Source: a virus. Taken from it: a stretch of DNA of 64,000 nucleotides. The notes beneath the pieces are model-generated. The model made no database searches, was not told the origin of the DNA, and worked only from the letters and a program-made list of their open reading frames with translations. Position 1 is the first letter of the stretch; each line of letters starts with the position of its first letter. This document shows positions 1-64,000 of the stretch, piece by piece. Where the stretch lies: the IMG/VR virus record IMGVR_UViG_3300045988_124082; one strand, given 5' to 3'. The position numbers and the translations under genes are program-made.

Positions 1-807
1 CTTGGCAATTGCATTTCCTTCAGCATCGTATCCTGAAATAAGAGAAGGAGTAGTATCTAAAATTTCCTTACGGATATTTAAGAATCTTTCATAAGAAGAA
101 GTATCTAAGCTGATGTTATTACCATATTCATCCACACCTTTAGATAAGGATTCAAACTCAGTTTTGTTTCCTTTAAGAGTAGAGATATTAGTTTTTGTAT
201 CAGATAATTTGTCCTGATAGTTTGTACGTGTTTTGTCAGCAGCTTCTATTTTATCTTTATCATAGGTAGCAGCTTTTTGAATCTTAGTACCAACCCAAGA
301 AAGTGCCATAGCACCTAATTGCATAAGAGCACTAGCAGCTAAACCAATACCAACATTAGCAGCAAAAGCACCGGCCTTAGCAGCAATACCTGAAGCTTTG
401 ATCTTTTCAAAAGCACCTGCAACTCCACCTGCAGCAGATTGAGCAATGCTACCAGATTTTTCTACAGCTTCATTAAACTTCTCAAGGCCTTTTCCATAAG
501 TATTTTTCTTATCGGTAAGATCATAGTTGTTTTGTTTGGCTTGACCGTAAAGAGTACTAGCTGTATCACGACCTTTTTCAGTCTTCATTTCATTCTGAAG
601 TCGCTTAAACATATCCTCTTTTTCTTTAGCAGACTTGCTACCAAAAATTTCAGGAACCATACTGTTACTAAAGAAGTCCTGCAATCTACTTTGATCGGAC
701 TTCATATTCTCATAATTAGCCTTACGTCTTGTAGGACTAAGTATGTTCAGAAGAGCACTACCAATTGGAAATTCATTTTTACCAGTTTCTTTATTGTACT
801 GTACAAG
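1..807 (-). CDS. tail tape measure protein, 3' exon (partial, runs past window start)
   Basis: Own minus-strand translation is open from ~807 to 1: ..LVQYNKETGKNEFPIGSALLNILSP..GAFAANVGIGLAASALMQLGAMALSW.. It is absent from the ORF track because it has no in-window start or stop. Gly/Ala-rich hydrophobic segment typical of tape measure proteins. Confidence 0.6.
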
Positions 808-1169
808 CAAACTGTTTACTCAAGGGCAGGAAAATACCCTATTTTCACACTGGTAAAATATATATTTGACAATCACTAATGCAATATTCTATACTAATTA
901 TGTAACAAGAAATATGTATTATATCTCAAAGTAATAATACACATGGGGCTCACAATTCAGTGAGCCTTTTGTGTATCTGGATTTAACAGGAGAAGAGAGG
1001 TTCATAAAGATACCTCTTTTTTACAATTAACCTTGCAATATTTGGAAACATAAGTTATAATTAGAAACATCATGGAATAATTGGTTGCCCAATTAATTAT
1101 TTTCATACAAAGGCATTCCTAGGAGGTAGGGATGCCTTTTCTCCATTTATGGAGTAACGATTCGTTACC

Positions 1170-1580
1170 TTATGCATTTTCGTTGCTTTGAGTAGCAATT
1201 TTATTCATTAGATTAGTAATCTGCCCAATTGCTTTAGAGTAGTCATCAACGTATTGGTATGTAAGACAAAGGGCAGACTTCCCTGTGAATTTACTCATCA
1301 AAAGAGTGAACCCTTTTTGATTCATTTTATACATTGGTCTATACTGTCCATTTTTATCTTGATACGAATCTAAGATATAATATGTCCCGCCCAATTGAGG
1401 CAAGTCTTTAATAAAATTGTGAATTTTCTTTAACACATTGCTATGTTTTTTTTCATAGAAGTGTGCAACGTCAATAGAAGTTATATATAAACTTTCTCTT
1501 TTTGAATTAACTCCACAATCTTTTGTAATATCATATCCACTAACAACTTTAGTATCTAATCTATAATTTTTTCTTCCCAT
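1170..1580 (-). CDS. Rha-family phage regulatory protein (inside the intervening sequence)
   Basis: ORF track 1170..1637, start moved to the ATG behind AAGGAG. DVAHFYEKKHSNVLKKIHNFI and YKMNQKGFTLLMSKFTGKSA resemble the Phage_pRha pattern. Confidence 0.55.
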   Translation of the reverse strand: MGRKNYRLDTKVVSGYDITKDCGVNSKRESLYITSIDVAHFYEKKHSNVLKKIHNFIKDLPQLGGTYYILDSYQDKNGQYRPMYKMNQKGFTLLMSKFTGKSALCLTYQYVDDYSKAIGQITNLMNKIATQSNENA

Positions 1581-1669
1581 ATCTCCATAAACTCCTTTTA
1601 ATATAAATTTAATTTTAAAAAGGAGGCGATATTTCACCGCCCCCTTATCAACAACAATCTCACCAAACT

Positions 1670-2428
1670 TTAATCTTCAAGATCCCCAACAACTCTGTAA
1701 ACAAGTTTCTGACCTTTACCAGTTACATAAGTCTGTGGAACAATCACATTGCAAATCACATGTTCGCCAACTTCAAAACATCCGTTCTCAACATATCTCT
1801 GATATGGCATGTTGTCCCGCATCAGGATTCCATTGCTTCTCAAAATTTCGAAAAGGCGATTCCTTCCAATGTCATATCCATCATTCTGCAACAATTTGGC
1901 CATTGTATTCATGTCGATCGTATCAGAAGAAGCAGTAACACATCTTGCAAAATCTATATCTTCTTTGGAAGCTTCAAGTTCCCCTCTAAGCTCTGCGATT
2001 GTAGCTTGCTGAATTTCCAGTGCCTTAAGTACAAACTCTGCTTCAGACAGATTTTTATATGGAATATATCCACCAGTGCGTCTAATCTGTGGAAGAACTT
2101 CAGATGTTACCCATCTACGGAATCTTTTAGCTGAATCTAATTTACTATTGAAAATTAGATCATAAACACCAGATTCATTGATGACAGTCACATTTCGCAT
2201 TTGACCTGCGTACTCGATTTGGGTACGCAGCTTATCCTCAACATCTACGTGCTTTGAGACAGCGTTTCGATAGTTAGAATATCCAAGTGCGATTGCAATA
2301 TCATTTCCAACGAAGTATGGTGTTCCTTCTATCTCAATACATCTGATTGATCCAAATTCATCGTTTACGAAGTTCATAATCTGATTGTTGTTTTCTACTC
2401 CATTTTCTGCTTTTGTTAAAATTGCCAT
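1670..2428 (-). CDS. Bro-N / KilAC (ANT) antirepressor-like protein (inside the intervening sequence)
   Basis: N-terminal FGSIRCIEIEGTPYFVGNDIAIALGYSNYRNAVSKHV is Bro-N-like. C-terminal TIDMNTMAKLLQNDGYDIGRNRLFEILRSNGIL is KilAC/ANT-like. Confidence 0.65.
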   Translation of the reverse strand: MAILTKAENGVENNNQIMNFVNDEFGSIRCIEIEGTPYFVGNDIAIALGYSNYRNAVSKHVDVEDKLRTQIEYAGQMRNVTVINESGVYDLIFNSKLDSAKRFRRWVTSEVLPQIRRTGGYIPYKNLSEAEFVLKALEIQQATIAELRGELEASKEDIDFARCVTASSDTIDMNTMAKLLQNDGYDIGRNRLFEILRSNGILMRDNMPYQRYVENGCFEVGEHVICNVIVPQTYVTGKGQKLVYRVVGDLED

Positions 2429-2496
2429 ATTAAATTCTCCTTTTCTTCAGGAAGGTGCACCAAATGGCATAGAACAGATGGTGCTGATGATTTGCT

Positions 2497-2588
2497 TATC
2501 CTTCTATGCATATATGGCTAATTTACTACCCCTTTAAAACACCAGATTCTACCTAGTGTTTTAAGACTCAATTAATGTGGTAAGTCTG
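2497..2588 (-). promoter_or_regulatory. conserved ~95-nt hairpin element, copy A
   Basis: Aligns with 29364-29466 and 29559-29655. Minus strand reads TTACCACATTAA, then a long hairpin, then GGGGT(A/G)GTAAA(T/A)TAG..TATATG..GAAGGAT. Lies about 70 nt upstream of the Bro-N ORF. Confidence 0.4.
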
Positions 2589-3061
2589 CTAGAGCAATAT
2601 AAAAAGAGTATTAAATTATGTTAATAAGTATTTATAATATATCGTATAAAATTCATTTCCCTATGTGCAAGCATGTTTCCATGCTGATAATTTTCTAGCG
2701 GCACATTCGCATACAGTTCTGATCATCCCTTTCTGATGTCACTCGTAAGGTGAGTTAACCAGATTCCCATTATGATCGATGGACGTTCCTCTAATATAGA
2801 GGCTTCGCTGCGGATTCTGTATAAATATTGATCTTATTACTATATCTTAGGAATTACCCCTTGCCCTTAATACATCACTGTACTAAGTTAGTAATCAATA
2901 TCGTTTAACAGTTCCCGTACATAAATTATCAAAAAGTATTTCAGTTTCGGTTGTTTTCTAAGCAATCTCTTATTCGTATCACCATTTCAATACAAATTCG
3001 TTCTGTGTTACCACTAGATTGCTCTGGGCATTGTACATGAGGACAACTGATAATTTGCCCT

Positions 3062-3685
3062 ACCCAGCTTTCCTTTTGCTCCTGCGACTCCTAAAGCACC
3101 TATAAAGGCTGTTCTAAGAAGTCCTGCTTTAGTTACTAAATTTGTTATTTGAGTTCCAGCATCTACAAGTCCTTTGATAAAATCAGAAGAAATAGAAGTG
3201 TTCCACATTTCTTGGAAACTTGCTGTCAGCTGATCAACTTTACCTTGGATGGAATCAAGTTGAGTTTCGTTTTCACGAAGTGCTGATCCTTCTGAGTTTT
3301 GTGTTTCGTTGTAGACTTTTTCTAACTGCTCAGGATGCATAAGAATTGAACTTACTATGTTAGATCTCTGCTTTCCTGCAATTTTTTCGAGAATAGAAGC
3401 TTGTTTTAAATCACCACCATCAGAACTACCAATCTCATTCCAAATCTTACCTAATCCCAACATAAGCTCATATGGATTCTTGTAAGAACCATCGTCCTTT
3501 AACATATCGAATCCCTTATAGTCATTAGATGCTACTTTTGTCTGGTTTTTAATAAGATCTCGTAACTGTGATTTATTTTGGATATAACCCGTAACGTCCT
3601 CACCAGCTTCTTGGAGGACATTCATGTCGGTACCCCTAATCCTCATTGATACTGTTTTTAGACCGGCCAAACGCTGTGTTACTTT
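3062..3685 (-). CDS. tail tape measure protein, middle exon
   Basis: ORF 3014..3691 trimmed. It begins KVTQRLAGLKTVSMRIRGT (TP901-type TMP core). The last 16 codons of the ORF (RANYQLSSCTMPRAI) look intronic. Confidence 0.6.
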
Positions 3686-4516
3686 CCCCAACAGTAAGAG
3701 GTACGTACCATGTAGAACATGGCGTCTAAGAATTTCTTCTTAGCTCTGCAATTTTATTTTTAGGCTATAGTTGCAGATCGGACTGGATCTTCACCCTCTT
3801 TCTACAAAGTAGAGTAGGGGAGGAGCTGAACCTCTTATGTCACCATAAGAGGTATTACAGTCTCTACGGCTCCCTTATATTTAAGTATTAAAAAAACAGA
3901 GTCTCCTCTGCTATATTATTAAATATTCGGTTGCCTCGGTCTTGTCACGCCTTTATGATTTTAACCGATACGGCTCCTTGCTAAACTGCATATTACTACG
4001 CAGCTTGGGCGCTTGGTCTATTTCCACCCACTGATTCTGGATTCTGAACTACAGAATTCAATTTATTAGTATAGTTCACTACACTATACAATATATAAAT
4101 AGATATAATTATACTAAATCATTTATACATTCTCCACATCTCTGTGAAGTTTAGATCATGTTTTAATCCCTCGACTATACGTTAGGGATCACACCTTTTC
4201 GTTTACTGGTATTTAACCGACACCAATCGTTTGTGTCCTACTCCTATTGACTCAGATATTCAGGATTTCCACCTTTATTCACTGGCCTGAGTCCCGACAT
4301 GGGGATGATCGTTGAAGGTTTACCCTCGACTAACACCATATGATCTATGGAATACGTTAGGGTACTTCCCTGCAAATTAGCCATTGTAACATCTCTAACT
4401 TGTTAATCCTTCATACAGTGATTTCTCCTGTATTGTGGCTTAGAGTTTTAGGCAACCAATGCAATTAAATGTGTTCTTTGGTTGTGCATTTCTGCACATC
4501 CTAGGCAACTGTATTT
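3686..4516 (-). mobile_element. ORF-less group I intron in tape measure gene
   Basis: Splicing GGT|..G|AAAGTA restores ..ALTTVG-KVTQRLAGLKTVSMRIRG. The upstream exon ends in U and the intron ends in G. R-like GTAGAGACTGTAA (rc 3855-3867) pairs with S-like AAGATCCAGTCC (rc 3780-3791). No ORF in the track. Confidence 0.6.
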
Positions 4517-7500
4517 ACCTACCGTAGTAAGAGCGACTGACTGTTCATAATTAGCACCTGCCGCTTTTAAAGCACTAGCAGATCTTTGTAATGAACTAGC
4601 AATTTCATCTGATGAAATAGGTTCCAAGTTACCAATGTTATTCAAAACATCAACAACATTCTCTACATCATCAGCACCCTTATCGAATCCCTGCATGATA
4701 GAAATCAATGCATTAGTAGCATCATCTACCTGCTCAAATTCTGATACATTCATGAGAATACCTGTCCACTTAGACATCTTCTCAGAATCTTGTGTGTTAT
4801 AGCCTAATCTAGCCCAGTCAGCAGTAGATTTGGTTAATTCCACAGCATCTCTACCGATATCTTTACCAGTAGCATACATATCTTTTTCGACAGTAGCATA
4901 AACATCACTCGTATCACTTGTGACTTTCTTTAACTCTGTCATTGCAGCATCCATTTCTTTGATGCTTTCAATTCCTTGTTGGAATCCTTGCCATACGACA
5001 TCAATTCCACCCATTGAGATCAAGTACTTACTTAACTTAGTAACTTCTTGACCCATATCTCCAACGATTTGTCCAAACAAACTCTTATATTCAGAACGAC
5101 TCTTAAGCTGTGATCTAGCAATACCAGTATCCTGATTAAAATTAATAGCATACTTTTCAAGCTTTCCATCATCTCTTGATCTCGCCTTGATATAAGCAGC
5201 CATTCCATTTCTACCCATACTGGTTTCAAGAATATTACTATTCACACCAGAAGCTCTGAACAATTCTTCAGCTTTAGCTTCATTGAAATCATTTAAGGAT
5301 AATCCTTCTCCGATAACAGTTCCCTGATTGTTCTGGAGCTTAAATTGGTTTCTAAGTCTACCATGTTCAGTAAGCTCAGCGTTCAGTCTATTAAGCTCTC
5401 TAATATCTTCCTCAATTTCTTTATTATCAAAGAAAACATCTCCACTATGTTTTTCTTTTAAATCTCTAATTCGGTTAACTGTAGCTTCAACCTTAGTCGC
5501 AAATTCTGTTGTATATTGTTCAAGATCTTGACTAACAATGGTCTTTGATAAAGCTCTGTCAGCAGCATTTTTAACACGATCAGATTTAGGATTAGTATTC
5601 CCTAATGCTGTACCATCGTTTGCTCCACCAACATTTCCACCGGCTAAAACCTTGTTCATGTTCTTCAAGCCAGTAGCAATCTCACCAGTAAGATTAAATT
5701 TCTTATTTAAATTATCAACCAGTCTTGTAACTTCACGAATTGAACTACCAATACCAGCAAAAGCACCTGCGATCTTAGCAGAATAAGCAGTAGACTTGTC
5801 AGCCAGATTAGCAATCTTATTTGTCATGGTCTCAATATCAGAAGCTTTCTTGTCTGTAAAAGACTGTCCTGTATTGAACTTAACTTTTAAATCAAGATTC
5901 TTTTTTAGGTCATTGATAATCTTCTCAACAGTAACCAAATCATCTAATACAGCATCAGTATTAATACCAACTTTAATGGGTTCAGAAGCTTTCTCTCTTA
6001 AAGAAGTAAGCTTGCTTTCGGCTTGTGTTAACTCTTCATCATTAACATTGATGTCAATTTTTGTGTCTCCGCTGTTAGAATCCTCTTTAAATTTTTGAGT
6101 TGAAGTAATAGCTTTCTCGAGATCTTCAACATTGCCTTTAAAATTAACCGCAACGTCAATAGCATCCTTAGAGCGAAGTTCATTTACTTGTTGAAGAATG
6201 TTATCAATATTCTCTGTATTAGCTTTAAAATTAATAGTAATATCTATATTTTCTTTTGATCTTAGTTCATTAATTTCTTGTAAAATTGTATTGAACTCGG
6301 AATCGTTTGCTTTAAGATTAACAATGATATCTTTGCCTTCGTAAGAAGCAATCTTTTCATCAACCTTAGCTAACGCAGATTCTAACTGAGAAGTGTCAGC
6401 AGTAACTTTTACAGAAGATTCTTTGAGATGTTCACCTTCTGTAACACTGTTTGTCTTAGTTTCAGTAACATTTCTGCTTGGAAGTTCACGAATTGCATCT
6501 TTGTTTTTGCTTAACCATTCACGGCTTTCTTGAGACCAAGGAGTTTCAATAGTAGCTCCTTTTTCAGCTTTAATAGATGTGTATGTATCAACAGTTTTAA
6601 CAGCTTCTTGAAGACCTTTAGCTTCCTCGGCATAGATATTTTCTTCATTCTTAATCTTTTCATTGAATTTCTGGATATATTCTCTAGCGCTTTGGAAAGT
6701 ACTGATCAGGTCTTTGTTACTCATGTCTTTCATGTCAGCAGGCATTTCAAAATCTTTATCAACTTCCCTTTGACGGAGTTCTAATTTTTTAACTGCTTCA
6801 GATAAGAATTGTGTAATATTTTTATCAACAGCATGAGTAGTAGAACCTTCTTCTGGCTGATAATTGCTTAGTATTTTACTGTAATACTCGGCTTTTTGTA
6901 GTTCCTCATCGGTAAGAGTTTCACCTTTGGATTGTTTTTCCATCAGGTTCTTACTACCGGCTTTTGCACCGTTGTATTGTTGAGGACTAATTGCTTGTCC
7001 TTCTTGAAATTTATATGGTTTACTAGAGTCGAACCCAGAAATCAAAATACCTTCTTGGGCTAAAATATCACTCCATTGTTTATTGAATTGGTTTTTAAGT
7101 TTATTAGTTACTCCTGTAGTCTTTTTGATATTTCTATCAGTGCTAGTCATAGCCTGAGTAAGAGCCTTATTAACCTGTTTAACAACATCCTCTTCGATCG
7201 GAGATAAAATATTTTTTAAGTCGATTCCCTGGGCTTGGAACAGGCTTTTATAACCTTCTGTACCTGCAAAATCAGTTTGTCCTGTTAGCAATTCTTTTAT
7301 AAACTTTTGTCTAGAAGTAATAGTATTTCTTAACTCACCAGCTCGTTTGAGCATTTCATCGTTCTTACTCCAATCAGAATTTGACATTAAACCATGCAGT
7401 TCTTCAAAAGCTTTTCCAATGTCTTCTTGAGCTAGCATTCCGGCCATTGCATATTCTTTAAAATCATTTAAAGAGATACCATTTTTAGAATTACCATGTA

Positions 7501-7951
7501 ATTTGTTATATTGTGTTTTAGATTCGTTGTAAAAATCTTTATATTTATCTTGCTTATAAGTCTTTTTTTGTACTTCGTTTACCTTAGAAGCAGCTCTTGT
7601 GGCAAGATCACTGTCCTCGTAGCTACGTTTAGAAACCTTGCTTAAATTGTCGTTCTTAATTTTTTCAAGATCATTGTAAGTAGTTTTAAGATTCTTTAAC
7701 TTCTTTTCTGCATCGGCCAGATCTTTAGATTCATATACAAATTGAAAATTTGTTAATCCAGTTTTATCAATATAACTTCTGATGCTTTTAGCAACTTTAT
7801 CCATAGAGGATTTATTGATATTAGCACCAATAGGTACTTGAACTTGTTTAAAACCATTTACTACTTCGCTTTTAGCTTTTTCTAAAGAGGCCTGATCAAC
7901 GTCAACCCCCATAGAGGCAGTAAAAGAAATTACTTGTGTACTTTCTGCCAT
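4517..7951 (-). CDS. tail tape measure protein, 5' exon
   Basis: 1167-aa ORF, long coiled-coil Lys/Glu-rich body, then ..SLQRSASALKAAGANYEQSVALTTVG core. The final 22 codons of the track ORF (KYSCLGCAEMHNQ..) are read-through into the intron. Confidence 0.8.
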
Positions 7952-7954
7952 TTA

Positions 7955-8452
7955 TTATTTCACCCCCTGTGATTTAAAGTCAGCTATCATTGCAGCTTTT
8001 AATTCGTTCATATATTGCCCTTGTACGATCGCCATAGCTTCTTGGGCACAACTAGCTTCCAACTCAGCTCTTCGGCTGTTAACATCGTTCTCTATAGTTT
8101 GCATAGGACTAGGAGAAGAAGTAGGAGTTCCAACATTGTATCCACCATGTTCTCCACCAATAAAGTCCCATTCAAATACTGTTTCAGGACTCTGATTATA
8201 GTGCCCACCTATAGAAGCAGAAGAGATAGTAATTCCACCTTTCGCTGTTCCAGGCCCACTGATAGTTTTAACCAGAGGTTGACTAGCTTCATATAGTCCA
8301 TAGCTTCGTCCATATTGTTTAGGGTCGTAATCACCATAAAAGCTGGCTGCAGCTAATTCACCAATTTCTTTCAATTTTTCTGATGCCAATTGAGCAGCCA
8401 AATTAGCTGCAGCAACATTCATTTTCGTCAACACTTCCTGTGCTTTGCTCAT
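7955..8452 (-). CDS. hypothetical tail-module protein directly upstream of tape measure gene
   Basis: 165-aa ORF ending 3 nt before the TMP start. Function is suggested by position only. Confidence 0.5.
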   Translation of the reverse strand: MSKAQEVLTKMNVAAANLAAQLASEKLKEIGELAAASFYGDYDPKQYGRSYGLYEASQPLVKTISGPGTAKGGITISSASIGGHYNQSPETVFEWDFIGGEHGGYNVGTPTSSPSPMQTIENDVNSRRAELEASCAQEAMAIVQGQYMNELKAAMIADFKSQGVK

Positions 8453-8469
8453 GTAATTCTCCTTCCATT

Positions 8470-8497
8470 AAAAAGAGCCTCACATGAGACTCTTTTT
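8470..8497 (-). terminator. hairpin flanked by A and T runs (bidirectional-type)
   Basis: aaaAGAGCCTCAcaTGAGACTCTtttt between two tail-module ORFs. Confidence 0.45.
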
Positions 8498-8500
8498 AAA

Positions 8501-9037
8501 TTATTCTACTTTTAATTTTTCAATCATTGTTTTCATAACTTCAGTACTATCAATTCCTTTGGCACCTTCTACAATAGCTTCCTGAACGCTTAGATTAATA
8601 AATCTTAATTCCCTTGAAACAATGGCTTCTAAAGAATTATGATTCCTCATATGGTCTTCCCAAGCTAATTTATATAGCTTTTTAAATTCTTCAAAATCCT
8701 TTCCAATTTCCTCTAAGATTCTGTCAATCAATCCAGCTTCAGCAAGAGAATCTAATACCTCGTAAGTACTTTCTCCTTCAAACTCAATATTTGTATAAAG
8801 CTGTAGAGCAGTAGTGATCAATACATGATAAGCACTGATTGAATTTACAGTAACAGTATAGCTTTCGCTTTCTTTTCCTAATGCCTTAATGATTTCTTCA
8901 ATTGCAGTAATTTTTATTGCAATTGGAACATAATGACCAATTTTTAAGCTTGGGATAGCATGTTCTAATGTAGCTCCCTCTACAGAGCTATTGAATTCCT
9001 CAATAATAGTGTCTAAATTTACTGTATTTTCTCCCAT
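8501..9037 (-). CDS. acidic protein, tail assembly chaperone candidate
   Basis: 178-aa, strongly acidic, located shortly upstream of the TMP gene. Positional inference only. Confidence 0.4.
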   Translation of the reverse strand: MGENTVNLDTIIEEFNSSVEGATLEHAIPSLKIGHYVPIAIKITAIEEIIKALGKESESYTVTVNSISAYHVLITTALQLYTNIEFEGESTYEVLDSLAEAGLIDRILEEIGKDFEEFKKLYKLAWEDHMRNHNSLEAIVSRELRFINLSVQEAIVEGAKGIDSTEVMKTMIEKLKVE

Positions 9038-9039
9038 AG

Positions 9040-9504
9040 TTATTTCTCCTTTTCTTTTTTCTGTTTCTCTTTGCGTCTCTTTCTTCTTTGAGACTGAATA
9101 TATTCATAAGTTTTCCATCCACCATCAATCTTTGAGTATGCTACCCAATAAAAGTTGATATGAGGATATTTATATAGAAGTAATTTTCTTTTCATAGGTG
9201 CCACATGATCTGGCATACCTTTTACATCAATGACATCTTCATGTCCGTCTTTATATGTAAGTACAAAATCTGCCACATATTTAATAGGAAGATATTTTTT
9301 ATCTTGATGTTCAAATCCTTCCTGTAATAAATATTCTTTCTGTCGTTCACAATAGGTGATTTCCCCTGAAAGGATGCCCGGAAGAACAGCATCTCTGTAA
9401 AATCTCATCTCAAGAGCAGAGTCGAATACGATCCCATCACACATACGATTATCAGTTCGCTTACTAACATTGTACTTACTGTCTCTTTGTTTCTTTTCGC
9501 TCAT
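9040..9504 (-). CDS. DUF1064-like PD-(D/E)xK nuclease-fold protein
   Basis: ..LPIKYVADFVLTYKDGHEDVIDVKG.. carries a D..(D/E)xK-type motif, followed by a basic KRRKEKQKKEKEK tail. Confidence 0.5.
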   Translation of the reverse strand: MSEKKQRDSKYNVSKRTDNRMCDGIVFDSALEMRFYRDAVLPGILSGEITYCERQKEYLLQEGFEHQDKKYLPIKYVADFVLTYKDGHEDVIDVKGMPDHVAPMKRKLLLYKYPHINFYWVAYSKIDGGWKTYEYIQSQRRKRRKEKQKKEKEK

Positions 9505-9564
9505 AGTCCTCCTTATAAAATCCGTATACTAAAAAACAGCAGAAGTACCTGCTGCTATAATGTT

Positions 9565-9783
9565 CTAAATTAATTCATGCTTACACCAAGCATCATACAG
9601 GTGCTTAGTGTCTTCTCTGTTCCAAACAAATAAAATTTTGTTCTGATCGAATCTATTGTCTGGAATGATATCCAAAAGTTCAGCTCCATAGCTTAAGTAT
9701 TTAAAATTCTGAAGCATATTTGGAATAAATACACATTCATCCGGTTCATAAGTCTTCCCGGTAATTCCACTTGTAGTTTTCAT
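9565..9783 (-). CDS. hypothetical protein
   Basis: 72-aa ORF with an upstream AGGAGG and a downstream terminator hairpin CAGCAGgtacttCTGCTGtttttt. Confidence 0.5.
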   Translation of the reverse strand: MKTTSGITGKTYEPDECVFIPNMLQNFKYLSYGAELLDIIPDNRFDQNKILFVWNREDTKHLYDAWCKHELI

Positions 9784-9803
9784 AGTTCCTCCTGCTTATA
9801 ATT

Positions 9804-9846
9804 AAAAAAAGAGAGACACATAAAACCTAATGGCTATGTGTCTCTC
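9804..9846 (-). terminator. rho-independent terminator
   Basis: Minus strand: GAGAGACACATAgccattaggttTTATGTGTCTCTC followed by TTTTTTT. Confidence 0.6.
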
Positions 9847-9881
9847 AGTGATCATTTCTTTTCACTAAGAGATCCGCAAAC

Positions 9882-10220
9882 CTATCTCCATTTCTTCTTA
9901 CCACGAGAGTAAGAAGAAGGAGAAGAGGAAGGGGATTGAGCCGTTTTGTTGGTCTCAGCGAAAACTTTCTCAATAACGCCTAAAACGTCAGGGAGAAAGT
10001 CAGATTTGTTAGTTAAATCACACTTGTCCAGTTTTTGTCTTGTTTGTTCAGCATTGCATTCGCCTGTAGAATATCTCTGACAAGCATCAAATACTTTTCT
10101 ACAATTGTCTGAATCAAAGATAAAATACCAAGATGGTTTATCTCTATCGACATCACAATGAGGACAGTAGTGATATGCCTTCCCACAACAAAAACAGGTT
10201 CTCTGTTTCGTTTCTCCCAT
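9882..10220 (-). CDS. Cys-rich (zinc-ribbon-like) hypothetical protein
   Basis: CFCCGKAYHYCPHCD motif and a Ser/Pro-rich C-terminus. Confidence 0.5.
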   Translation of the reverse strand: MGETKQRTCFCCGKAYHYCPHCDVDRDKPSWYFIFDSDNCRKVFDACQRYSTGECNAEQTRQKLDKCDLTNKSDFLPDVLGVIEKVFAETNKTAQSPSSSPSSYSRGKKKWR

Positions 10221-10295
10221 GATATTCCTCCATTTCTAAATCGTTTCCAATCAAATAGCTGCCTTATCATCTGACAAGACAGCTTTTAAATTTGA

Positions 10296-11099
10296 TTATT
10301 CTGTAGGCATTTTTGGTACGATGATATCGAAAAGTTTCTTTTCTTTATCACAGTACTGTTGCATACACTGGATTTCAAATGGATGTTTACCATCAGTAGA
10401 GAATGTTAAGTCTACATTAGAGCTTAACTTAGCCTGTGGGAATACAAGATAAGCATTGTACAGTGTACTTACGTTACATACGTCAGCACCTAAAATCTGT
10501 ACAATCAGTTTTCCAGCTTTAGGGAATTTTGTAGCACTGTTAGTTACTTTAACAGCTTCAGCTGTCTCATATTCGTATTCAACGAATAACTGAGAACCTT
10601 TAGATAAGCCAGTTGGTAATGTTACACTATCTGTTCCTTTAGCATGAACAAATTTATCATCACTTGCAGCTGCACCATTAGTATATTTCTTCCCTAATGT
10701 GCTATCACCTTTTAATTCATAGATGTATTTAATCTGCTCTGTAGGTGTGTGTTTTAATGTAACAGCAGTACCAGCTGCAATATCAATTGTTTCGAAAGCT
10801 GTAGCAATTACTTTAGACTCAGCATCAGCAACCTGTTTCTTTGTACCAAACTGAGCAGCAGCTAATCCTAAATCGAATAAAGAGTTAGTTGCAGAGAAAG
10901 TAGCTTTCTTAGCTCTATCGAATTCCATAATAGGAACTTCAAGAGCATCAGTAGCCTGAGTTGTGTCAGACTCGCATTTAATAGATGGCTCTGTAATCTG
11001 ATTAATAGACCATAAGATTTCTCCTGTGTCTGTATCTACCATGATTGCACGTAAGCATCTATCGATGACAAAGTTATTAATGTCGAATGTACTTGCCAT
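10296..11099 (-). CDS. major tail protein candidate
   Basis: 267-aa Thr/Ser/Ala-rich ORF with a strong RBS AAGGAGG, followed by a hairpin. Position lies between the connector genes and the TMP gene. Confidence 0.4.
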   Translation of the reverse strand: MASTFDINNFVIDRCLRAIMVDTDTGEILWSINQITEPSIKCESDTTQATDALEVPIMEFDRAKKATFSATNSLFDLGLAAAQFGTKKQVADAESKVIATAFETIDIAAGTAVTLKHTPTEQIKYIYELKGDSTLGKKYTNGAAASDDKFVHAKGTDSVTLPTGLSKGSQLFVEYEYETAEAVKVTNSATKFPKAGKLIVQILGADVCNVSTLYNAYLVFPQAKLSSNVDLTFSTDGKHPFEIQCMQQYCDKEKKLFDIIVPKMPTE

Positions 11100-11156
11100 G
11101 TTTAATCCTCCTTGAAATATTTAAAAATTTGTATAAAAAAAGCAGCTCCATAAGAG

Positions 11157-11873
11157 CTACTTAATCCAATTAAGGTCTTCGGTTTTAATTTTTGAGGTAT
11201 CTATCATACCTGAATAGCATCCTTGTAAAAGTGCAACAGCTTGTTTCTTTTTCTGAATCTGTTCAACGCTAGACATAAAAGCTGAGATATTTAAATCTTG
11301 AACAGATTGATAATCATACTTGAACTCTTCAGTATTTACCATTGAGATAACAAGAGGAAGAAGTATTGGTTCAAACTCTTTGTTTTGATTCATTTCATAT
11401 TTCATCTTGTCTTCTTCAATAAGGATTTTTTTAGTTTCTTCATTACCAGCGATTTCTACTTTAGGTTTGAGGCCGTGCAAAGATCTAAAATAATCACATA
11501 TTTTGATATAGGCTAGCTTGTCAATCATGATGTCGTCTTCCATATCAACAAGAACAAGGTCTCCATTTACTTGATTTTGAGCCATCTCAAATTTACTGAG
11601 ATCAACTCCCATGAACAATCGTTGAGATATGTCAGTTTCAAGAGTTGGAGCCATAAGCATAAATAAATCAAAGTCTTCAACTTCTTCATAGTCTAATCCC
11701 AATTTAAAAAGCCTGTATTTCATATCACTAGGAATACAGGTTAATGTAAATACAGCTTGAAAGTATTTGTCTTCACCCATCTCTTTTATGTCTCTAAGAG
11801 TAGGCTGATGAATACTTATTGCATCATTGATATAATAATCATCTCCGAAAATGATAGACAGGTCTTTATCCAT
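11157..11873 (-). CDS. hypothetical structural-module protein
   Basis: 238-aa ORF overlapping the upstream gene by 8 nt. Terminator AGCTCttatgGAGCTgcttttttt follows. Confidence 0.5.
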   Translation of the reverse strand: MDKDLSIIFGDDYYINDAISIHQPTLRDIKEMGEDKYFQAVFTLTCIPSDMKYRLFKLGLDYEEVEDFDLFMLMAPTLETDISQRLFMGVDLSKFEMAQNQVNGDLVLVDMEDDIMIDKLAYIKICDYFRSLHGLKPKVEIAGNEETKKILIEEDKMKYEMNQNKEFEPILLPLVISMVNTEEFKYDYQSVQDLNISAFMSSVEQIQKKKQAVALLQGCYSGMIDTSKIKTEDLNWIK

Positions 11874-12429
11874 GATCTACCGTATTGTCAGGAATTTCCT
11901 CATGTGAGACATTGTTATGGGCATTATTTCTGTTGTCCATTCGTCCCTGATAAGGATTACTTGGAGTGATCACTCGGAATTTCAATGTCCTGCAAACATA
12001 TCTGGTATCAGTAGTTCCTGACACATCGTATGTAAGTTTCATTTGAAATCCTAAATTGTTACTCCACTGAAAATTATCTCTGATGCAATATCCTAAAAGA
12101 TCATGTCTTTCAGCCCCATAAGGAGTAGCGAGATTATCTTCGTGGCAAAATACTCTAAAAGTACATACCTGTTCTTTCATCATCCCATTCCGATCATTGA
12201 TATCTACATCATCAATGTCGAAACAAATGAAATTCTGAACTTCAGATTGTACTGGTTCAATATGAATTGCAGGAAAAATATTTATTCCCAGATATTCATC
12301 TGGAGAGTTTGGATCAAGTTTTGGGTTATCCAAAAGTTCGATAATATCAGAATCATTGTAAAGAATTTCTTTAATAATCCTTTTCTTGTAGATAATATCA
12401 TCATCTATGTTCTGAAAATCTCTTATCAT
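11866..12429 (-). CDS. hypothetical structural-module protein
   Basis: 187-aa ORF, translationally coupled on both sides. Confidence 0.5.
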   Translation of the reverse strand: MIRDFQNIDDDIIYKKRIIKEILYNDSDIIELLDNPKLDPNSPDEYLGINIFPAIHIEPVQSEVQNFICFDIDDVDINDRNGMMKEQVCTFRVFCHEDNLATPYGAERHDLLGYCIRDNFQWSNNLGFQMKLTYDVSGTTDTRYVCRTLKFRVITPSNPYQGRMDNRNNAHNNVSHEEIPDNTVDHG

Positions 12430-13049
12430 AATCCAATCACCTCCGTCTGAAATTCAGCTGTTAAATCATCTACAAATGCTTGGATGGTGATCGTCTCACC
12501 AATTAGAGAGTACACTTTATGACATTTGATATTCACTGTTGTGTCATCACAAACAATATCAAAGTCATCTAAGTGACCCTGTGGCACTATAACATTCCAC
12601 TCCACTTTTTCAGGAGAAGAAGTAGTACCATCTCCACGTTTAATAACAGTAGAGAATTTTTTAGCACTACCGCCACATTTAATCTGTGGTTTAGCACCAG
12701 CAAAGTTGATCACCAATTTATCATCTGGAAGATCAGGCAACGTAGGCTTGTCTTCATCAGTTTCAAGAGTTGGTGGAACTTCGGTTTTATAATAGTCGGC
12801 AATCAATTCGTCCACATTGTCTGTGTGACCATTGAAAGCATCTTGTTTTAATGTAATTTTTGTAATCCCAAGAGGAACTGCATCCTCTCGTTTTGTAACC
12901 TTCCATGCCACTGGATGTAATGGGTTACGTGTAATTAAGAATCGTGTATCGTAGTCTATGGTGTTTGTAACATCATTTGTTGGAACCCAGAATGAAATCT
13001 GGTTTTCTATACTCGTGATCAAATAATCTGTCCACACACCAGAATTGTT
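12426..13049 (-). CDS. tail-module protein, 3' exon (Ig-like C-terminal region)
   Basis: The frame is open upstream of the track start (..NNSGVWTDYLITS..). The C-terminal VINFAGAKPQIKCGGSAKKFSTVIK..VNIKCHKVYSLIGETITIQAF looks like a Big_2-type Ig domain. Confidence 0.5.
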   Translation of the reverse strand, partial: NNSGVWTDYLITSIENQISFWVPTNDVTNTIDYDTRFLITRNPLHPVAWKVTKREDAVPLGITKITLKQDAFNGHTDNVDELIADYYKTEVPPTLETDEDKPTLPDLPDDKLVINFAGAKPQIKCGGSAKKFSTVIKRGDGTTSSPEKVEWNVIVPQGHLDDFDIVCDDTTVNIKCHKVYSLIGETITIQAFVDDLTAEFQTEVIGL

Positions 13050-14425
13050 CTTAGTTTTATATTTAAGTCGTTAGCTTAAATAGTTTTAATTTACATATAA
13101 AGAAAGATATTTATCATATTTTCGTTGTAGATATATATTAGCGTCTTTATACATCCAATCAGCGACTATTTTTCCGTTTTCACCATAAAAATCAATTACT
13201 CCAGTAAAGTCGTTTCCCTTTTTTGCTGGTCTTAAATTAGCTTTTATGTCTGGAAAAAATTTAGATATCACTTCATAAAATTTAGAGCAAAACTTTTTAG
13301 TAGATGTGATAGAAATAATGTTTTTTCTTACACAGCCATTTCCATCAAAATATCCCCTAATAAAATGAGAATGTAAATCTTCTCTAAGCCATGTTGGGTA
13401 TTCTAAACAATAGCTTTTTCTTGGAACCATTCCAAGTGACTGTAATTGACGACACATATATGCACTAAAGATTAATAAAGTATATTGATCTTGATATGTA
13501 TATCCAAAATCATGCTTATTAGAATTATCTACAAATCTTAAAGGATGTTCATTGCCAATTTCCTTATTAATTCTTTCAAGGATAGGACGATCACCTTTCT
13601 GTAAAGACATAGATATAGTCTGTTTAGGCATATAATTAGAACCATCTGCATCTAAAAATCCTAAAATATAAGCTTTTTCTGGAGTATCTATTTCATCAAA
13701 ATAATGTTCATTTACTTTATAAGTTCTTTGGCCATTACCAATTCTTTTGATTCCATAAGTGTCCAGAATCCTTCCAACAAATTTATGATTGACACCATAT
13801 TTTTTACCAATTGCTACAGAAGAGACTCCATCTCTATACATTTGAGCCATATCGTCTTTATGCTTTTGTGAAACGTCATTATGAGTAAAACGTCCACCCT
13901 TTAAATCTTTTATAATTTTATGAATTTCAGGATATCCATCTCCTGTAATGTCTACAATTTCTGATAAAGTTTTTCCTTTTTTAAATAAATTTCTATAATA
14001 ATCTGTTTCGTATTTCATTGAATTTCCTCCTAAAAATTTCAATATAAAAAAGACAGTAATTGTTGTGTTAGGAGCACAACAAAAGAGGAGCTACCTCCTG
14101 TCCTGTCTTAATTAACTATTTATGTAAACTAAAATCCTTATGCTTTCACACAAGAGAAGAGCACATCAACACCATATTGTAAGTACAACTTAGGTGGCTC
14201 CCATTTTCAGGCACTTGCCCTACTTTGCTCGTTGAAGGTTTCTCTGTTCGAGACTTCCCGGCTGATTGTCCAATTTATTTTTTTTCAAACATTCACGCTC
14301 GCCCATATTTCATGACCACGTTGTAGTAAAATAACTTTAAGGAGTTTCCAGCAAAAAGAGAGCTTTTTCACTAACAAGTTTCCCTGATAGTGCGCACGAA
14401 TTTACGAATTTCGGCTGCGGATCGC
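13050..14425 (-). mobile_element. group I intron with LAGLIDADG homing endonuclease ORF
   Basis: A 359-nt ORF-free structured 5' part carries P-like GCCGGGAAGTC (rc 14252-14262) and TTCAACGAG (rc 14228-14236). The endonuclease ORF fills the 3' part. Proposed splice is ..YSCLG|..G|NNSGVW.. Boundaries approximate. Confidence 0.6.
13086..14042 (-). CDS. LAGLIDADG homing endonuclease (double-motif) with N-terminal helix-turn-helix-like repeats
   Basis: Two LAGLIDADG motifs: YILGFLDADGS and FIRGYFDGNGC. Confidence 0.8.
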   Translation of the reverse strand: MKFLGGNSMKYETDYYRNLFKKGKTLSEIVDITGDGYPEIHKIIKDLKGGRFTHNDVSQKHKDDMAQMYRDGVSSVAIGKKYGVNHKFVGRILDTYGIKRIGNGQRTYKVNEHYFDEIDTPEKAYILGFLDADGSNYMPKQTISMSLQKGDRPILERINKEIGNEHPLRFVDNSNKHDFGYTYQDQYTLLIFSAYMCRQLQSLGMVPRKSYCLEYPTWLREDLHSHFIRGYFDGNGCVRKNIISITSTKKFCSKFYEVISKFFPDIKANLRPAKKGNDFTGVIDFYGENGKIVADWMYKDANIYLQRKYDKYLSLYVN

Positions 14426-14830
14426 ACCAAGACATGAATACACTTTCCCATTTGCAACCCACTTAAAAGTCCAATTGCAAAGAAGAATATTGTACCGATA
14501 GAAAAGAGGATGATTATCATGATCAACAATTAACCAAGTACTAAATTCCTCATCATCATTGACAGGAATATCTACGTAAGTTCCCAAAGGATACTTAACA
14601 CCCGGTCTAAACTGTAGATGATAATCAATTGCATCTTTACTGATACTGTTTTTTGTATATGCTAAAAACTTTGCGTCAACATCTTCACCTAATATCCTAC
14701 ATTCCCGAAAGGCGGGGTCCTTTGTGAATGTGACATCCATAGCTTTCAGCGAATGGGCTCTGTACTTTTTAGAAGCAGCAGTACTATGAGCACCATTATT
14801 TAACCTATTTCTATAACTCTCTAGACTCAT
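14426..14830 (-). CDS. tail-module protein, 5' exon
   Basis: ORF 14402..14830. The last codons (AIRSRNS*) are probably intronic. Confidence 0.5.
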
Positions 14831-15146
14831 CTACATCATCCTCCTTGATATGGTCAACAAGTGATGTAGCATCGAGAATAGCTTTTCTATAAGCTGCATG
14901 ATCGTAATCTTCTTTTAATGCTTCATCTCTAGCCTGAGCTAAGATAGCAAGAAGATCTAATACGACTGTCTGATTAGAAAAGATTTTATTGTATCCAGAT
15001 AATTTCCATAATAATCCTGCAAAGTATCTATCCAAATTAGGATCTTTTTCTTCACGCATATATAACAGCTTGAAGATGGAATTCTGAATAGTCTTTTTAT
15101 GAGCATGGATCTGCTCCTTTGGAAAATTTCCATATTTGCTATTCAT
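14811..15146 (-). CDS. hypothetical head-tail joining module protein
   Basis: 111-aa ORF overlapping the downstream gene start. Confidence 0.45.
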   Translation of the reverse strand: MNSKYGNFPKEQIHAHKKTIQNSIFKLLYMREEKDPNLDRYFAGLLWKLSGYNKIFSNQTVVLDLLAILAQARDEALKEDYDHAAYRKAILDATSLVDHIKEDDVDESREL

Positions 15147-15155
15147 ACATTTCTC

Positions 15156-15578
15156 CTAACTATTGTTCTGTCTAAATTTTTCTGTTTGATAATCTCTGTA
15201 AGCTTTTTGTTTTTCTACTCTGATCTGATCTCTCAAGGCCATTACCTTATCTAATTGATTTGATTGAGCATAAAATTTTTCTTCAGCTCCACCAAAAATC
15301 TGTTTAGTAAGAAGAGTAGAGTTCACCTGAGGGCGAATCCATTCTTCTACCATAGACAAGGCTAAGATTTCAATTTCAATATCTGAAAGATCATCTTCAA
15401 AGACCCCTTCAGTATCATCTCTCTTGGAAAGATCAGAAGTACATTTGCTAAACTTAGAAATACTTGCAGTTAAATAACCTAACAGCATTTCATTGGCATC
15501 TTTATCAGATAGATCAGCAAAATCATAATCTTCGATCTTTAATAAGAAAACAGAGTAGATGCGTTCATAAGAGGTCAT
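15156..15578 (-). CDS. head-tail connector (gp6-like) candidate
   Basis: 140-aa acidic ORF shortly downstream of the capsid gene. Positional and size inference. Confidence 0.4.
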   Translation of the reverse strand: MTSYERIYSVFLLKIEDYDFADLSDKDANEMLLGYLTASISKFSKCTSDLSKRDDTEGVFEDDLSDIEIEILALSMVEEWIRPQVNSTLLTKQIFGGAEEKFYAQSNQLDKVMALRDQIRVEKQKAYRDYQTEKFRQNNS

Positions 15579-15588
15579 AATACACCTC

Positions 15589-16164
15589 CTAGAGCACTAA
15601 CTTAGCAAACTCAGTTCCCAGTGATTTGTCGATTGTTTTCACAATACGAATACTATCCAGCTGTCCATCTTTAATAAGTTTTGCAGCAGCTGTTCTAGCA
15701 GCATCTTTTACTCCTTCAGGAGCACTATTTAAGAATGACTCTAAAGCATCTGGTGTCTTATCAAAGAAGCTTCTAGGATCATCTAATCCATAGAACTGAT
15801 TTGTAATTTCCTGTAACTGAGGGTTTTCCTTTAAGAAATCTTCATCCATAACAATAAAATAAGGATAAAACAGGTAATCGGATTTTCTGGCTAACATTGC
15901 TTTTAAGTCCTGATACTCAACATCAGTAATTTCTCCATACTGAAGCCACTCATATCGAGTACGAGATTTTGCGAATGTTTCGTGATAAATTAATTCTCCT
16001 GTTGTTACTGACATACAAGGAATTAATTCCTCCTTGTCAAACACACGAGCTTTTGGCTCTGGTTTAGGAGTAGCTTTTTTTGTTCTAGTTCTTTTCGCTG
16101 TGGACTTAGCAGCAGCTTTTTCCTCGACTGCATTTTCTGTGTTAGTTTTATTAGTTTCTGGCAT
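15589..16164 (-). CDS. hypothetical protein with basic Ala/Lys-rich N-terminus
   Basis: 191-aa ORF beginning ..AAAKSTAKRTRTKKATPKPEPK.. Located directly after the capsid gene terminator. Confidence 0.45.
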   Translation of the reverse strand: MPETNKTNTENAVEEKAAAKSTAKRTRTKKATPKPEPKARVFDKEELIPCMSVTTGELIYHETFAKSRTRYEWLQYGEITDVEYQDLKAMLARKSDYLFYPYFIVMDEDFLKENPQLQEITNQFYGLDDPRSFFDKTPDALESFLNSAPEGVKDAARTAAAKLIKDGQLDSIRIVKTIDKSLGTEFAKLVL

Positions 16165-16186
16165 TTTAATATCTCCTTTTTAATAT

Positions 16187-16212
16187 CAAAAGAGCCAGCA
16201 TTTAACTGGCTC
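16187..16212 (-). terminator. rho-independent terminator after capsid gene
   Basis: Minus strand: GAGCCAGttaaatgCTGGCTC followed by TTTTG. Confidence 0.6.
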
Positions 16213-16217
16213 AGATT

Positions 16218-17327
16218 TTATCCTACTGTAAATTTGTAAGTTCCAAATAACTGGTTGATAACAACATTGATACCAAGTTTCTGCATTAACTCGTACTCAT
16301 ATGTCATATCCTGGTTTGTTGCGCCATCATTGACCTGTTTAACAATAGCTTCACCTTCATTAACAAGCTTGATAGGTTTGTTATCAGCATCAATAGGCAT
16401 TAACAGTAATTTCTTATTGTCAAGCTTTTTGTTTCTTGTTCCCTGTTCATTAACCTGAGGGATAGCCATTAATCTGATTCCTTCAAACTGTCCTAGTGTA
16501 CCAGTTGTATGTCTTTCATTTCTCATATCGTCTGAAATCCAAGCAGATGGAGAAAGAGCGATAACCTGAGAAATAGCAGATCTTGTACCACAGATAACAA
16601 CTTCTTTACCTGTATCTGTTTCAAGATTCTGAACAGCTTCAATTAATTTATCAGCTTCTAATTTACCTGTGATCTTTAAGTCTGTAGGTAATTTTTCATC
16701 AGCTCCCATGAAAGATTCATAGATCATGTCATTGATCTTTCTGTCAAAAGCTTCATATACTTTTGTGATCATAGCAGCAAAGTCACGTCTACCTGCCATG
16801 AATAACTCAAACTCTTCATAGATCTTAATTCCATACCAGTCTGTAGTAACAGAGAAGCTTTCTCCGATTCCTAATTTCTGGCGGATTAAGTCGTGATGAT
16901 TACCAGCGAATCTACTAACTGTTAATACAGCTTGCTCTTCAACATAGAATACATTCTGATCTCCGTCAGCTAAGTTTCTCTGATCAACCCATTCCATGAA
17001 GAAAGGATTGTCTCCCCATCCACTTACAAGTAAGTTCTCTAATGTTTCCTCTAACAGTTCGAAAACTTCTGTCTGATGTCTACGGATAGCTTTTCTAAGA
17101 ACTTTACGATTCTTTTCATCTTCAGCAACTCCAAGAACCTGAGCAAATTTCTTTCTGATAACAGTATTAGCAGCACTTTTAGCATCTGCAACACCGTCAA
17201 TTTTCTTCATTTTGTCGTTAGCTGCGTCTAACATTAAAGCAGAGAAGTCCATATATTCCTGCTCGCCTTGTTCAAAAACAGCCTGAACTGTTTCTCCCAG
17301 TTCGCTAAATTTCATAAGTCTTAACAT
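16218..17327 (-). CDS. major capsid protein candidate
   Basis: 369-aa ORF with a strong RBS, followed by a terminator. Order is portal, scaffold-like gene, small protein, then this gene. Confidence 0.6.
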   Translation of the reverse strand: MLRLMKFSELGETVQAVFEQGEQEYMDFSALMLDAANDKMKKIDGVADAKSAANTVIRKKFAQVLGVAEDEKNRKVLRKAIRRHQTEVFELLEETLENLLVSGWGDNPFFMEWVDQRNLADGDQNVFYVEEQAVLTVSRFAGNHHDLIRQKLGIGESFSVTTDWYGIKIYEEFELFMAGRRDFAAMITKVYEAFDRKINDMIYESFMGADEKLPTDLKITGKLEADKLIEAVQNLETDTGKEVVICGTRSAISQVIALSPSAWISDDMRNERHTTGTLGQFEGIRLMAIPQVNEQGTRNKKLDNKKLLLMPIDADNKPIKLVNEGEAIVKQVNDGATNQDMTYEYELMQKLGINVVINQLFGTYKFTVG

Positions 17328-17345
17328 ATATTTCTCCCCTCCTTA

Positions 17346-17882
17346 TTACGCTGTAGCCACTTCTGTGTTTTTCATTACTTCAAGCATGACCATAGTTACA
17401 CCAGATTTGATGTATGTATAACGAATTTTCGCTACAAATCCATAATCTGTAACAGCTGTTGCTTTAGCAATTTCCTGATACTTACGATCTTTTGCAACAA
17501 CTAAGTTACCAACTGTAACTTTTTCTCCAGCAGCTTTTGTGATCAGATAATCAGAAATTCCATACATATCTCTTGGAACAAGAGTATAAGCACGAGCACT
17601 TTTACCTGCTTCGATCACATAGTTGTATTCAGCCTGTCCAACTGTTGTAGACTGATCATAAATTAATGCTGGATTAGCAATTAAAACAACCTGACTACCT
17701 TTTGTAGGTGTAGCTGCTTTATATTCTTCATTTCCACTTGTTTCTACTGGATCACCCAGAGCAACAATCATTCCATTTTCCATAGCAGCAGCATCGTCAA
17801 CTACAGAAAAAATGTGTCCACCACCGAGATAAGTAGCATTGATCTTACTTGTCTCGACAACACCGTATTTTGTATTTGCCAT
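17346..17882 (-). CDS. head decoration or scaffold-associated protein candidate
   Basis: Start moved to MANTKYG behind AAGGAGGAAAATTTA. 178 aa, Ala/Val/Thr-rich. Confidence 0.35.
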   Translation of the reverse strand: MANTKYGVVETSKINATYLGGGHIFSVVDDAAAMENGMIVALGDPVETSGNEEYKAATPTKGSQVVLIANPALIYDQSTTVGQAEYNYVIEAGKSARAYTLVPRDMYGISDYLITKAAGEKVTVGNLVVAKDRKYQEIAKATAVTDYGFVAKIRYTYIKSGVTMVMLEVMKNTEVATA

Positions 17883-17950
17883 TAAATTTTCCTCCTTGTT
17901 TTTAGACATTAAAAAAAGACACCACACAGGTATCCTTCAAAATTCATGTA

Positions 17951-19486
17951 TTATTTTTCAAAATCATCAAATAATGAACCATATGGTTTATTTGCTGTAG
18001 ATTCAGGTGATTTTCCACCAACACTCATACCAAATTTATGTTTAGCAGGATTTTTATAAGCAAATTCACCACTGATAGCAGCTTTTCCAATGATTTTTAA
18101 ACATTCATTTTCTAACTCTCCAACAGAGAATTTTTCGATCTGTTCATATAGAGCAGAATATTCTTCAGAACCTTTTAATTTTTCTTGGAAAGAATCTAAC
18201 ATGGCTGTCTTTTCTTTCTTGTCAGCCTCTTTCTTAAACTCTCTAAGAGTTTCTAATTCAGGTTCCATTGCTTCATAATCAGCAACCTTGGATGTTAATT
18301 CACCAATTTTTGCTGTATATTTTTCTTCAACTGTCTTTTCAGTTGCTTTTTCAGCTTCATATTTAGCTTTATCAATCTCAGGTTGTACAATATCAGCAAG
18401 AGAGAAGTCTTCAGCTGGTTCCTCAGAACCTTCGAAATCTACAATTGTATATTTCTTTCTTTTCTTAGAGTCAAAATCAACTTTAACTTCATCGCCTGCA
18501 ACATCAAAGCTGAATCCAAATAATTTGTATCCATCTTCTCTGTCATAAGCATAAACTTCTCTGCTGTCTACATCATAGTCCACTACAAAATATTTAGAAT
18601 AGCTTCCCCAGTCAGTTTCAACTTTCTGATCAGCAAAAGCTTCACTCATAGCTTCTCCGAGATTACTAGACAGTAAGAATTCTTTTGTCTCTTTCATCTG
18701 TGTTAATTTTTCAGTCAGGGCTTTTTCGTCCATGTCTGCATATTCAAAATCAAGAGACTCTGGATCAAATCCAAAAGATTTGATAAGTTCTTTCTTATTC
18801 AAGTCATGTTCCTCCTTTTTCTTTGTGATTTCTGTGTTTTTTATTTCAAAACAGTACTGTTTAAAGTCTTCAAACATTTCCTCCATTGATTCTTTGAAAG
18901 TATCTGCACTATATGTTTCTAAACATGCTGATTCAAAACATGGTGGAGCACTCTCTAACAATGTGAACGCCTGAAATTCAAAATCAGTAACATGACACAC
19001 ACCATCAACCATTTCATATGAATTAACACCAATCTCCATGGATTGATCTGTAATACCATTTTCTTTGATGTGGTCATAAACTGCCTGACGTTTCCACAGA
19101 AGGACCTCACAACAAAAATAAGTTTTCACACGGCCATCATCTTCAGTAACATTTTCCCAATACCACTGTGGAGATTCAGGAATTACACCTAATGGATCAG
19201 TCAGATTGTATTCTTTTAAAACCCCGTTCTTATCTTTTCTAAATGTCGAGTCGTGAGAACCAATCTTGTCTTCATCGATTGAATAATTTGCTACAAGAGG
19301 TACGTAAGCAAGAGAAGAAGTAGCTTTTTCAAATGATTTTGTACTAATATAGCTACCATTTCGGTTTTTGCCCTCGTAAGCAATGTGTAACATTCCTTTA
19401 TCAAAAGTGCTATTTGCAGACACAATATCCTCAATATAGGCACTGTATTTTAAACTCATTTTTGTTTTTTGTTTGTTTTTAGCCAA
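17951..19486 (-). CDS. scaffold / prohead-maturation protein candidate
   Basis: 511 aa. The C-terminal half is highly acidic and coiled-coil-like (EAEKATEKTVEEKYTAKIGELTSKVADYEAMEPELETLREFKKEADKKEK). Lies between portal and capsid genes. Confidence 0.4.
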   Translation of the reverse strand: MAKNKQKTKMSLKYSAYIEDIVSANSTFDKGMLHIAYEGKNRNGSYISTKSFEKATSSLAYVPLVANYSIDEDKIGSHDSTFRKDKNGVLKEYNLTDPLGVIPESPQWYWENVTEDDGRVKTYFCCEVLLWKRQAVYDHIKENGITDQSMEIGVNSYEMVDGVCHVTDFEFQAFTLLESAPPCFESACLETYSADTFKESMEEMFEDFKQYCFEIKNTEITKKKEEHDLNKKELIKSFGFDPESLDFEYADMDEKALTEKLTQMKETKEFLLSSNLGEAMSEAFADQKVETDWGSYSKYFVVDYDVDSREVYAYDREDGYKLFGFSFDVAGDEVKVDFDSKKRKKYTIVDFEGSEEPAEDFSLADIVQPEIDKAKYEAEKATEKTVEEKYTAKIGELTSKVADYEAMEPELETLREFKKEADKKEKTAMLDSFQEKLKGSEEYSALYEQIEKFSVGELENECLKIIGKAAISGEFAYKNPAKHKFGMSVGGKSPESTANKPYGSLFDDFEK

Positions 19487-19544
19487 ATTTCATCTTCACC
19501 GCCTTTCTTTTTGTTTTTTACAACTAAAAAAAGACCTCAGCGGT

Positions 19545-19742
19545 CTAGAATGTCATTTTATTTGTGAAAACCATCTTCATACGGTCATCTAATGAAAATT
19601 CCATATCTACGGCTTCCAATTTATTTTCAAAAATATAAACCGTATGATCTTTACATTTTTCAACTTTTAACAGCTTACATTTTTGTTCTAATTTTTCTTT
19701 TAGTTGCTCATCTATACAAAAGATGAATGGTTTATTCTCCAT
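19545..19742 (-). CDS. hypothetical small protein
   Basis: 65-aa ORF overlapping the portal gene stop. A small terminator AGACCgctgaGGTCTttttttt follows. Confidence 0.4.
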   Translation of the reverse strand: MENKPFIFCIDEQLKEKLEQKCKLLKVEKCKDHTVYIFENKLEAVDMEFSLDDRMKMVFTNKMTF

Positions 19743-21279
19743 TTTTATTCTCCTCTCTGGTTGCTATACCTTCCTCAGTCATATTATCAAGGTTCTTTTT
19801 TTCAGCACCACCTTTAGAGTCAGTTGTACCTGTATTAGATGTATAAGAAGAATTAAGAGGCTTCCATAATTCATCTAATCCCAGTGCATTTTCCAAACCA
19901 GTATTCTGCATAACTTCATAAGGCGTATAACCCAAAGAAGTAGCAAGTTCCATTTTTACTGGAACACCTAAGGCAGCAGCATCTTTTCTCACGTTGATAT
20001 AATCTTCTTGTGTGAAATATGTATATCTGTGGAACTTAATAATATAATTTTCATCAATATTGTTTTTGATGTACATCTGAGCCCATCTCTCAATCTTAAC
20101 TAAGAAATCTATGGCTACAGTTTCATCAACTTCTATAGAATGTTTCAATCCAACAGATCCACCTTTGTCAGAATTGAATAACATTTCAGATACACCAACT
20201 TTGCTCATTAAATTAGATAAAGAATTAGCAAAAATGTCAGTGTCAGACGTGTCATTTGTTTTAAAAGAAACGACTTCAAGATCACATGGGCTGTAAGCAG
20301 TTGCAGCCAAAGAAGGAGCAGCTTCACTTAAAAGTCCATCCATAGCTTGTACAAGATCTAAATCAACAGCAAAATCATTGATTTCTTTTGTACCAGATAA
20401 TAATGGGATTTTTTGAAGTAATAAGACACTTGCTTCCAACTCTGTCTTAGCTTTGATTAAATTTTCATAGTCTAAAAGATCAATCAAAGACACAAAGAGA
20501 GGAAGTAGATATGGAAGCGGAAGAAGTGGATCGTTTCCAGAAATGATACAAATAGAGGTTTCCATAGGAATTTGAAACCATTTGTAATCCTGACCATTAC
20601 TTTTGTAAGCATTGTAGCCAGTGCTAAATACAGAATCCCACTCTTCAAGATAAATACTATTATTTCCCTGATCAAAGAAGCTTGCATCAAAGTCAAATCC
20701 ATAAACACCATTGTCTACTTGAGTAACTTTGCAATATTTAGCTTCTAACTGGTATAAAAAGCATTCATCATCGCCATTGTCATAAATAAATCCAAAATAA
20801 GCACCATCTCTAAGTGCTGTTGCAATAACACCGGGCATATCGGCTTTAAAATTAATTCGCTGAACACCTTTTACAGCTTCTGTGTAAGAAGTAATGAAAT
20901 CAGCCTGTCCACCATTCGATAAATCTTCTTTGGGGACTAGCTGATAGTTATATAACAACATGGAAGAGTAATATTCGATCAGTTTCCGATATGGCATACT
21001 TACTCTGTATAACCATTCAGAAACAGCTCTGATATTGTTAATGTTTGATTGTGGATTCTGAATATACTGTTGTAGTTTAGCTTTTGTGTAACGAGTATAA
21101 CTACGACTTGTTTCTTTGTTAGCTTTTTGTAAAATTAAACTATTGACCTGACTTTGACTGAAAGTAGAAGCAAAAGGTCTTGAATAATTTCCTGATTGCA
21201 TTTGTGTAACTTTACGTTTTATGGGTTGATTCTTACGCACGGGTTTCCCAGCATTTTGTTTTTTCGCCACATTATCCAA
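19732..21279 (-). CDS. portal protein candidate
   Basis: 515-aa ORF immediately downstream of terL exon 3, with typical size and position. Confidence 0.6.
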   Translation of the reverse strand: MDNVAKKQNAGKPVRKNQPIKRKVTQMQSGNYSRPFASTFSQSQVNSLILQKANKETSRSYTRYTKAKLQQYIQNPQSNINNIRAVSEWLYRVSMPYRKLIEYYSSMLLYNYQLVPKEDLSNGGQADFITSYTEAVKGVQRINFKADMPGVIATALRDGAYFGFIYDNGDDECFLYQLEAKYCKVTQVDNGVYGFDFDASFFDQGNNSIYLEEWDSVFSTGYNAYKSNGQDYKWFQIPMETSICIISGNDPLLPLPYLLPLFVSLIDLLDYENLIKAKTELEASVLLLQKIPLLSGTKEINDFAVDLDLVQAMDGLLSEAAPSLAATAYSPCDLEVVSFKTNDTSDTDIFANSLSNLMSKVGVSEMLFNSDKGGSVGLKHSIEVDETVAIDFLVKIERWAQMYIKNNIDENYIIKFHRYTYFTQEDYINVRKDAAALGVPVKMELATSLGYTPYEVMQNTGLENALGLDELWKPLNSSYTSNTGTTDSKGGAEKKNLDNMTEEGIATREENKNGE

Positions 21280-21292
21280 GTTCTTTCACCTC

Positions 21293-21441
21293 CTAGTATT
21301 GCTTCCAGTTAAATTTGGCCGGACGAATATTAATAAATTGTTGTGTATAATCAGTTTTCTTTGGTTTACGCTTAGTAATATGCTCACGTCTTCTCTGAGC
21401 TAACTCCCAAGCGAGCATGGCGATTACATCGTTCTGTTACT
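21293..21441 (-). CDS. terL: terminase large subunit, exon 3
   Basis: Own translation: NDVIAMLAWELAQRRREHITKRKPKKTDYTQQFINIRPAKFNWKQY*. It completes the nuclease motif HDD..D(V/A)(I/L)AM that exon 2 leaves open. Confidence 0.6.
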
Positions 21442-21686
21442 TTTTGACCTGCTTACAGGCGAATGAGACGTTAATCTCATTTCTCATATTTCTTTTGTTA
21501 TAGTATGAGTCCAGACTATCGCATCTCCATATAATACCGATGGAGTTCTTTCACTTAGTCGTTGCAGCTGCACGGTTTCCCTGCTTGCTGTGGGTTATCC
21601 TCTTCAGGACTTTCCCAAATTGATCAGAAAGAATTAAAAATGCAGTTTATGGATTATGCTGCATTTGCCCTATGCCTTAAGGCTCT
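21442..21686 (-). mobile_element. ORF-less group I intron (terL intron 2)
   Basis: Minus strand, in order: P-like GCAGGGAAAC, Q-like CCGTGCAGC, R CAACGACTAAG (rc 21554-21564), S GCGATAGTCTGG (rc 21511-21522). GACTA/TAGTC gives the P7 pairing. The intron ends in G. Confidence 0.65.
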
Positions 21687-22961
21687 ATCGTCATGCATTT
21701 TATTAGCTTTCTGGGGATCAAGATCAAATCTGTCCTTGCCAGAAGCCTGTTTGAATCGATAAATATTAACCAATTCAGTTTTTGCGTGATCAATTTGTTT
21801 CAAAGCAATCTCTTCATAAGTGGTTAACTTGTGAATTTGAGTATCAACAGTGATTTCTTTCTTGCTTAATATTTTTTCCTCATCCTCAGATGGGAAATAA
21901 TCACGCAGAGTACGATTACCATTTTTATCAATCTCATAAATTAAGTTGATGAATCCCTTTCCGTCATACTCATTCGGAAATTCAATCAGACCTAAATCCA
22001 TCATTTGAATCAAAGATTCAAACATTTCAGACTTATATTTCAATGGGGACATCAATTTTACGATGTCTGGAATAGCATTAGGGAAGTTTCTAGCTTCCTC
22101 AGCTGAATATTCTTTATCAATCAATCCACGATGCATTAATCCGTCTGAATCTTCCCAATCCTCTAAGAAGAAGTCAGTAATAGGCACGCCAGCTCCTCCA
22201 GAACCTGCATCAACTAAAAATCTCTTGATATTTTGGTAATCAGCAACGCCATCACCGTTATAATCTAATAGTAATTGTTTGATTGCTTTAATCTGATTTG
22301 GGGTATTCATAGGAGTTTTATTAGCTTTGAAATAATCTTGAAGACATACAAGATTGACAATTTTCATTTTTAATCCCTGTGTAGGATCTTCATAAAGTTC
22401 TCCTATGGCAAGAGCAGAATTATCATGTGATCTAGCAGGGTCATATGCAAAAACATACTCTCTGCGACCATCTGGATTTTTAAGAACTGGAATTCTGTTG
22501 TAAGAGTTCTTAATGATCCTTGCTCTTTTAATGATCTGACCATCTCCACCTTCATTTGTGAAGATGTTATAATATTCACGCAATGCGGCTTCCTTATCTG
22601 TTCGCATAGCACTGTCTACCGTACTTTGACTTAACAGAGGTTTAGGTAGTCCAATGCCTCTTTTTGTTGCTTTAATAATGACATCACAGTTAATATCAGC
22701 ACAAAAATAGTTTTTATCTCCTGCATCCATTCGTAGGCTACATTCTCTGTACTTTTTATAAAAATACTGGTCAGTACGACCTGCAGAAGAGCAGTAGAGT
22801 AACTGATTTTCGAACATAGGTGGTTTCATAAGCATTTCAGAACCATCTCCATTTGTTCCTAATGCAAAATCAGCGTTCTGAGTTGTAAATGGTTCAGAAG
22901 TATCAAATAATTCATCTGGACTGTTCATTGCTTCATCATATACATTGCAATTGCTACGCTT
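21687..22961 (-). CDS. terL: terminase large subunit, exon 2 (Walker B and nuclease domain)
   Basis: The frame is open upstream of the track start: KRSNCNVYDEAMNSPDELF (Walker B-like VYDEA). It ends ..KMHDD; the LRHRANAA* tail of the ORF is intronic. Confidence 0.7.
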
Positions 22962-23274
22962 CGTTTTTGTTATCCTACAGGCTTTTTATCCCATAGTTCT
23001 TATACTTGTACTTTCGCATAAGATCGGCGTACCTCTTTACCTGCAACTTTACTTGTTAAGGCAGTGAGAACTCTTGCAGGGATTATATTCTACGAAAGTA
23101 GGTTCACCCTGTACGCTCTGCATGTGACCTTACTTTTAAATAAGGCCTTCCATTCGGATTAGCATCTCAGCCTTCCCGTTTTCTTTCTCACTTAAATTAC
23201 ATCCTCTTAGGAAAACCAATCATTTCTGATTGGGGAAGCAAACATAGTAATAGTATATAAACTATATCTAAAAT
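22962..23274 (-). mobile_element. ORF-less group I intron (terL intron 1)
   Basis: P-like ACGGGAAGG (rc 23171-23179), Q-like AATCCG (rc 23155-23160), R-like CAGAGCGTACAGGG (rc 23107-23120), S-like GTACGC (rc 23027-23032). The exon ends AGT| and the intron ends G|AAG. Confidence 0.6.
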
Positions 23275-23844
23275 ACTTCTGTTGTTGTTATATGCACCGT
23301 TCAAAGTAAAAATCTGTGCATCGTTATACAATTGATGATGATATGAAGCAGGATTGTGAACAAATCCATCTTTATTTGCATGAGATTTAATAATTTCACT
23401 TGCATAAACACTTGTAAGTGTTGTAAATGAAGGAACTTCATTCTTTGTGATCTTTTCAAGCTTTGAATACATTTCAATAGACTGTGATCCAACACCGCAT
23501 AGAATATAAGCGGTGAAGTTTGGTACCAACAGAGATTTAGTCATCAAATAGATAGATGCCAATGCACTTTTACCACCATTTCGACTCATAGCCCATACTG
23601 CAACCTTAGAAGTCCAAGTATTCATGAATATATAGGTCTGATAGTCCATTAATTCAACACCAAATATCTCTGATGCGAATCTGGTAGGATTCCTTCGACC
23701 CCACTGAATGAACTCAGCAGTCTCTTTGTATTGCTCATACTGACGATTTGTAATGTCATATAAACTAGGTTTTTTGAAGATTTGATAATTCTTTGGGAGA
23801 TATACACCAGATTCGTGTAATTCGTATTTCTTACTTTCTCTCAA
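23275..23844 (-). CDS. terL: terminase large subunit, exon 1 (ATPase Walker A)
   Basis: TTG start. Walker A-like MSRNGGKSALAS. The conserved sequence stops at ..GAYNNNRS and the remaining track ORF (ILDIVYILLLCLL..) is intron read-through. Confidence 0.7.
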
Positions 23845-24053
23845 TATTCGATCACCTCACCATCTTCAGTCATGAGGCGTTTCTCAATCAGAAAATCTTT
23901 AAGATCTCTGTTTTCTACGAGAAGGATTCTTGCCCTTTCAAGAGCTTCATCACGTTCTCTACTATATTGTTCAACTAACTCAACTTTAATATCTTTGATT
24001 TCTGATGCAATGTTCTCGTCATAGCCACCATTATGTTTAATTAGGACGCTACT
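23841..24053 (-). CDS. small-terminase-like packaging protein, 3' exon
   Basis: Own translation: ..HNGGYDENIASEIKDIKVELVEQYSRERDEALERARILLVENRDLKDFLIEKRLMTEDGEVIEY*. The stop overlaps the terL start. Not in the ORF track. Confidence 0.5.
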   Translation of the reverse strand, partial: SSVLIKHNGGYDENIASEIKDIKVELVEQYSRERDEALERARILLVENRDLKDFLIEKRLMTEDGEVIEY

Positions 24054-24384
24054 CCTAACTGAGTTCGACTCCTCAAGGTTTCCCTATGAGTGCAGACTAT
24101 ATCTTCACCCTTAATAAAAGGGGCTTATTTTTTGGAACCACCAATCGCTTGTGGCCTACTTCCTTACGGAATAGTCGTTGGACTCCATCTTTCGATAAAA
24201 GCTGCTGATTATCCATTAAAAAAGAGCAGGGGATTTAACCTCGCTCTTATACAACCAATTTTTTCAGTTTTCACAACATTCACGCCTATACCATTGCAGG
24301 TATTACGTTGTAGTTTGGTAGTCTTTAGGACTTCCCAGCAATTAAATAAGTATTTTTTCATACAGCTTACACTATACGCAGACT
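24054..24384 (-). mobile_element. ORF-less group I intron in small-terminase-like gene
   Basis: P TTGCTGGGAAGTCC (rc 24328-24341), R TCCAACGACTAT (rc 24171-24182), S GAAGATATAGTCTGC (rc 24092-24106). These closely match the classical R (GUUCAACGACUAGA) and S (AAGAUAUAGUCC) boxes. The 5' boundary is good to about 20 nt. Confidence 0.65.
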
Positions 24385-25386
24385 AATAAGGTTAATCTGT
24401 TTATGACGAGCTTCTTCTGAAATCTCTGCAACCTGGCGCATTCCTTCACAAGTACCAATATCAAAGGTGTTAATTTCTGCCTCTCGGAACCCAATATCTC
24501 GTAAATGCTTTTCTTTCCCGGACAGAGTGAATGCACCTTTGGATTTATTATTGTTATTTGTGATAGAAATACCATTTTCTTTAGCTAATGAGTTAATATT
24601 ATTGACCAGTTTTGAAACTGTTTCAGATAAGTTTTTGACAACAGCATTGTTCTGTACAGCAGTTGTAACATCAATCGTGTACGCATCAATAGCTGCGTTA
24701 AGATTTGTGATCTGAGCTTGTGACTTAACAATTTGGATTGCAGCAATCATCTTCATTGCATCATTCTTAGTTTCTTCATCCAAAAAGTTAACAAGCTGAG
24801 AGTAGAGTAGAGGCATGTCTTTTTCACTTGGGTATTCATCAAATGGATCATACCCAATGATTTTAATGACATCCTTCCTATTTTGTTCATATGCTTCTTT
24901 AAGAGCTTCAGCATCGGTATAAATGGATTCTGTTTTCACCTTCGATACATGAGTCATATCTTTAAAAATATCACTATCACGCCAACGCTTACCATGATAC
25001 TGATTCAAACCAAGACTTGTTAGATAAACACCCCATATAGTTTTATTTTCTTTCTTTTTACCTCTTTCTGGAGGCTTGTTTGCACTGAATACAGCAGTTT
25101 CCCATAAATCTTCATAGAATGGCTTATCTAAATACTCTAAAGCATCTTGAACGCTTTCTCTTGTCTCTCCAAGAAATTCTCCAGCATCAGTTTTTCTACG
25201 AGCAACAGCAGTAGAACAATCTTTACAGATTCTTGTAATACCTGTTAAAACTCTAGGATCTGAACTACTATAGAATTTTGTCTTTGGAAGATCTTTGTTG
25301 CAAAAAGGACAGCGAAATGTTTCTTCTTTTTGCGCTTGTACCTTTTTAGCAGAGGATTGTGTACGGCGCATTGCAGTTTTCGCCAT
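24385..25386 (-). CDS. small-terminase-like packaging protein, 5' exon (zinc-ribbon N-terminus)
   Basis: ORF 24367..25386. CPFCNK..CKDC zinc ribbon. Located directly upstream of terL. Function is positional. Confidence 0.45.
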
Positions 25387-25395
25387 ATCTTACTC

Positions 25396-26598
25396 CTAAC
25401 TTAAATATATTTTTTCAGAAGCGGTTCTACCCTTACCTTCTTCAAAGATCGTAAAGTAGGCAGCAGAATCGCTTGATTGTAAAATTTTCTCAGCGAATGG
25501 ATCAACACCCATTACACTTGGAACATTAATAACTTCAGCATGACGACCAACATCAGAGCTTTCTAGATGATGTATGTGACCTGCAACCAAGTAGTCTAAC
25601 TTTACACCATAGAAGTTCTGAAATTTACCATACGCATCTTTAATGTTCTTTTTATCACCATGAAAAGCCAGAACATTGAAACCACAGATGTTTTCATAGA
25701 TCAATCCAGTGGGATTCTCAATTACCTCAATGTTCGGGTTATTCTCTAATAATATTTTTAACATTGCTCTTACTACGATACCAAGATTTTCATGAGTGAA
25801 AGTACCCTTAGGCTGTCCAAGCATTCTCAATTCACTATGGTTACCATCAGTCATGTGGAATTTGATTCGTGCGTATTGAGACAATTCATTTAACCAATTT
25901 GCAAGAAAATATCCATATCTTACAGAGCTATCAATAACTCCATATCGCAATATGAATAATTGTCCAACTCTCAGAAGACCATCAATAAAGTCTCCAAGAG
26001 AGAAGATGTGTAGCTCTGATAGATTATGTTCATCAATCAGGCCAATTGTGTAGCTTAAAAGTTTATACATTCGATCTTCAAAGATTTCTGGGTTATATGA
26101 ATTGATAATCTCACCTGAAAGGCCTTTAATTTCAAATTCAACACCATAGTGTTCATCTCCGAAGAACAAACAACCAGCTTCTCGATTATGAGTTACCGGC
26201 AATAAATCTGGAATTATAAGAGGCTCAAGATCTTTCATTGCCAATCCAATCTTTTCAAAGATCAGATCATCTCGACCAATCTCACGTTTCCATCTATTTA
26301 ATTCAAGTTTTTCTGTTTGAACCTGTGTCTTCAAAAGCTCTAACTCTCTAGTTTTAGCTTTCACGGCAATAAGTTCACTGCTCTGAGTCATATCAGAAAA
26401 TACATTTTCATAATATTTCTGAGCGTTTTGATATTCTTTACGATACTTAGACTCCCCATAGTTGTAACCAAGTTCTTTATTAAGATGTTTGGCTAATTCT
26501 TCCCAACTATTGCCTATAATACCGTTACTCTTCATGTCACACAGTCTCCATATGTACTGTTTTTCGTTTTCGTTTTCCTGTCTGCTTAAATCTACCAA
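25396..26598 (-). CDS. calcineurin-like metallophosphoesterase
   Basis: Motifs in the canonical order: FFGDEHYG, SLGDFIDG, TDGNHSE, AFHGD, VAGHIHH. Confidence 0.75.
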   Translation of the reverse strand: MVDLSRQENENEKQYIWRLCDMKSNGIIGNSWEELAKHLNKELGYNYGESKYRKEYQNAQKYYENVFSDMTQSSELIAVKAKTRELELLKTQVQTEKLELNRWKREIGRDDLIFEKIGLAMKDLEPLIIPDLLPVTHNREAGCLFFGDEHYGVEFEIKGLSGEIINSYNPEIFEDRMYKLLSYTIGLIDEHNLSELHIFSLGDFIDGLLRVGQLFILRYGVIDSSVRYGYFLANWLNELSQYARIKFHMTDGNHSELRMLGQPKGTFTHENLGIVVRAMLKILLENNPNIEVIENPTGLIYENICGFNVLAFHGDKKNIKDAYGKFQNFYGVKLDYLVAGHIHHLESSDVGRHAEVINVPSVMGVDPFAEKILQSSDSAAYFTIFEEGKGRTASEKIYLS

Positions 26599-26604
26599 TG
26601 TGTC

Positions 26605-27015
26605 TTAACCCTCCCAATCTTCGTTTACCAGTTCCTTAAATCTATCAGTGAATTTACCATATGGTTGTAGTTTTGCAGGAACTGTAATAGGTTCTCTGTT
26701 CCTTGGATCAACCAATTCCTTTTCAGGAATATACCGAGATCCCAGTACAATACCAGAAGCGAGAGAAATCTCAGTGTCTTCAGCATCATTAGTTTCTTTC
26801 ATAATCTTCATAACACAATCAGGAATAGCATCTAACACGATTTTACAATCACCCTTAGTGAAACCTGTTGCATCAGAGACCATTGAAACAAGATCACGTT
26901 GTTTGTGTTTAAAATAATCTCTTTTTTTCTTTTTCAATTTTCCAGCACCATCCTTTTTATCATTTCTCCGAGTTACAGTCCGTGCTTGCTGCTCATAAAG
27001 AGTCAGCGTACACAT
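26605..27015 (-). CDS. HU/IHF-like DNA-binding protein with basic N-terminal extension
   Basis: ..LVSMVSDATGFTKGDCKIVLDAIPDCVMKIM..ISLASGIVLGSRYIPEKELVDPRNREPITVPAKLQPYGKF follows the HU fold pattern (beta arm RNP-like..P). Confidence 0.55.
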   Translation of the reverse strand: MCTLTLYEQQARTVTRRNDKKDGAGKLKKKKRDYFKHKQRDLVSMVSDATGFTKGDCKIVLDAIPDCVMKIMKETNDAEDTEISLASGIVLGSRYIPEKELVDPRNREPITVPAKLQPYGKFTDRFKELVNEDWEG

Positions 27016-27025
27016 TTGGACATAG

Positions 27026-27098
<73 letters not shown>

Positions 27099-27282
27099 AC
27101 AAAAAGAGTACATTGTAACTACCAACAATGTACTCAAATTTAGAAAAGAGGTATAAATTATGATTCCTACAAGAAATCTTAATAGCTTTGTAAATCTTTC
27201 TGAGGTATGAAACAACAATAGAAAAGCGCAATAATCAAAACTTCACAAGAAAGGAGATAATATGATTCCTCAGAAAGATTAA

Positions 27283-27354
27283 CAGGGATAACTGGATTTG
27301 AACCAGTGAATACAGCAGTCAAAGTGCTGTGCCTTACCGCTTGGCGATATCCCT
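27283..27354 (-). tRNA. tRNA-Gln (anticodon TTG)
   Basis: AGGGATA acceptor, CAGCA-CTTTGAC-TGCTG anticodon arm, ACTGG-TTCAAAT-CCAGT T arm. Confidence 0.8.
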
Positions 27355-27967
27355 ATATGTATTTTAATTTTAAAGCAGGTCTTCACCTTACAGTCATTTG
27401 TGGAATAGTTTGTTCTGCAACATAGTAGATAAGTCTGAGCTTTGAGGAGCGACCTCTAACTTCTTACCTAAGTCTAAAAGACCAGTTCTATGACATGATC
27501 AATACATGCAATGTCAACCCGCCATTCAGAATTAAGTTTTATTGTTATATACTCTATTAGCATATATATTCATTTTGAATTTGAACTTACCCTTAACTGA
27601 CTTGAGCGACATACCAGCGACTTTTCTTATACACTGTCTTTTGAACAGCTTCACATCAAACTACATTATTTGGCTTTTCCACCTTTTACGTACCTGCCAG
27701 AGTACGCATTGAAGTGGATTATTCTCCACAGGAGCGTCTATTGTTGTAGCGAAAAGTTCTGTGCGTTAACCAGACCAAAATGCTGCACAATATCCATTTG
27801 CTTGAGAGTTTCTCTCTTGTCCATATCAGATCACTCCGACATAAAAAGAGACACAAAGAACGTATCCGTACAATGTATCTCTCCAATTCGACATATGTGC
27901 CTAGAATATTTCTCGGACTCATGGCATTGAGTTTTATAACCGAGTTGCTTATGTTTTAAAATACAAA

Positions 27968-28039
27968 CACCCTAAGCTGGATTTGAACCAGCACGAACGG
28001 TTTTGGAGACCGTCATTCTACCAACTAAATTATTAGGGC
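27968..28039 (-). tRNA. tRNA-Trp (anticodon CCA)
   Basis: GCCCTAA acceptor (G1-U72 wobble), ACGGT-CTCCAAA-ACCGT anticodon arm, GCTGG-TTCAAAT-CCAGC T arm. Confidence 0.75.
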
Positions 28040-28046
28040 GATATTA

Positions 28047-28120
28047 CTGACATGACAGGACTCGAACCTGCAACACCAACGTCCGTAGCGTTGTGCTCTG
28101 TCCAGTTGAGCTACATGTCA
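28047..28120 (-). tRNA. tRNA-Arg (anticodon ACG)
   Basis: TGACATG acceptor, GCTC/GAGC D stem, CAACG-CTACGGA-CGTTG anticodon arm, TTCGAGT T loop. Confidence 0.75.
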
Positions 28121-28163
28121 TTAAAATTCGACCTCAATCCACATAGGATTTTGAGGTACTTTC

Positions 28164-28249
28164 GTCCCTGTTGAGGGTATCGAACCCACTCGTGACCGAA
28201 GCCATCTGATTTACAGTCAGATCCGCCTCCTTAGCGGGATAAACAGGGA
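28164..28249 (-). tRNA. tRNA-Tyr (anticodon GTA), long variable arm
   Basis: TCTGA-CTGTAAA-TCAGA anticodon arm, GGCTTCGGTC variable arm, TTCGATA T loop. The D arm and T stem are slightly irregular. Confidence 0.6.
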
Positions 28250-28291
28250 TATAAGCCCGTGAGCTCGAAAGACATCACAGGACAACCTAAA

Positions 28292-28377
28292 CGCTGCGAC
28301 AAGGATTCGAACCTTGAGGTCACTAGGACACAATAGTTTTCAAGACTACGCCGTTATAACCATTTCGGTACCGCAGC
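28292..28377 (-). tRNA. tRNA-Ser (anticodon TGA), long variable arm
   Basis: GCTGCGG acceptor, GTAGT-CTTGAAA-ACTAT anticodon arm, CAAGG-TTCGAAT-CCTTG T arm. Confidence 0.75.
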
Positions 28378-28382
28378 AAAAG

Positions 28383-28474
28383 CGTACAGAGTGGGCTACG
28401 ACCCCACGTTACATGTATTCGCATGTAAACCCAATTAGCAGTCGGGCGCCTTAAACCAACTCAGCCATCTGTAC
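28383..28474 (-). tRNA. tRNA-Ser (anticodon GCT), long variable arm
   Basis: GTACAGA/TCTGTAC acceptor, CCCGA-CTGCTAA-TTGGG anticodon arm, 7-bp variable arm TTACATG..CATGTAA. The T loop GTCGTAG is atypical. Confidence 0.65.
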
Positions 28475-28658
28475 ATAATTTTTGTAGACCACTTGAAGTA
28501 AAGATTCACAAATCACATTGAACCAAGTTATCGAAAGCTTCTACATGTCTTCGTCCGTGCGCATCAGACTAATCATTTTACGATGTGTGATTTATTTATA
28601 CTGCCTTAGCAGTTGGTTCACCAAAATCTGTTCGCAAACAGTCTGGATCTCTCGTCAA

Positions 28659-29042
28659 TTACTTGACTAAGTATACTTTTCGGTATTTCTTCCCAAATTT
28701 TCTGACTTGGGAGTGAGAAGAGAAGTACATGTCGATGTGTTTTCCTTTTACGCCGCCTCCGACATCTTCGGCCACCAGTGTCTTACCACCAATTCTCACT
28801 TTGCTACCGAGTTTAATTTTTCTTCGATCGACTGATATGGTTCTACCTTGTTTTGCTCTGCGTCCAGAAGCAGTACGGTTTCCCCATCCACCAGAACAAC
28901 TACGACAACCACAGTAAGCTGTGATTTTATATGTTCCTAAACATTTGACTTTTTTACTCTTTGCTGGAACAGAAGAAGTAAGTCCTCCAACTGTGATCAA
29001 CAAGGCCATTAACAGTGCGATCATTGAAATTTTCTTTTTCAT
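28659..29042 (-). CDS. secreted 3D-domain protein (cell-wall lytic / RlpA-MltA-like domain)
   Basis: Signal peptide MKKKISMIALLMALLITVGGLTSS, then ITAYCGCRSCSGGWGNRTASGRRAKQGRTISVD..VAEDVGGGVKGKHIDMYF, matching the 3D-domain pattern. Confidence 0.65.
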   Translation of the reverse strand: MKKKISMIALLMALLITVGGLTSSVPAKSKKVKCLGTYKITAYCGCRSCSGGWGNRTASGRRAKQGRTISVDRRKIKLGSKVRIGGKTLVAEDVGGGVKGKHIDMYFSSHSQVRKFGKKYRKVYLVK

Positions 29043-29246
29043 GTTTGTCTCCTTTGGTTGCTTTTACAAGTTTCCTCTGGAGGTCTATATATGTTATGGA
29101 CAGTTGCAAGTCTCGGATGTCATCTCTGATTTTTGTTTTTAGCATAGACCTCGGAACCTACGAAGCGAATATTCTTTGTTGAAACAGCGTAGGCGTGAAT
29201 CTTTGATCCACTGGCATTTTGAGATTTTATCTGTCCGAATAACCAA

Positions 29247-29369
29247 TTATTTATTCTTGGAATCTTTTTTGATCTGCTGGCGTTTCTTGAATGGAACTGG
29301 TTTCAATCCCCATGCAGTTCTTAAATCTTCCAGTGAGTTGTAATGTTCAGTTACTGTATTCCTTTTCAT
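29247..29369 (-). CDS. small basic ORF (40 aa) behind hairpin element copy B
   Basis: Own translation MKRNTVTEHYNSLEDLRTAWGLKPVPFKKRQQIKKDSKNK* with RBS AAAGGAAGGA. Below the ORF-track length cutoff. Confidence 0.35.
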   Translation of the reverse strand: MKRNTVTEHYNSLEDLRTAWGLKPVPFKKRQQIKKDSKNK

Positions 29370-29466
29370 TGCTTATATCCTTCCTTTCATATATCACTAT
29401 TTTACCACCCCTTCAAAACACTAGGTTTTACCTGGGTTTCTGAGGGGTATTTAATGTGGTAATTCT
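29364..29466 (-). promoter_or_regulatory. conserved ~95-nt hairpin element, copy B
   Basis: Minus strand: TTACCACATTAAATA-CCCCTCAGAAACCCAGGTaaaACCTAGTGTTTTGAAGGGG-TGGTAAAATAGTGATATATGAAAGGAAGG. TGGTAAAAT resembles an extended -10. Confidence 0.4.
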
Positions 29467-29558
29467 GCTCACCACTCAAAAATTTGCCTTAAAATACACT
29501 TTTTAGTATATATAATTAACTTTTATTTTCTTTTCGAAAATCTGATCTTTTTAGCATT

Positions 29559-29655
29559 TCCTTATCCTTCCTTCCATATATCACTATTTTACCACCCCCT
29601 GAAGAACGTAGGCAGAACCTAGCGTTTTCAGGGTCAATTAATGTGGTAATTCTTT
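29559..29655 (-). promoter_or_regulatory. conserved ~95-nt hairpin element, copy C
   Basis: Same architecture as copies A and B. It is followed by a 13-codon mini-ORF (MLKRSDFRKENKS). Confidence 0.4.
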
Positions 29656-29664
29656 TTGCTAGGC

Positions 29665-30519
29665 TTATTTTTTGTCAGAATTATAGTATTTGGTATATCT
29701 ATTTAACTGCATTTCATTCTTGCAAGAAGTACAATACTGTCTAAGCCGCCCTTTACGATGCTTTTTCTTTTTTGAGATGTCTCTAAAAGGTTCTCCACAA
29801 CAGGAGCATACAGAAATCTCAGGATATCCAATAAAGTGAAGATATCTGTTCCCAAGATTCTTGAAGTCTGTAATCTCAAGAGCAACATCTCCTGAATCGA
29901 CAAGAATATCTACAGAGAAGTTTAAGCTATTAACTTTCTTGCTCATTGTTATACAATCGCTTCTGAACAGCCTGCCGATTATTTGGCATCTACGTTCTCT
30001 TGTACCTACTGTATTACCCAATGAGAATAAATCTTTGTAGTCTGTATTCACCCAATTATTGTTTTGAGGATTCAGAGCATTATAATACTTGGCCAAGCAA
30101 AGAGCAGTGAAGAGAATCTTTTGATCTCTAAGATTCTCTAACCCATTTATGGTTTCCATTTCAGACTCATAGATCGGCAGTGAATCAATTTCCACGAGAG
30201 GATACTTTTTAGCTTTGTGAATGATCTCATCAATGCATGAATACCATTTAGCTTCTCTGTAGCTCTCACAGGACTCTTTTAAGAACTCATTGATAATTTT
30301 ATATACCTGTGCAGGTTCTAAGTCTTTCTCATGGATGTAATACTTTGCAAGCAGGGTAGCAGTATATGGTATACTGCCTTCCAGCTCTTTTGTTTCTAAA
30401 ATTTTTTCTACCAGTGTTTTTTCATTCAGTACGATATTAATAACAATCAGCCTCCTCAAACATAGATGATTCAATTTGTTTAATAGTTTCAATGACGAAA
30501 GAATCTCCGTCATATTCAA
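29665..30519 (-). CDS. hypothetical protein with C-terminal Cys4 zinc finger
   Basis: 284-aa ORF with CSCCGEPF..CTSCKNE. The start overlaps the upstream RNAP-like gene by about 80 nt, and there is no alternative in-frame start nearby. Confidence 0.5.
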   Translation of the reverse strand: MNMTEILSSLKLLNKLNHLCLRRLIVINIVLNEKTLVEKILETKELEGSIPYTATLLAKYYIHEKDLEPAQVYKIINEFLKESCESYREAKWYSCIDEIIHKAKKYPLVEIDSLPIYESEMETINGLENLRDQKILFTALCLAKYYNALNPQNNNWVNTDYKDLFSLGNTVGTRERRCQIIGRLFRSDCITMSKKVNSLNFSVDILVDSGDVALEITDFKNLGNRYLHFIGYPEISVCSCCGEPFRDISKKKKHRKGRLRQYCTSCKNEMQLNRYTKYYNSDKK

Positions 30520-33229
30520 AATCTCCTGATTCAGCTCTTACAGGATAAGAGATCTGGTGATAGTTTCTCTCTAAGAGTCTTTGGACAAGGATGTCTCCAA
30601 ACATGTCCCATACAAACTGCTTACTCTTGCCATTGGTATAGCAGAGGTCAAGAAGAATGTCACAAGCTTTCTCAGGATCAGGAACAGCAGTGGCAACAGC
30701 TTCTCTAAACAACATGACTCGGTTATTGATGATGTCTGTTACATTTAGTCCAAAGCCACTCCGGCCATTGATTAGAGCATTCAGGGTTTTCATTTTCTTT
30801 GAATATTCGCTGTATAACTTCTTAAGAGCATAATAATCATTCTTGTTGTACTCATGATCTCTTTTGAGAATGGAGTAATCAAAATCTGTTTGTGTATTCA
30901 ACTTTTTTAAGTAACCATCAAACTCGTCCTCAAACAGCTTACAGATTCGATTCATTACACAAGGCCCTGTACCTACAGGCAAAAACTTATAGTAGTGATC
31001 TAAGAATTCCGCTTCGTCCTCTGTGATAGGTTCTGTATCAGCTTTCTTGAGTAATTCATCAATTGTGCACCCAAACCAGATAATACATTTGTCATTTGAA
31101 GCTTTCACATAATTTGTATAATCCTTTCTCAGATGAGAGTAGATGTAGATCATGAAGTATGGCTTCTTGTCAGCTACGATTCTCTGATTAAATTTTTTTC
31201 GCTTACGATCCTTTGGTGAGTCTTCAGGATGGATGTTATTTTCCTTGCGATTGTACCAGTAAGATGGCATTGGTTTAGAAACTATCCCTTTAAGTTTATC
31301 AATCGAATTTTGTTGGTATAGCTGGCCACAAATGATTCTGTAATCTAGTTCTTTAAATTCATTGCTATCAGGTGAGTAATGAGATTGAACTTCGAACTGA
31401 GAGGTAATGATGTTAGTAGTAAACCCAATCTCATCTCCAAAAGCATCTTTGTAAGATTTTAACATGTCCTTTCTTTTTGGGATTATCTTATTAGCTTTAC
31501 GCTGTACACAAACAATGGCAGGCAGTGGACGGTTGTTCTCAACAAGGATTTTATTGCTAGTGGTGAAGAAAAGGTCGCCATCGTGATCGGCGCCATTCAA
31601 TGATTCACATGTATTATCCCAATTGTTGATCACACAAATGGATGGGAGATACTGGAACCAGTATGAAAGCTGCTCATTGTTCTTCACTTTAAGATTGACG
31701 ATATTGTAATGGCTTGTCATTGGAGCTCTGAAGCAAGCTACTTCATCAACCTGTCTATCGATCCAATGCTTGTGATACATTTCTCCTGCTTTAAGCAATC
31801 CTGTAACTTCAAGTCCAAACATGGATTGCATGAGAGCATATGGATCACCAGCAACGATTGAATAATTACCTTTCACTTTAATGCGTCCGATCTTAGCATC
31901 TTGGATTCGTTTCTTGATGAGAGAATGAATCTTAGATCGAATGAAAGGATCTTTGATCATCTCAGGTTCCGCTATGAGTGCCTGAATGTATGTAAAAGCA
32001 TCTGACTGTAAGATGTTCTTCTCAGTCATATTCTTACCTCGTAGGAAGAGCAGAGTCTTTCTGTAATCCATTCCAAGAATGTCTTTGATCTCTTTTATGG
32101 TTGGCTCACAAAGCTCTCTTATTTGGTCGTCTGTAAGATAATAGCTTTGTAAGAACTGATAGTTAAGATTCCTTTCAGTATCACATTCTTGTTCGGCTGT
32201 CTTGGCAAGAGCAAAGTGATAATCATACTTCTCAATGTTCTCTAAGTAGTCTTCCATAGACTCATATGCATCCCATAGCTTAAACATAGATGTTGTAAGT
32301 ATCACCTGAGCGTCTCTAACGTCCCTAGGATGGCCCCAAGCATCAATAATGGTATAAGTCTTAGCTACGTCCTCTGCAAAGGCTCTAAAGTCCATACAGT
32401 GAAGCATACCTTTACAGAATGGCCATCCTCTCATGTTGCCAGATGGAAGAGGAGTATCATAATCTCCATTCAGTTCACCGTTCCATTGTCTTGCAAGTTC
32501 TGGAAGAACTAATCCTTCTCCATCAGATCCGTTGTGTACAAACTCTTGATCATCAAGAAGAGTTACTTCTGGCTCATCTGAGTTTGTATCATCCACATAA
32601 AGAGCTTGTCCCTTAAAGATCGTCTCACAGTCTTGTACAACAATCACTCCTGATGGTGTAGTAACAACTGTAGAAGAAGAGCAGAAGAGTGCTTTGTACG
32701 CTCCGAGCTTGTTTGGTATGATCGGAACTTCTTTATTTCTTCCGGCATCTACTTTCTCACAGAGAGCATCGTATACATTGTCACTGACAAAGATCACGAC
32801 ACTATTCTTTAAACCTCCTGTGGTTCCTAAGAAGAGATTGTAGTGAAGATCGTTTACAATGAATCCATGCTTGCTGCAGTAGTCATAATCTTTCTTTGTG
32901 TCGAAGACCACTGTGAGGTAGTCTGTTTGGAATCGACATTTGTACAGATCATTGTAGAGTAGTGAGATAAGTTCTTTGCTTCCTCTGTTGGCTGAAAGCT
33001 CTTTGATCTTCTTTCGGATTCTTTTTGCTCTTATGTCTGAATCATAGTCATGGATCAATGAGTCAATTGTTCTTAATGCTTCAGAACTTGAAAGAGTAAT
33101 AATGTCGTCTCCATTCTCCCTCGCTTCATTGAGTGGTAGAGAAAGTTTCCACTTCGCCTTTCTTAATCGGCTGCTGTGTAGTTTGTAAATATATTTCTGA
33201 CTCGTTTTTTGCTTAGAAATAATGATCAC
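30437..33229 (-). CDS. single-subunit two-barrel RNA polymerase candidate (YonO / RdRP-like, DxDGD motif)
   Basis: 930 aa. NGADHDGDLFFTTSN matches the G(S/A)DxDGDx(Y/F) catalytic signature of YonO and QDE-1-type polymerases. No other polymerase motif was recognised by eye. Confidence 0.5.
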   Translation of the reverse strand: MIIISKQKTSQKYIYKLHSSRLRKAKWKLSLPLNEARENGDDIITLSSSEALRTIDSLIHDYDSDIRAKRIRKKIKELSANRGSKELISLLYNDLYKCRFQTDYLTVVFDTKKDYDYCSKHGFIVNDLHYNLFLGTTGGLKNSVVIFVSDNVYDALCEKVDAGRNKEVPIIPNKLGAYKALFCSSSTVVTTPSGVIVVQDCETIFKGQALYVDDTNSDEPEVTLLDDQEFVHNGSDGEGLVLPELARQWNGELNGDYDTPLPSGNMRGWPFCKGMLHCMDFRAFAEDVAKTYTIIDAWGHPRDVRDAQVILTTSMFKLWDAYESMEDYLENIEKYDYHFALAKTAEQECDTERNLNYQFLQSYYLTDDQIRELCEPTIKEIKDILGMDYRKTLLFLRGKNMTEKNILQSDAFTYIQALIAEPEMIKDPFIRSKIHSLIKKRIQDAKIGRIKVKGNYSIVAGDPYALMQSMFGLEVTGLLKAGEMYHKHWIDRQVDEVACFRAPMTSHYNIVNLKVKNNEQLSYWFQYLPSICVINNWDNTCESLNGADHDGDLFFTTSNKILVENNRPLPAIVCVQRKANKIIPKRKDMLKSYKDAFGDEIGFTTNIITSQFEVQSHYSPDSNEFKELDYRIICGQLYQQNSIDKLKGIVSKPMPSYWYNRKENNIHPEDSPKDRKRKKFNQRIVADKKPYFMIYIYSHLRKDYTNYVKASNDKCIIWFGCTIDELLKKADTEPITEDEAEFLDHYYKFLPVGTGPCVMNRICKLFEDEFDGYLKKLNTQTDFDYSILKRDHEYNKNDYYALKKLYSEYSKKMKTLNALINGRSGFGLNVTDIINNRVMLFREAVATAVPDPEKACDILLDLCYTNGKSKQFVWDMFGDILVQRLLERNYHQISYPVRAESGDFEYDGDSFVIETIKQIESSMFEEADCY

Positions 33230-33335
33230 TCCTTTTTTGATTTTTTATGTGTTGAGTGGAGAGAAGTTTTTGTAATTTTTAGCCTCTCCAAAACTTAATC
33301 TCTTAGTATAAAAATTTCGGCGTCCATAATTTAAG

Positions 33336-33374
33336 TAATATTCTTAATGTTACTACGTAACATTAAAAATATTA
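33336..33374. promoter_or_regulatory. 39-bp imperfect palindrome upstream of RNAP-like gene
   Basis: TAATATTcttAATGTTACtacGTAACATTaaaAATATTA, about 110 nt upstream of the 33229 start. Confidence 0.35.
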
Positions 33375-33472
33375 TTAAATCATTTATTTATTTTATAAAA
33401 CACTATTATTAAATAATATTTAATATTACTGTACCGCCCGATTTCGAAGACGGCATCGTAAGAATAGCGTAT

Positions 33473-34615
33473 TTATGCTGTTTGATACATAACAGAGGGT
33501 CTAAAACCTCTCCCAAAAAGAGGACTGATTTTACCATGTTTTTGAAGAAAAATGATAACTTTTCGAACATCTGTTTTGTACCGAACATGTTTCTTCTCAT
33601 AATACTCATGAATAAAATTCATTGATACATCACTTAACTCTTCTTCAGTCATATTAAGTCCATCGAGAAGTGGTTTACGAACCTTGTTCATATACTTTAT
33701 GGTGTAATTATTTATCAAATCATCTTTTCTACGCTGCGCAACTTTAATATACTTGTCAGTTAAATTATTCTGAACTCTTTTTTGATACATATAAAATTCA
33801 TACTCTCTTAGGTAGCTATGCTCTTGTGGGTAGAGATACTCTAAGTCGTATACAAACTTAAAGTATAAGTCTTGAAATTCAGGATATTTTTTTATCTCGT
33901 GCTTGAACTTAGAGAATACATTTGTATACATATGAGTTGAATATATGTCAACGTCAACATTCGTATGATATACAACACCTAAACAGTGTTTGTAGATTTC
34001 TTCTTCTCGAGGTGTGAATGGTCGCCATTCAGCTCCAGGATGATTTCTACAAATGATTTTCACATGTTTCTTAACTACACCTCTTTCTTGAAGAGATACA
34101 ATTGCATTCCTAAATCTTCCTTGAGCGCAATCTTTAATTGCTTCATATGCCGTATGGAAATATTCGACAGGGTATTTAAAATCGCTTAGGTCATAATCTT
34201 TTTTGTTTCCACAGATAAGTCCAAGTTTATTACACCAGTCATATTGGCTCCAGTTGTCATTAATATGATTGTCCAGAATATAGATGATCATCATTTCTAA
34301 CATGTATCCAGTACTCATGAAAGGACTTTTTAATTCCCATGAGAAGGGATTCTCAACATATTCTCCTCTTGCTTTTGTCACTTTAACTTGTCCATCTTTT
34401 TGTTTTTTTACATTTACGAAATGACTTAAATTAGCTTTATGGACTGCATAGTGACTCTTTCTGCCTTCCTTGTCGATTCCAACTAATTGAAGAATGTCAG
34501 AGTATTTGCTGTACTTGTGTCCTTCTTTCAGATTGGATAAATCGAAAAGATGTTGTCTCTCTTTCATGAACCAGAACTGTTCGTTTAGATATTCGTTTCT
34601 TTCTTGTAATGTCAT
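33473..34615 (-). CDS. hypothetical protein, first gene of the minus-strand arm
   Basis: Start moved to MTLQERNEY behind AAGGAGGTCAAAAAA. 380 aa, with no recognisable motif. Confidence 0.6.
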   Translation of the reverse strand: MTLQERNEYLNEQFWFMKERQHLFDLSNLKEGHKYSKYSDILQLVGIDKEGRKSHYAVHKANLSHFVNVKKQKDGQVKVTKARGEYVENPFSWELKSPFMSTGYMLEMMIIYILDNHINDNWSQYDWCNKLGLICGNKKDYDLSDFKYPVEYFHTAYEAIKDCAQGRFRNAIVSLQERGVVKKHVKIICRNHPGAEWRPFTPREEEIYKHCLGVVYHTNVDVDIYSTHMYTNVFSKFKHEIKKYPEFQDLYFKFVYDLEYLYPQEHSYLREYEFYMYQKRVQNNLTDKYIKVAQRRKDDLINNYTIKYMNKVRKPLLDGLNMTEEELSDVSMNFIHEYYEKKHVRYKTDVRKVIIFLQKHGKISPLFGRGFRPSVMYQTA

Positions 34616-35163
34616 TTTTTTGACCTCCTTTTCGTTGTTTGTTGTTGTTAATTTAATGAAAAAATGCATTTGTCTGAGTAATGACACTTTTCTTTCGATG
34701 AATTCACATTACCACAGATGTATGACAAAATCAATAGTTTTTTGAAGAAAAAAATAAAATTGTGAGAGTAATGACACTTTTTATTTCATTTAAGTACGTT
34801 TAAGGAGGCTTAGACTGGGATTTTTATGTCAAGTGTTTTTTGAAAATTTCTTAAAATGGTGCTTTCTTTGGCTGTTTTACTGGGGTTGTTCTGGATTTTT
34901 CTTTGATTTGTTGTACTTAGATGGGTAGGAATATGGCCGTTTTATGCGATTGTACAAAAATAAAATAAATTAATTTTTTATATGCTAAAGTATTGACTTT
35001 TGAAAAATCAAGTGTTTTTTGAAAGAAATTTAAAAAAATTTTTACCATGTGGAATTCTCAGAGAAGGGGTTTGCATTTATATAAGAAGAGCTTGGTTTTT
35101 GAAAAAATTTCAGAGAGATGGGTTTGCGGCAGAACAGGTGTTCTATATTTTAGAGTGTGCTGA

Positions 35164-35282
35164 GGGGTGTGTTTCTGGGGAAAGTTTTTATGAGGGGGGA
35201 GGAGTGTATGTGGGGTGTTTGGAAAGAAATATGGGGGATGTTTTTAGGGGGTTTTGAGGGGTTAAATGGCGTAGATGTGGGG
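35164..35282 (+). repeat. G-tract island: eight runs of 4-6 G in 119 nt, almost C-free
   Basis: G runs at 35164, 35177, 35194, 35212, 35233, 35247, 35258 and 35279. The surrounding genome is AT-rich. Confidence 0.7.
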
Positions 35283-35759
35283 TGGAGAAACGTCTGGCTG
35301 AACTTGTGGTATAGAATTACCAGCTATACAAATATCAGCAAAACTGCGATTTAAAAATAGTTTTAAGTAGCCCCATAAACACTTGTAAAAGTCCGTAAAT
35401 AACTATTTACTTGCGTTTTTGATCAGAAATAGATAGTCAAAAAAGCACGTATTTATGCGGGTTTGAGACCGTTTGAAAAGATTTTTAAAAATAATTTTTT
35501 TAGGGTATTGCAATATTTTCGTGGGCGTGGTCTTATACAGTTGTTCAAACGAACAGGGAACTTGATAAAGCAACAACCGGCAAGGGTTGTAAAACGTGCT
35601 TGCCAATGATTCAACATAAAAAGGGGGTAGCCCTACCCCTGTATAAAAATCGGGCGTGTACCTTGATAATTTCATAGCCTAAGGACTCTCGTTTTTCGGG
35701 AAGTCCGTTACTGTTCGACAAGTCTCCGAACAGGTTCAAAAAATCAGTTTCTTTGGAAA

Positions 35760-36390
35760 CTGAACGACAGGCTAAAACTCTGCCCTGTTACTCATTCGTG
35801 ACAGGCAGACAAGTAAACCTTTGACTTATTGCCTGTACCCAACGTCACACGAACGTGGTACAGGATTTATAAGAAGTCGTTGCAAGTCCAAAGAAGTGTA
35901 GCAGATTTTTTGAATCGGTTCGCAAAAATACAGGTAGTGACAGCCTGTAGACAAACTACCGAACGGTTGAAAGGTTTCCTAAGCGATATATTTTATATTG
36001 CTTAGTATAGTCGATATGACAGGGTGTCAAACATTGACGGTTGACCCGAAACACGTCCATATACTATAAGTCCCTGTGGGGGTGGGGTCCTGTCTTTCAA
36101 GTGTTTGAAAAGCGTTGTTGTTGACACTATAACAGAGTACCGCCCACGGTAGAAAGTTCTAACAGGCACGACAACGGCTCTCATTCGAGCTGGGTATATT
36201 GTGCATTGAATACTACTACTTATCTAGTTCAACGGTAGGAGACTAGACTCTGTGAAATAATAGGCTATGACAGGTGCAACCCCTGTATAGTATCGAGTGA
36301 GTGCATGAACACTTGCGAGCGGTCAAAAGTCCCTTTAGGGATAATATTAGAACTCTGTGAGTTCATTAGAATACATCTAACAGGTGTGGT
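35760..36390. repeat. cluster of at least six hairpins closed by ACAGG/CCTGT
   Basis: ACAGG 35767 / CCTGT 35784; ACAGGCA 35801 / TGCCTGT 35830; CCTGTACC 35832 / GGTACAGG 35867; 35930/35944; ACAGGG 36019 / CCCTGT 36072; 36270/36282. Loop lengths differ. Confidence 0.6.
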
Positions 36391-36467
36391 CTAATGAGTT
36401 CATAGGAACTCAATGCAACAAATACATATTTTTTAGGGTACGACTGTATCCGGAATAGGAGTTTATC

Positions 36468-37445
36468 ATGAGTAGAAAATCAACAAAAACAACAACAGTA
36501 GCAAACATTACACTACCAGTCCGTAAAATGGACTTCACAGAAGCAACTAAAGAATTCCGTACTCTTTGTCGCAATTTCTATACAGATTTTGAGAAAGTCG
36601 CAGAGAACAGGGAAGCTCTACGAGCAGAGAAAACAGAGTGTGAAGAACACTTTGACACTCGAGTAAACAATGCTTTTGACGTATCCGAACCTGTGGATAC
36701 AGACAAAGAATTACCAACGGAGTATGCAGACCTTAGGAATATTCTAGAAAAATATTCCGTAATACAGGCTACAGGTCTGCTTTCTAAGGAAGATAATGAC
36801 TATCTTTCTGCACTTTGCGATAAGTGGAAAAAAGCTGACGCAAAGATTAGAAACTTAAAAAATCCAGTGCCTGAGAAGTCTCTAGTTGTAGATGCAATCT
36901 ATGACCTATACAAGGGATGCTCTACAGATATGAGTGAAAACCGTGACGGCTACGCTCGTAAAGTCAAGGGGTTCTTTGAATCTAAAGGCATGACACTAAC
37001 TTCTTATGGTTGGGATGTGTTCAATGCTTCCATTGGGTTCAATGTGAATAATGACAAAAACTTCTTAGAGACAGGTAAGTTCTTCAACCCTATTAAAAAG
37101 AGCAAGTTTGTAGAAAGATTCTATATGTTCTTCTGTGAGGGGTTTGTAAGTGCAGATTGCTTCCCTAAGACTAAGAAAGCACGTCATGTAGATGCAGAAG
37201 AACAGGCACCAGTGGCACCTCAGAAAGTTGAAACACCTGAGGAAGTACATGAAAAGTGTGCAGACGCTCGTGCTGAAATCTCAGCTCAGAAACTGGGTAC
37301 AACTGAGTCCAAACCAATGGACAAAATGACAGTGGCAGAGTTACGTACTTTCATTAAGAAACATGATACAACTGCCAAAGTATCTAAGTTGAAAAAAGCT
37401 GACTTAGTAGCTATGGCTACAAAGTTCACAAATGTAGCAGCTTAA
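36468..37445 (+). CDS. hypothetical protein with C-terminal HeH/SAP (Rho-N-like) motif
   Basis: 325 aa. C-terminal MTVAELRTFIKKHDTTAKVSKLKKADLVAMA. First gene of the plus-strand arm. Confidence 0.5.
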   Translation: MSRKSTKTTTVANITLPVRKMDFTEATKEFRTLCRNFYTDFEKVAENREALRAEKTECEEHFDTRVNNAFDVSEPVDTDKELPTEYADLRNILEKYSVIQATGLLSKEDNDYLSALCDKWKKADAKIRNLKNPVPEKSLVVDAIYDLYKGCSTDMSENRDGYARKVKGFFESKGMTLTSYGWDVFNASIGFNVNNDKNFLETGKFFNPIKKSKFVERFYMFFCEGFVSADCFPKTKKARHVDAEEQAPVAPQKVETPEEVHEKCADARAEISAQKLGTTESKPMDKMTVAELRTFIKKHDTTAKVSKLKKADLVAMATKFTNVAA

Positions 37446-37484
37446 TCTTACACAAATAAATACCCATAGTGGGTATTTGTATAA

Positions 37485-37555
37485 GCCTGAGTGGGTACTC
37501 ACTTCCAACACCTCCAGAGTGAGTACGTCACAGGGTTCAACTCCCTGTACAGGCT
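37485..37555 (+). ncRNA. tRNA-like three-arm element (acceptor, canonical T arm, one 8-bp arm; no D arm)
   Basis: GCCTGAG/TACAGGC acceptor (one mismatch), CAGGG-TTCAACT-CCCTG T arm with a canonical T loop, GTACTCAC..GTGAGTAC stem with a 16-nt loop. Not a standard cloverleaf. Confidence 0.3.
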
Positions 37556-37607
37556 ATAACTATCAATTTTTGAATTCCTAGTGACTGCTAGGAGAAAGGG
37601 GTATACC

Positions 37608-37904
37608 ATGATGTATACAAACAATTCAACAAATGACACGATGCACGAAAACTACGTCAACAGCTTACAGGCAGACATTGACAAGCTCAAAGTAACTCTG
37701 TCAACAACAACAGACCCAGATAAGAAATCTTGGTGTGAAGATTATATCAAAGCACTAGAAGAAGAGAAACAGGAATGTAAATACGAAACCTGTGCACTCT
37801 GTGGTGGAATCTGTGACCGTTGTTACTACACAGAAGCCTGTGAACGCTACAACGGAACAGGAACGGAAACACCTGTAGTCCGTAATGGGTTAGTAATTGG
37901 ATAA
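37608..37904 (+). CDS. Cys-rich hypothetical protein
   Basis: Start at ATG behind AGGAGAAAGGGG. Contains CALCGGICDRCYYTEAC. Confidence 0.5.
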   Translation: MMYTNNSTNDTMHENYVNSLQADIDKLKVTLSTTTDPDKKSWCEDYIKALEEEKQECKYETCALCGGICDRCYYTEACERYNGTGTETPVVRNGLVIG

Positions 37905-37916
37905 GGGGGTATAACC

Positions 37917-38234
37917 ATGAGGGATATAACCATGAGTAAGAAAATTAAAGTAGCTGTCTGCAAAGGCAGACACGAAATCCCACAGGCTACAGATGGGGCA
38001 ATCTTTGGAAACACAATAAAGGAAATGGATCCATTTAGCCTGTTATTAGAAGCATCAAAGAGATTGTTCTCTGACTTTGCTTTACGTAGTGGAGATAGAG
38101 TAGACCTGTATGTAACAGGTCTAACAATGGCGACTCTAGCCATAGTAAATGCTTGTCTTTCGACAGGCATAAGGATTGTATGCTATCACTATGATAGAGA
38201 AACAGGGAAATATATCCCACAGCCTATGCTGTAA
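37917..38234 (+). CDS. hypothetical protein
   Basis: 105-aa ORF with RBS GGGGG. Confidence 0.5.
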   Translation: MRDITMSKKIKVAVCKGRHEIPQATDGAIFGNTIKEMDPFSLLLEASKRLFSDFALRSGDRVDLYVTGLTMATLAIVNACLSTGIRIVCYHYDRETGKYIPQPML

Positions 38235-38318
38235 GACAAACTAAAACAGAAACCAAAAAAGCACGGAGAATAAAATAATTCCGTGCTTTTTTCTATGTCT
38301 AAAGAAAGGAAATGAAAC

Positions 38319-38600
38319 ATGAATTTAAAAAGTACAATTTTATTAATTATTGGGGTCGTTATGATGATATGGGGGACGTTGGCAACAATGCAGAATATTA
38401 CTGACGCTCTCAGCACACGCACCACAATAGGCACATACAACAACGGAACCATCACGACCAAAGATGGAAACGTATGGAAAGTGTCTAATCACAACGGAAT
38501 CAGCACAAACAAATCTGTCAAAGTATCTGTCAAGTTTGATACAAAAGGAACTGACAGCGTACTTGATGACGAAATTGTAGAAATCACAGAAGCCAACTAA
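38319..38600 (+). CDS. small membrane-anchored protein
   Basis: N-terminal transmembrane helix STILLIIGVVMMIWGTLATM. Confidence 0.5.
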   Translation: MNLKSTILLIIGVVMMIWGTLATMQNITDALSTRTTIGTYNNGTITTKDGNVWKVSNHNGISTNKSVKVSVKFDTKGTDSVLDDEIVEITEAN

Positions 38601-38617
38601 GAAAGGAAATAGGAATC

Positions 38618-39115
38618 ATGATAAAAATAACTGAAAATCTAGACAAGGCAAAGTTTGAAATGTTAAAAGCACACGTTGTAAATGTACTTTCAGCCCCAGA
38701 AAAATGGGTAGCAACAAAAGACCGGTCTAGAATGGTTACACACTGGGGTCGCAAGTGGGAGTTTGAATGTGAGTCAGATACAGAATGTTTTACAACGGAA
38801 AGTATCTTTGATGCTGTAGATTGGCTGTACGCAGAGCAAGACCCATACAAGGAAGAAAGCAAACCAGAACTAGAAGTGAAATTCTCAGCAGAAGTGAGTG
38901 TACAGGTTACAGATGAGTACATTGAGAAAGCGAAAAGAGGAGCCAAAAGAGAAATCTTGGAACATTTACAGGCTCATTTAGATGTAATGGCACAGCAGTC
39001 TTGGGAGCTTTACATAGACGAAGGTGTAGAACAAGGGAATGATATGCACTTAGGAGAGCAGAGAGCCTTTGCAATGACGCTCGCACAGGTAAACACAATT
39101 CTTAAAAACTTATAG
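38618..39115 (+). CDS. hypothetical protein
   Basis: 165-aa ORF with RBS AAAGGAAATAGGA. Confidence 0.5.
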   Translation: MIKITENLDKAKFEMLKAHVVNVLSAPEKWVATKDRSRMVTHWGRKWEFECESDTECFTTESIFDAVDWLYAEQDPYKEESKPELEVKFSAEVSVQVTDEYIEKAKRGAKREILEHLQAHLDVMAQQSWELYIDEGVEQGNDMHLGEQRAFAMTLAQVNTILKNL

Positions 39116-39132
39116 GAAAGGAAACTAAAACC

Positions 39133-39564
39133 ATGAGAACAAAAAGAGAATTAATGACAGAAATCTTAGAAACAGCTGTAATCGAATCTGTAAAATCAGA
39201 TTGTGAAGTTGTCCATTACGATGTAGAAGTACACGGGGAGATGCACAGATTACAAGTAATTACAGGTCAATTTTTTGTTGAGTTTCATCATCTGGAAGAT
39301 GGAGAATATAACTACAATTGTCCACACTTAGTCTATACTTTCGATCCATGGGAAATCGAAGAAGCGTTGGATACTTTCTTTATGATGGATGGAGAAACAG
39401 GAGAACTTCATGTTGACGAAAGCAAAATCGAACTTGGTATTGACTCTGATTTTACACCAGAAGCGAAACCAGAAATCACACGAGAAAATATTGAGGAAGC
39501 CTATAGTCATGCAACACAGTTAGCTTTCTTGCTTAAGGAAATTTACTTCGGAAACACTAATTAA
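39133..39564 (+). CDS. hypothetical acidic protein
   Basis: 143-aa ORF with RBS AGGAAAGGAAA. Confidence 0.5.
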   Translation: MRTKRELMTEILETAVIESVKSDCEVVHYDVEVHGEMHRLQVITGQFFVEFHHLEDGEYNYNCPHLVYTFDPWEIEEALDTFFMMDGETGELHVDESKIELGIDSDFTPEAKPEITRENIEEAYSHATQLAFLLKEIYFGNTN

Positions 39565-39634
39565 TCAATACATAGAGGGGTAGTGATTTGATATATATCT
39601 AGTACAAATTATATATATTTGTAGCTAGAAAATC

Positions 39635-39675
39635 AGCCTTAGATAGCCAGTAAAGGAAATCTAAGGCTTTTTTTG
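39635..39675 (+). terminator. rho-independent terminator
   Basis: AGCCTTAGATagccagtaaaggaaATCTAAGGCT followed by TTTTTTT. Confidence 0.65.
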
Positions 39676-39726
39676 TATCTATAAATATATTAATTCTTGT
39701 GGATGCACAAGAGAAAGGAAGAGCCT

Positions 39727-39999
39727 ATGGGATTAACAAAAAAAGAAATCTGTGAACGCTCAGAAACCATTGCATATTACAGTGGTTTATGTGGCGTAGA
39801 AGTGAAACAAATTACTTATGGAATTGAAGACTACATGTACTGTGAGTCTGGAGCTTGGGGTGGTGGTAAGAGCTATCACAAACTGAAAATCCAGACAGAC
39901 ATCAAAGGAAATATGTTCGTTAAATTACACGGGTATAGACTATTCTTAGATGAATTCATTCGTACAGGAAAGGAACAGACAAAGCTATGGGAACAATAA
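39727..39999 (+). CDS. hypothetical protein
   Basis: Start moved to MGLTKKEI behind AAGGAAG. Confidence 0.5.
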   Translation: MGLTKKEICERSETIAYYSGLCGVEVKQITYGIEDYMYCESGAWGGGKSYHKLKIQTDIKGNMFVKLHGYRLFLDEFIRTGKEQTKLWEQ

Positions 40000-40274
40000 C
40001 ATCTTTAACATTGTTTGAACAACAATGTATGGAACAAAAGATATTCAAACTGAAAACACTAAAAGATTTTGGTCATGCAACTTACAAAGGATTTACACTT
40101 CGCAATGGTTATAGATACGGAATCACAGAGGAAGACGGAATCCATGTTGCGACTTCAAACTGGCAGCAAGGGAATTTCATTTACATGTACTTCTACAATG
40201 AATTAACAAACCAGTGGGAAGGATTGTGGATTGACTTAGAAGACGTAGAAATTGTGGAAGAGAAAGGAAATTAA
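39987..40274 (+). CDS. hypothetical protein
   Basis: 95-aa ORF overlapping the upstream stop. Confidence 0.5.
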   Translation: MGTITSLTLFEQQCMEQKIFKLKTLKDFGHATYKGFTLRNGYRYGITEEDGIHVATSNWQQGNFIYMYFYNELTNQWEGLWIDLEDVEIVEEKGN

Positions 40275-40275
40275 G

Positions 40276-40728
40276 ATGGAAATTATAATTATTGCAAGTG
40301 CACTTTTTGGGATTATGACCGGATGGGTGTTAGGATACTCAATTAAAGAAGCTGAGGTAAAAGATACAAAGAACTTAGTCGATAATCTGAACAAGTTAAC
40401 CAGCAAAATAACCGAAGTCGAAAAGGAACTGGCAGAAACCAAAAAGGAAAGAGATTACGAAAAAAGCATGAACATTCATTGGTTCAATGAATATGAAAGA
40501 ATACGAGAAAAACATTATAGAGAAATGTCAAAACTCCGCCAGCAAACGGACTTTTTCGCAGCTGATGGAATAGACAAGTTTGTGGAAATGCGAAAACTAA
40601 AAAGCAAATGTTCAGAAGCTGTCAAGTATGCTATGAAAATGTCTCATCCAGACAACAATGGAAACGCCGAAGACTTTATGAAGTTCAGAAAGCTTTATAA
40701 AGAAATAACAGAGCAGAAAGGAAATTAA
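40276..40728 (+). CDS. membrane-anchored coiled-coil protein with J-domain-like HPD segment
   Basis: Transmembrane helix MEIIIIASALFGIMTGWVLGY. C-terminal AVKYAMKMSHPDNNGNAEDFMKFRKLYKEI resembles J-domain helices II-III with an HPD loop. Confidence 0.4.
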   Translation: MEIIIIASALFGIMTGWVLGYSIKEAEVKDTKNLVDNLNKLTSKITEVEKELAETKKERDYEKSMNIHWFNEYERIREKHYREMSKLRQQTDFFAADGIDKFVEMRKLKSKCSEAVKYAMKMSHPDNNGNAEDFMKFRKLYKEITEQKGN

Positions 40729-40729
40729 G

Positions 40730-41026
40730 ATGTGGGAAATTGGAGATAGAGTGGTTGTTACTAAAGCCCCAGGTAGAACAATTGTAGCTAAGCTAGGCTA
40801 CAAGGGAACAGTTATTGATGTAGTAGATACAAGCGTACTTGTTGAATTTGATAAATACATTGGTGGACATAGTGGAAGTTGGAGTTCTCGTAACGGAAAG
40901 TTCGGACATTGTTATTGGCTACATCAGCTTGACGATGCAGACACAATTGGGGCTTATGTAGACTTTGCTTTAAGAGAAGAAGACTGTGTGTGTAAGAAAC
41001 TTAAAAAGAAAAACAACTTCTACTAA
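40730..41026 (+). CDS. C-tail-tagged small protein 1 (family A, GDRV..GTV..VEFD..GGH..GHCYW)
   Basis: Ends ..KKKNNFY*. MWEIGDRVVV N-terminus. Confidence 0.7.
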   Translation: MWEIGDRVVVTKAPGRTIVAKLGYKGTVIDVVDTSVLVEFDKYIGGHSGSWSSRNGKFGHCYWLHQLDDADTIGAYVDFALREEDCVCKKLKKKNNFY

Positions 41027-41044
41027 AAGAAAGGCAGGGCAAAC

Positions 41045-41344
41045 ATGAGAGAACTTAAACTTGAAGATTGTAAAGTTGGGATGACTCTTAAGCTAAAGGA
41101 AGATTGTCCTTTTAGAAAGTATTGGGAAATAGATCCTAAGGAACCGGTAAAGTGCATTGTCCTAGAGGTGACCGAGAGTCAAATAGATAGCATTTTTGTA
41201 GATATCTACTATAAAAATGGGCGAAAATGTGTCCCGAGGAATTGGTATTTCTATACAGAAGATTCAATAATAGAGGCTAACGGTTATGAACTAATCTCAA
41301 AGAACTTAGAGTATCCGAACAAGCGAAAGAACAATTATTACTAA
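41045..41344 (+). CDS. C-tail-tagged small protein 2 (family B, ..EDC.VG..)
   Basis: Ends ..KRKNNYY*. The next SD starts right after the stop. Confidence 0.7.
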   Translation: MRELKLEDCKVGMTLKLKEDCPFRKYWEIDPKEPVKCIVLEVTESQIDSIFVDIYYKNGRKCVPRNWYFYTEDSIIEANGYELISKNLEYPNKRKNNYY

Positions 41345-41354
41345 GAGGTGTAAT

Positions 41355-41681
41355 ATGCAGAAAGAAAGAGAAATTCAATTTGAAGATTGTCATATTGGCG
41401 ATGTTTTTAAGTTAGATAGACGCTCGCCATGGGTTGTGGAATGGATAATGGAATCAAATGGATACATCCCTAGAGAAGAAATCACAGCAGAGATTGTACA
41501 TATGATAAATAATGGTGACGTCAAAGAAGTTGGAATAAATGTTTATATAGGTAAAGCTTCATATGATCATTATGATACTTCTTATCTCCGAGAGGGAAGT
41601 AGGTATAAGGAAGACAATCTTGAAATGAATCTTAAAATGAAAAATCGTATCAAAGCAGGAAGAAAGAACAATTATTATTAG
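41355..41681 (+). CDS. C-tail-tagged small protein 3 (family B)
   Basis: REIQFEDCHIGDVF. Ends ..GRKNNYY*. Confidence 0.7.
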   Translation: MQKEREIQFEDCHIGDVFKLDRRSPWVVEWIMESNGYIPREEITAEIVHMINNGDVKEVGINVYIGKASYDHYDTSYLREGSRYKEDNLEMNLKMKNRIKAGRKNNYY

Positions 41682-41691
41682 GAGTGGTTAT

Positions 41692-42000
41692 ATGAAGACA
41701 AAAGAAAGGGAAATTCGATTCGAAGATTGCCATGTTGGAGATGTACTTAGGTTAAAAACAAGATGTCCTTTTGTGGAATTTTACCTTACATCTGAAGAAA
41801 TTCCTGTAGCAAAAGAAGATAAGGTCACCGCAACAGTAGTTCACAAAGAAAAAGATATTCTTGATGTAATAGTACATATAAATGGAAAAAGATGTGAACT
41901 ATATTGGGATTGTTGGCTTACAAGTTCTACGGCTTATCGTGAACATAGTTTTCACATTAATGTCGATTCAAAGATTAATCGAAAGAACAACTATTATTAG
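41692..42000 (+). CDS. C-tail-tagged small protein 4 (family B)
   Basis: REIRFEDCHVGDVL. Ends ..NRKNNYY*. Confidence 0.7.
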   Translation: MKTKEREIRFEDCHVGDVLRLKTRCPFVEFYLTSEEIPVAKEDKVTATVVHKEKDILDVIVHINGKRCELYWDCWLTSSTAYREHSFHINVDSKINRKNNYY

Positions 42001-42025
42001 ATATAAGAGAAAGGAAAATAAGACT

Positions 42026-42319
42026 ATGGGATATTTTAAAGTAGGAGATAGAGTAGAAGTTATTAAAAGCCATACCGAGGATTCATGTATTGATCACTAT
42101 GCTCCTGTAGGGCTTAAAGGAACTGTAGTTTATACAGAACCGAGACGTTTGACAAGGCAAATAGCTGTTGAGTTTGATAAGTCTTTTAAAGAAGGACACG
42201 GTTGTGATGGAAAAGTAAGAGGTAAGCGAGGGCAGTGGTATGAATATGATCCACATTCCAATATATATTGGAAAAATTGCTTAAAAATCTTATCCAAAAA
42301 GAAAAACAACTATTACTAA
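42026..42319 (+). CDS. C-tail-tagged small protein 5 (family A)
   Basis: Start moved to MGYFKVGDRVEV behind AAAGGAAAA; the track start 41882 overlaps gene 4. Ends ..KKKNNYY*. Confidence 0.7.
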   Translation: MGYFKVGDRVEVIKSHTEDSCIDHYAPVGLKGTVVYTEPRRLTRQIAVEFDKSFKEGHGCDGKVRGKRGQWYEYDPHSNIYWKNCLKILSKKKNNYY

Positions 42320-42366
42320 AGGTATTTCAAAATCAGTGGAGTGATTTTTGTTAATACATGAAGAAA

Positions 42367-42391
42367 GGCGGGATTTATTCCCGTCTTTTTT
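42367..42391 (+). terminator. rho-independent terminator
   Basis: GGCGGGAtttatTCCCGTC followed by TTTTTT. Confidence 0.65.
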
Positions 42392-42412
42392 CAAAATAGA
42401 AAGGAAATTAAG

Positions 42413-42808
42413 ATGAGCAAATTTAGATATTTAAATGAAGAAGAAACAAAAGTGTTATTACAGGTAACAGAATGGTTAGATAATCATTTCTTTAGTCCAG
42501 AAAATAAATTCGATGAAGAATATTTTGAGAAATACATGAGAGCAATCATTGACAACACAAGAGAAATGTACGAAGCGGTATACATTTGTGTGAACACAAA
42601 ACCTGTAACTGTAATGATTTATGACTATGTGCTTGACATTATTATTACCGATGCACAAGTTGACAAAGAAGATAGAGAGATTGTAGAGATTGCCTTTACA
42701 ACTTGGTTAATAAACATGACAGATAAACCATTTGAAAAGATTTTTGAATGGATGATTGAAGAAAGTTACAGGGGAAGAAAAGGAAGAGAGGATGAAGATA
42801 ATGAATAG
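42413..42808 (+). CDS. hypothetical protein (untagged)
   Basis: 131-aa ORF with RBS GAAAGGAAA. Ends ..REDEDNE. Confidence 0.5.
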   Translation: MSKFRYLNEEETKVLLQVTEWLDNHFFSPENKFDEEYFEKYMRAIIDNTREMYEAVYICVNTKPVTVMIYDYVLDIIITDAQVDKEDREIVEIAFTTWLINMTDKPFEKIFEWMIEESYRGRKGREDEDNE

Positions 42809-42944
42809 ATTTGAAACAGTAATGAAGTTAATTTGTTGGATTGCAGCAGTGACATTGGCATGGATGCACGTTTCAATTGTTGCAGTGATTGCACTTGCAT
42901 TGGTTGGAACTTTTGGAAGCGAGGTTGATTTGAGTGCAAAGTAG
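42801..42944 (+). CDS. small membrane protein (47 aa)
   Basis: MNRFETVMKLICWIAAVTLAWMHVSIVAVIALALVGTF, with two hydrophobic segments. Confidence 0.4.
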   Translation: MNRFETVMKLICWIAAVTLAWMHVSIVAVIALALVGTFGSEVDLSAK

Positions 42945-43266
42945 AGAAACGAGAAGAAAAGTACACTTTGGAGATTGTCATGTAGGCGATGTTTTTGGAA
43001 TAGATAAAGATAGTCCTTATGTACGTAGAAAAAACAGCTTATATGATCTTGAACCATCAGATGTATTAAAGGCAAAAGTTATATATGTAGACAAAGAAGA
43101 TTCCTCCATTCGCATAAAGGCTTATGTAAATAATGAAGAGACTCCAAGATTTTCAGGTTGGCTTTACTCTTTGGTAAACAATTCAGGAATATTACTACAT
43201 AGGTCAGATTTGTTTATTGAGGACAATCTCAGATTCTTGTCAAAGAGAAAGAATAACTACTGGTAA
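42934..43266 (+). CDS. C-tail-tagged small protein 6 (family B)
   Basis: GTG start. KVHFGDCHVGDVF. Ends ..KRKNNYW*. Confidence 0.65.
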   Translation: MQSRETRRKVHFGDCHVGDVFGIDKDSPYVRRKNSLYDLEPSDVLKAKVIYVDKEDSSIRIKAYVNNEETPRFSGWLYSLVNNSGILLHRSDLFIEDNLRFLSKRKNNYW

Positions 43267-43280
43267 AGAGAGGTGTAAGG

Positions 43281-43598
43281 ATGGAAGAGAAAAGAAAAGT
43301 ATGCTTCGATGATTGCGAAGTTGGCATGTTTTTTAGGATCGATAAAGACTGTCCATGGATGTATGACAATGAGTGGATGGATGGTTTTGATACATTGACA
43401 AACGCAGATGAGTTAAAAGTTAAAATTATCGATAAAGATGCTGATGATAGCAGTGTTGAGATAGAACTTTGGGCAGATGGTCAAAAGACACATATAACAG
43501 ATTGGCTCTATCAGTTTGAAGACGATCCAGAAGACAGAATTGGAAATAACCTTGAGTTTATATTAAAGAGGAAAAATAGAAAAAATAACTATTGGTGA
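43281..43598 (+). CDS. C-tail-tagged small protein 7 (family B)
   Basis: KVCFDDCEVGMFF. Ends ..NRKNNYW*. Confidence 0.7.
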   Translation: MEEKRKVCFDDCEVGMFFRIDKDCPWMYDNEWMDGFDTLTNADELKVKIIDKDADDSSVEIELWADGQKTHITDWLYQFEDDPEDRIGNNLEFILKRKNRKNNYW

Positions 43599-43608
43599 GG
43601 TGGTGTAA

Positions 43609-43869
43609 ATGGATAATGAATTAAAAATTGGAATGAAGTTCTTAGAAGTAAAAACCGGAATTGTCTGGAAGCTTACAGATATGAATTTTATACAAGAAGG
43701 GTTTTATATAATAGACAAATCATTGTGTTTTCAAGCTGTACGTATAAATACAGACGAGGATGATGTATGGAGAAGTACATCGTCAATGATACCTAAGACA
43801 ATGCTCGAAAGAAGATTGAAAAAAGGCGAATGGAAACAAATAAACAATAGAAAAAACAATTACTATTGA
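43609..43869 (+). CDS. C-tail-tagged small protein 8 (family D)
   Basis: LKIGMKFLEVKTGIVWKLT. Ends ..NRKNNYY*. Confidence 0.7.
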   Translation: MDNELKIGMKFLEVKTGIVWKLTDMNFIQEGFYIIDKSLCFQAVRINTDEDDVWRSTSSMIPKTMLERRLKKGEWKQINNRKNNYY

Positions 43870-43891
43870 TTGATAGTAGAAAGGACATATT

Positions 43892-45025
43892 ATGGAGGAT
43901 TTAAGATTAGTAACAACAGAAGAATTTAATGGGGTTGATTGCAACTTTTACAAGGCAGATAGTAACATGTGGATGACAAGAGGACAGATTGGTAAAGCTT
44001 TAGGGTATCACAATCCAAGGATTGCAATCGGGAAAATACATACTGCACATAGAGATAGACTTGATCCACTTTCAGTTGATACCAATTTAGTGTCTACTGA
44101 TGGAAAAGAATATTCTACTTATATATATAATGAAAGAGGCATCTTTGAAATCTGTAGATGGTCAAGACAACCAAAAGCAAATGAATTTATGGATTGGGTA
44201 TGGGACATTATAGAAGCATATAGACGTGGAGAATTCCAGAGAAAGCCTAGGGAAACAGCCATTACACCTGTTGAGAAATTCTTAGATGGAATGCAGAATA
44301 TGTTCTTAGAAATGAGAGAAGAGAACAAAATATTCAAAGATACTGTGTTGAAGATTTTAGAATCTCAGCAAGGACAGGAAGTACAAAAACCTGTTGAAAA
44401 ACTTGAAGCTCAAGAGAAAACTGTTAATCAAGTAAAAACAAAACCAGCTGTTAAGTCAGTTGTTAAGATTGAAAACCCTAGATTAGACACTTGGAAGTTC
44501 GAAATTGGTGCTAAAGCAGCCTATATTGTTTTTAATGGAAATGAATATAAAACAAAAGGAAAAGTATTCTCAGCATGTTATTCAAAAATGAAGAATGTGT
44601 ATGGAATTTGTTGGTCACAGGAAAATAAAGAATACAGGAGAGCTTTCGGATTAGAATCTCAGAGAGGTAGATTAAGTACTTTAGATGTTGTATTCAATGA
44701 TGAAAATTTGAAAGACCTGTTTGACAGTATTCTTGATGGAATATATGAAAACACAAAAAGAAAAGCTATAAAGAGAAATACGGGAACCAATCCAGAAAAA
44801 GATTGGCAATATTATAAAGAAAAGATTCAAAAACTTTGTGAGCAAACAGGCAACAAAAGTTTAGGCGGAAGCTCTATTTACTCAGGAATCATTAGAAAGA
44901 TGGATGTAGATTGGAGCAAGTATGAAACAAACAAAAAGAAAACTGAATTAGTTAAAAAATATCCAGAGTTGTTTGCAGAGTTCTCTAAGACAGCGGATAA
45001 ATATTTAGAGGAGAAGTTAAAATGA
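43892..45025 (+). CDS. Bro-N domain protein
   Basis: N-terminal EEFNGVDCNFYKADSNMWMTRGQIGKALGYHNPRIAIGKIHTAHRDRL follows the Bro-N pattern. The C-terminal 250 aa are unassigned. Confidence 0.6.
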   Translation: MEDLRLVTTEEFNGVDCNFYKADSNMWMTRGQIGKALGYHNPRIAIGKIHTAHRDRLDPLSVDTNLVSTDGKEYSTYIYNERGIFEICRWSRQPKANEFMDWVWDIIEAYRRGEFQRKPRETAITPVEKFLDGMQNMFLEMREENKIFKDTVLKILESQQGQEVQKPVEKLEAQEKTVNQVKTKPAVKSVVKIENPRLDTWKFEIGAKAAYIVFNGNEYKTKGKVFSACYSKMKNVYGICWSQENKEYRRAFGLESQRGRLSTLDVVFNDENLKDLFDSILDGIYENTKRKAIKRNTGTNPEKDWQYYKEKIQKLCEQTGNKSLGGSSIYSGIIRKMDVDWSKYETNKKKTELVKKYPELFAEFSKTADKYLEEKLK

Positions 45026-45141
45026 GTATTAAAATTTTAGGACTTCGTCAAGATTGCTACAAAGTAATCATTGATGGAGTCCTTTTTAAATTCCCAACAG
45101 AACAAGAGTTTTTGGAATTCTTAGAGGAGATTGAGATATGA
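45022..45141 (+). CDS. small ORF (39 aa), translationally coupled on both sides
   Basis: Own translation MSIKILGLRQDCYKVIIDGVLFKFPTEQEFLEFLEEIEI*. ATGA overlaps at both ends. Confidence 0.4.
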   Translation: MSIKILGLRQDCYKVIIDGVLFKFPTEQEFLEFLEEIEI

Positions 45142-45416
45142 GTTTTAGATTTGAAGTAGGTCAAGAGCTGGAATTACACAATAACTTGACGGATATGAAA
45201 GTTTACATGAGATCGGGAACGGTTGTTCGTATCTTAAGTAGAAAAACAAGAATGGATCATACACAAGGGGTTGAGAGAAATCGTTACAAGATTGCATATG
45301 AATTTCATACAAGCTTTTTGGAGATTGGAGATGGTTGTTACCACTGTGGAAAAGACTTTATCTGGGAAGAAGATTTAATTAGAGCTGTCGGTCAACGGAA
45401 GAATAATTATTATTAA
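45138..45416 (+). CDS. C-tail-tagged small protein 9 (singleton family E)
   Basis: Ends ..QRKNNYY*. The body is unlike families A-D. Confidence 0.65.
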   Translation: MSFRFEVGQELELHNNLTDMKVYMRSGTVVRILSRKTRMDHTQGVERNRYKIAYEFHTSFLEIGDGCYHCGKDFIWEEDLIRAVGQRKNNYY

Positions 45417-45428
45417 GAGGTGATTAAA

Positions 45429-45698
45429 ATGTGGAAAGTCGGAGATAGAGTCGTAATTATTCAAGATGCTAGAAGAAATTTAGAATCCTTTGTAGGTTTC
45501 AAGGGAACGGTTAACTTTGCAAGTAGAGATGAGATAAGTGTAGTTTTTGACAAATATGTAAACGGTCATGACTTACTAGGGGATTGTAAAAAAGGTTATG
45601 GATGGTTTTTGTCCTCAGACGGAGAGAACGAAAACGAAGCCGAAGCAAATGGAATGAGAGTCAAGAAAATTAACAACAGAAAAAATAATTATTGGTAG
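45429..45698 (+). CDS. C-tail-tagged small protein 10 (family A)
   Basis: MWKVGDRVVI behind GAGGTG. Ends ..NRKNNYW*. Confidence 0.7.
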   Translation: MWKVGDRVVIIQDARRNLESFVGFKGTVNFASRDEISVVFDKYVNGHDLLGDCKKGYGWFLSSDGENENEAEANGMRVKKINNRKNNYW

Positions 45699-45707
45699 GT
45701 GATAGGA

Positions 45708-45980
45708 ATGTGGGAAAAAGGTACAAGAGTTAGAATTATAAAATCAAACAGACTTATGACGCAAGTTGGTATCATGGGCACTGTGGTTTACATACATAAG
45801 GATGGAAATGATCGTTTTATAGTAGAGTTTGACGAACCTATGGATGGGAATTATATGACTACTTTTTGTGATTGCAAACCGAAGTGTTGGTGGTGGTTTG
45901 ATAATGTTCCGGGGAGAGTTGTTGAAACAGATGGTATAACAATTGAAAAAATAGGAAAAAGAAAAAACAATTATTACTAA
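45708..45980 (+). CDS. C-tail-tagged small protein 11 (family A)
   Basis: MWEKGTRVRII. Ends ..KRKNNYY*. Confidence 0.7.
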   Translation: MWEKGTRVRIIKSNRLMTQVGIMGTVVYIHKDGNDRFIVEFDEPMDGNYMTTFCDCKPKCWWWFDNVPGRVVETDGITIEKIGKRKNNYY

Positions 45981-45992
45981 GGCGGTGAGAAC

Positions 45993-46340
45993 ATGTGGGA
46001 AATTGGAGATAGAGTGGCTGTTACAGACTTAGGCAAAGTCTCTCAAGAGAATTATGGAATTGAAATAAAGATTGGATACAAGGGAACTATTATCAACTTT
46101 TTAAAGATTGATGTCCCATGGAATTCTGATGAGATAATTAAATTCTTAGTAGAGTTTGACGAACCCATGGATGGACATGATGGAAATGATTTCGGTAAAA
46201 TAAGTGGGAAATCGGGACACTGTTGGTGGATGCGTGGAAACCAAGATAGTAATTTAATCAAATGGCGAGATAGCCGGGATTGTGAAGCACCATTAATATG
46301 TAAGAAAATCATGAAGAAAAGGAAAAACAATTTTTACTAA
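45993..46340 (+). CDS. C-tail-tagged small protein 12 (family A)
   Basis: MWEIGDRVAV..VEFDEPMDGHDG..GHCWW. Ends ..KRKNNFY*. Confidence 0.7.
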   Translation: MWEIGDRVAVTDLGKVSQENYGIEIKIGYKGTIINFLKIDVPWNSDEIIKFLVEFDEPMDGHDGNDFGKISGKSGHCWWMRGNQDSNLIKWRDSRDCEAPLICKKIMKKRKNNFY

Positions 46341-46355
46341 AAGGAGAATAAAGAA

Positions 46356-46946
46356 ATGTTTAAAGTTGGAGATAGTATTAAGATAACAAAAACAAAGATG
46401 GTTAATGATGGAATATTGGTAATAAATGATCGTTATATTCGGTTATGGTCTGTTTATGGAAAAGTAAAAAATCAACAGGAAGACGAAAAAGGTACTAAAA
46501 GCTTTATTGTAACTTTTGATAGTTGGAAAGAATTATTGGATAATGGGGATGGGGTATATAAAGAAGCGACAAATGAATGTGGATTAAATATAGTTATGTC
46601 AGAGAAAGGTGAAATATTTGATTCGGATGGAAAAGTTGTTGTTTGGTGTGAAAAACACTTACCATGGAAAGAGATAGAGGAAGGGGAAACCTATAAAATA
46701 AAACCAAATTCACGCTTATGTAAAGAAGTATTAGAATGGGTTGAATATAAATCAAAAGCTGAATTAAAAATAGACCCGAATGAACTGACTGCTATGGTTA
46801 AACACACAAATATTGCCCAGGGGCTTCTCTTAGCAGTTGTTGTTCCTCTTGTCAATGGTAAGAGAGTTACTGAACGTGGTTGGGAATTGTTTGAAAACAA
46901 TTATTCAGATCAACTTAACATAGATGACAGCATTGAAGAGTTATAA
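46356..46946 (+). CDS. hypothetical protein with family-A-like N-terminus, untagged
   Basis: MFKVGDSIKITK.., 196 aa, ends ..DDSIEEL. Confidence 0.5.
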   Translation: MFKVGDSIKITKTKMVNDGILVINDRYIRLWSVYGKVKNQQEDEKGTKSFIVTFDSWKELLDNGDGVYKEATNECGLNIVMSEKGEIFDSDGKVVVWCEKHLPWKEIEEGETYKIKPNSRLCKEVLEWVEYKSKAELKIDPNELTAMVKHTNIAQGLLLAVVVPLVNGKRVTERGWELFENNYSDQLNIDDSIEEL

Positions 46947-46958
46947 ATGATTTTTATT

Positions 46959-46986
46959 AAAAGCACAGGTTTTACTTGTGCTTTTT
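46959..46986 (+). terminator. rho-independent terminator
   Basis: AAAAGCACAggttttactTGTGCTTTTT. Confidence 0.65.
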
Positions 46987-47147
46987 ACATTGTATAGGAT
47001 GACCAAACATTGGTTGTCTTATAGAGTGTAAAAGCTCTAAATTACATATCTAAAATACATAACACTGCAAATTAATGGCTAGGGCAGGATCGTGTGTAAG
47101 AGATACATAGCTACAATAATATTTTATAAAAGAAAAGGAGAAACAAA

Positions 47148-47513
47148 ATGAAAGTAGTAATCGCAGAAAACAGATTAGAGGTAGTAACAGGAATCAAAAA
47201 GGCAGACTTCGACAAACAGGTAACAGACATGACTGTTAAAGATGACAAAGGAAATGTGACATTTAAGTTAAAAGTTGGAGAACAGCCTAACATTTCAGTA
47301 CTTGGTTTAACTTGCAACACAACTGTTGACAAAGAGTTAGCGGTAACAATGATTCTTCCAATGGAAACAGATGTTGAAGAAATCAAAATCAAGTATGGTA
47401 AGGCTTTAGTAGCAGCTGAAAAGAATCTGAAAGTAATTGCTGACAGAATCGTAGCAGATACAGAAGCAGTTGATGGAATCTTTGCAGACACAGAAGAAGC
47501 AACAGAAGCCTAG
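47148..47513 (+). CDS. hypothetical protein, paralogue 1 of 48018..48362
   Basis: 121 aa with strong RBS AAAAGGAGAAAC. About 55% identical by eye to the 114-aa paralogue. Confidence 0.6.
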   Translation: MKVVIAENRLEVVTGIKKADFDKQVTDMTVKDDKGNVTFKLKVGEQPNISVLGLTCNTTVDKELAVTMILPMETDVEEIKIKYGKALVAAEKNLKVIADRIVADTEAVDGIFADTEEATEA

Positions 47514-47569
47514 GAACAGCCTTGAGTAAAGGTAAAACAATATAATCTAATATTAATTCATTCACTTAT

Positions 47570-47596
47570 AGGACGTCTCCCAAGGGCGTCCTTTTT
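47570..47596 (+). terminator. rho-independent terminator
   Basis: AGGACGtctcccaagggCGTCCT followed by TTTT. Confidence 0.65.
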
Positions 47597-47641
47597 AGTT
47601 ACACATTTACATATTCAGGAGATTAAAAGGAGAACAAAATT

Positions 47642-47881
47642 ATGATGATCAATGTAACATTAGCAACAACAGCAGGTAAAAGTCTTGTAACAGTAGAAGG
47701 AAACCAGACTCCATCACAAGTACTTGAAGAGAACAGCGTAGCAACAACAGGAGCTACTGTATCACTCAATATGAGACCACTTGCAGATAATGAAAAAGGT
47801 AAAACTTTTGAAGAATTAGGATGCACAGATGGTGATTCCGTAATGTTATCAGCAGTTGTAAAAGCAGACTCAGCAATGTAG
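47642..47881 (+). CDS. 79-aa ThiS/MoaD/ubiquitin-like (beta-grasp) candidate, copy 1
   Basis: The size and the C-terminal pattern ..LGCTDGDSVMLSAVVKADSAM parallel ThiS ..VQDGDQILLFQVIAGG. No terminal GG. Confidence 0.4.
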   Translation: MMINVTLATTAGKSLVTVEGNQTPSQVLEENSVATTGATVSLNMRPLADNEKGKTFEELGCTDGDSVMLSAVVKADSAM

Positions 47882-48017
47882 TAGTAAATCAAATTAGATA
47901 GTAAATATTGAAAATCATAACGCCATGGGAAGTAATAAATTAGATGGGACAGGATGATTTGAGATTTTACATATAAAGAAACTTAAAAAAATCAATGAAT
48001 TAAAAAGGAGAACAAAC

Positions 48018-48362
48018 ATGAAAGTATCATTAAAAGAAAACGCATTAGAAATCAACACAGAAATCAAAAAAGCTGACTTTGACAAGAAAGTAAGCAACAT
48101 GACAGTAACAAACAAAGATGGTGTACCAACATTTGTTTTACGCTGTGGAAGAGAGGGAGAAATTTCTCAGTTAGGACTTACATGTAACTCTACAATTGAC
48201 AAGAACTTAGCTGTAACAATTGTGTTGCCTCCAGAAACAAAAATGGAAGACATCAAAGTTGAATATGGTAAAGCCCTTGTAAATGCAGAAAAGGGATTAA
48301 AAGTCCTTGCTGGGAGAATTGAAGCCGATACGAAAGCTATTGATGCGATTTTTGCGGAATAG
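48018..48362 (+). CDS. hypothetical protein, paralogue 2 of 47148..47513
   Basis: 114 aa with RBS AAAAGGAGAAC. Confidence 0.6.
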   Translation: MKVSLKENALEINTEIKKADFDKKVSNMTVTNKDGVPTFVLRCGREGEISQLGLTCNSTIDKNLAVTIVLPPETKMEDIKVEYGKALVNAEKGLKVLAGRIEADTKAIDAIFAE

Positions 48363-48466
48363 AAAGTAAAATAATATCTAATGTAATTTCACAACAAACA
48401 GGGACAGTCAACCCAATAAGTCCTACGAGTAACTGTTAACCAAGCAAAATATTTTCTCTTTCGACT

Positions 48467-48510
48467 CAAAAGCTTTGCAGGTAGGGGTTGGACAGCAAAG
48501 CTTTTGTTTT
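48467..48510 (+). terminator. rho-independent terminator
   Basis: CAAAAGCTTTGCaggtaggggttggacaGCAAAGCTTTTG followed by TTTT. Confidence 0.7.
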
Positions 48511-48559
48511 AGTAACTATAGAACACAAGTATTAAAAGGATATAAAGGAGAACAAAATT

Positions 48560-48799
48560 ATGATGATCAATGTAACATTAGCAACAACAGCAGGTAAAAG
48601 TCTTGTAACAGTAGAAGGAAACCAGACTCCAAGTGAAGTGTTAGCTGAAAATAATGTAGCAACAACAGGAGCTACAATCTCTATGAATATGAGACCATTA
48701 AGTGTAGCTGAATTAACTGATACATTTGAAGAGCTTGGATGTAATGATGGTGATTCTATCATGTTATCAGCTGTAGTTAAAGCCGATTCTGCTTTCTAG
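48560..48799 (+). CDS. 79-aa ThiS/MoaD/ubiquitin-like (beta-grasp) candidate, copy 2
   Basis: The first 24 codons and the RBS are identical to copy 1, and the rest has diverged. Ends ..GDSIMLSAVVKADSAF. Confidence 0.4.
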   Translation: MMINVTLATTAGKSLVTVEGNQTPSEVLAENNVATTGATISMNMRPLSVAELTDTFEELGCNDGDSIMLSAVVKADSAF

Positions 48800-48901
48800 T
48801 TCTAGCAGGTAAAGAGAGAAGAACATGAAGAGCGTAGGTGTCATAGCCTACGTTCTTATTTTTTACTTATTAATTATATTCATAAGAAAGGAAAATACAT
48901 T

Positions 48902-50626
48902 ATGGAAGAAAGAAAATTTAAAACAAATGACTACGTGGTAGTAAAGAATTGGGATGAATTGGTTGAAGAATATGGATTGGTTGATCCCGAATCTGTTAGA
49001 GAACAGATGAGGAATGATGAGGATTGTTATTGGTCAGAAGAAGAGATTAATGAATACAATCCAGAAATCATTAATGTTCCATGGGGAGCAAGAAAAGCAA
49101 TGATTGATGAACTTGTAACTATGGGATTGATGAAGGTCAAAGAATATGGAGAAGATGGAAGTGTCCAGCTGGAAAGCGATACTTACATTGACAGTATTAT
49201 CCCAGAAGAGATTTTACAGCCTGTAAGCGAAGATGAGGTTAAGAATTATATCTTTTGGCTTAATAAAAAAGATGATGATTTTGTAATGCAGGACTACGAT
49301 TTTGCTCAAGCAAATGGATTATTAACTTATGTAGGATTGGTCAATGGAAGTATTGATTTTATCGGAGGAAACAAAGGTAATGAATTAATTGCTTATTTCT
49401 ATGCAGCATCAATTTTAAGATCAATTGATTTTAATGAGGGAGTTACAGAATATCTAAGCCATTGTCATGAAGTTAGTGTTCATACATTTGACCATTTTTA
49501 CACTGACAGAAAATCACATTTGCAGATTGTAGCGATAAAAGATGTTTCTGAGGATGGAGAAGAAGAACTTGTTAATATGTGGACAGAAAGAGGCTGGGAA
49601 GAAGTTGAATTCCACAACGATAAAGTTTTTAAGGTGTTTACTCATCCTGAGCAGAAAGGAACCACAATTTTCTTAAATGGAGAAAAAGAAGATTATAAAA
49701 AAGACTTTGAAGCTTATGAACTGATCATGCAGATTGTTAGCCATGTTTATGGAGATACAATGCAGGATGTTTTAGAAGTTGTTAGCAATAGAGATAGATC
49801 AGAAGCTATGAATATGATCCGTGATATTTTCTCAGAAGCGGATAAGCAGTATGTGAAAATCAAAAACAAAATTAATATTGAAAACTTCCTAAAGGTTGCA
49901 TCTAAAGGTCAGCAGAAACATTTAGAACGAGAAGTTCAGAATAATCAGGACAGAGTTAATAGCTATAAAGATAATCTCAGACACTCTCTTAAAACATTAA
50001 GAGAGTCACAAGAAAGACTCTTCGGATATTTACATATGAAAGATGATTCCCAGTTCAATGAAGTAAGAGAAATGTTAAACATGATGGGTGATGATTTAAG
50101 TGATTTTAGGTGTAATCCTAGCGGTGATTGGTTTAGCTTTGCAATCGTTCAGCCATTGTTATATTGGGATGATGATATTTACGAAAGAAACTTTGATGAT
50201 GAATACTTTGAAGAAGAGGCTGAATATGAAAAGACGAAAAAAGTATTCGACAAAATCTTTAAGACAAGAGAATACACTTTGTATCTACAGCAAGCAATAA
50301 TGATTGACTTGGTCAATAATAAACCAGTTGCAATGAGAGATTATAATTATACAAATGATATGTATATTCCTAATCCACATTTCCATGAGTTTAACTGTTG
50401 GGGAGCAAATGAAGCAAATTTAATTGAAGCGATTTCAAACAGAGATTATATGTCAATTTTCAATCTTGTTAGATCAGCTGTCGCTGGAATTTCTTTATAT
50501 GATACTTCTGTAGTAGGAGCTTTCTTTAATTATTGTGAAGACAGATTTACAAATAAAAAATGTCTTAAAGTTCCAGGAAGAGAAGAATTTATTTCATTCA
50601 AAGAAGCAAGAGCATTGGAGGATTAA
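48902..50626 (+). CDS. 574-aa hypothetical protein, first gene of the JAB/E1-like operon
   Basis: The stop lies 3 nt before the JAB gene. Near the C-terminus, IPNPHFHEFNCWGANE loosely resembles an E2 HPN..C active-site region (weak). Confidence 0.5.
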   Translation: MEERKFKTNDYVVVKNWDELVEEYGLVDPESVREQMRNDEDCYWSEEEINEYNPEIINVPWGARKAMIDELVTMGLMKVKEYGEDGSVQLESDTYIDSIIPEEILQPVSEDEVKNYIFWLNKKDDDFVMQDYDFAQANGLLTYVGLVNGSIDFIGGNKGNELIAYFYAASILRSIDFNEGVTEYLSHCHEVSVHTFDHFYTDRKSHLQIVAIKDVSEDGEEELVNMWTERGWEEVEFHNDKVFKVFTHPEQKGTTIFLNGEKEDYKKDFEAYELIMQIVSHVYGDTMQDVLEVVSNRDRSEAMNMIRDIFSEADKQYVKIKNKINIENFLKVASKGQQKHLEREVQNNQDRVNSYKDNLRHSLKTLRESQERLFGYLHMKDDSQFNEVREMLNMMGDDLSDFRCNPSGDWFSFAIVQPLLYWDDDIYERNFDDEYFEEEAEYEKTKKVFDKIFKTREYTLYLQQAIMIDLVNNKPVAMRDYNYTNDMYIPNPHFHEFNCWGANEANLIEAISNRDYMSIFNLVRSAVAGISLYDTSVVGAFFNYCEDRFTNKKCLKVPGREEFISFKEARALED

Positions 50627-50629
50627 AAA

Positions 50630-51595
50630 ATGAGAAAAATTAGAATTGAAGAATTAGATGCACAGAGATTAGTACAAGAAGTGATAGCGAAAGCTATCAC
50701 TTCTATTGGTTTAACCCCAGAAAAATTACAGATGGAAATTAATCCTAATGTAAAACTTAAAGAAGAAGAGAAAATTGAGATTGCTTTTTCAGAAATGGCA
50801 GAAAAGAAAATGTATTATCTCATTCACGAATGTGAAAAAGAAATTGGTTGGCATGGACTTGTCAGTCGAAGCGAAAATGGATTCTATGTAGAAGACATTA
50901 TTGTATTCCCACAGGAAGTTACAGGAGCTACTGTAACATCAGATGATGAGCTATATCCAACTTGGATGCTTAGTCAGCCAGATGAGATTTACAATAAGAT
51001 TAGATTTCATGGACATTCACATGTAAATATGGCAACAAGTCCAAGTGGTGTAGATGATACGTATCAGGAGCAGATTATTCAACAGTTTATGTCTAGTCCA
51101 CTTGATGAAAATAATTTTTACATATTCGGCATTTTCAACAAAAAGGGAAGCTATTGGTTAAATATTTATGACATTTATAACAATAAATTTTATGAGACAG
51201 ATGATATTAGTTATGTTTTTTATCAGTCAGATGAACAGGCATGGGCTAAAGAACAGATTAAAGAGAATGTAAAAGAAGAAGTAGCTGTAAAAACAAGTGG
51301 ATATTATTCTAATGGATATGGTTATAGAGGCGGTGGATACGGAACAGAAGAGCTGTATGATACTTGGAAAAAGAACTATGATAAAAACAAAGGCAAAGAG
51401 AAGCCAAAAAAAGATGAAGCAGAGTTGCGAAAAGAATTAAGTGGAGCAATTATTGCAGATTTAACACCTCCAAAATGGCATAGTAAATGGAGTAAATGTT
51501 TACAGAGGATGATTAGCTGTGATGAAAGTCTTGATGATTTAATTGAAGAGTATTGTATTACTTATCCAGATTATAGTGGAACAAAAAAGAAATAG
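50630..51595 (+). CDS. JAB/MPN+ (JAMM) metallopeptidase with long C-terminal extension
   Basis: Complete JAMM signature: upstream Glu (IHECEKEIGWHG), then HSH-VNMATSP-S-GV-D, which is HxHx7Sx2D. Confidence 0.7.
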   Translation: MRKIRIEELDAQRLVQEVIAKAITSIGLTPEKLQMEINPNVKLKEEEKIEIAFSEMAEKKMYYLIHECEKEIGWHGLVSRSENGFYVEDIIVFPQEVTGATVTSDDELYPTWMLSQPDEIYNKIRFHGHSHVNMATSPSGVDDTYQEQIIQQFMSSPLDENNFYIFGIFNKKGSYWLNIYDIYNNKFYETDDISYVFYQSDEQAWAKEQIKENVKEEVAVKTSGYYSNGYGYRGGGYGTEELYDTWKKNYDKNKGKEKPKKDEAELRKELSGAIIADLTPPKWHSKWSKCLQRMISCDESLDDLIEEYCITYPDYSGTKKK

Positions 51596-51607
51596 AGGAG
51601 GATGATT

Positions 51608-52285
51608 ATGAATACAAGTAAAGTTTTAGAATTTTTTGATGCACAGACATTAGTTAAAAAACCAGTTCATGTAATTGGATGTGGAGCAATTGGCTCAAAT
51701 GTCGCAGAACAGCTTACAAGATTAGGAGTCTCAGTGATTCATCTCTGGGATTACGATCATGTTGAGCCTAAAAATGTAACTAATCAGATGTTCTTTGATG
51801 GGGATATCGGAAAAGCTAAGGTAGATGCAATTGAAAATTTGTGTAAGTCAATTAATCCACAGATTAAAATAATCAAACATGAAAGAGGGATTGATGATCC
51901 ATATATTCTTACAGGATATGTATTCTTATGTGTAGATAATATTGAGCTTAGAAAGAAAATCGTAGAGGCCAATAAGTTAAATCCAAACTGTATTGCGTTC
52001 TTTGATTTTAGAATGAGACTTACAGATGCACAGCATTATTTTGCTGATTGTTCAGTTAAAGAACAGGTTGAAAACTTAATTGGAACCATGAATTTTACCC
52101 ATGAAGAAGCGGCTGCAGCAACTCCTACAAGTGCTTGTGGAGTGGAATTAAGTGTATGCTATACAGTTAAGAATATTGTTTGTTATGGAATTGCAAATTT
52201 TGTTAACTTTTGCCTAGGGAATGAACCAAAACAGATGATTATTACAGATATGAAGACAATGGATGTGACAGTATTCCCTATGTAA
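51608..52285 (+). CDS. ThiF/MoeB/E1-like adenylyltransferase (minimal, about 225 aa)
   Basis: VHVIGCGAIGSNVAEQLTRLGV (GxGxxG Rossmann) followed by LWDYDHVEPKNVTNQMF (DxDxVxxxNxxRQ-like). Confidence 0.7.
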   Translation: MNTSKVLEFFDAQTLVKKPVHVIGCGAIGSNVAEQLTRLGVSVIHLWDYDHVEPKNVTNQMFFDGDIGKAKVDAIENLCKSINPQIKIIKHERGIDDPYILTGYVFLCVDNIELRKKIVEANKLNPNCIAFFDFRMRLTDAQHYFADCSVKEQVENLIGTMNFTHEEAAAATPTSACGVELSVCYTVKNIVCYGIANFVNFCLGNEPKQMIITDMKTMDVTVFPM

Positions 52286-52288
52286 GAG

Positions 52289-52567
52289 GTGATGATCTTG
52301 ATAGAAGAAAAATATAAAGCGGTACCTAAAAATTATAAGGGGATTGTAAGACTTAAGCCAACAATAGCACGTTTCCGCCCTTATTACCATGCGTATGTTA
52401 AGTTGGAGGAGGGCTATCACTATACGGGTAATCCAGATCACACAGTATACGTTGAGTTGTACAAGACTTATCAAGATTTAACAAACAATGGTAGGTGTAT
52501 AAGGGAAGGCCTTATAGAAGAAAGAAGCTTATATGTTCCAAGAGAACGTAAGAATAATTATTGGTAG
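52289..52567 (+). CDS. C-tail-tagged small protein 13 (family C, VPKGYKG..GNPDH)
   Basis: Starts 3 nt after the E1-like stop (GTG; TTG 52298 is also possible). Ends ..ERKNNYW*. Confidence 0.65.
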   Translation: MMILIEEKYKAVPKNYKGIVRLKPTIARFRPYYHAYVKLEEGYHYTGNPDHTVYVELYKTYQDLTNNGRCIREGLIEERSLYVPRERKNNYW

Positions 52568-52575
52568 GTGAGAAT

Positions 52576-52848
52576 ATGTGGGAAAAAGGTACAAGAGTTA
52601 AGATAATAGGGGGAGCAAAAATCGGCTTAATGGGGACAGTGGTTGTTAAGTGCACAGAAACCCCTGTCAATGACATTAGAGATCGCTTCTTAGTAGAGTT
52701 TGACGAATCCATGGGTGGACATAGTGGAAATGGAGCTTATGAAGGAAAGCGGGGACATTGTTGGTGGTTTGATTATTGTTTAGAAAAGGTTACTATCACA
52801 GATGGCATAAGCATTGAGCAAGTCAAAAGGAAAAATAATTTTTACTAG
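52576..52848 (+). CDS. C-tail-tagged small protein 14 (family A)
   Basis: MWEKGTRVKII..VEFDESMGGHSG..GHCWW. Ends ..KRKNNFY*. Confidence 0.7.
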   Translation: MWEKGTRVKIIGGAKIGLMGTVVVKCTETPVNDIRDRFLVEFDESMGGHSGNGAYEGKRGHCWWFDYCLEKVTITDGISIEQVKRKNNFY

Positions 52849-52861
52849 GGGGGGTGATTAG

Positions 52862-53077
52862 ATGTGGGAAGTTGGTGACAGAGTAGTAGTTAGTAGTGCA
52901 TTTAGGCCTAAAGTGAAAGGGACAGTCATTGCTATAGATGCGGAATCTACAATGCCTGTATTGGTTAAAATAGGTGGAATAGGAACAGGTATGTGGTTCT
53001 ATGAAAATGGTGATGATTTAGTTTGGAGTGACATTACTTGCACACGAGTGAAAAAGAGGAAAAACAATTATTATTGA
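52862..53077 (+). CDS. C-tail-tagged small protein 15 (family A, short)
   Basis: MWEVGDRVVV, 71 aa. Ends ..KRKNNYY*. Confidence 0.7.
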   Translation: MWEVGDRVVVSSAFRPKVKGTVIAIDAESTMPVLVKIGGIGTGMWFYENGDDLVWSDITCTRVKKRKNNYY

Positions 53078-53093
53078 GAAAGGATGATGACAG

Positions 53094-53381
53094 GTGTTTA
53101 AGGTTGGAGATAGGATCGTACTAACAGAAGAAAGCCGTCAAAGCTGCAATATATTTCATGAACATCCGGGAGATACTGCAACGGTTATTGGAGTTTCGAA
53201 AGTATCAAGTAGGTCTGATTATGAATGTGTTTTAGAATTTGATAGACATATTGGTGGACATGATGGGTTAACCGATGCCACAGGCAAGAACGGTCATTGT
53301 GTTATCTATTATTTTGATTCAACACAGTGGGATAAGTATTTTAGGAAAATCCAAAGTAAACGTAAGAATAATTATTATTAA
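53094..53381 (+). CDS. C-tail-tagged small protein 16 (family A)
   Basis: GTG start. MFKVGDRIVL..EFDRHIGGHDG..GHCVIY. Ends ..KRKNNYY*. Confidence 0.65.
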   Translation: MFKVGDRIVLTEESRQSCNIFHEHPGDTATVIGVSKVSSRSDYECVLEFDRHIGGHDGLTDATGKNGHCVIYYFDSTQWDKYFRKIQSKRKNNYY

Positions 53382-53396
53382 GAAAGAGGTGATCGT

Positions 53397-53713
53397 ATGC
53401 CAGAGGATGTAAAGTACCGTCCAGTTCCTAAAGGGTATACAGGTGTTTTTAGGCTAAGAGAAGATACGACGTCCTTAGCCAATGAGTTTTATGGAGCATG
53501 GGGCATTATAGACGACAAATTTTTAATCGATGAAGATTATTATAATGAAGAAAATGAATTTAAGGGAGATCCCGATCATGTAATTCGAGTAAGTTTTTAT
53601 CCTAGCCTTTTAGATCTGCAAAGAGGTGAAATCTTATTAGAGAAGTAGGAAGAGTGTCTGGGACAGAAAAGTATTGTTATATTCCTTTCAAAAGAAAAAA
53701 TAATTACTATTAA
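53397..53713 (+). pseudogene. C-tail-tagged family C member 17, frame-disrupted (or frameshift-dependent)
   Basis: Frame 0 stops at 53648 (..RGEILLEK*). The family-like continuation ..LIREVGRVSGTEKYCYIPFKRKNNYY* is open in the -1 frame from about 53630 to 53713. Confidence 0.55.
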
Positions 53714-53728
53714 GAAAGAGGTAATCAA

Positions 53729-54043
53729 ATGGAAAATAATGGTATATATCCTCCAGTACCTAAGGGATACAAGGGTGTTTTTAGAGTTAGACCTGATATG
53801 ATAGGATCAGATAATATGTTCTATGAAGCATATGGTATTACAGGAAAAGGTATTATAGAAGACATTGATTATTTAGAAGGCCAAGGAGAATTTACAGGAA
53901 ATCCACATCATATAATTAAAGCCATTTTTTATCAAACCTATGAAGACTTAAAGAACAGAGAATGTATGATACAAGGAAGGCCTGTTAAAATAAAAGAACA
54001 CTTACTTTACCCCGTGTCAAACAAGAAGAACAATTACTGGTAG
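53729..54043 (+). CDS. C-tail-tagged small protein 18 (family C)
   Basis: YPPVPKGYKGVFRV..GNPHH. Ends ..NKKNNYW*. Confidence 0.7.
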   Translation: MENNGIYPPVPKGYKGVFRVRPDMIGSDNMFYEAYGITGKGIIEDIDYLEGQGEFTGNPHHIIKAIFYQTYEDLKNRECMIQGRPVKIKEHLLYPVSNKKNNYW

Positions 54044-54053
54044 GTGATTTAAG

Positions 54054-54323
54054 ATGATAGACGCAAAAGATATTAAAGAGGGTATGAAAATTAAGTATAA
54101 TGGTTGGGAATGGACTATAACAAAAGTGTTTGCAAAATATAATAATGTCTTGGATCTTCGGAATGATTGTATTAAAAAAATCATTGATCAAGATAGTTCA
54201 TTGATTTGGATTGAAGCATCGAAGAGACGCTTTGTGCCTGAATCTATGACTATGGAGTGGTTCTTTAAAGAACTGAAATATGGAACAATAAAGATTTTAA
54301 ATCGTAAAAATAATTATTATTGA
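54054..54323 (+). CDS. C-tail-tagged small protein 19 (family D)
   Basis: DIKEGMKIKYNGWEWTITK. Ends ..NRKNNYY*. Confidence 0.7.
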   Translation: MIDAKDIKEGMKIKYNGWEWTITKVFAKYNNVLDLRNDCIKKIIDQDSSLIWIEASKRRFVPESMTMEWFFKELKYGTIKILNRKNNYY

Positions 54324-54329
54324 GGTGAT

Positions 54330-54623
54330 GTGATGTATTTAGAAGACATTAAAGTTGGTCAGAAAGTGAACTATCGAGGTCATTCCTACATAATAACTAA
54401 AAATGTTGTAAAGTATCGGGGAATAATTAGACCTTATTATTCTACATATTCGTATATCAAGGAAAGTACAAATTGTCATAGATCACGAATGTATTTTCGA
54501 AGAGTAGAAAATAAAAATGAACCGATTGATGGATTTTGGTTATTATATGACGAGATTGAAGAAAAAATGGATCGAGGGCTTATTAAATTTTTGAACATGT
54601 CAAAGAAAAATAATTATTATTAA
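54330..54623 (+). CDS. C-tail-tagged small protein 20 (family D)
   Basis: DIKVGQKVNYRGHSYIITK. Ends ..SKKNNYY*. Its stop is 15 nt before the RT start. Confidence 0.7.
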   Translation: MMYLEDIKVGQKVNYRGHSYIITKNVVKYRGIIRPYYSTYSYIKESTNCHRSRMYFRRVENKNEPIDGFWLLYDEIEEKMDRGLIKFLNMSKKNNYY

Positions 54624-54638
54624 AGGGGGTGCCACAAA

Positions 54639-55940
54639 GTGAATGGAATCAATAAAAGGAAATTAGAACTGTTTATGGATGATCAGCTATGGAGACAAAA
54701 TATTACACATCAGCAAAGCAAAGGTGTACATAGAGATGTATTAAGAATTGTGTGTGATCCAGAATACAAAGCACGGCTTTTAGGAATGATCTGGGATGGT
54801 AATTACAAAATTGCACCTCCGTATGTAGTAGAAATTCCTAAAGACAATGGAAAAGTAAGAGAAGTGTATGTTAATCAGCCAATTGACAGATTTGTTATGA
54901 CACAAATCAATTATGTTTATATGCAATTATATGGTCATATGATTCATCCAAGATGTGTGTCTTATCAGAAAGGAATTGGAGTTAAAAATATCGTAGATGA
55001 TATTTGTATGGAGCTTAAGAAACATCAAGGAGCTGTCGGGTATAAGGTAGACATTAGTAAGTATTTTGACAGTGTAAGCCGTGAGGTCCTTAATGAAATG
55101 ATTGATAAAATTGATACAGGAAGTCCTATTGATCAGATCGTAAGAGATTATTATATGGATGATTGTATCATTGATCAGAAAGGAAATGTTATTGAGAAAT
55201 ACAAAAGTATGACTCAGGGTTGTGCAGTGTCTACATTCTTTGCCAATTGTGTTTTAAAAGATGTTGATGAAGAGTTAAGCAAGATGGATATTATTTATTA
55301 CAGATATTCAGATGATATCTTGATGGTTGGTAAGGATGCAGATAAGGCTTTGAAGATGTTGGGAGAAATGTTAGAAACGAAAGGACTTACATTAAATCCT
55401 AAAAAGGTAGAAACAGTCAGTACAGATCAATGGTTTACATTCTTAGGAGTGCGAATTAATGGACAGAAAAGAAGTTTTTCTGAGAAGAGCTTAAAGGAAT
55501 TTCAGAAACATATTAGAGAATATGTAAATAAGAAAGCAGGAATTGGTAGCGTAAAAGTTGCAATCAGACAAATTAATAAATATCTGTATTTGAATTTCTT
55601 AAGGAATCCTAATGAGTTTGGTTGGGCTGAGTATTTCTTTAGTATTGTGAATGTCGAAGATGATATTAAGACATTAGATATGTGGATTAAAGATACACTC
55701 AGAGGTTTGTATACTGGTAAGAGAGGAAAAGAACAGATAGGTGGACTAGGTGTAAATAAAGTAACTAATGAATGTGGAGTATTAAGAGGGAAGGGCAACA
55801 AAGTAAGTTCAAATTTACGTAAAACAAGAAGTGATAAAGACATTTTAGAAGAAGCAGGATATATCAGTATGAATGAAATGTATCATCAGTTTAGATATAG
55901 CAAAGAATTGTACAGGGCTTCATTGACGGCTTTATCTTAA
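54639..55940 (+). CDS. reverse transcriptase (stand-alone, no endonuclease or maturase domain recognised)
   Basis: RT motifs in order: IPKDNGKVREV, YKVDISKYFDSV, QGCAVSTFFANCVL, YYRYSDDILMVG (YxDD), LTLNPKKVE, FTFLGVRI. GTG start behind GGGGGTG. Confidence 0.85.
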   Translation: MNGINKRKLELFMDDQLWRQNITHQQSKGVHRDVLRIVCDPEYKARLLGMIWDGNYKIAPPYVVEIPKDNGKVREVYVNQPIDRFVMTQINYVYMQLYGHMIHPRCVSYQKGIGVKNIVDDICMELKKHQGAVGYKVDISKYFDSVSREVLNEMIDKIDTGSPIDQIVRDYYMDDCIIDQKGNVIEKYKSMTQGCAVSTFFANCVLKDVDEELSKMDIIYYRYSDDILMVGKDADKALKMLGEMLETKGLTLNPKKVETVSTDQWFTFLGVRINGQKRSFSEKSLKEFQKHIREYVNKKAGIGSVKVAIRQINKYLYLNFLRNPNEFGWAEYFFSIVNVEDDIKTLDMWIKDTLRGLYTGKRGKEQIGGLGVNKVTNECGVLRGKGNKVSSNLRKTRSDKDILEEAGYISMNEMYHQFRYSKELYRASLTALS

Positions 55941-56459
55941 GTGTAACCTAACACGAGGTACTTATGTGAAATGTTATAAGTCAAATCAGATCCCTAGGAT
56001 ACACGGGTGATTCCATGCATGGTTGATAACCAGCATTCCATCAACCCGTTCCTCCCTGGATCTTATCATCATAAAGGAAATTTAGAAACGTGTTATTAAC
56101 ATGAACATAAGAAAGTTACTATGGACGTTGTATGTGAGACAATGGAATTACATATAAGGCGCGTTGAAGCTGCAGGATGACTGGCAATACATTGACCAAG
56201 TCATCCCTGCAGCTCAACCGCTTTATAATCATAAAAGAATAAAGGAACATAGCATGATTGTGAGCATACAAACAAGCTAACATGGGCTAAACATACGAGA
56301 CGTTGAATCATACATAATAAGGGCACAGCTGCCTTATGCAGCGGGAAATTAGTCTCCTCGACAATAATTTCACCGCTGCCACAGGCGTGCGTGCCCTTAT
56401 TAATCATAAACCAATAGAGAAAACATGTCGCCAATGTAGAGTATGTAGAAAGGAAAATC
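55941..56459 (+). ncRNA. hairpin array 1: three long variable hairpins, each followed by conserved ATCATAAA
   Basis: Hairpins at 55988-56063, 56153-56227 and 56317-56400 (75-84 nt, imperfect, unrelated sequences). ATCATAAA at 56068, 56228 and 56403. RNA status and strand are inferred, not shown. Confidence 0.45.
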
Positions 56460-56996
56460 ATGAAAAGTTTATTTAAAGTATTGTATGAGCTGTCACAAGG
56501 AAACACCTTAATGATTAATAGTTGCATGTCTTTTAGAATGACAACTGATCTATACAAAAGACAAGTGAGATTTAAGAAGTATAAGGTTGTTGATCAAGGA
56601 AGCGTAGTAAGTGATGTGACATTGTGTAGTGGAGAGGTTATTGAGTATGATGACTTAATAAAGGAAGGAGATTTAGATTTTATATTACCAATTGAATTAA
56701 ACGAAAAAGAAAATCCATATGAGGTTATTGAATACCTGTATGGATTATTTTATTGTTCAGTTCCTGATAGATCTGCTGTTCAAAAGAAACAGAATTTTAT
56801 AGCAAAAGGATTAAATGATTTTGGGGCAAATGATTTTACAGGAATGAGAAGAAGTGAAATTCAGCCATTGTTAGAACTCTATGTGTTACTCGCTGGAATG
56901 AAAGGATGGATCACTTGGAAAGATGATAAGTTGTTCTTTTGGAAAGGTGAGCATAAGAGTTTGTATATATATAGAAAATGGATTTTAGGTTATTAG
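56460..56996 (+). CDS. hypothetical protein
   Basis: 178-aa ORF with RBS AGAAAGGAAAA. No motif recognised. Confidence 0.55.
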   Translation: MKSLFKVLYELSQGNTLMINSCMSFRMTTDLYKRQVRFKKYKVVDQGSVVSDVTLCSGEVIEYDDLIKEGDLDFILPIELNEKENPYEVIEYLYGLFYCSVPDRSAVQKKQNFIAKGLNDFGANDFTGMRRSEIQPLLELYVLLAGMKGWITWKDDKLFFWKGEHKSLYIYRKWILGY

Positions 56997-57013
56997 GAAA
57001 GGAAGAACGTAAA

Positions 57014-57775
57014 ATGAATGTAGAAAAGAGTTTGGAAAAAGCAGGAGTAGACACAAAGAAATATCCTTCATTAGCTATGCAGAATATTTTAGGATATCAA
57101 GGGAAAGCGTTTGCAGAAAATTCATACCTGTATAGAAAGATCATGGGAGATGGGCATGTGTTTAATCCTTATATACACAGAAGATGGCTTCCATATCAGT
57201 TTATGAATGCTGTCCATTGGACAAGACAGTATTATGCAGAGACTATTGGTTATGTAAAGATGCTTGAAAAAGAATTGATGCGTGGCAATAATGTAGATAA
57301 TTGGAAATATATGTACGATAAATTTGGAAAAGAGCTTAATGCTTTATATACACTCTCAAAAAGAGATAAAAAAGCGTATAAAGAAAGATGGGCTGCTTTT
57401 GGAAGATTAGAAATTTTGAAATATTTCTCTCAAGGGTTTGATTGTGTAGGGATAAATCAAAATACATTTTTGGAAATGAAAAATTTATTAGCGGATGAAA
57501 GATTTGAAGCTGAACGATATTGGCGATATCCTAATTGTTTATTGTATAAACGGCCACAATTTAGAAAAGATTTGGTAACAACAACTTTCCATTCAGGAAT
57601 TTATTTTACATTAAAACATATTATGATGTTTGATTATGAAAAATTACATATGTCTTCATCCCAAAAAGAAAGCCTAAAACGGATTAGAGAAGATTTAATT
57701 AACGGAGATTTCAATTATGAGCAGGCTTTTACAATTATTGAAGATTACGTAGCAAGATATTACAATCCAAGATAG
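57014..57775 (+). CDS. hypothetical protein
   Basis: Start moved to MNVEKSLEK behind AGGAAAGGAAG. 253 aa, Trp/Tyr-rich. Confidence 0.55.
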   Translation: MNVEKSLEKAGVDTKKYPSLAMQNILGYQGKAFAENSYLYRKIMGDGHVFNPYIHRRWLPYQFMNAVHWTRQYYAETIGYVKMLEKELMRGNNVDNWKYMYDKFGKELNALYTLSKRDKKAYKERWAAFGRLEILKYFSQGFDCVGINQNTFLEMKNLLADERFEAERYWRYPNCLLYKRPQFRKDLVTTTFHSGIYFTLKHIMMFDYEKLHMSSSQKESLKRIREDLINGDFNYEQAFTIIEDYVARYYNPR

Positions 57776-57788
57776 AGAGGGGAATTAT

Positions 57789-58286
57789 ATGCCAGAAGAA
57801 GTAAAAGAATTAACTATTAAAGAAGCAGATGAGTTTATTAAAAAGAAAGTAATCGGAGTTCTCATAAAAGCAGATGTAACAATCATAGTAAATGAATTAG
57901 AAGCTATTTATGGAGATTCGTTAGCAAATGGAACGGTTGGAGATTCGTTTTATATTTATAACTGTCCAGAAAATTATGATGAATCAGATTATGAAGAGCT
58001 TGAGTATATTGATTATGATGATATGTATGAAGATGATATTCGTGAAGAGAGAGCTGAAGCAGGAGATTTTAATCTTAAAGTATATAAGTGGTTCATTGTT
58101 GATCCAAGATTTACAGAATTATTAAAAGATTTGGGCGAGATAGTTGCTCCAGATATTAACCTTTGGGGATGTTGTGAAGACATTGAAGACGCAAGCGAAG
58201 CAACTGTAATTGAAGAATTTTTTGAAAGAATGCAGATTCTGTATGGACAAAAGAATGCAATTATTACAGAAAAGCTGAGTGCTTAA
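57789..58286 (+). CDS. highly acidic protein (DNA-mimic / anti-restriction candidate)
   Basis: 165 aa with ..NYDESDYEELEYIDYDDMYEDDIREERAEAGDF.. Composition only. Confidence 0.35.
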   Translation: MPEEVKELTIKEADEFIKKKVIGVLIKADVTIIVNELEAIYGDSLANGTVGDSFYIYNCPENYDESDYEELEYIDYDDMYEDDIREERAEAGDFNLKVYKWFIVDPRFTELLKDLGEIVAPDINLWGCCEDIEDASEATVIEEFFERMQILYGQKNAIITEKLSA

Positions 58287-58742
58287 ACCAACAAAAGGGA
58301 GATGTACCCTTTGTAGAAATACTTATCATAAACCATCGAAGAAGGAGGATCTTCAGAACCCTCCGCATTGATTACGTTAAACATCACTTCGTAATGATTT
58401 AACAGCATCAACTGCGAGAGGAGTTCATGAAGATCCTCCTTCTTGAATCATAAATACATAGAGGAATACATCAAAGATAAGTTGTTCTACATTTTTTGCA
58501 AGAGATATACTTGCTGATTTAATGAATTGTGTTTGAATCACTCACATAATCGGGAGAAAGGAGGCATAATCTCATCTCCTCCACTGGCAAGCCAGGGAGG
58601 ACTTGATGAGATTACATTCCGCTGCGGCGTCATTGTGCCTCCATTCTCCTGATCATGTTTGATCATAAACCAATAGAGAAATATATCACCTCACAATGAG
58701 TTAAATCTGTAACTATTAATTTACATAGAAAAGGAGAAACAG
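58287..58742 (+). ncRNA. hairpin array 2: one short and two very long hairpins, each followed within ~12 nt by ATCATAAA
   Basis: Hairpins at 58294-58312, 58336-58446 (111 nt) and 58549-58653 (105 nt). ATCATAAA at 58325, 58447 and 58662. The last motif, GATCATAAACCAATAGAGAAA, nearly repeats 56402-56422. Confidence 0.45.
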
Positions 58743-59312
58743 ATGAAAGCGATTTTTAAAGGAGAAAAAGTTGTAAGAACTAAATTAACATTAGACACTG
58801 GACTTGAAAGACTGGAAGGATCGGATGTTAGCTATTTTGTGAGACGACCTAAGCTGACACATGAAGTAAGTGAAGAAAAGGGTGGAATCATTTTAGAAAA
58901 GGATCTTTCTTTTAATAAAATCTTACTCTTAAAAGATGCTAATGAAGTGACAGTTGATGAATTTACATTTGTATTATCAGGCATTATTGATTACAACTTA
59001 GATGAAGAATGTGTAGTTTTTTACACAGACGCTTGTTGTTCAATTGAAGATACAGATGGGCAGAACAAAATCGAAGCCTATCATAAACTTTTGGATGCAT
59101 ATGAAAAGCAGGTAGGAACGAAAGAAAGTCAAGAGGAAGAATGCGATTGTGCTTACTGTAATGGAGATTACGTTTGTGCTTTTTGTAGAGATGATGATGA
59201 ATCAGAATTAGATGATGAAGAGGACATCGGAAAGAAAGCAATGGATAATCTAGAAGATCTAAATAAAATTCTTGCAGAGTTCTTCGGGGATATTCCGGGA
59301 TTCAAGTGTTAG
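58743..59312 (+). CDS. hypothetical protein with Cys cluster and acidic tail
   Basis: 189 aa with CDCAYCNGDYVCAFCRDDDESELDDEED. Confidence 0.5.
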   Translation: MKAIFKGEKVVRTKLTLDTGLERLEGSDVSYFVRRPKLTHEVSEEKGGIILEKDLSFNKILLLKDANEVTVDEFTFVLSGIIDYNLDEECVVFYTDACCSIEDTDGQNKIEAYHKLLDAYEKQVGTKESQEEECDCAYCNGDYVCAFCRDDDESELDDEEDIGKKAMDNLEDLNKILAEFFGDIPGFKC

Positions 59313-59397
59313 TTAAAGATTGATATTGAGAGAGACACTTCGTATGAGGTGTCTCTTTTAGTATATAGATTTTTTAGAAAGGAGATGAAAAAGGAAA

Positions 59398-60192
59398 ATG
59401 GCAACAGAGTTTGACAAACGAATGAAAGCTTATGAATGTGTCTCAAGACAGTACTTAACAAGAAGAGTACCAGTTGCAATTAGGGTAGATGGAAAGGCAT
59501 TTCATACATTCACTAGAGGGTTTCAGAAACCATTTGATGAAGTGCTTAGCAACACAATGCAAGCCACAATGATGAAAATGTGTAGACAGATTCAGGGTTG
59601 TGTGTTTGCTTACACACAGAGTGATGAAATTACATTTATTCTTATCGATTATCAGAAGCTAAATTCTGATGGCTGGTTTAACTACCGTACTGATAAGATG
59701 TGTAGCATTGCAGCGAGTATGGCTACTATGGAGTTCAATAAGGCTTTTAGTGCTTTTGTTTATGGATTTAAGGTAAACAAGGGAGAAGACATATCAAGCG
59801 AAGATATGGAAGTGCTTAAGGCCTATGAGAAATCTAAGGAACGTGGAGCTATGTTTGATGCTAGAGCGTTCTCAATTCCAAAAGAAGAAGTCACAAACTT
59901 AATCTATTGGAGACAACAGGATGCTATGAGAAATGCAGTTCAGATGGTTGGACAAGCATTTTATTCTCACAAAGAACTTCAGGGTGTTAATTGTGAAATG
60001 CTTAAAGAAATGTTACTGGCTGATAAGGGAATTGAATGGGATAAGATTCCTGTGAAATACCAGAGAGGCAGTTGTTGTGTCAAGGTTGATGGTGAATGGA
60101 CTATTGACAATAACATTTCTATCTTCAGAGGTAGTGACAGAGAGCAAATTGATAAGCTTGTGTTTGTTGAGAGTGAAGAGGATCAGGAGTGA
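59398..60192 (+). CDS. Thg1-like protein (tRNA-His guanylyltransferase family, 3'-5' nucleotidyl polymerase)
   Basis: N-terminal VPVAIRVDGKAFHTFTRGFQKPFDEVLSNTM..CVFAYTQSDEITFIL matches the Thg1 family core (R.DG+.F..FT..F.KP.D...YxQSDEIS). Confidence 0.75.
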   Translation: MATEFDKRMKAYECVSRQYLTRRVPVAIRVDGKAFHTFTRGFQKPFDEVLSNTMQATMMKMCRQIQGCVFAYTQSDEITFILIDYQKLNSDGWFNYRTDKMCSIAASMATMEFNKAFSAFVYGFKVNKGEDISSEDMEVLKAYEKSKERGAMFDARAFSIPKEEVTNLIYWRQQDAMRNAVQMVGQAFYSHKELQGVNCEMLKEMLLADKGIEWDKIPVKYQRGSCCVKVDGEWTIDNNISIFRGSDREQIDKLVFVESEEDQE

Positions 60193-60214
60193 TCAGGAAG
60201 GAGAAATATGATTA

Positions 60215-60448
60215 GTGATTTATAAACATGAGAAAAGAACTGTAACGATAGAGGAAATTGAAATTAAATCATGCCCTTTTTGTGGTTCAGATGAAGTAAA
60301 ACCGATTTACTACAAAGAGCAATGGGGATGGTCAAATGCCGAAAACTTTGTTAAATGTTGCAGATGCGGAGCAAAAGGCCCTTTGATTTCAAGAGTTGAA
60401 GGTGACCATACCATTGAATCAATAAAAGCTTGGAATAGAAGAAACTAA
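60215..60448 (+). CDS. Lar-family restriction-alleviation-like zinc-ribbon protein
   Basis: CPFCGSDEV..VKCCRCGAKGP..IKAWNRRN matches the Lar family pattern. Confidence 0.6.
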   Translation: MIYKHEKRTVTIEEIEIKSCPFCGSDEVKPIYYKEQWGWSNAENFVKCCRCGAKGPLISRVEGDHTIESIKAWNRRN

Positions 60449-60464
60449 TCAGGAAGGAGGATAA

Positions 60465-61217
60465 ATGGGAGTAGAGACAAAAGAAATCCCATTCTATGAT
60501 GACACTTTGTTAGGTGTTAAAGATGAGGATGGTAAAGTTTGGTTGGCTGTTAGAAAAGCTTGTTTGGATATTGGGTTGTCAAATGAACAGGCTAAAAGAC
60601 AAATTAGAAATATTAGGAATTCCGAACTCTTTAAATCCAAGTGGGGCAAATTCGCCCCAGTTCAAAATGAGGGCGGAAGACAGGTGACTAGAGAAGTAAT
60701 TTGCATCCAAGAAAAATTTGTACCAATGTGGTTAGCTCAAATTACTCTTACGCCTAAGATGAAAAAAGAAAACCCAGAAGCGGTAAGCAAGTTACTCAGG
60801 TATCAGCTTGAAGCTGCTGATGTATTACATACGGCCTTCTATAAAACAGATAGACAGAAAGAGCTGTTACATGAGTCTTTAGGACTGGAAGGCAAAATTC
60901 TTAAAATGGAAGAGCAGATCGTAGCTTTTACAGAAACCATTAAAGAGCAAGCAGAAAGACTTGATAAAGTCATGGACAATATGACTATTGATACTAAAAA
61001 GCAGAGTCGTATTCAGAAAGCAGCAAAGGAAAGAGTAAGTGAATTACTTGGTGGAGCTCATTCAGGGCTTTATAAAGCTAAAGGTGCTTTGTATTTTGCA
61101 AATCTGTGGCATCAGTTTAGAGAACAGTTTGAATGTGGAACTTATAAAGATCTTAGTCCAAACGATTTTGAAGATGCAATTGATTTCATTGAGAGTTGGA
61201 CATATGTAGAAAGGTAG
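60465..61217 (+). CDS. phage antirepressor-like protein (P22 AR N-terminal type, ORF6C-like C-terminus)
   Basis: IPFYDDTLLGVKDEDGKVWLAVRKACLDIGLS..EKFVPMWLAQI, with a coiled-coil C-terminal half. Confidence 0.6.
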   Translation: MGVETKEIPFYDDTLLGVKDEDGKVWLAVRKACLDIGLSNEQAKRQIRNIRNSELFKSKWGKFAPVQNEGGRQVTREVICIQEKFVPMWLAQITLTPKMKKENPEAVSKLLRYQLEAADVLHTAFYKTDRQKELLHESLGLEGKILKMEEQIVAFTETIKEQAERLDKVMDNMTIDTKKQSRIQKAAKERVSELLGGAHSGLYKAKGALYFANLWHQFREQFECGTYKDLSPNDFEDAIDFIESWTYVER

Positions 61218-61229
61218 AGGAAGTTTAAA

Positions 61230-62108
61230 ATGTTAATGTTTTTATTTAGAGTATTGTTGATTATTGCAACTATAGTGTTAATTGTTGTTGGGTGTTTTGA
61301 TTTCGATATACAGGAACCAAAGAAATCCAAGAAAGGTGCTTTATGGGCATTAGTTCCTATTGTGATTTTTGTACTTACATTGTGTGTTGTATATGTACCA
61401 TCTAATAATGTAGGAATCCGTTGGTCAGCGTTCAGTGGAACTAGCAGCAAGACATTAAATGAAGGAATTACATTCAAGAGTCCAATTGATAAGGTATTCC
61501 TTATTCCAACTACTGTAGAAGAGAGAACAATCAAAAACGTAAATGTGCAAACGAAAGATGCACAGTTTGTCAGAGCTGAAGTGAATGTTAAGTTCCGTGT
61601 TAATCAGAAAGACGCCTTTAAGGTATACAAGAGATACACAACACTTGACAACTTAAAGCAGAATATCATTAGCAACTATGCTCAGAAGAGTATTGAAACA
61701 GTTGTTACTCAGTACAATGTGATTGATACTCTTGGTGCTAAGAAAAATGAGATTTATGCTTTAGCTACAAAAGATTTACAGAATATGCTTAAAGATGAGG
61801 GTGTTGAGCTTGTGCAGCTGACTATCAAAGACATGAACGCAGGTAGTGAGATTGAAAAAGCGATCGCTGATGAGGCAGTTGCCAAGAAACGTGTAGAAAC
61901 AGCAGAGCAGAATCGTCTTAAGGCTAAGAAAGATGCTGAGACTAAGGTAGTTAATGCTAAAGCAGAAGCAGATGCAAACAAAATCTTAGAGAAACAGTTG
62001 ACAAATAAAATCTTAATTCAGCAGTGGATTGAGAAATGGAACGGAGAGGTTCCTAAAGTATCTGGTGATAGTAAATCTATGATCAATATTCAGGATCTCT
62101 TGAATTAG
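61230..62108 (+). CDS. SPFH/band-7 (prohibitin-like) membrane protein
   Basis: N-terminal transmembrane helix, then VPSNNVGIRWSAFSGT..FKSPIDKVFLIPTTVEE..VQTKDAQFVRAEVNVKFRV, and an Ala/Lys/Glu-rich coiled coil. Confidence 0.7.
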   Translation: MLMFLFRVLLIIATIVLIVVGCFDFDIQEPKKSKKGALWALVPIVIFVLTLCVVYVPSNNVGIRWSAFSGTSSKTLNEGITFKSPIDKVFLIPTTVEERTIKNVNVQTKDAQFVRAEVNVKFRVNQKDAFKVYKRYTTLDNLKQNIISNYAQKSIETVVTQYNVIDTLGAKKNEIYALATKDLQNMLKDEGVELVQLTIKDMNAGSEIEKAIADEAVAKKRVETAEQNRLKAKKDAETKVVNAKAEADANKILEKQLTNKILIQQWIEKWNGEVPKVSGDSKSMINIQDLLN

Positions 62109-62112
62109 TATT

Positions 62113-62139
62113 GAGCCGGCTCGTAAGAGCTGGCATTTT
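62113..62139 (+). terminator. rho-independent terminator
   Basis: GCCGGCTCgtaaGAGCTGGC followed by ATTTT. Confidence 0.6.
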
Positions 62140-62289
62140 GGGGACATAGCTTAATAGGTAAAGCAAAACTACATTCTTCCATAAAGAACTTAAAACTAAA
62201 ATTTTCATATTAAATATAAACATTTTGTACCTCCCTATTGTAATAAAATAACACTTATATTTATGTGGGTTCGAATCCCACTGTCCCCA
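62140..62289 (+). ncRNA. interrupted tRNA-like gene (canonical acceptor, D and T arms; about 75-nt AT-rich insert in place of the anticodon region)
   Basis: GGGGACA..TGTCCCC-A acceptor, GCTT-AATAGGTA-AAGC D arm, GTGGG-TTCGAAT-CCCAC T arm. The only anticodon-like hairpin is TTCT-TCCATAA-AGAA (CAT, with C33) at 62174-62188. Confidence 0.4.
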
Positions 62290-62331
62290 TTGTAGTTTTT
62301 AAATAAGTAAGTAAAGAAAGGAAGTAGAAGT

Positions 62332-62571
62332 ATGTTAATTGTAAGTCAGGAGAAATCTGAAGTCTATAATATACAGATGATGAAATGCTTGTATGTATCT
62401 CATTCTGGAGATTGGTTTTTTATCTCTATGGATCTCTTAGGAGATGGAAATGTAACCTTAGGAGATTTTGAATCATATGAAAGAGCGAATGAGGTATTAC
62501 TTAAAATTATAGAAGAATATAAGAACCGTATTCCAGATCAGAATACGGTTTTTTACATGCCACAGGAATAG
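62332..62571 (+). CDS. hypothetical protein
   Basis: 79-aa ORF with RBS AAAGGAAG. Confidence 0.5.
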   Translation: MLIVSQEKSEVYNIQMMKCLYVSHSGDWFFISMDLLGDGNVTLGDFESYERANEVLLKIIEEYKNRIPDQNTVFYMPQE

Positions 62572-62581
62572 AGGTGAGATT

Positions 62582-63076
62582 ATGGGAATTCGATATAAGT
62601 GTTTTTATCATTCAATTTATAAAAAAGACAACGGAGAATTAGACATAAGAACAAGAGATATATGTATAGGAGCTTTAGCTAGAGGTTATAAAAATTTAGA
62701 AGACTGTAAAACGAAATGTAGATCAAAAGGTATCTGTATTCCTATTATTCTCATTGAGAATATACTAATGGAATTTAAAGAACAGAAATTTACTTGGAAA
62801 GACATGGTTGAAATAGATGGGAAACATTATGAAGAAGAATTTCCCATTTCTGGATTAATGGATGATGAAAACACTTATCAAATTGATGAGTTTATAAATG
62901 CAGTTGCACTGAAACATAATGTATATCCAGAAAATATTAAAACGTATATAATGGATGGATTTAAACTATGTGGAAAAGATTTTGGATTCATTGACAGTGA
63001 TGATATAGATTATGCTCCACATAGAGCAGAATATGGATGTTATATCAATGGAACTCCAGAAGAGTGTTATGACTAG
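62582..63076 (+). CDS. hypothetical protein
   Basis: 164-aa ORF with RBS GAGGTGAG. Confidence 0.5.
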   Translation: MGIRYKCFYHSIYKKDNGELDIRTRDICIGALARGYKNLEDCKTKCRSKGICIPIILIENILMEFKEQKFTWKDMVEIDGKHYEEEFPISGLMDDENTYQIDEFINAVALKHNVYPENIKTYIMDGFKLCGKDFGFIDSDDIDYAPHRAEYGCYINGTPEECYD

Positions 63077-63159
63077 AGAGGTGAGAGCAGTGGAAATGAT
63101 CGAAGTAGAAATTAGACCAGAAGTACGTGAACAGTGTAATAACTGAGAGAGGAGAATTT

Positions 63160-63459
63160 ATGAGAGTAAGAGAGCTTTTAGATAAAGTAATTGAGTTAAA
63201 TGGAGAATTTTTAGAGAAACAGATAAAAGGGGAAATTGATCATAGTTTTAGAGATCCTGATACTATTTTAGCAGATCTTATGGATGATCAGGATTTTGAA
63301 ACAAGTGCGACAGCAATTGAATTATTTTCAATTTACAGAGATCAAGAGAATGGGCATGAGACTTTTAATGACATGTTCAGATTCTTTACAGGAAAGGAAT
63401 TCGATGATTATCTGAAAGAATGTAAAGAAGTTTTAGAGCATGAGATCGATAGAAGTTAG
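63160..63459 (+). CDS. hypothetical acidic protein
   Basis: Start moved to MRVRELLDK behind GAGAGGAG. Confidence 0.5.
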   Translation: MRVRELLDKVIELNGEFLEKQIKGEIDHSFRDPDTILADLMDDQDFETSATAIELFSIYRDQENGHETFNDMFRFFTGKEFDDYLKECKEVLEHEIDRS

Positions 63460-63472
63460 GAGAGTGACCAAA

Positions 63473-63709
63473 GTGAGTAAGTTACATGAACGTGCCTATT
63501 GTCAAGAATGTGGAAAGCTTGTTGACTATAGTATTCGTGATGAAGTGGTGGAAGAGAATTTCCATGGAACTATAGTTCATTTCCCTTTTAAAGTTGGTCG
63601 TTACAAAGAATGTGGAACAGAGGTTGCAACAGATAATGGGTATAATTTTAGAAGAGGAGATGCAGTGTGGGAAGCTTATAAGAAACTGAAAGGAGAATTC
63701 ATAAGATGA
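63473..63709 (+). CDS. zinc-ribbon protein (YgiT/MqsA-N-like)
   Basis: GTG start behind AGGAG. CQECGK..(33 aa)..YKECGTEV. Confidence 0.4.
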   Translation: MSKLHERAYCQECGKLVDYSIRDEVVEENFHGTIVHFPFKVGRYKECGTEVATDNGYNFRRGDAVWEAYKKLKGEFIR

Positions 63710-63737
63710 GGTATCAGATGCGTACCTCATCTTTTTT
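63705..63737 (+). terminator. rho-independent terminator
   Basis: GATGAGGTAtcagatgcgTACCTCATC followed by TTTTTT. The stem includes the stop codon. Confidence 0.75.
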
Positions 63738-63786
63738 CTAACGTCGCAATTTGCGACTTTAGGCTATCAGAAAGGAAAATTTACAT

Positions 63787-64000
63787 ATGAGTAGAGTAAA
63801 AGAAATCAAAAAGCAGACAGATAACAAGTTTTTGAATCTGTATGACTATACTGTGGTCGATAAGAATGGAAATGAGCATCCATATTATGTAGCTAGCAGA
63901 CATAATGAAGAAGAGTTGGTAGCTAAAGTAGGAGAGCCTAAAGCAGACGCAGTGCTAATGTATGCTTATTATGGTGAGGAAAGAGATAAGCTGGTATTGA
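63787..64000 (+). CDS. NUDIX (ADP-ribose pyrophosphatase-like) hydrolase candidate, partial
   Basis: Own translation MSRVKEIKKQTDNKFLNLYDYTVVDKNGNEHPYYVASRHNEEELVAKVGEPKADAVLMYAYYGEERDKLVL.. resembles a NudF-type N-terminus. The NUDIX box would lie beyond the window. Confidence 0.35.
   Translation, partial: MSRVKEIKKQTDNKFLNLYDYTVVDKNGNEHPYYVASRHNEEELVAKVGEPKADAVLMYAYYGEERDKLVL

Follow-up and report, generated by a model that had tools for sequence, protein, structure and literature searches.

A probable group I intron carrying exchangeable regulator cassettes in the tape measure gene of a human-gut phage

In phage T4, the nrdD (sunY) intron carries the ORF for I-TevII 3′ of its catalytic core, and the 3′ splice site, which lies far away, is found via P9.0, P10 and the terminal G. 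The ORFs of the T4 nrdD and td introns (I-TevII and I-TevI) encode GIY-YIG homing endonucleases and have their own promoters inside the introns, which are optional among relatives. Phage morons are promoter-gene-terminator units inserted in late operons. To our knowledge, phage group I introns have been regarded either as carriers of homing endonucleases or as bare ribozymes, and IStrons are the one known case of a different cargo, a transposon. At their 5′ end, IStrons (CdISt1 of Clostridioides difficile, BcISt1) have a group I ribozyme of IA2 type that lacks a homing endonuclease (PMC4227781). Group I introns, either ORF-less or with an endonuclease, also split phage tail or tape measure genes, including the tail hydrolase gene of Staphylococcus phage DW2 (PMC4124061) and a gene of this kind in cluster J mycobacteriophages (PMC3706429).

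Here we analyse a 2,254-nt insert in the tape measure protein (TMP) gene of an uncultivated phage (IMG/VR record IMGVR_UViG_3300045988_124082; the window is the whole 64,000-nt stretch that was analysed). The layout of the insert is IStron-type. Shared with IStrons are the 5′ ribozyme, kilobase protein-coding cargo before a distant 3′ splice site, ORFs that differ from copy to copy and a total size of ~1.8–2.4 kb, but IStrons carry an IS200/IS605 or IS607 transposase and exist as many transposed copies, whereas this element carries anti-repressor and Rha regulator cassettes at one fixed site in a phage structural gene, and its ribozyme, unlike that of IStrons, is not scored by the Rfam model. 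An ORF 3′ of the core (nrdD) and an internal promoter, here a promoter-like site, recall the T4 introns; in contrast to those, no endonuclease was recognised and every relative is occupied. The P4–P6 region is homologous to that of such tail-gene introns, among them the Vibrio phage PS17B-2 TMP intron (L031) and the DW2 tail hydrolase intron (L032). Unlike this element, the introns of PS17B-2, DW2 and cluster J are 300–400 nt long, have canonical R, S and P3, pass RF00028 and hold no regulator cargo. The cassettes resemble morons in their promoter-like start, terminator-like ends, variable presence and accessory regulators; however, morons lie between genes, and these cassettes lie inside an intron of an essential gene, so that their insertion is presumably harmless through splicing.

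The break in the tape measure frame

On the minus strand, the TMP frame reads ..GVAGAKGKLG up to T3062 and then continues for 16 codons to a stop, and an open frame ..LVQYNKETGKNEF.. starts from C807 and runs off the window, leaving 2,254 nt between the end at 3062 and the resumption at 807. These minus-strand frames confirmed the first-pass annotation, which had placed the end of the frame at GAKGKLG (3062) and its resumption at about 807. P1, P10 and the terminal G fall exactly at the frame break, which supports the group I-type intron proposed there and gives it exact limits, 3061..808.

3062..3691, minus strand: TMP exon 2, with a firm 3′ boundary (T3062) and an approximate 5′ boundary where it adjoins a first interruption of the gene
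808..3061, minus strand: intervening sequence (2,254 nt), taken to be an intron of group I type, its limits set by the frame, the U.G pair of P1, P10 and the terminal G
808..975, minus strand: conserved 3′ tail, with hairpin GGCUCAC..GUGAGCC (966-947), a small hairpin (840-828), the P9.0 3′ strand (814-809) and terminal G808
1..807, minus strand: TMP exon 3, running off the window

Elements P1–P9 are contiguous in 3061-2663, which places the entire core (~3061-2663) within the first ~400 nt, followed by the cargo (2654-976) and the conserved 3′ tail (975-808). The earlier view that the ORFs interrupt the core was therefore wrong, as they are located 3′ of it, between core and tail, and do not constitute a P6 or P8 insertion. 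The first interruption, 0.6 kb upstream in the same gene, is an optional intron polymorphic among relatives, and other group I introns of this phage are found at 24072-24404 and 14137-14413.

We consider it probable, with some reservation, that the insert, which lies between the ..KLG and LVQ.. codons of the TMP gene, is an IA2-derived group I intron. Ligated exons would read ..AAGCTGGGT joined to CTTGTACAG.., giving the peptide GKLGLVQYNK and a predicted exon-exon junction 30-mer of AAAGGAAAGCTGGGT followed by CTTGTACAGTACAAT; an unspliced message would instead give the read-through peptide GRANYQLSSCTMPR.

An unlikely alternative is a group I descendant that no longer splices, leaving the TMP as two polypeptides and the cassettes as ordinary morons between genes. 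The N-terminal part would end in the 16-residue read-through GRANYQLSSCTMPRAI, and the C-terminal part would be made from TTG 810 or a later start. Indeed, the in-frame TTG at 810-808 lets gene callers begin exon 3 as a separate ORF in two relatives (P0001 and P0002, the exon 3 homologues with 88–93% identity). However, sequence inspection found no Shine-Dalgarno ahead of 810, and 808-975 contains no sense-strand promoter-like site for exon 3 alone. Moreover, in a second lineage (L018) the exon 3 frame opens TAA-CAC-AGT-TCG/CTT (slash at the junction) without a start codon, so that exon 3 is not translatable on its own there. TMP homologues also argue against a split gene: P0004 is a single polypeptide colinear with both exon 2 and exon 3, and P0004 and L047 are unbroken across the insertion point. 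Exon 2 is alignable to the TMP core region of three relatives (P0003, P0005 and P0008).

Structure and ancestry of the intron core

The P4-P5-P6-R region proved homologous, in colinear alignment, to three phage introns that pass RF00028 at 64.7–98.5 bits (E values of 1e-7 and 7e-5 in blastn and, for matches inside the window, of 2e-8 to 3e-7 in nhmmer). An Rfam scan did not recognise the core: RF00028 gave no match for the element in the whole window or in L018, and none at E<=10 in 1-4700 or 2600-3100 (501 nt), and the P3/P7/S region departs from consensus. This silence, which favours the non-splicing alternative, did not count as proof that the origin is not group I, since a further intron of the same phage likewise scores low under this model, at 31.3 bits. 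The boxes claimed earlier were all present in the sequence, namely a P box TACGGGAAC at 2919-2911, one base off consensus, an exact Q box AATCCGCAGC at 2816-2807 and an R-like box GTCCATCGATCAT at 2784-2772. The core elements were assigned as follows.

3024..3067, minus strand: P1, formed by 5′ exon CUGGGU (3067-3062) and guide GCCCAG (3029-3024), with the U3062.G3029 wobble at the splice site
3031..3037, minus strand: P10 guide UGUACAA, on the 5′ side of the P1 guide with one nucleotide between them, pairing with exon 3 at 806-800 (UUGUACA)
2961..3023, minus strand: P2 AGCAAUCU/AGAUUGCU, enclosing the P2.1 hairpin, with compensatory changes
2807..2936, minus strand: P3 5′ strand candidates (2936-2923), P box/P4, long P5 extension and Q box, by homology to RF00028-positive phage introns
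2721..2808, minus strand: P6 hairpin (2808-2783), R-like box GUCCAUCGAUCAU, P7, P8 and J8/7; colinear with canonical introns from P6 to the R box
2714..2719, minus strand: candidate P9.0 5′ strand GAACUG, one nucleotide after P7′, whose partner 814-809 (CAGUUU) immediately precedes the terminal G
2659..2706, minus strand: P9 hairpin AUGUGC/GCACAU around GCAUG-GAAA-CAUGC, with AAAUUAUCA in its internal loop

Pairings at the splice sites were maintained across relatives. P1, which also has an inner stem AGGGCAA/UUGUCCU (3061-3055 with 3046-3040), kept its pairing in all 13 distinct sequences, with a C-G replacing the U.G in a decayed prophage copy (L003). In the L018 lineage the P10 guide is UGCAA and exon 3 starts C-UUGCA, with both strands changed, and the terminal G808 is conserved. 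Compensatory changes were found in P2 (C-G to U-A) and at two pairs of P2.1, and covariation was seen in P5 and P5b. P7 is read as GAUCAU/AUGAUC (2777-2772 with 2726-2721), its first pair being G-C, and L018 shows two compensatory pairs there (GAAUAU/AUAUUC). P8 is UCUGGU/AUCAGA with an inner hairpin, J8/7 is AAGGG, and in the alignment with canonical introns the R-like box GUCCAUCGAUCAU falls opposite their GUUCAGAGACUAU. In a 110-pair structure, 98.7% of cells were paired and 13 pairs were compensatory, versus 3.6 +/- 1.5 in shuffles and 0–2 in slid controls.

The remainder of the core deviates from the canonical plan. The S box is off consensus (AAGGGAUGAUC versus AAGAUAUAGUC), and nothing upstream of P4 is complementary to AAUGGGAA (2771-2764), the slot where P3′ is expected. 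The P3 5′ strand can pair over 9 bp with AAAUUAUCA (2693-2685), which lies 3′ of P7′ in a non-canonical topology, and an alternative P3 pairing is CUUUUUGAU/AUCAGAAAG. Covariation cannot choose among these candidates because all are invariant; RNAalifold picks the nested CUUUUUGAU/AUCAGAAAG, which does not place P3. The L018 P9.0 3′ strand, CAGUUC, turns a G.U into a G-C, but when the cargo was removed, the minimum free energy fold of core and tail joined the 3′ end to AAACUG, a stretch upstream of P3, and did not recover P9.0, which therefore stays a candidate only.

The P9 stretch can alternatively be drawn as a second P7-J7/3-P3′-P8-J8/7-P7′ module (CC[G]CUA/UAGGG). Both drawings are 100% paired, with compensatory changes, and are equally supported. 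A first manual fold had taken 2702-2659 as the P7-P3′-P8 core; it was revised because alignment with canonical introns put the R box at 2784-2772, and was kept as the alternative.

For the non-splicing descendant, this analysis cuts both ways. The non-canonical P3 and S box, the terminator-like hairpins within the insert and the decayed copy L003, which shows that the element can degenerate, fit a loss of splicing. On the other hand, the 13 compensatory pairs and the co-variation of the P10 guide with exon 3 argue for a maintained RNA, as does the conservation of core and tail above the exons, which is unexpected for dead RNA. We therefore favour an intron whose RNA is probably spliced in vivo.

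Cargo cassettes and their variation among relatives

Pfam matched both cargo ORFs named in the first-pass annotation, a Bro-N/KilAC and a Rha gene.

2596..2624, minus strand: promoter-like site TTAACA-17-TATATT, with 10/12 consensus matches, upstream of the cargo
2490..2590, minus strand: leader hairpin element, the third copy of an element also found at 29369-29469 and 29556-29653
1670..2428, minus strand: cargo ORF 1, Bro-N + KilAC (ANT) anti-repressor type, 252 aa (Pfam, PHROG)
1617..1644, minus strand: intrinsic-terminator-like hairpin GGGGGCGGUGAAAUAUCGCCUCC then UUUUU, after ORF 1
1170..1583, minus strand: cargo ORF 2, Rha-family regulator, 137 aa from ATG (Phage_pRha, Pfam 1.4e-20; PHROG Rha-like regulators)
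1108..1140, minus strand: terminator-like hairpin after ORF 2, read from the sequence

ORF 1 matched Bro-N at 3.5e-25 and KilAC/ANT at 5.9e-21 in Pfam, and phrog_130 at 6.7e-72 in PHROG; at the place of ORF 2, most relatives have a 268–270-aa Rha protein. The hairpin at 1108..1140 accounts for a weak Rfam RefA9 match there. The sequence upstream of the Bro-N ORF had been said to recur at 29.4–29.7 kb, and the comparison bore this out: 2490-2590 shares 76% identity with 29369-29469 (E 4e-14) and 75% with 29556-29653 (E 2e-12), all copies have the same orientation, and the three ~100-nt copies fold as one consensus 22-pair hairpin. The leader hairpin is 97–99.6% conserved in relatives and precedes whichever ORF is first. 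As to the expression signal attributed to the cassettes, each has a terminator-like hairpin and a promoter-like site precedes the first; these signals are consensus matches only, and promoter counts did not exceed those in shuffles. The cargo is probably transcribed from its own signal and probably before the late TMP message.

Close relatives carry the same insert. We found it in 23 related gut-phage contigs (11 from IMG/VR and 12 from metagenomes; lengths 1811–3169 nt), always at the same TMP site, with one copy in the window. When 50,697 phage records were searched by megablast and tblastn, no close relative emerged, only distant TMPs and, in Lactobacillus phage Ldl1, a 126-nt match to Bro-N. 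A pattern scan of genome contigs for a host gave 0 matches. No empty site was present among the close relatives (23/23 occupied), and a search with the fused-exon protein against 5.8 billion proteins and IMG/VR yielded no junction-spanning match that would indicate an intron-less allele and thereby confirm the boundaries. The intron is fixed in a clade of ~130-kb human-gut phages.

The cargo varies within this constant frame, with five layouts among the 23 contigs. In the comparison with relatives, proposed earlier for those lacking the cassettes, ORF 1 was missing from L014 and L027, and L005 and L016 had a version with a mosaic Bro-N part. The Rha-family ORF is the constant cargo, present in 19 of the 19 complete or near-complete copies of this lineage examined. 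At the same place the L018/L003 lineage has two unrelated ORFs, one of them a membrane protein as predicted by eye, and its 3′ tail is homologous. Core, leader and tail are 95–100% identical among relatives (the tail alone 95–99%), versus 91–95% for the flanking exons; a comparison between the two lineages gives 84% identity for the core and 65–67% for the exons. The earlier phrase "a moron within an intron" is a fair description, as relatives show that the cassettes are exchangeable.

Apart from Bro-N, KilAC and Rha, Pfam and PHROG recognised no domain in the cargo, and the L018 cargo matched nothing. No variant had a recognisable homing endonuclease in Pfam or PHROG (LAGLIDADG, GIY-YIG, HNH, His-Cys box, PD-(D/E)xK or EDxHD), nor did the cargo give a significant transposase match (DDE_Tnp_IS1595, E 0.024, was below the cut-off).

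These results bear on a second alternative, slightly more doubtful than loss of splicing, in which the cargo proteins are not unrelated passengers but factors of the intron itself that bind DNA site-specifically and serve its mobility, maintenance or splicing. They could be related to the Bro-N/KilA-N-GIY-YIG/T5orf172 homing endonucleases, have no nuclease of their own and recruit a separate one. In homing-endonuclease lineages, fusions of Bro-N and KilA-N with GIY-YIG/T5orf172 endonuclease domains are frequent (PMC8096241). The constancy of the Rha ORF in all 19 copies, next to a Bro-N/KilAC protein in most variants, points the same way, and intron parts conserved above the exons would fit a recent horizontal spread. 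Yet no cargo protein of any variant has a nuclease domain, L018/L003 substitutes unrelated ORFs, each cassette ends in a terminator-like hairpin as morons do, and the absence of empty sites leaves no sign of ongoing homing. An assembly chimera joining unrelated DNA, which the first-pass annotation had named as a possible refutation, is excluded by the same exon-core-cargo-tail-exon order in 23 independent contigs from different samples and assemblers.

Proposed mechanism and significance

In the group I intron that we favour, the first ~400 nt (P1, P2, P4–P6, P7, P8 and P9) would form the ribozyme core, and the ~170-nt 3′ tail would provide the P9.0 strand beside P7 together with the terminal G808. 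The guide would hold both the 5′ exon (P1) and the first bases of exon 3 (P10), so that two transesterifications would ligate T3062 and C807, making the TMP frame continuous again. Against this reading, 1.9 kb with two terminator-like hairpins separate the core from the 3′ splice site. Between core and tail, a cargo bay would contain the promoter-like site, the conserved leader hairpin and one or two cassettes, each closed by its terminator-like hairpin, represented here by the Bro-N/KilAC gene and a short Rha-type gene. Recombination at ORF boundaries would swap cassettes among related phages and leave core, leader and tail constant. The intron would probably be a place where accessory regulator genes can land without harm.

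A bolder combined reading seems to us as improbable as the non-splicing descendant. It would make the intron a dedicated exchange platform rather than a mere passenger, with core, promoter/leader hairpin and tail bracketing a bay for swapped regulator or exclusion genes. The Rha-type DNA-binding cargo may then represent a novel type of maintenance or mobility factor encoded by an intron, and expression of the essential late tail protein may be coupled, via splicing across the internal terminators, to how active the cargo unit is. In that case the two alternative P7/P3′/P8 modules could constitute a conformational switch.

If the intron is spliced, self-splicing introns can let accessory genes insert safely within essential structural genes, with regulator cassettes, or two unrelated ORFs in the second lineage, occupying the position of the IS in IStrons. 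Since gene callers split such TMP genes and Rfam misses the core, metagenomic phage genomes probably contain more introns of this type than their annotations show. The odd core, with a P3 partner beyond P7′ and two competing P7/P8 modules, offers a natural variant to RNA structural biologists.

The TMP frame break and support for a group I-type intron

Every gene in this stretch of the window is encoded on the minus strand. The gene for the tape measure protein (TMP) starts with an ORF at 7951-4448 (minus strand; PhageMin_Tail match), and after an upstream insert (interruption 1) its frame reads ..KVTQRLAGLKTVSMRIRG...GVAGAKGKLG with T3062 as the last base, followed by GRANYQLSSCTMPRAI and a stop. 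An open frame, LVQYNKETGKNEF..., begins at C807 and extends past the window edge, confirming the break that the first-pass annotation had noticed at these two points. A distant homologue, P0004, is a single polypeptide colinear with the end of exon 2 and with exon 3, and another distant TMP (contig L047) reads continuously across the homologous position. Gene callers open a separate ORF (MLVQYNK..) at a TTG (810-808) in phages of the window lineage, where the sequence contains no Shine-Dalgarno motif before this codon; in L018, which represents a second lineage, the exon 3 frame is TAA-CAC-AGT-TCG|CTT, without any start codon. Judged by sequence, exons 2 and 3 belong together. Two relatives have a further TMP frame break 3′ of exon 3 (L001 1480-1676, a stop with a new ORF ~200 nt on; L002 1108-1115, overlapping ORFs), and a third TMP interruption or a frameshift may lie past the window edge.

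The P, Q and R-like boxes and the two ORFs described earlier were found at their reported positions in the intervening DNA (minus strand, 3061-808; 2,254 nt). P1 pairs exon CUGGGU (3067-3062) with the guide GCCCAG (3029-3024), which places a U.G wobble exactly at the TMP frame end. The P10 strand UGUACAA (3037-3031), 1 base upstream of the P1 guide, complements UUGUACA (806-800, exon 3 bases 2-8), and both partners are altered together in L018 (guide UGCAA, exon 3 start C-UUGCA). A terminal G (G808) closes the intron in both lineages. Immediately 5′ of it, CAGUUU (814-809) is complemented by GAACUG (2719-2714), 1 base past the helix assigned as P7, and L018 has CAGUUC, converting a G.U pair to G-C; this pairing is a candidate P9.0, since AAACUG, which lies upstream of P3, could pair there instead.

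The segment 2899-2773 (P5 extension, Q box, P6, R box) resembles introns in gyrB of Bacillus phage Internexus, TMP of Vibrio phage PS17B-2 and the tail hydrolase of Staphylococcus phage DW2 (blastn E 1e-7 and 7e-5; nhmmer E 2e-8, 3e-7 and 3e-3), all three of which passed the Rfam group I model RF00028 at 64.7-98.5 bits. Multiple alignment with canonical introns was colinear from J3/4 to the R box (window GUCCAUCGAUCAU vs GUUCAGAGACUAU). Across 13 distinct sequences, a 110-pair structure had 98.7% of cells paired, and compensatory double changes, located in P2, P2.1, P5, P5b, P6, P7, P9 and P9a, affected 13 pairs (column-shuffled controls, 3.6 +/- 1.5; slid-partner controls, 0-2), these pairs representing few independent events from essentially two lineages. 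Within the window lineage, identity was 97.5-100% in the core, 97-99.6% in the leader, 95-99% in the tail and 91-95% in the flanking exons; between lineages it was 84% in the core and 65-67% in the exons. The predicted non-coding RNA is better conserved than the surrounding gene, indicating function, recent horizontal spread, or both.

RF00028 gave no match to a 501-nt slice of the insert even at E<=10, and none in L018. This silence is weak evidence because the 14137-14413 intron of the same phage was under-scored too; the core is atypical enough for Rfam to miss. No complement of the P3′ slot AAUGGGAA (2771-2764) was found 5′ of P4. UGAUAAUUU (2931-2923), which occupies the position of a canonical P3 5′ strand, can pair perfectly over 9 bp with 2693-2685, past P7′ in an internal loop within the P9 hairpin. 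The stretch 2702-2659 is also readable as a second P7-J7/3-P3′-P8-J8/7-P7′ module whose spacing is canonical (CC[G]CUA, GAA, AAAUUAUCA, GCAUG-GAAA-CAUGC, UUGCACA, UAGGG), fully paired and with one compensatory change; the assigned P7 likewise covaries. Either arrangement could be the active one, with no preference between them, and we describe the core as derived from a group I intron, its P3/P7 region being non-canonical.

Cargo layout and proposed splicing

The first-pass annotation had the two ORFs breaking up the intron core, which proved incorrect: P1-P9 form one uninterrupted block in 3061-2663, and the ORFs lie outside. Their identification as Bro-N/KilAC and Rha-family ORFs stood, with domain matches and PHROGs families (anti-repressor and Rha-like regulator) in agreement.

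Features of the insert (blocks and bay from comparison with relatives)
3061-2430, minus: constant 5′ block (core, AT-rich stretch, leader hairpin, ribosome-binding site)
2624-2596, minus: promoter-like TTAACA-17-TATATT, consensus match in the AT-rich stretch
Between the constant blocks, minus: variable cargo bay
2428-1670, minus: cargo ORF 1, 252 aa, Bro-N (3.5e-25) and KilAC/ANT (5.9e-21)
1644-1617 and 1140-1108, minus: terminator-like hairpins closing the window cassettes
1583-1170, minus: cargo ORF 2, Rha family (1.4e-20)
1172-808, minus: constant 3′ block, of which 975-808 is common even to L018 and L003

Comparison with relatives revealed five cargo layouts, with breakpoints at ORF starts and ends and with Bro-N/KilAC absent in L014 and L027.

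Cargo layouts by intron length
2254-2256 nt: Bro-N/KilAC and short Rha (this window, L015, L029)
2662-2711 nt: Bro-N/KilAC and 268-270-aa Rha (L005, L007, L010, L016)
1811-1861 nt: long Rha alone (L014, L027)
3169 nt: long Rha form and a further 500-nt insert (L009)
2181 nt: two unrelated ORFs, 294 and 202 aa (L018; L003 carries a shortened copy of this type)

On the plus strand, antisense to TMP, 866-978 holds a strong promoter-like TTGACA-18-TATACT (11/12 matches) with a terminator-like hairpin and T-run (945-968) ~50 nt after it, and could specify a putative antisense RNA of ~70 nt within the conserved tail of the intron. The loop of the corresponding hairpin is inverted in L009, adjoining the 500-nt extra insert.

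Taken together, the interpretation in the first-pass annotation is partly supported by sequence. The insert is best explained as an intron of group I type whose architecture is IStron-like and whose regulator cargo is exchangeable, and we infer its splicing throughout, from late transcript to ligated exons. The late TMP transcript would traverse the intron and the core would fold; exogenous guanosine would attack after U3062, P9.0 and P10 would bring G808 into the G-site, and exon ligation would yield ..GKLG-LVQYNK.., rendering the insertion harmless to TMP. Like T4 intron ORFs and morons, the cargo is probably transcribed separately, starting at an internal signal and ending at terminators of its own. 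The splicing reading would require late transcription to read through both terminator-like hairpins, which is mechanistically its weakest point; that the intron is dead and TMP truly split, against the colinear single-polypeptide homologue, appears unlikely.

IStrons carry an IA2 ribozyme at the 5′ end and cargo 5′ of a distant 3′ splice site (PMC4227781). The window insert has the same order, but its cargo consists of regulator cassettes rather than an insertion sequence. The presence of a Rha-family ORF in every cargo variant of the window lineage, together with the known association of Bro-N/KilA-N domains with GIY-YIG/T5orf172 homing endonucleases (PMC8096241), would favor a role for the cargo proteins in mobilizing or maintaining their own intron, a role we regard as quite improbable; no nuclease or transposase domain was found in any cargo protein.

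Relatives and the leader element

A P- and Q-box pattern recovered the same insert from 11 IMG/VR contigs (44-134 kb) and 12 metagenome contigs, at least one labelled human gut, which excludes misassembly of the region as a chimera. Protein look-up added 2 short contigs and the decayed prophage remnant L003; no close relative was found among 50,697 deposited phage genomes. Every copy has its 5′ boundary after ..AAGCTGGG(T) and its 3′ boundary before CTTG... Searches found no empty site, and with no endonuclease found either, the intron looks fixed in the clade and not actively homing. L003 (9130-12100) adjoins an integrase fragment within a bacterial contig, beside what we take by eye to resemble a tRNA gene; its TMP fragment has an in-frame TGA, and its intron copy has C for U at the 5′ splice site, a 55-nt deletion removing the R box, and a truncated 3′ end.

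A different ~0.8-kb group I-like insert occupies the same protein position (..LKNVG|) in a distant TMP of 31% identity (L033 8198-9034). It shows P1 UGUCGGU/GCCGACA with a U.G pair, P-like and Q-like boxes and a 97-aa zinc-ribbon ORF on the reverse strand, and was negative with RF00028. This TMP position may be a recurrent intron target.

The hairpin before the Bro-N ORF is, as had been noticed, an element present twice at 29.4-29.7 kb: 2490-2590 matches 29369-29469 at 76% (E 4e-14) and 29556-29653 at 75% (E 2e-12). All three copies share a consensus hairpin of 22 pairs with a ribosome-binding site of AAGGA type after it, and none matches an Rfam family. The AUG of short ORFs (40 and 13 codons) follows this site in the 29.4- and 29.6-kb copies; the intron copy has AUC there, with the Bro-N ORF starting ~60 nt further on. 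The same leader lies directly 5′ of the Rha ORF in L014 and L027. By its sequence context the element behaves as a portable 5′ leader of the phage, possibly including a promoter. The tandem copies (minus strand) precede a gene whose product is a secreted 127-aa protein, presumably with a 3D-domain-like sequence, judged by eye.

Other introns and RNAs of the phage

Interruption 1 (3676-4514, minus), 0.6 kb upstream in the TMP gene, is optional, being absent in 11 related contigs. It is ~0.8 kb and ORF-less in the window and ~1.5 kb in L007 and L027, where it carries a 382-aa ORF that has multiple zinc fingers, a CapR-homology domain (3e-11) and, at the C terminus, a motif that we take, by eye, to be nuclease-like. 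It has a duplicated CCCUAACGUAU..AGUCGAGGG motif and no RF00028 score; its in-frame junction apparently lacks U at -1 or a terminal G, the splice sites being not cleanly placed. Unlike the apparently fixed 3061-808 intron, interruption 1 displays the classical intron cycle.

The sub-threshold group I intron at 14137-14413 (minus; RF00028 31.3 bits, E 7e-6) matches the DW2 intron (nhmmer E 5.5e-12), and its flanking ORFs, 14830-14402 and 14042-13086, probably represent the two halves of a single gene. At 24072-24404 (minus; RF00028 62.5 bits) lies a canonical group I intron whose P, Q, R and S boxes match consensus, raising the phage's count of group I-type introns in 64 kb to at least four. 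An Rfam tRNA match at 62140-62289 (plus) spans 150 nt, ~2x normal length, where ARAGORN called no tRNA, and could be an interrupted or aberrant tRNA gene. A ROOL RNA (27357-27968, minus; 305 bits) lies inside a cluster of six tRNA genes (27026-28474, minus).

Follow-up and report, generated by a model that had tools for sequence, protein, structure and literature searches.

Small phage proteins with a common C-terminal peptide flank a Ubl/JAB/E1 module: a possible lineage-specific docking tag

Prokaryotic operons that unite a ubiquitin-like protein (Ubl), a JAB peptidase, an E1-like and an E2-like enzyme are carried on mobile elements, the composition of the class 6d/PRTRC-type of Iyer, Burroughs & Aravind (2006) being given in PMC1779556. 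In type II CBASS, which encodes Cap2 (E1-E2) and Cap3 (JAB), the cGAS/CD-NTase is conjugated via its C-terminus, whose conservation is confined to systems with the E1/JAB genes (PMC10097602). The module in the locus described here resembles the class 6d/PRTRC-type, Bil and Bub systems in combining a ThiF/E1 enzyme and a JAB with JAMM motif with two kinds of small protein, one of them Ubl-like, and a large protein that has a conserved His/Cys motif. It differs in being phage-encoded and of fixed gene order, often followed by a UG27 reverse transcriptase (RT), and in its arrays of tagged small proteins, which accompany no described Ubl/JAB/E1 system. CBASS offers the parallel of an E1/JAB pair acting on the conserved C-terminal end of a non-beta-grasp protein. 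However, its one substrate has a Gly/Ala end, whereas here each genome encodes ~20 candidate substrates with Tyr/Trp/Phe at the end (in other lineages Leu/Ile), alongside a distinct Ubl-like protein. The original prediction knew of no such phage system, and our literature search likewise found no description of arrays of small proteins with a common C-terminal tail.

The ankyrin/PRANC F-box-like proteins of poxviruses form a multigene family in which the binding domain varies while a C-terminal motif that recruits a ligase stays constant. The likeness lies in expanded paralogues whose varied target-binding bodies share a constant C-terminal element that plugs into one ubiquitin-type machine. 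In PRANC this is a folded domain of ~30-50 residues that hijacks the host SCF and sits on one body fold, whereas here it is a free C-terminus of 5-7 residues on several unrelated bodies, with a phage-encoded candidate machine. Encapsulin cargo-loading peptides and the T4 capsid-targeting sequence also place a common short terminal peptide, varying between lineages, on unrelated proteins with a single phage-type partner. Their cargo genes lie beside the shell gene, the HK97-fold shell being the reader, while the genes studied here occupy an early-type region on the opposite strand, up to ~24 kb from the head genes and interleaved with Ubl/JAB/E1 genes. The EEY/F-COOH ends of tubulin, EB1 and CLIP-170 are read by CAP-Gly domains via a GKNDG groove (PMC9062740). 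Here the parallels are a small SH3-like barrel, a G-x-[NH]-D-G loop and the need for a terminal aromatic residue with free carboxylate; CLIP-170 bears both reader and tail, and our family A is the nearest structural match. CAP-Gly is eukaryotic, however, with a basic groove for an acidic tail, while the tail here is basic, and family A is formally nearer to Pfam SH3_12 and widespread without any tail.

The window (the whole stretch of 64,000 nucleotides analysed) contains 20 plus-strand genes with a C-terminal [KN][RK]KNN[YF][YW]-stop, in two arrays at 40730-46340 (t01-t12) and 52289-54623 (t13-t20; Table 1). Twelve had been predicted; all are real, lie where they were placed, measure 86-115 aa and have exactly the tails quoted, but that set was incomplete, lacking the eight genes of the second array. 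The frameshifted t17 is intact in relatives (105 aa). The arrays flank a conserved module encoding a ~120 aa protein, a ~79 aa Ubl-like protein, a ~450-630 aa NPH...C protein, JAB and ThiF/E1. Neighbours of the tail genes include Bro-N, Lar-like and anti-repressor-like genes, in an early or accessory region.

Table 1. Tail genes and module genes in the window.
Feature	Coordinates	Strand	Remark
t01, family A (SH3_12/CAP-Gly-like barrel)	40730..41026	+	end KKKNNFY
t02, family B	41045..41344	+	end KRKNNYY
t03, family B	41355..41681	+	end GRKNNYY; modelled by AF2 as an alpha/beta barrel with the tail (residues 100-108) disordered
t04, family B	41692..42000	+	end NRKNNYY
t05, family A	42026..42319	+	end KKKNNYY; Pfam SH3_12 30.1 bits, over cut-off
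t06, family B	42934..43266	+	end KRKNNYW
t07, family B	43281..43598	+	end NRKNNYW
t08, family D3	43609..43869	+	end NRKNNYY
t09, singleton family S	45138..45416	+	end QRKNNYY
t10, family A	45429..45698	+	end NRKNNYW
t11, family A	45708..45980	+	end KRKNNYY
t12, family A	45993..46340	+	end KRKNNFY
121-aa protein, first gene of module	47148..47513	+	paralogue at 48018-48362
79-aa Ubl-like protein	47642..47881	+	end ...VVKADSAM; beta-grasp fold inferred from sequence pattern only
114-aa paralogue of 121-aa module protein	48018..48362	+	
Second 79-aa Ubl-like protein	48560..48799	+	end ...KADSAF; paralogue of 47642..47881
574-aa module protein	48902..50626	+	C-terminal motif PNPHFHEFNCWG; no Pfam/PDB sequence match
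JAB/MPN+ metallopeptidase	50630..51595	+	HSHVNMATSPSGVD fits HxHx7SxxD
ThiF/E1-like adenylating enzyme, 227 aa	51602..52285	+	Pfam 9.6e-22
t13, family C	52289..52567	+	end ERKNNYW
t14, family A	52576..52848	+	end KRKNNFY; AF2 model pLDDT 81, best PDB fold matches CAP-Gly
t15, family A (short form)	52862..53077	+	end KRKNNYY
t16, family A	53094..53381	+	end KRKNNYY
t17, family C	53397..53713	+	end KRKNNYY; frameshifted in window (53397-53648 plus 53630-53713)
t18, family C	53729..54043	+	end NKKNNYW
t19, family D1	54054..54323	+	end NRKNNYY; weak EFP_N KOW-like match
t20, family D2	54330..54623	+	end SKKNNYY

A chance origin of the common tail is excluded. The endings NYY, NYW and NFY account for 19 of the 159 window ORFs that reach 60 aa, whereas 102 unrelated viral loci, together 795 kb with 1553 ORFs, contained no ORF ending in the motif, and no C-terminal tripeptide was common to more than two ORFs of any one of these loci. 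The tail is kept in 205 of 213 body homologues; the eight exceptions comprise four truncations or frameshifts and four one-residue variants (NNNFY three times, NNYYW once). In a search of 5.8 billion proteins, 119/120 family A and 93/99 family B homologues were found to end in the tail. It is still present, with variants KKTNNYY and STKNNYW, in relatives whose 574-aa protein is 48% identical.

The tail is under purifying selection at the peptide level. Arg is written as AGA, AGG, CGT, CGA or CGG, and Lys, Asn and Tyr with both of their codons, in proportions equal to gene-body codon usage; the stops TAA/TAG/TGA number 67/50/48 among 165 distinct instances. Between the window and its orthologues in a related locus (L135), tail pS is 0.675 and pN 0.012, against 0.576 and 0.301 for the bodies. 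These values bear out the predicted selection on the peptide; the alternative of a DNA or RNA signal would have required nucleotides conserved without synonymous change, which the tail does not show.

The pattern recurs in at least four other module-bearing phage lineages, each with a different constant tail. About 30 loci, GenBank MT835544 among them, have an ECxCxSLL tail on 5-13 genes per 20 kb, and an acidic ...D[VI]xxLL tail, highly variable at residue -3, ends 15-24 genes per 20 kb. A third lineage carries F[SD]GVEELI and includes tail genes between JAB and ThiF, while [VI]SISNLI is a further constant tail beside the module. These tails too are written with many synonymous codons (Ser as both TCN and AGY) on many unrelated bodies. 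All five types end in two hydrophobic residues (YY/YW/FY, LL or LI), with a small or polar residue before the pair in most tails. The GC content varies by lineage, 0.34 as against 0.45-0.50.

Each tail-gene stop is followed within ~1-20 nt by a Shine-Dalgarno (SD) sequence and then the next start, as predicted; usually the stop lies inside the SD or 1-10 nt from it. Such coupling could indicate that the tail acts in cis, with nascent ...KNNYY slowing termination for re-initiation on the next gene, or with the last 21 nt forming a DNA/RNA site (promoter, recombination joint or A/U-rich enhancer). The A/T-rich codons of K, N, Y and F would suit this, and a cis effect of the peptide would likewise be independent of body fold. 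A nucleotide signal is excluded, however, since every wobble position of the tail drifts at the background rate; tail pS is at least that of the bodies, and SLL tails use both types of Ser codon. Furthermore, promoter-like matches equal the shuffled expectation, gaps of 93-188 nt follow some tail genes (42319-42413; the t12 orthologue in locus L001), tail-less genes of the same arrays are coupled just as tightly, and among known stalling peptides none resembles five tails of such different chemistry. We therefore regard action in cis as very improbable.

The hydrophobic ends with free carboxylate are reminiscent of known C-terminal degrons and PDZ ligands, which have a free hydrophobic C-terminus, e.g. 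ssrA ...LAA. It is conceivable, if rather unlikely, that a host machine recognises the tail as a degron or hub-binding peptide. Such a machine might be a protease (ClpXP-type, Lon-type or tail-specific) or another hub for free hydrophobic C-termini, and the outcome would be the timed destruction of an early protein set or the delivery of all members to one host target. The tails would then vary between lineages because hosts vary, in keeping with the differing GC contents, and the early or accessory location near Bro-N, Lar-like and anti-repressor-like genes would fit. Yet the ligands of host hubs, which are themselves conserved, are usually near-constant between bacteria, whereas the upstream residues here differ completely, being basic in one lineage and Cys-rich or acidic in others. 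Known C-terminal degrons, moreover, need less than the 5-7 strictly conserved residues seen here, and arrays beside or interleaved with the Ubl/JAB/E1 module are left unexplained.

A phage-encoded, co-evolving reader such as a capsid or scaffold protein would also account for lineage-specific tails. The tail might thus be a virion-targeting signal that binds inside the procapsid, the small proteins being packaged and injected with the DNA; unrelated cargo with a common short terminal peptide is exactly the encapsulin layout. We consider this improbable, given that the tail genes lie in an early-type region on the strand opposite the head genes, at least 6 kb away (~19-24 kb from the portal and putative capsid genes), and that capsid proteins evolve slowly while the tails differ radically between lineages. 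The link to the Ubl/JAB/E1 module is again unaccounted for.

The tail-less bodies form at least five families without detectable sequence similarity, hhalign of the tail-less alignments giving no match among families A-D and the singleton. A small beta-barrel of SH3/Tudor/KOW-like architecture is probably common to three of them (A, B and D); hence the earlier description of the bodies as unrelated is sound for their sequences but may not extend to fold class. The tail itself is predicted to be unstructured, with pLDDT <50 in family B and ~67 in family A, in agreement with the free C-terminal peptide originally envisaged. The family A domain matched 1401 cluster representatives elsewhere, and among the 144 new sequences retrieved from the best 150 matches the tail was found in none of the 113 large multi-repeat proteins with this domain. 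Since the domain is widespread without it, the tail is a clade-specific addition.

Family A raises a further alternative, with the reader inside the array: its CAP-Gly-like domain would bind the -NN[YF][YW]-COOH tails of other array proteins and its own paralogues, building head-to-tail networks like those of microtubule +TIPs. For the family A model, Foldseek ranks CAP-Gly domains highest in the PDB (p150Glued, CLIP-170 and TBCB; probability ~1.0, TM 0.5-0.65), the family profile matches the p150 CAP-Gly domain over its full length (E 0.3-1), and Pfam CAP_GLY matches 4/66 members (best E 4e-4). In hhalign, G-G-H-[DS]-G falls on GKNDG with a probability of 81-93%, five of the six template sequences being approximate. 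All E-values for CAP-Gly are marginal, however, and Pfam SH3_12 fits better (38/66 members). Moreover, the domain occurs in >1,000 protein clusters, mostly as tandem repeats, without such tails, and SH3-like members in other lineages bear their own lineage's tail without the GGHxG motif. Networks of this kind have accordingly only a slight likelihood in our estimation.

The gene order of the module is constant across many gut-phage lineages, with the UG27 RT often next. The 227-aa ThiF matches PRTRC_ThiF and CBASS/6A-MBL E1 models weakly and has no extra peptide-clamp domain; none of the non-E1 module proteins reaches a Pfam, NCBIfam, PADLOC or PDB sequence model. PNPHFHEFNCWG in the 574-aa protein is invariant across lineages, and judged by sequence its NPH...C motif is a candidate E2-like His/Cys site. 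A Ubl-like protein of 78-80 aa is dedicated to the module in every lineage; its end is KADSA(A), in some cases followed by one capping residue. The two 79-aa copies here end in KADSA plus an optional bulky residue, and such a protein should suit E1 far better as a substrate than a Tyr-Tyr end would.

This bears on whether the tail proteins are themselves modifiers, like cGAS in type II CBASS. JAB would trim the hydrophobic dipeptide, ThiF/E1 would adenylate the new carboxylate (the exposed residue being Asn here, as in MccA/MccB), and the domains would be conjugated to targets. JAB enzymes do remove short C-terminal caps; QbsD, for instance, takes Cys-Phe off QbsE. The arrays are interleaved with JAB and ThiF, a mostly small or polar residue precedes the hydrophobic pair, and there is the precedent of an E1-E2/JAB pair working on the C-terminus of a non-beta-grasp protein (PMC10097602). 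In that same system, however, which is the only known example of an E1/JAB pair conjugating a non-Ubl protein, C-terminal Ser, Val, Arg or Trp abolishes conjugation. As a bulky C-terminal residue blocks the CBASS reaction, carboxylate activation by E1/JAB, one of the couplings originally suggested, becomes the least likely one between tail and module, the more so as the natural E1 substrate is the Ubl-like protein. The variable -3 residue of the acidic-LL lineage is hard to square with a defined E1 substrate end, and the ThiF lacks a peptide clamp. A modifier role is thus scarcely probable.

We tentatively propose instead a docking function, in which the tail would be a tag specific to each lineage and its reader a phage protein that co-evolves with it and most likely belongs to the Ubl/JAB/E1 module; this is a possible rather than a probable account. 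[KN][RK]KNN[YF][YW]-COOH would serve as a flexible, free C-terminal tag that this gut-phage lineage has put on ~20 small, mostly beta-barrel (SH3/Tudor/KOW-like) binding modules of at least five sequence families. Families of adaptors or substrates are built in this way, with a variable body and a constant tail: each body would bind something different, while the common tail would bring all to one partner. Being lineage-specific and co-evolving with the tail, this partner is most likely phage-encoded, and the module flanked by and interleaved with the arrays is the best candidate. The tail proteins might then be substrates, whether of Ubl conjugation or of JAB processing, or else exchangeable adaptors that give this machinery its specificity. 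What we infer is that the tag is recognised at all, that its reader lies in the module and how the two are coupled; a common tail beside ubiquitin-like conjugation genes looks like an undescribed protein-tagging scheme.

The co-occurrence of tails with E1/JAB genes, suggested as a check in the original prediction, is striking and is seen in at least five module lineages, each with its own constant tail, as measured in a sample in which all array-positive loci were found via the JAB gene. About 35 of 80 module-bearing loci, including the closest relatives of this clade (L156, L160 and L162), have no common tail within 10 kb; arrays are therefore not needed for the module to work, and a common hyper-variable early region, rather than function, could underlie the association. 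The docking proposal is also weakened by the Ubl-like protein, a substrate that the module supplies itself. The RT of the locus is a UG27 system, present in >1,400 gut viral genomes (PMC9226505). It had been considered as a partner of the tails, but no such array occurs in a UG27 phage that lacks the module, nor was a comparable one present in the other controls, a Xanthomonas jumbo phage and a Dulem virus ThiF locus. On the ThiF tree, array-bearing lineages are scattered among array-less ones, which suggests repeated origin or turnover of the arrays beside the module.

All twelve small genes that the original prediction had assigned a common C-terminal tail, with the tails as quoted, were present in an ORF listing of 39.5-53 kb and in a six-frame window scan for NN[YFW][YFW] at ORF ends. 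The scan revealed eight further tail genes on the same strand, giving 20 in total (t01-t12 in a first array and t13-t20 in a second), and a sole other match, a 13-codon frame on the minus strand. The tail consensus is [KN]-[RK]-K-N-N-[YF]-[YW], and 19 of the 159 window ORFs of at least 60 aa terminate in NYY, NYW or NFY. The motif ends none of the 1553 ORFs in 102 unrelated viral loci (795 kb), and no C-terminal tripeptide is common to more than two ORFs of any one of these loci. A Shine-Dalgarno sequence and the next start follow the tail-gene stops by ~1-20 nt.

Several local features accompany the arrays. In the window, a frameshift divides one family C tail gene in two, with the second frame still ending in KRKNNYY; the gene is intact at 105 aa in close relatives (loci L001-L008), and the window copy reflects either recent pseudogenisation or an error of assembly. 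Directly after the first array lies a tail-less gene with an SH3-like N-terminus (MFKVGDSIKI...), missing from relatives L001-L004, which have a 188-nt gap in its place. In two other relatives (L007 and L008) an IS605 OrfB/TnpB (Cas12f-like) gene is inserted within the second tail array, and an RRXRR/HNH gene is located 3' of the reverse transcriptase (RT). Strong terminator-like hairpins (9- and 12-bp stems, then a T run) follow the 121-aa gene and the second Ubl-like gene of the module between the arrays; the arrays themselves contain no such hairpin.

Coordinates of features in the window and in related viral loci
Feature	Locus	Position	Strand	Remarks
Group I intron	window	24072-24404	-	
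339-aa ORF	window	24367-25386		
Seven tRNAs	window	27025-28474		
ROOL RNA	window	27357-27968	-	
Tail array 1 (t01-t12)	window	40730-46340	+	
SH3-like gene without tail	window	46356-46946	+	196 aa
121-aa protein	window	47148-47513		between arrays
Terminator-like hairpin	window	47570-47592	+	
79-aa Ubl-like protein	window	47642-47881		between arrays
Duplicated pair, 114 aa + 79 aa	window	48018-48362, 48560-48799		between arrays
Terminator-like hairpin	window	48828-48857	+	
574-aa protein	window	48902-50626		between arrays
321-aa JAB	window	50630-51595		exact JAMM motif HSHVNMATSPSGVD
ThiF/E1	window	51602-52285		PF00899, E 9.6e-22
Tail array 2 (t13-t20)	window	52289-54623	+	
Frameshifted family C tail gene	window	53397-53713	+	
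UG27 RT and following genes	window	54639-58286		
30-nt inverted repeat	window	56315-56402		
Thg1-like gene	window	59398-60192	+	
tRNA-model match	window	62140-62289	+	150 nt
IS605 OrfB/TnpB gene	L007, L008	8657-9766		
RRXRR/HNH gene	L007, L008	14178-15432		
Ubl-like, KADSA-type end	L156	8106-8348		
Ubl-like, KADSA-type end	L157	7778-8014		
Ubl-like, KADSA-type end	L193	8034-8273		

Among 165 distinct tail instances, wobble usage at every tail position mirrors the codon usage of the gene bodies. The Arg codons AGA/AGG/CGT/CGA/CGG occur at frequencies of 0.50/0.16/0.16/0.12/0.07 in tails and 0.53/0.14/0.12/0.14/0.04 in bodies, Lys AAA at 0.65 and 0.66 respectively, and the stops TAA/TAG/TGA are used 67, 50 and 48 times. 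For codon pairs compared within families, synonymous differences amount to 32% in tails and 13% in bodies, and non-synonymous ones to 15% and 62%, respectively. The proposed dN/dS-type comparison of tail and body was run as Nei-Gojobori proportions on 11 orthologue pairs between the window and a relative (574-aa protein 65% identical), yielding pS 0.675 and pN 0.012 for the six tail codons versus pS 0.576 and pN 0.301 for the bodies. Amino-acid change is ~25-fold rarer in the tail than in the bodies, with tail synonymous change equal to or above that of the bodies, and this rules out a DNA or RNA signal. Nucleotide conservation lacking synonymous drift was looked for and is not seen, in agreement with the earlier suggestion that selection acts on the peptide. 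A promoter at the gene ends was rejected, the scan counts equalling those of shuffled sequences.

The tail is kept in 205 of 213 homologues picked by body similarity alone; the eight exceptions comprise four truncations or frameshifts, three NNNFY variants and one NNYYW. In a collection of 5.8 billion proteins, it ends 119 of 120 family A and 93 of 99 family B matches. The tail is predicted to be unstructured (pLDDT below 50 for family B residues 100-108, and an average of 67 for the last block of family A). It is a short, free and probably flexible C-terminal peptide, and peptide-level selection on it is very strong. We hold the observation itself with very high confidence, and its reading as a peptide-level tag with high confidence.

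BLASTP on window bodies minus the last 8 residues grouped the proteins into family A (eight genes), family B (five), family C (three, including the frameshifted copy), D1/D2 (two), D3 (one) and the singleton S. Tail-less family alignments built from 236 distinct tail proteins of the window and related loci show no relation among A, B, C, S and D when compared by hhalign; within D, D1 and D2 are related (87%) and D1 and D3 weakly so. A kinship of A and B obtained by hhalign with tails included (90% probability) was discarded, as that alignment rested wholly on the tail and was gone once tails were removed. Hence there are at least five families unrelated by sequence, at least four having been claimed before, but the distinction is softer at the level of fold class, with several families probably representing small beta-barrels.

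Family A matches Pfam SH3_12 (PF18129, Xrn1 SH3-like), with t05 scoring 30.1 bits against a gathering cut-off of 26.2 bits. Such matches were obtained for 38 of 66 members (best E 3.6e-7), several window paralogues falling below the cut-off, and wider relatives score 64-68 bits. The family A AF2 model is a six-stranded barrel (pLDDT 81); in that of family B (pLDDT 82), a helix is inserted into a barrel weakly similar to Tudor and FeoA SH3-like domains, and D1 weakly matches the KOW-like domain of EF-P. Compared with viral models by Foldseek, family A matched solely uncharacterised SH3/KOW-like phage proteins, and PHROGs, PADLOC and NCBIfam gave nothing useful for the tail proteins.

An exhaustive HMM search with the tail-less family A profile returned 1401 cluster representatives, most of which are 150-1000 aa long with two to six tandem domain copies scoring above the SH3_12 cut-off. 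Among 144 new sequences from the best 150 of these 1401, none of the 113 large relatives is tailed, compared to 13 of the 31 small ones, which look like clade members. The domain (FKVGDRV...GTV...VEFDE.I.GH.G...GK.GHGWW) is a widespread repeat, seen in many tandem proteins of 300-1000 aa (retrieved proteins P0226-P0369); Pfam captures it only partly, as SH3_12 or DUF4314, and structurally it is closest to CAP-Gly. No relatives of family B were found outside the clade. The tail is a clade-specific add-on to unrelated small domains. Distant clade members (574-aa protein 48-65% identical) keep it on fewer genes, with drift to KKTNNYY, STKNNYW and HKKNNYY.

Among the matches listed for the tail DNA in IMG/VR, each is either a chance hit off ORF ends (no tails) or belongs to this clade (many tails). 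A tandem-tail pattern gave four low-GC chance matches in 185,579 representative genomes, none at an ORF end, and thus no prophage or host clue. Megablast of the region against GenBank phages gave no match, and a literature search for the tail motif returned irrelevant strings only.

CAP-Gly domains read C-terminal EEY/F-COOH tails through a GKNDG loop (PMC9062740), which made a reader within the array, with CAP-Gly-like family A binding the tails, an attractive idea. The best Foldseek PDB matches of the family A model are CAP-Gly domains (probability ~1, E 0.03-0.5, TM 0.5-0.65), and the family A profile covers the p150Glued CAP-Gly domain over its full length, though with an E of only 0.3-1. 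The hhalign probability was 81% against the p150 sequence alone and 93% against an alignment of six sequences, five of them provisional, with G-G-[HN]-[DS]-G aligned to GKNDG in both runs. The GGHxG-type loop is absent in 15 of 99 family A members, and Pfam CAP_GLY (PF01302) matches 4 of 66 (best E 4.2e-4), none of them a window copy. However, family A matches SH3_12 better than CAP-Gly, and SH3-like members of other lineages have their own tails but no GGHxG-type loop. As the exhaustive search shows the domain to be abundant elsewhere without tails, an in-array reader was down-weighted to a minor rival.

In the module located between the arrays, the ThiF protein scores 77.7 bits against PF00899 (cut-off 28.1) and also matches the E1 models of CBASS and 6A-MBL. 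The JAB protein contains the HxHx7SxxD motif as H129-S-H131-VNMATSP-S139-GV-D142, invariant in four divergent orthologues; it has no Pfam match, and a JAB profile found nothing meaningful among PDB sequences. Like beta-grasp proteins of the ThiS/MoaD type, the 79-aa proteins have an alternating sequence pattern, and their C-terminus, MLSAVVKADSA[MF], is invariant. They match no Pfam, NCBIfam or PDB sequence entry, profiles included, and the pattern suggests that they are Ubl-like. Ends of the Ubl-like proteins are kept across lineages as KADSA(A) with or without M/F, VKAAAA or NALAA. The KADSA/KADSAA end may be followed by one residue (M, F, A or V), varying by paralogue and lineage, and this extra residue looks like the one-residue cap removed from ubiquitin-like precursors.

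Searches of Pfam, NCBIfam, PADLOC and PDB sequences detected no relatives of the 574-aa protein; it matches no E2 model, and its N-terminus shows no relation to family A. A word-indexed search found six homologues, and the wider family was reached via the JAB alignment. The N-terminal half of this 450-630-aa protein is not alignable between lineages; a C-terminal motif, [PI][NQ]PH-x3-[YFH]-x-C-[WFLM]-G, is invariant in 19 divergent orthologues (L135-L226) and is a candidate E2-like catalytic His/Cys site.

A tblastn search with ThiF identified the GenBank gut-phage scaffold MT835544 (46% identity), in which the gene order is the same as in the window (141 aa, 78-aa Ubl-like, 491 aa, JAB, ThiF). 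Twelve proteins of 67-107 aa flank this module on both sides, all ending in E-C-x-C-x-S-L-L. An alignment of four divergent JAB proteins led to more than 228 IMG/VR relatives, and 80 loci of ~20 kb were examined; all module-linked loci were reached via JAB or ThiF searches. In addition to the [KN][RK]KNN[YF][YW] tail of this clade, a C-terminal k-mer census of the JAB-selected loci revealed ECxCxSLL in about 30 loci (5-13 tail genes per locus), an acidic ...D-[VI]-x-x-L-L in L167 and L193 (15 and 24 tail genes), F-[SD]-G-[VI]-[ED]-[ED]-L-I(-A) in L166 (5-7 tail genes, some between JAB and ThiF) and [VI]-S-I-[SR]-[NK]-L-I in L224 (4-5 tail genes). The other-lineage tails use five or six Leu codons, both TCN and AGY for Ser, and several stop codons, and are found on many unrelated bodies, the 24 tail ORFs of L193 forming 15 BLASTP clusters. 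All five tail types end in two hydrophobic residues and are otherwise chemically different. Array loci of the other tail types all contain the full module, including a 78-79-aa Ubl-like protein ending in KADSAAA, KADSAVA or KTDNATR.

In about 35 module-bearing loci of the 80 examined, no tail is common to several genes within 10 kb. These array-less loci include those closest to this clade, in which ThiF is followed directly by the UG27 RT. A ThiF neighbour-joining tree does not group the lineages with arrays together but intersperses them with lineages lacking arrays. No arrays were found in ThiF- or RT-bearing phages without the module (Bacteroides phage BS-TP1, a Xanthomonas jumbo phage and Dulem virus 41). 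The original prediction had proposed recording co-occurrence of the tail with ThiF, JAB and RT genes: arrays do accompany the ThiF/JAB module, with five tail types, but not an RT alone, which in BS-TP1 occurs without an array.

A constant element on variable bodies suggests a recognition or docking tag. The tail may be read by the host, as a degron or hub ligand, but the tag changes wholesale between lineages, which argues for a co-evolving and probably phage-encoded reader. It may also be a virion-targeting signal; however, the tail genes (+ strand, 40.7-54.6 kb, amid genes of early type) are not beside a shell gene as in encapsulin-type targeting, and the portal, terminase and putative capsid genes are on the - strand at about 16-23 kb. 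As arrays flank and interleave the module in five non-sister lineages, the reader is most likely part of the Ubl/JAB/E1 module, and the rapidly diverging 450-630-aa protein and JAB are the obvious candidates. Our confidence in this coupling is moderate; the module also occurs without arrays, and the arrays of the other lineages were all reached via module genes.

Confidence in the mechanism of coupling is low. The tail proteins would dock to the module as substrates or exchangeable specificity adaptors, which we consider more likely than the activation of the tail carboxylate by the E1/JAB pair put forward previously. Docking is favoured by the dedicated Ubl-like protein with a small-residue end kept in every lineage, which with its bulky cap in some looks like a classical JAB-trimmed precursor. 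Furthermore, a bulky C-terminal residue, as in the tails, abolishes the only known E1/JAB (Cap2) conjugation of a non-Ubl protein (PMC10097602), and in the acidic-LL lineage trimming would lay bare a non-conserved residue.

Under the docking model, the module machine would recognise a short lineage-specific C-terminal 'zip code' (KNNYY, ECxCxSLL, DVxxLL, GVEELI, SISNLI), and any small binding domain gaining the code would become a client. Clients may be exchangeable substrate receptors that steer Ubl conjugation onto different host proteins, or an effector pool switched on or off jointly by JAB or Ubl. Code and reader would co-evolve, with arrays having arisen or been re-coded repeatedly. There is a real, though clearly less than even, chance that large gut phages carry an unrecognised modular protein-addressing system in which a Ubl/E2-like/JAB/E1 machine reads such a code.

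The composition of the module resembles that of mobile-element operons encoding Ubl, JAB, E1, E2 and a helical protein (Iyer et al. 2006, PMC1779556). In type II CBASS (Cap2/Cap3-cGAS), the conjugated protein ends in Gly/Ala, whereas the window tails end in Y/W and those of other lineages in L/I. Encapsulin cargo genes adjoin the shell gene, unlike the window tail genes. Viral adaptor families possess a constant ligase-recruiting C-terminal element, and the window tag is likewise constant on variable bodies; in CAP-Gly/EEY networks the C-terminal tail is read by an SH3-like barrel, to which family A is structurally closest. Each of these systems shares one aspect and none the whole, the known kinds drawn on being C-terminal peptide tags and prokaryotic Ubl-type modules. 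No phage Ubl/E1/JAB system possessing a tagged client family came up in literature searches.

To our knowledge, few cases exist of a short constant C-terminal tag on unrelated proteins, and behind ssrA, sorting signals, encapsulin cargo peptides and EEY/F tails alike a machine dedicated to reading the tag came to light. In the present case, as many as one in five phage early-region genes are tagged, selection on the tag being far stronger than on the bodies, and the same design recurs with other tags beside the phage Ubl-like module in several abundant uncultured human-gut phage lineages. If read by the module, the tag would make this the first Ubl system of a phage for which a client family is defined, and bring dozens of hypothetical early proteins within reach together. 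The tag would be a direct bait for its partner and a tag swap a direct test; the tags could also serve for annotating tail proteins and for targeting proteins in phage-infected cells.

The RT following the second array is of the UG27 type (PADLOC E 1.3e-164). A UG27 system combines the RT with a non-coding RNA and two or three proteins; over 1,400 dereplicated gut viral genomes from several families have one (PMC9226505). In the window, the RT is followed by a 520-nt non-coding stretch, containing the inverted repeat, and by genes of 178, 265 and 165 aa, which fits the published UG27 RT, ncRNA and cluster 336/337/346 layout. The RT is directly 3' of the ThiF gene in several lineages; neither ThiF and JAB nor the ThiF-RT adjacency is mentioned in the UG27 paper (PMC9226505). 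The RT was rejected as tag partner, given that UG27 is widespread (PMC9226505) and that Bacteroides phage BS-TP1 has the RT without an array. Between sub-clades the RT is 85-93% identical, versus 48-65% for the 574-aa protein. A related-locus search for distant UG27 loci returned only this clade. A diversity-generating retroelement was considered on account of the RT adjoining the second array and of the Asn AAY codons, a typical feature of the variable regions of such elements. It was rejected, as there is no long repeat (TR/VR) between the RT region and the arrays, the RT is UG27, and the tail Asn codons are invariant at the protein level.

The window is part of a large tailed phage, with genes for a tape-measure protein, portal, terminase and nucleases on the minus strand from 1 to ~34.7 kb. 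From ~36 kb all genes are on the + strand and have an early/accessory look, including Bro-N, RT, Thg1-like, Lar-like and anti-repressor-like genes. Human gut samples are the source of the relatives, metagenomic contigs of ~70-230 kb (mostly 110-175 kb). Large Bacillota siphoviruses (Brevibacillus phage Sundance, Bacillus phages Kirov and Thrax2, and Lactococcus 949-like phages) encode portals 26-30% identical to that of the window, which together with strong Shine-Dalgarno sites and 35% GC suggests a Firmicute host. A full-length ROOL RNA (Rfam RF03087, 305 bits) lies within the tRNA cluster (Thr, Gln, Trp, Arg, Tyr, Ser, Ser), and a group I intron (Rfam RF00028, 62.5 bits) overlaps the start of the 339-aa ORF. 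An element matching the Rfam tRNA model (43.7 bits) and not called by ARAGORN could be an intron-containing or degenerate tRNA. The Thg1-like gene of the early region (tRNA-His guanylyltransferase family, PF04446) is kept in all relatives (L001-L008).

What the first reader, a model, noticed from the sequence alone, without database searches (positions are those of the whole stretch)
46947..48901. Tandemly duplicated two-gene module encoding a 114-121-aa protein and a 79-aa ThiS/ubiquitin-like candidate without a Gly-Gly end
Modules at 47100-47900 and 47970-48810 each have their own strong RBS (AAAAGGAGAAC) and their own terminator, which suggests high, independent expression. The 79-aa proteins have the size of ThiS/MoaD-type beta-grasp proteins and a matching C-terminal pattern (..DGDS(V/I)MLSAVVKADSA-M/F). 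They lie immediately upstream of a JAB peptidase and an E1-like gene. They end in Ala plus one hydrophobic residue rather than GG, which would fit JAB trimming before activation (speculative). The function of the 114/121-aa partner is unknown.
Basis: inference. Interest (0 to 1): 0.75.

Follow-up and report, generated by a model that had tools for sequence, protein, structure and literature searches.

The report
Duplicated phage ubiquitin-like gene pair
Two tandem copies of a gene pair in a gut phage encode a ubiquitin-fold protein that ends in Ala rather than Gly-Gly and a partner with a previously unseen fold; the pairs open a conserved six-gene cassette (with a JAB peptidase, an E1-like enzyme and a reverse transcriptase) that looks like an undescribed phage-borne ubiquitin-like modification system.

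Summary
Genes A1-B1-A2-B2 (47148-48799, + strand) are a tandem duplication: A1/A2 are 61% identical and B1/B2 82%.

- **B (79 aa):** predicted with good confidence to be a beta-grasp ubiquitin fold. The top structural matches are ubiquitin, SUMO, ISG15 and bacterial BilA. Across 213 homologous domains the conserved core ends in small-residue+Ala (SA, NA or GA; GG in only 7). It is followed by 0, 1, 2 or more variable residues. Head-to-tail B-B and B-A fusions also occur. This is the signature of a ubiquitin-like precursor that is trimmed.
- **A (114-121 aa):** modelled at pLDDT 93.7 as a new fold with no conserved catalytic residue. It is not an E2.
- **Context:** in every related locus with enough flank, the order is A, B, X (orphan protein with an invariant His-x5-Cys), JAB-like peptidase (intact JAMM motif), minimal E1 (invariant Cys), and a reverse transcriptase related to the window's (the window's own scores as RT_UG27). 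These loci are gut phage contigs and gut MAG contigs.

No paper in the searchable library links UG27 to ubiquitin-like machinery. The best reading is a phage Ubl pathway with JAB trimming and E1 activation, whose target is unknown. The A-B duplication is specific to this clade.

The parts
46960..46985 (+). Terminator-like hairpin followed by a U run. It ends the upstream gene and insulates the A1 unit. A second strong hairpin follows at about 46985-47032.
   Evidence: RNA fold of 46947-47060 gives -36.4 kcal/mol, z -6.7.
47134..47147 (+). Extended Shine-Dalgarno sequence of A1 (AAAGGAGAAACAAA).
   Evidence: The pattern is found 3 times in the window, all at A/B genes, against 0.01 expected.
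47148..47513 (+). A1, 121 aa. It is the partner protein of a new fold: a beta-rich domain plus a 40-residue C-terminal helix and an acidic tail.
   Evidence: ORF. AF2 pLDDT 93.7, pTM 0.84. No significant PDB fold match: best E 0.27, TM 0.3. Only two uncharacterised gut-phage proteins match in BFVD. No invariant residue across the family.
47570..47592 (+). Intrinsic terminator-like hairpin between A1 and B1.
47642..47881 (+). B1, 79 aa. Ubiquitin-like beta-grasp protein. The conserved core ends ...VVKADSA and is followed by one extra residue (Met).
   Evidence: AF2 with a 138-sequence alignment, pLDDT 83.8. Foldseek PDB top hits are ubiquitin, SUMO, ISG15 and BilA.
48018..48362 (+). A2, 114 aa. 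Paralogue of A1 (61% identity) lacking the acidic tail.
   Evidence: It is orthologous to L004 A2 (68%) more than to its own neighbour A1.
48467..48506 (+). Terminator-like hairpin (12-bp stem, 16-nt loop, then UUUU) between A2 and B2.
   Evidence: Centroid structure in the fold of 48410-48559. The simple scanner missed it because of the loop size.
48560..48799 (+). B2, 79 aa. Paralogue of B1 (82% identity). The same core ends ...VVKADSA and is followed by Phe. A paralogue-specific loop spans residues 47-55.
   Evidence: The loop and the tail residue are shared with L004 B2.
48828..48857 (+). Intrinsic terminator-like hairpin after B2.
48902..50626 (+). X, 574 aa. Orphan protein with a variable N-terminal part, a coiled-coil-like middle and a conserved C-terminal domain. 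Pro492, His493, Cys499 and Gly501 are invariant (NPH-x5-C-[WF]-G). It is a candidate second carrier or ligase.
   Evidence: Alignments A8 and A13. No hit in Pfam, PHROGs, NCBIfam, PADLOC or PDB sequences. Always the third gene of the cassette.
50630..51595 (+). JAB/JAMM-like metallopeptidase, 321 aa. Glu71, His129-Ser-His131, Ser139 and Asp142 fit E-x(n)-H-x-H-x7-S-x2-D.
   Evidence: Invariant columns in A7. The HxHx7SxxD motif is present in all 37 distinct homologues. The upstream Glu (E-[IV]-x-W-H-G) was matched by pattern in 26 of them and seen by eye in the 6 non-matching ones inspected. The profile hits Rpn11 at E 0.014, aligned on the motif. One member hits Pfam JAB at E 0.005.
51602..52285 (+). 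Minimal E1-like adenylating enzyme, 227 aa (ThiF fold). It has GCGxxG, Asp50/52, Lys73, Asp112-Asn113, and Cys179 in the motif TP-x-[ST]-A-C, which is conserved in all 19 diverse homologues aligned.
   Evidence: Pfam ThiF E 1e-21. NCBIfam and PADLOC E1 hits. PDB sequence hits: UBA5 1e-10, MccB, MoeB, BubCD. Alignments.
54639..55940 (+). Reverse transcriptase of group UG27, 433 aa. It is the sixth gene of the cassette in relatives. Here it is separated from the E1 gene by nine small ORFs.
   Evidence: PADLOC RT_UG27 E 1e-164. An RT sits directly downstream of E1 in L015-L017, L019-L022 and L026-L045.
55941..56459 (+). Non-coding stretch downstream of the RT. It has three long hairpins, each followed by ATCATAAA, and is the candidate UG27-associated ncRNA.
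   Evidence: Alignment and fold with L001, L004 and L017. A three-stem-loop ncRNA next to UG27 RTs is described in 10.1101/2021.12.02.470933.

Best explanation
**What it is**
A1-B1-A2-B2 are the highly expressed small components of a conserved phage cassette, A-B-X-JAB-E1-RT. The cassette is best read as an autonomous ubiquitin-like modification pathway.

**Proposed mechanism**
1. B is the modifier. It is a beta-grasp protein made as a precursor with one extra C-terminal residue. In relatives the precursor carries 0-12 extra residues, or is a B-B or B-A fusion.
2. The JAMM peptidase cuts after the conserved Ala and exposes ...VKADSA-COOH. This step is inferred.
3. The minimal homodimer-type E1 adenylates that carboxylate. 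This step is inferred.
4. B is then passed to the invariant E1 Cys179, to the invariant Cys499 of X, or to both. X would act as the E2/E3-like carrier. This step is inferred and weakly supported.
5. B ends up on an acceptor that is still unknown.

**Role of A**
A is not an enzyme. It is a stoichiometric partner of B and is physically fused to B in many relatives. It is most likely the dedicated acceptor or adaptor, or an oligomerising scaffold through its long helix.

**The duplication**
The tandem duplication gives two co-adapted A-B pairs. A copies have diverged. B copies are kept alike, being fully homogenised in one relative. This fits one shared E1/JAB/X machinery serving two different A partners.

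**Link to the RT**
Because the cassette is almost always followed by an RT related to the window's UG27 RT, plus an ncRNA, the pathway probably works with or on that RT system.
For: **Shown by computation**
- Duplication.
- Ubiquitin fold of B. Ubl-family sequence echoes (SAMP2 in 12 members, ubiquitin, ThiS, YukD).
- C-terminal signature in 213 B domains: the core ends SA (84), NA (53), GA (38), AA (11) or GG (7). It is followed by 0 (29), 1 (103), 2 (38) or 3-12 (11) residues, or by a fused domain (32) (examples).
- Tandem B-B proteins end exactly at the motif, or at the motif plus one or two residues (P0059, P0091, P0125).
- B-A fusions have no linker between ...KADNA and the first strand of A. 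They sit in the same cassette (L019, L022).
- JAMM motif: HxHx7SxxD is present in all 37 homologues, and the upstream Glu is present in all that were checked.
- E1 adenylation residues and the invariant Cys179.
- X has an invariant His-x5-Cys in 36 distinct sequences that are only 15-25% identical.
- The gene order A-B-X-JAB-E1(-RT) is found in all loci with enough flank, from gut phage contigs and gut MAGs of Bacillota and Bacteroidota.
- A versus B paralogue pattern, including B1=B2 at 237/237 nt in L001.
- Dedicated strong RBS and a cluster of terminators.

**Precedent from the literature**
In Bub type I operons a Ubl-E2 fusion is cleaved by a JAB-E1 fusion to expose the Ubl C-terminus (PMC11601596).
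Against: - No biochemical data exist. The target is unknown.
- No UBC-fold E2 was found.
- X has no detectable similarity to anything.
- All well-studied E1s take a Gly-Gly or Gly end. Whether an ...S-A end fits the channel is untested.
- The canonical Arg of the E1 motif N-x-x-R-Q is Asn61 here.
- The JAB assignment rests on the motif plus sub-threshold profile hits (E 0.005-0.014).
- A has no conserved Lys or any other invariant polar residue that would mark an acceptor site.
- Synteny with the RT is not proof of functional coupling. In the L024 locus the gene right after E1 is not an RT.
Confidence: 0.6

Rival explanations
1. **Sulfur-carrier and synthase pair (MoaD-MoaE or ThiS-ThiG logic).** The E1 would adenylate and then thiocarboxylate B. 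A would be the 'large subunit' that uses B-COSH to thiolate a small molecule or a nucleic acid, possibly the RT product.
For: - The layout is a Ubl plus a partner of about 120 aa, an E1 and a JAB. B-A fusions cut by a JAMM peptidase recall what I recall being reported for SAMP1/MoaE and HvJAMM1 in Haloferax; only the abstract of PMC4443979, which describes covalent SAMP1 linkage reversed by HvJAMM1, was seen here.
- The E1 has an invariant Cys near the active site.
- The E1 hits MoeB and ThiF.
- A few B members hit ThiS weakly.
Against: - The cassette holds no rhodanese, cysteine desulfurase or other sulfur donor.
- Only 7 of 213 B domains end in Gly-Gly, which known sulfur carriers have.
- A has no invariant catalytic residue and no fold match to MoaE or ThiG.
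- Duplication, a strong RBS and own terminators fit a consumed or stoichiometric protein better than a catalytic carrier.
- Structural neighbours of B are protein modifiers.
Confidence: 0.1
2. **Non-covalent pair.** B and A would form a stable heteromer, for example a scaffold, filament or regulatory complex. The beta-grasp domain would be a mere interaction module, as in the phage lambda tail assembly protein I. The JAB would only mature fusion precursors. The E1-like protein would do unrelated adenylation chemistry.
For: - B-A fusions and strict pairing.
- A has a 40-residue helix typical of oligomerising proteins and no catalytic residues.
- Phage Ubl-JAB pairs without conjugation are known from tail assembly clusters (PMC1779556).
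- High-expression signals.
Against: - The extreme conservation of the last six residues of B, next to freely varying trailing residues, points to chemistry at that exact C-terminus.
- An intact adenylation site is conserved in every cassette.
- The cassette lies among early or replication-type genes, not in the structural module on the other strand.
Confidence: 0.12
3. **Counter-defence decoy.** The phage would make large amounts of a Ubl mimic, plus a deconjugating JAB, to jam or reverse host ubiquitin-like immunity (Bil, Bub, type II CBASS Cap2/Cap3).
For: - Host Bil systems conjugate a Ubl to phage tail proteins, according to the abstract of 10.1101/2023.09.04.556158 listed.
- BilA is among the structural neighbours of B (8tyx_A).
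- B shows abundant-expression signals.
- Mestre et al. suggest an anti-defence or addiction role for the UG27 RT.
Against: - A decoy does not need its own E1, X and A.
- The cassette is conserved across phages of both Bacillota and Bacteroidota hosts, with no sign of tracking a given host system.
- B ends in Ala whereas BilA and BubA end in Gly.
- There is no sequence similarity to Bil or Bub components beyond the generic E1 fold.
Confidence: 0.1

Closest known systems
Bub (6E/DUF6527) type I operons: BubAB (Ubl-E2 fusion), BubCD (JAB-E1 fusion), BubE (PMC11601596)
   Same: - A Ubl is made as a fusion to its partner and released by a JAMM peptidase at the last residue of the Ubl.
- The E1 is a minimal homodimer-type enzyme.
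- Ubl domains occur in tandem.
- The system lies outside the canonical Cys-E1/UBC-E2/Gly-Gly scheme.
   Different: - The fused partner A is not a UBC fold and has no conserved Ser or Cys.
- JAB and E1 are separate genes.
- There is no DUF6527 protease.
- B ends in Ala, not Gly.
- The E1 keeps an invariant Cys, whereas BubCD has none.
- The cassette is phage-borne and linked to an RT.
- Sequence similarity is limited to the Rossmann part of the E1 (BubCD E 1e-4).
Archaeal sampylation: SAMP1/2/3, UbaA (E1), HvJAMM1
   Same: - It uses a small beta-grasp modifier, a single minimal E1, a JAMM peptidase and no recognisable E2 or E3.
- SAMP2 is the best sequence-level relative of B (PDB 5lda_B E 0.002; Pfam SAMP2 in 12 of 138 members).
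   Different: - SAMPs end in Gly-Gly and double as sulfur carriers.
- Sampylation has no A or X partner and no RT.
- It is cellular, not viral.
- All sequence hits are below the curated thresholds.
Bil systems (BilA Ubl, BilB E2, BilC JAB, BilD E1)
   Same: - Ubl, JAB and E1 are encoded together.
- BilA is a structural neighbour of B (8tyx_A, TM 0.66).
- Both belong to the phage-host conflict setting.
   Different: - Bil has a UBC-type E2 and a large multi-domain E1.
- It is encoded by bacteria against phages.
- Its Ubl ends in Gly.
- None of A, B, X or JAB hits any PADLOC or NCBIfam family. Whether those libraries hold Bil models was not checked.
Type II CBASS Cap2 (E1-E2) and Cap3 (JAB)
   Same: - E1 chemistry and a JAB are coupled to a nucleotidyltransferase-type enzyme.
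- From memory, not checked here: the conjugated CD-NTase C-terminus can end in Ala or Gly.
- PADLOC E1-E2 models are the best defence-library hits for the E1.
   Different: - In CBASS the enzyme's own tail is conjugated and there is no separate Ubl.
- Here a dedicated Ubl exists, no E2 domain is fused to the E1 (227 aa only), and the linked polymerase is a reverse transcriptase.
UG27 reverse transcriptase system of human-gut phages (Mestre et al., 10.1101/2021.12.02.470933)
   Same: - The window's RT scores 1e-164 on RT_UG27.
- The same kind of phages is involved: gut phages with Bacillota and Bacteroidota hosts.
- There is an ncRNA with three long hairpins next to the RT.
- UG27 is reported to be associated with conserved neighbour clusters of unknown function.
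   Different: - That work reports no known domains in the associated clusters and does not mention ThiF, JAB or ubiquitin-like proteins.
- No paper in the library holds both UG27 and ubiquitin, ThiF, JAMM or Ubl.
- I could not map their cluster numbers onto A, B, X, JAB or E1.
PRTRC (ParB-related, ThiF-related cassette) of plasmids and ICEs
   Same: It is a mobile-element cassette with a ThiF-family protein and small uncharacterised partners.
   Different: - The E1 scores only 1.6e-8 (34 bits, against a cut-off of 145) on PRTRC_ThiF, which is worse than on generic ThiF models.
- A, B, X and JAB hit no NCBIfam family at all, and therefore no PRTRC protein family that the library holds.
- No ParB was seen in the relatives whose neighbour genes carried Pfam annotation, and the window proteins around the cassette that were scanned gave no ParB hit. 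Most of the window's ORFs were not scanned.

Membership tests
Ubiquitin-like beta-grasp modifiers (Ub/SUMO/SAMP type) | Beta-grasp fold (beta-beta-alpha-beta-beta-3-10-beta) with a flexible C-terminal tail | tested here: met
   The AF2 model has pLDDT 83.8, strands at 2-8, 13-19, 38-42 and 66-73, a helix at 24-30, and a disordered tail at 77-79. Foldseek PDB gives 123 hits at E<=1e-3, all top hits being Ub, SUMO, ISG15 or BilA.
Ubiquitin-like beta-grasp modifiers (Ub/SUMO/SAMP type) | C-terminal Gly-Gly (or Gly) exposed for activation | tested here: not met
   The core ends in Ser-Ala in the window. Across 213 domains the counts are SA 84, NA 53, GA 38, AA 11 and GG only 7.
Ubiquitin-like beta-grasp modifiers (Ub/SUMO/SAMP type) | Made as a precursor with variable C-terminal extension, or as head-to-tail or fusion proteins that need processing | tested here: met
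   Tail lengths after the motif are 0, 1, 2 or 3-12 residues, and 32 domains are in fusions. B-B proteins are P0059, P0091 and P0125. B-A fusions include P0047, P0089 and P0147.
Ubiquitin-like beta-grasp modifiers (Ub/SUMO/SAMP type) | Covalent attachment to targets through the C-terminal carboxylate | not testable with these tools
   This needs mass spectrometry or Western blots of infected cells, or in vitro reconstitution.
ThiS/MoaD sulfur carriers (Pfam PF02597) | Match to the family model above its threshold, and a Gly-Gly end | tested here: not met
   The window B proteins give no hit. Only 2 of 138 family members hit ThiS, the best at E 0.0015. No Gly-Gly end. No sulfur-transfer genes lie in the cassette.
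JAB/JAMM/MPN+ metallopeptidases | Active-site motif E-x(n)-H-x-H-x7-S-x2-D | tested here: met
   Glu71, His129, His131, Ser139 and Asp142 are invariant. HxHx7SxxD is present in all 37 distinct homologues. The upstream Glu was matched by pattern in 26 and seen by eye in the 6 non-matching ones inspected.
JAB/JAMM/MPN+ metallopeptidases | Significant match to a family profile or to a solved member | tested here: inconclusive
   The window protein has no Pfam hit at E<=1. One of 10 relatives hits PF01398 at E 0.005. The profile hits Rpn11 at E 0.014, aligned across the motif.
E1-like adenylating enzymes (ThiF/MoeB/UBA5 type) | ThiF Rossmann domain with a Gly-rich loop, ATP-binding Asp and Lys, and the Mg-binding Asp | tested here: met
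   PF00899 E 1e-21, 77.7 bits against a cut-off of 28.1. UBA5 E 1e-10. Invariant G26-C-G28-x-x-G31, D50, D52, K73, D112-N113. The Arg of N-x-x-R-Q is replaced by Asn61.
E1-like adenylating enzymes (ThiF/MoeB/UBA5 type) | Catalytic Cys in or near the crossover loop | tested here: inconclusive
   Cys179 in TP-x-[ST]-A-C is conserved in all 19 diverse homologues aligned. Whether it is positioned as in UBA5 Cys250 or ThiF Cys184 was not tested structurally.
UBC-fold E2 enzymes (including Bub BubB and Cap2 E2) | UBC fold with a conserved nucleophile (Cys, or Ser in Bub) | tested here: not met
   This was tested for A. The model is confident (pLDDT 93.7), no UBC hit appears among 231 weak PDB matches, and Cys56 is not conserved outside the window's clade. 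X was not modelled. It has an invariant His-x5-Cys but no sequence match to any E2.
Bil, Bub and PRTRC systems as named families | Component proteins match the curated family models | tested here: not met
   At E<=1, A, B, X and JAB hit nothing in NCBIfam. X, JAB, B1, B2 and A2 hit nothing in PADLOC. A1's only PADLOC hit is an unrelated restriction-enzyme model (E 0.019). The E1 hits only through its generic Rossmann part; PRTRC_ThiF scores 34 bits against a cut-off of 145. Whether these libraries hold Bil or Bub models was not checked.
UG27 RT system of gut phages | RT matching the UG27 model, next to an ncRNA with three long stem-loops | tested here: met
   RT_UG27 E 1e-164 over the full length. 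Three hairpins, each followed by ATCATAAA, lie in 55941-56459 and are conserved with L001, L004 and L017.

The most novel reading that the evidence does not exclude
The ubiquitin-like pathway and the UG27-type reverse transcriptase form one machine. In this reading the E1-activated C-terminus of B, with A as its partner, is joined to the RT, to its ncRNA or cDNA product, or to a protein primer. Alternatively B switches the RT on and off, much as Cap2 and Cap3 prime CD-NTases. That would be the first ubiquitin-like modification system wired to reverse transcription, and the first complete Ubl pathway owned by a bacteriophage, using an Ala-terminated modifier.
Probability: 0.3. Interest if true: 0.92.

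Novelty: new variant of a known kind. Interest (0 to 1): 0.8.

Why it matters
Ubiquitin-like conjugation in prokaryotes is so far known as a cellular function (sulfur transfer, sampylation) or as antiviral defence encoded by bacteria (Bil, Bub, CBASS Cap2/Cap3). Here the machinery belongs to the virus.

- **Breadth.** The modifier family has at least 289 representatives at 50% identity. It is spread over gut phage contigs and gut MAGs of Bacillota and Bacteroidota.
- **Chemistry.** The modifier ends in Ala instead of Gly-Gly. That tests what an E1 can accept.
- **New proteins.** The cassette brings two families with no known relatives: A, a new fold, and X, with an invariant His-Cys pair.
- **Link to UG27.** The cassette is tied to an RT of the kind of UG27, whose function in phages is an open question. 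If the link is functional, the UG27 problem becomes directly testable through B adducts, JAB and E1 mutants and RT activity. It would also add a new branch to the early evolution of ubiquitin signalling.

The clade-specific duplication, with diverging A and homogenised B, offers a natural experiment on partner specificity.

Tried and rejected
- **Named phage relatives.** Nucleotide search of 46947-52300 against 50,697 GenBank phage records found nothing. A protein search with B1 gave one weak hit in an unannotated faecal phage. There is no named relative.
- **Family libraries.** Pfam, PHROGs, NCBIfam and PADLOC gave nothing usable for A, B, X or JAB.
- **A as a small E2 or thioester carrier using Cys56.** Rejected. 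The Cys is lost outside the clade and the fold is not UBC.
- **Resemblance of A to type III secretion chaperones** (CesT, STM2138). Not significant: E 0.27, TM 0.3.
- **JGI name 'archaellin'** for one B-A fusion.
- **PRTRC membership.** Rejected.
- **A shared promoter motif (TTTTACATWT) upstream of the four genes.** It occurs 3 times in the window against 1.7 expected, so it is not significant. Sigma-70-like sites are not enriched.
- **The 19 small ORFs with (R/K)KNN(Y/F)(Y/W) tails as substrates of the E1.** These tails occur only in the window's own clade. They are absent from the distant phages that carry the cassette, so there is no general link.
- **Covariance model of the E1-RT intergenic hairpin of one subclade.** It found no match in the window. 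The window's candidate ncRNA lies downstream of the RT instead.
- The 138-sequence B alignment was too variable for the search for related loci, so a narrower one was used.
- **The 2026 preprint with 74 mentions of UG27** (10.64898/2026.09.22.753630) could not be opened. Term probing shows it holds none of ubiquitin, ThiF, JAMM, E1-like, MoeB or Ubl.

Full report
**1. The observation**

The span 46947-48901 holds four + strand genes: A1 47148-47513 (121 aa), B1 47642-47881 (79 aa), A2 48018-48362 (114 aa) and B2 48560-48799 (79 aa). A1/A2 are 61% identical (E 4e-48). B1/B2 are 82% identical (E 1e-46). The duplication is also visible as DNA repeats 870-918 nt apart.

All four genes carry an extended Shine-Dalgarno sequence. 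AAAGGAGAA[AC][CA]AAA occurs three times in the 64-kb window, always before an A or B gene, against 0.01 expected. A2 is one base off. AAGGAG precedes only 15 of 79 ORFs in the window.

Terminator-like hairpins lie before A1 (about 46960-46985), after A1 (47570-47592), after A2 (48467-48506) and after B2 (48828-48857). After B1 there is only a weak hairpin. In the 20 kb from 36 to 56 kb, the only intergenic + strand terminators among the strong sites the scanner reports (stems of at least 9 pairs) are the two at 47570 and 48828. The genes are therefore unusually insulated, and the units look like A1 | B1-A2 | B2.

The window is phage-like. A structural block lies on the minus strand, there are seven tRNAs, and a block of small + strand genes follows. 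Near-identical IMG/VR contigs are 92-134 kb long.

**2. B is a ubiquitin-fold protein with a non-Gly-Gly, processed-looking end**

- **Family size.** Close homologues number only 17 clusters. A profile search of 1.84 billion representatives found 289 family members at E<=1e-3, nearly all 75-81 aa long.
- **Fold.** With a 138-sequence alignment, AlphaFold2 gives pLDDT 83.8. The topology is beta-beta-alpha-beta-beta-(short helix)-beta with a disordered last three residues. Foldseek against the PDB gives 123 hits at E<=1e-3. The top hits are ubiquitin, SUMO1/2, ISG15, Caldiarchaeum ubiquitin and the bacterial Ubl BilA (8tyx_A), with TM 0.55-0.67.
- **Sequence echoes.** The family profile weakly hits SAMP2 (E 0.002), PF1061, ThiS and ubiquilins in the PDB. 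Among 138 members, Pfam sub-threshold hits pile up on SAMP2 (12), ubiquitin (4), ThiS (2), YukD (2) and Rad60-SLD.
- **The C-terminus.** In close relatives MLSAVVKADSA is essentially invariant, while the last residue is M, F, K, R or the tripeptide FQF. In 213 B domains from 221 distinct proteins, the conserved core ends in SA (84), NA (53), GA (38), AA (11) or GG (7). It is followed by 0 (29), 1 (103), 2 (38) or 3-12 (11) residues of no fixed kind.
- **Fusions.** Thirty-two domains sit in fusions. Some are head-to-tail B-B proteins: P0059 ends exactly at ...RDNA, and P0091 and P0125 are similar. Many are B-A fusions of 192-207 aa in which ...VKADNA runs straight into the first strand of A.

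This is the pattern of ubiquitin-type precursors (polyubiquitin, ubiquitin fusions, capped tails). The mature end here would be Ala. That the tail is cut is an inference from this pattern.

**3. A is a new, non-enzymatic fold tied to B**

The A family was collected with a profile (67 proteins). It has no invariant residue; only Asp20, Phe39, Gly53 and Gly84 are conserved in at least 90% of sequences. Cys56 is invariant in the window's clade but is lost elsewhere.

AF2 models A1 at pLDDT 93.7 and pTM 0.84. The model is a beta-rich domain with a 40-residue C-terminal helix. It has no significant PDB neighbour: best E 0.27, TM 0.3. In BFVD it matches only two uncharacterised gut Siphoviridae proteins. 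A is therefore not a UBC-type E2.

The fusions are a Rosetta-stone link between A and B.

**4. The pairs belong to a conserved cassette**

HMM scans of all fetched loci show the order A, B, X, JAB-like, E1 in every locus with enough flank.
- Window clade: L001, L004, L006-L014.
- Distant phage contigs of 47-133 kb with B only 31-51% identical: L015-L021, plus L022 and L024.
- Seventeen complete loci from gut MAGs of Clostridia, Lachnospiraceae, Christensenellaceae, Paludibacteraceae and Rikenellaceae.

Outside the window's clade there is usually a single A-B pair or a B-A fusion. L024 carries a second A-B pair 6 kb upstream of its cassette. All-against-all BLAST shows that, apart from the RT region, no other neighbour of the cassette is shared.

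**JAB-like protein** (50630-51595). It has no Pfam hit, but it carries invariant Glu71, His129-x-His131, Ser139 and Asp142, which is the JAMM motif. HxHx7SxxD is present in all 37 distinct homologues, and the upstream Glu is present in all that were checked. Its profile aligns on that motif with Rpn11 (E 0.014).

**E1** (51602-52285). It is a 227-aa ThiF domain (PF00899 E 1e-21; UBA5 1e-10; MccB, MoeB and BubCD also hit). The nucleotide and metal ligands are intact, Asn replaces the usual Arg of N-x-x-R-Q, and Cys179 in TP-x-[ST]-A-C is invariant.

**X** (48902-50626). It varies greatly (14-21% identity to distant members). Across 36 distinct sequences it keeps Pro-His-x5-Cys-x-Gly and a downstream Asp-x2-Val. 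It matches nothing in Pfam, PHROGs, PADLOC, NCBIfam or PDB sequences.

**5. Link to a reverse transcriptase**

A reverse transcriptase directly follows the E1 gene in L015, L016, L017, L019/L022, L020, L021 and in every complete MAG locus. In the window's clade the RT (54639-55940) scores 1e-164 on PADLOC RT_UG27. It is separated from the E1 only by small ORFs. The 520-nt gap after it holds three long hairpins, each followed by ATCATAAA, conserved with L001, L004 and L017.

Mestre et al. described UG27 as an RT of human-gut phages. They reported conserved neighbour clusters 'without known domains' and an ncRNA with three long stem-loops. They do not mention ThiF, JAB or ubiquitin. No paper in the library combines UG27 with ubiquitin, ThiF, JAMM, E1-like, MoeB or Ubl. 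In one subclade the E1-RT gap starts with a 9-bp hairpin in which 7 pairs covary.

**6. The duplication**

A1 and A2 each have a closer orthologue in L004 (67% and 68%) than their own paralogue (61%). The duplication therefore predates that split.

B copies stay more alike: 82% in the window, 78% in L004, and identical at 237/237 nt in L001, where A1/A2 are only 68% identical. The differences between B1 and B2 cluster in loop 47-55 and in the trailing residue (Met against Phe). Both features are shared with the L004 orthologues.

My reading, which is an inference: one E1/JAB/X set constrains B, while A partners diversify.

**7. Mechanism**

*Shown by computation:* the ubiquitin fold of B; the precursor-like C-terminus; the fusion with A; intact JAMM and E1 active-site residues; invariant Cys in the E1 and in X; strict co-inheritance.

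*Inferred:* JAB cuts after Ala78. The E1 adenylates the new carboxylate. B passes through E1 Cys179 and/or X Cys499 to an acceptor. A is the partner or acceptor.

The nearest worked example is Bub type I, where a Ubl-E2 fusion is cut by a JAB-E1 fusion. The nearest in logic and sequence is E2-less sampylation.

*Rivals:*
- A MoaD-MoaE-like sulfur-carrier pair. Against it: no sulfur donor genes, almost no Gly-Gly ends, and no catalytic residues in A.
- A purely non-covalent B-A complex.
- An anti-defence decoy.

**8. Verdict**

It is not a member of the Bil, Bub, PRTRC, ThiS/MoaD or CBASS families by any model tested. It works most like a minimal Ubl pathway.

I rate it a new variant of a known kind, with high interest for four reasons. 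It is phage-owned. The modifier ends in Ala. It includes two orphan protein families. It has an unreported, very consistent link to reverse transcriptases of the UG27 type.

Noticed in passing
window 40730-46340 and 52289-54623 (+ strand): Nineteen small ORFs (71-145 aa) from at least two unrelated-looking sequence types all end in (R/K)KNN(Y/F)(Y/W). They flank the cassette on both sides. The same tails occur in L001, L004 and L006-L014 but not in distant phages that carry the cassette. A shared C-terminal tag, or a conserved DNA element at gene ends, is unexplained.
   Followed up: partly
window 54639-55940 and 55941-56459: The RT of group UG27 (PADLOC E 1e-164) is followed by a 520-nt non-coding stretch. 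That stretch has three long hairpins, each followed by ATCATAAA, conserved with L001, L004 and L017. It is probably the UG27 ncRNA described by Mestre et al.
   Followed up: partly
L029, L032, L034, L035, L037, L038, L041, L043, L044, L045: first ~90 nt after the E1 gene: A conserved element starts the roughly 300-nt E1-RT gap in one subclade. It includes a 9-bp hairpin with compensatory changes in 7 pairs. A covariance model finds three copies in L042 and weak copies downstream of the RT in L016 and L028, but none in the window.
   Followed up: partly
window 27357-27968 (- strand): A full-length ROOL RNA (Rfam RF03087, 305 bits) sits inside the phage tRNA cluster (tRNAs at 27025-28474).
   Followed up: no
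window 24072-24404 (- strand): A group I intron (RF00028, 62.5 bits) lies in the structural or late gene block.
   Followed up: no
window 62140-62289 (+ strand): An Rfam tRNA match spans 150 nt. ARAGORN did not call it. It may be an intron-containing or unusual tRNA.
   Followed up: no
L022 14913-17732, L019 12913-15732, L024 208-2940: Relatives carrying the cassette encode proteins of about 900-940 aa. Two of the three copies have a recorded PF05183 (cell-type RdRP) hit: faint in L023, unmarked in L024, and none recorded for L022. That domain recalls, from memory, the YonO single-subunit RNA polymerase of phage SPbeta. A YonV_C protein lies nearby. The genes sit just downstream of the RT in L022 and L019.
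   Followed up: no
L024 9767-10723 and 15857-16774: A distant phage (146-kb contig) also has two A-B pairs, here 6 kb apart. This is an independent case of extra A-B copies.
   Followed up: partly
L001 9128-9364 and 10001-10237: The two B genes of this relative are identical at all 237 nt while the flanking A genes are only 68% identical. That points to recent gene conversion confined to B.
   Followed up: yes
window 50677-50704 (+ strand): A perfect 12-bp hairpin (AGAAGTGATAGC GAAA GCTATCACTTCT) lies 48 nt inside the JAB-like coding sequence. No U run follows, and its role is unknown.
   Followed up: no
window 48902-49000 (N-terminus of X) compared with the small ORFs at 45420-46946 and 52561-53381: The N-terminus of X in this clade (KxxDYVVVKxWDEL) resembles the (M)W/FKVGDRVxV starts of the neighbouring small ORFs. 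Distant X proteins lack this part. Seen by eye only.
   Followed up: no
P0178 (B-A fusion, 204 aa; L022 10001-10615): JGI names this fusion protein 'archaellin'.
   Followed up: no
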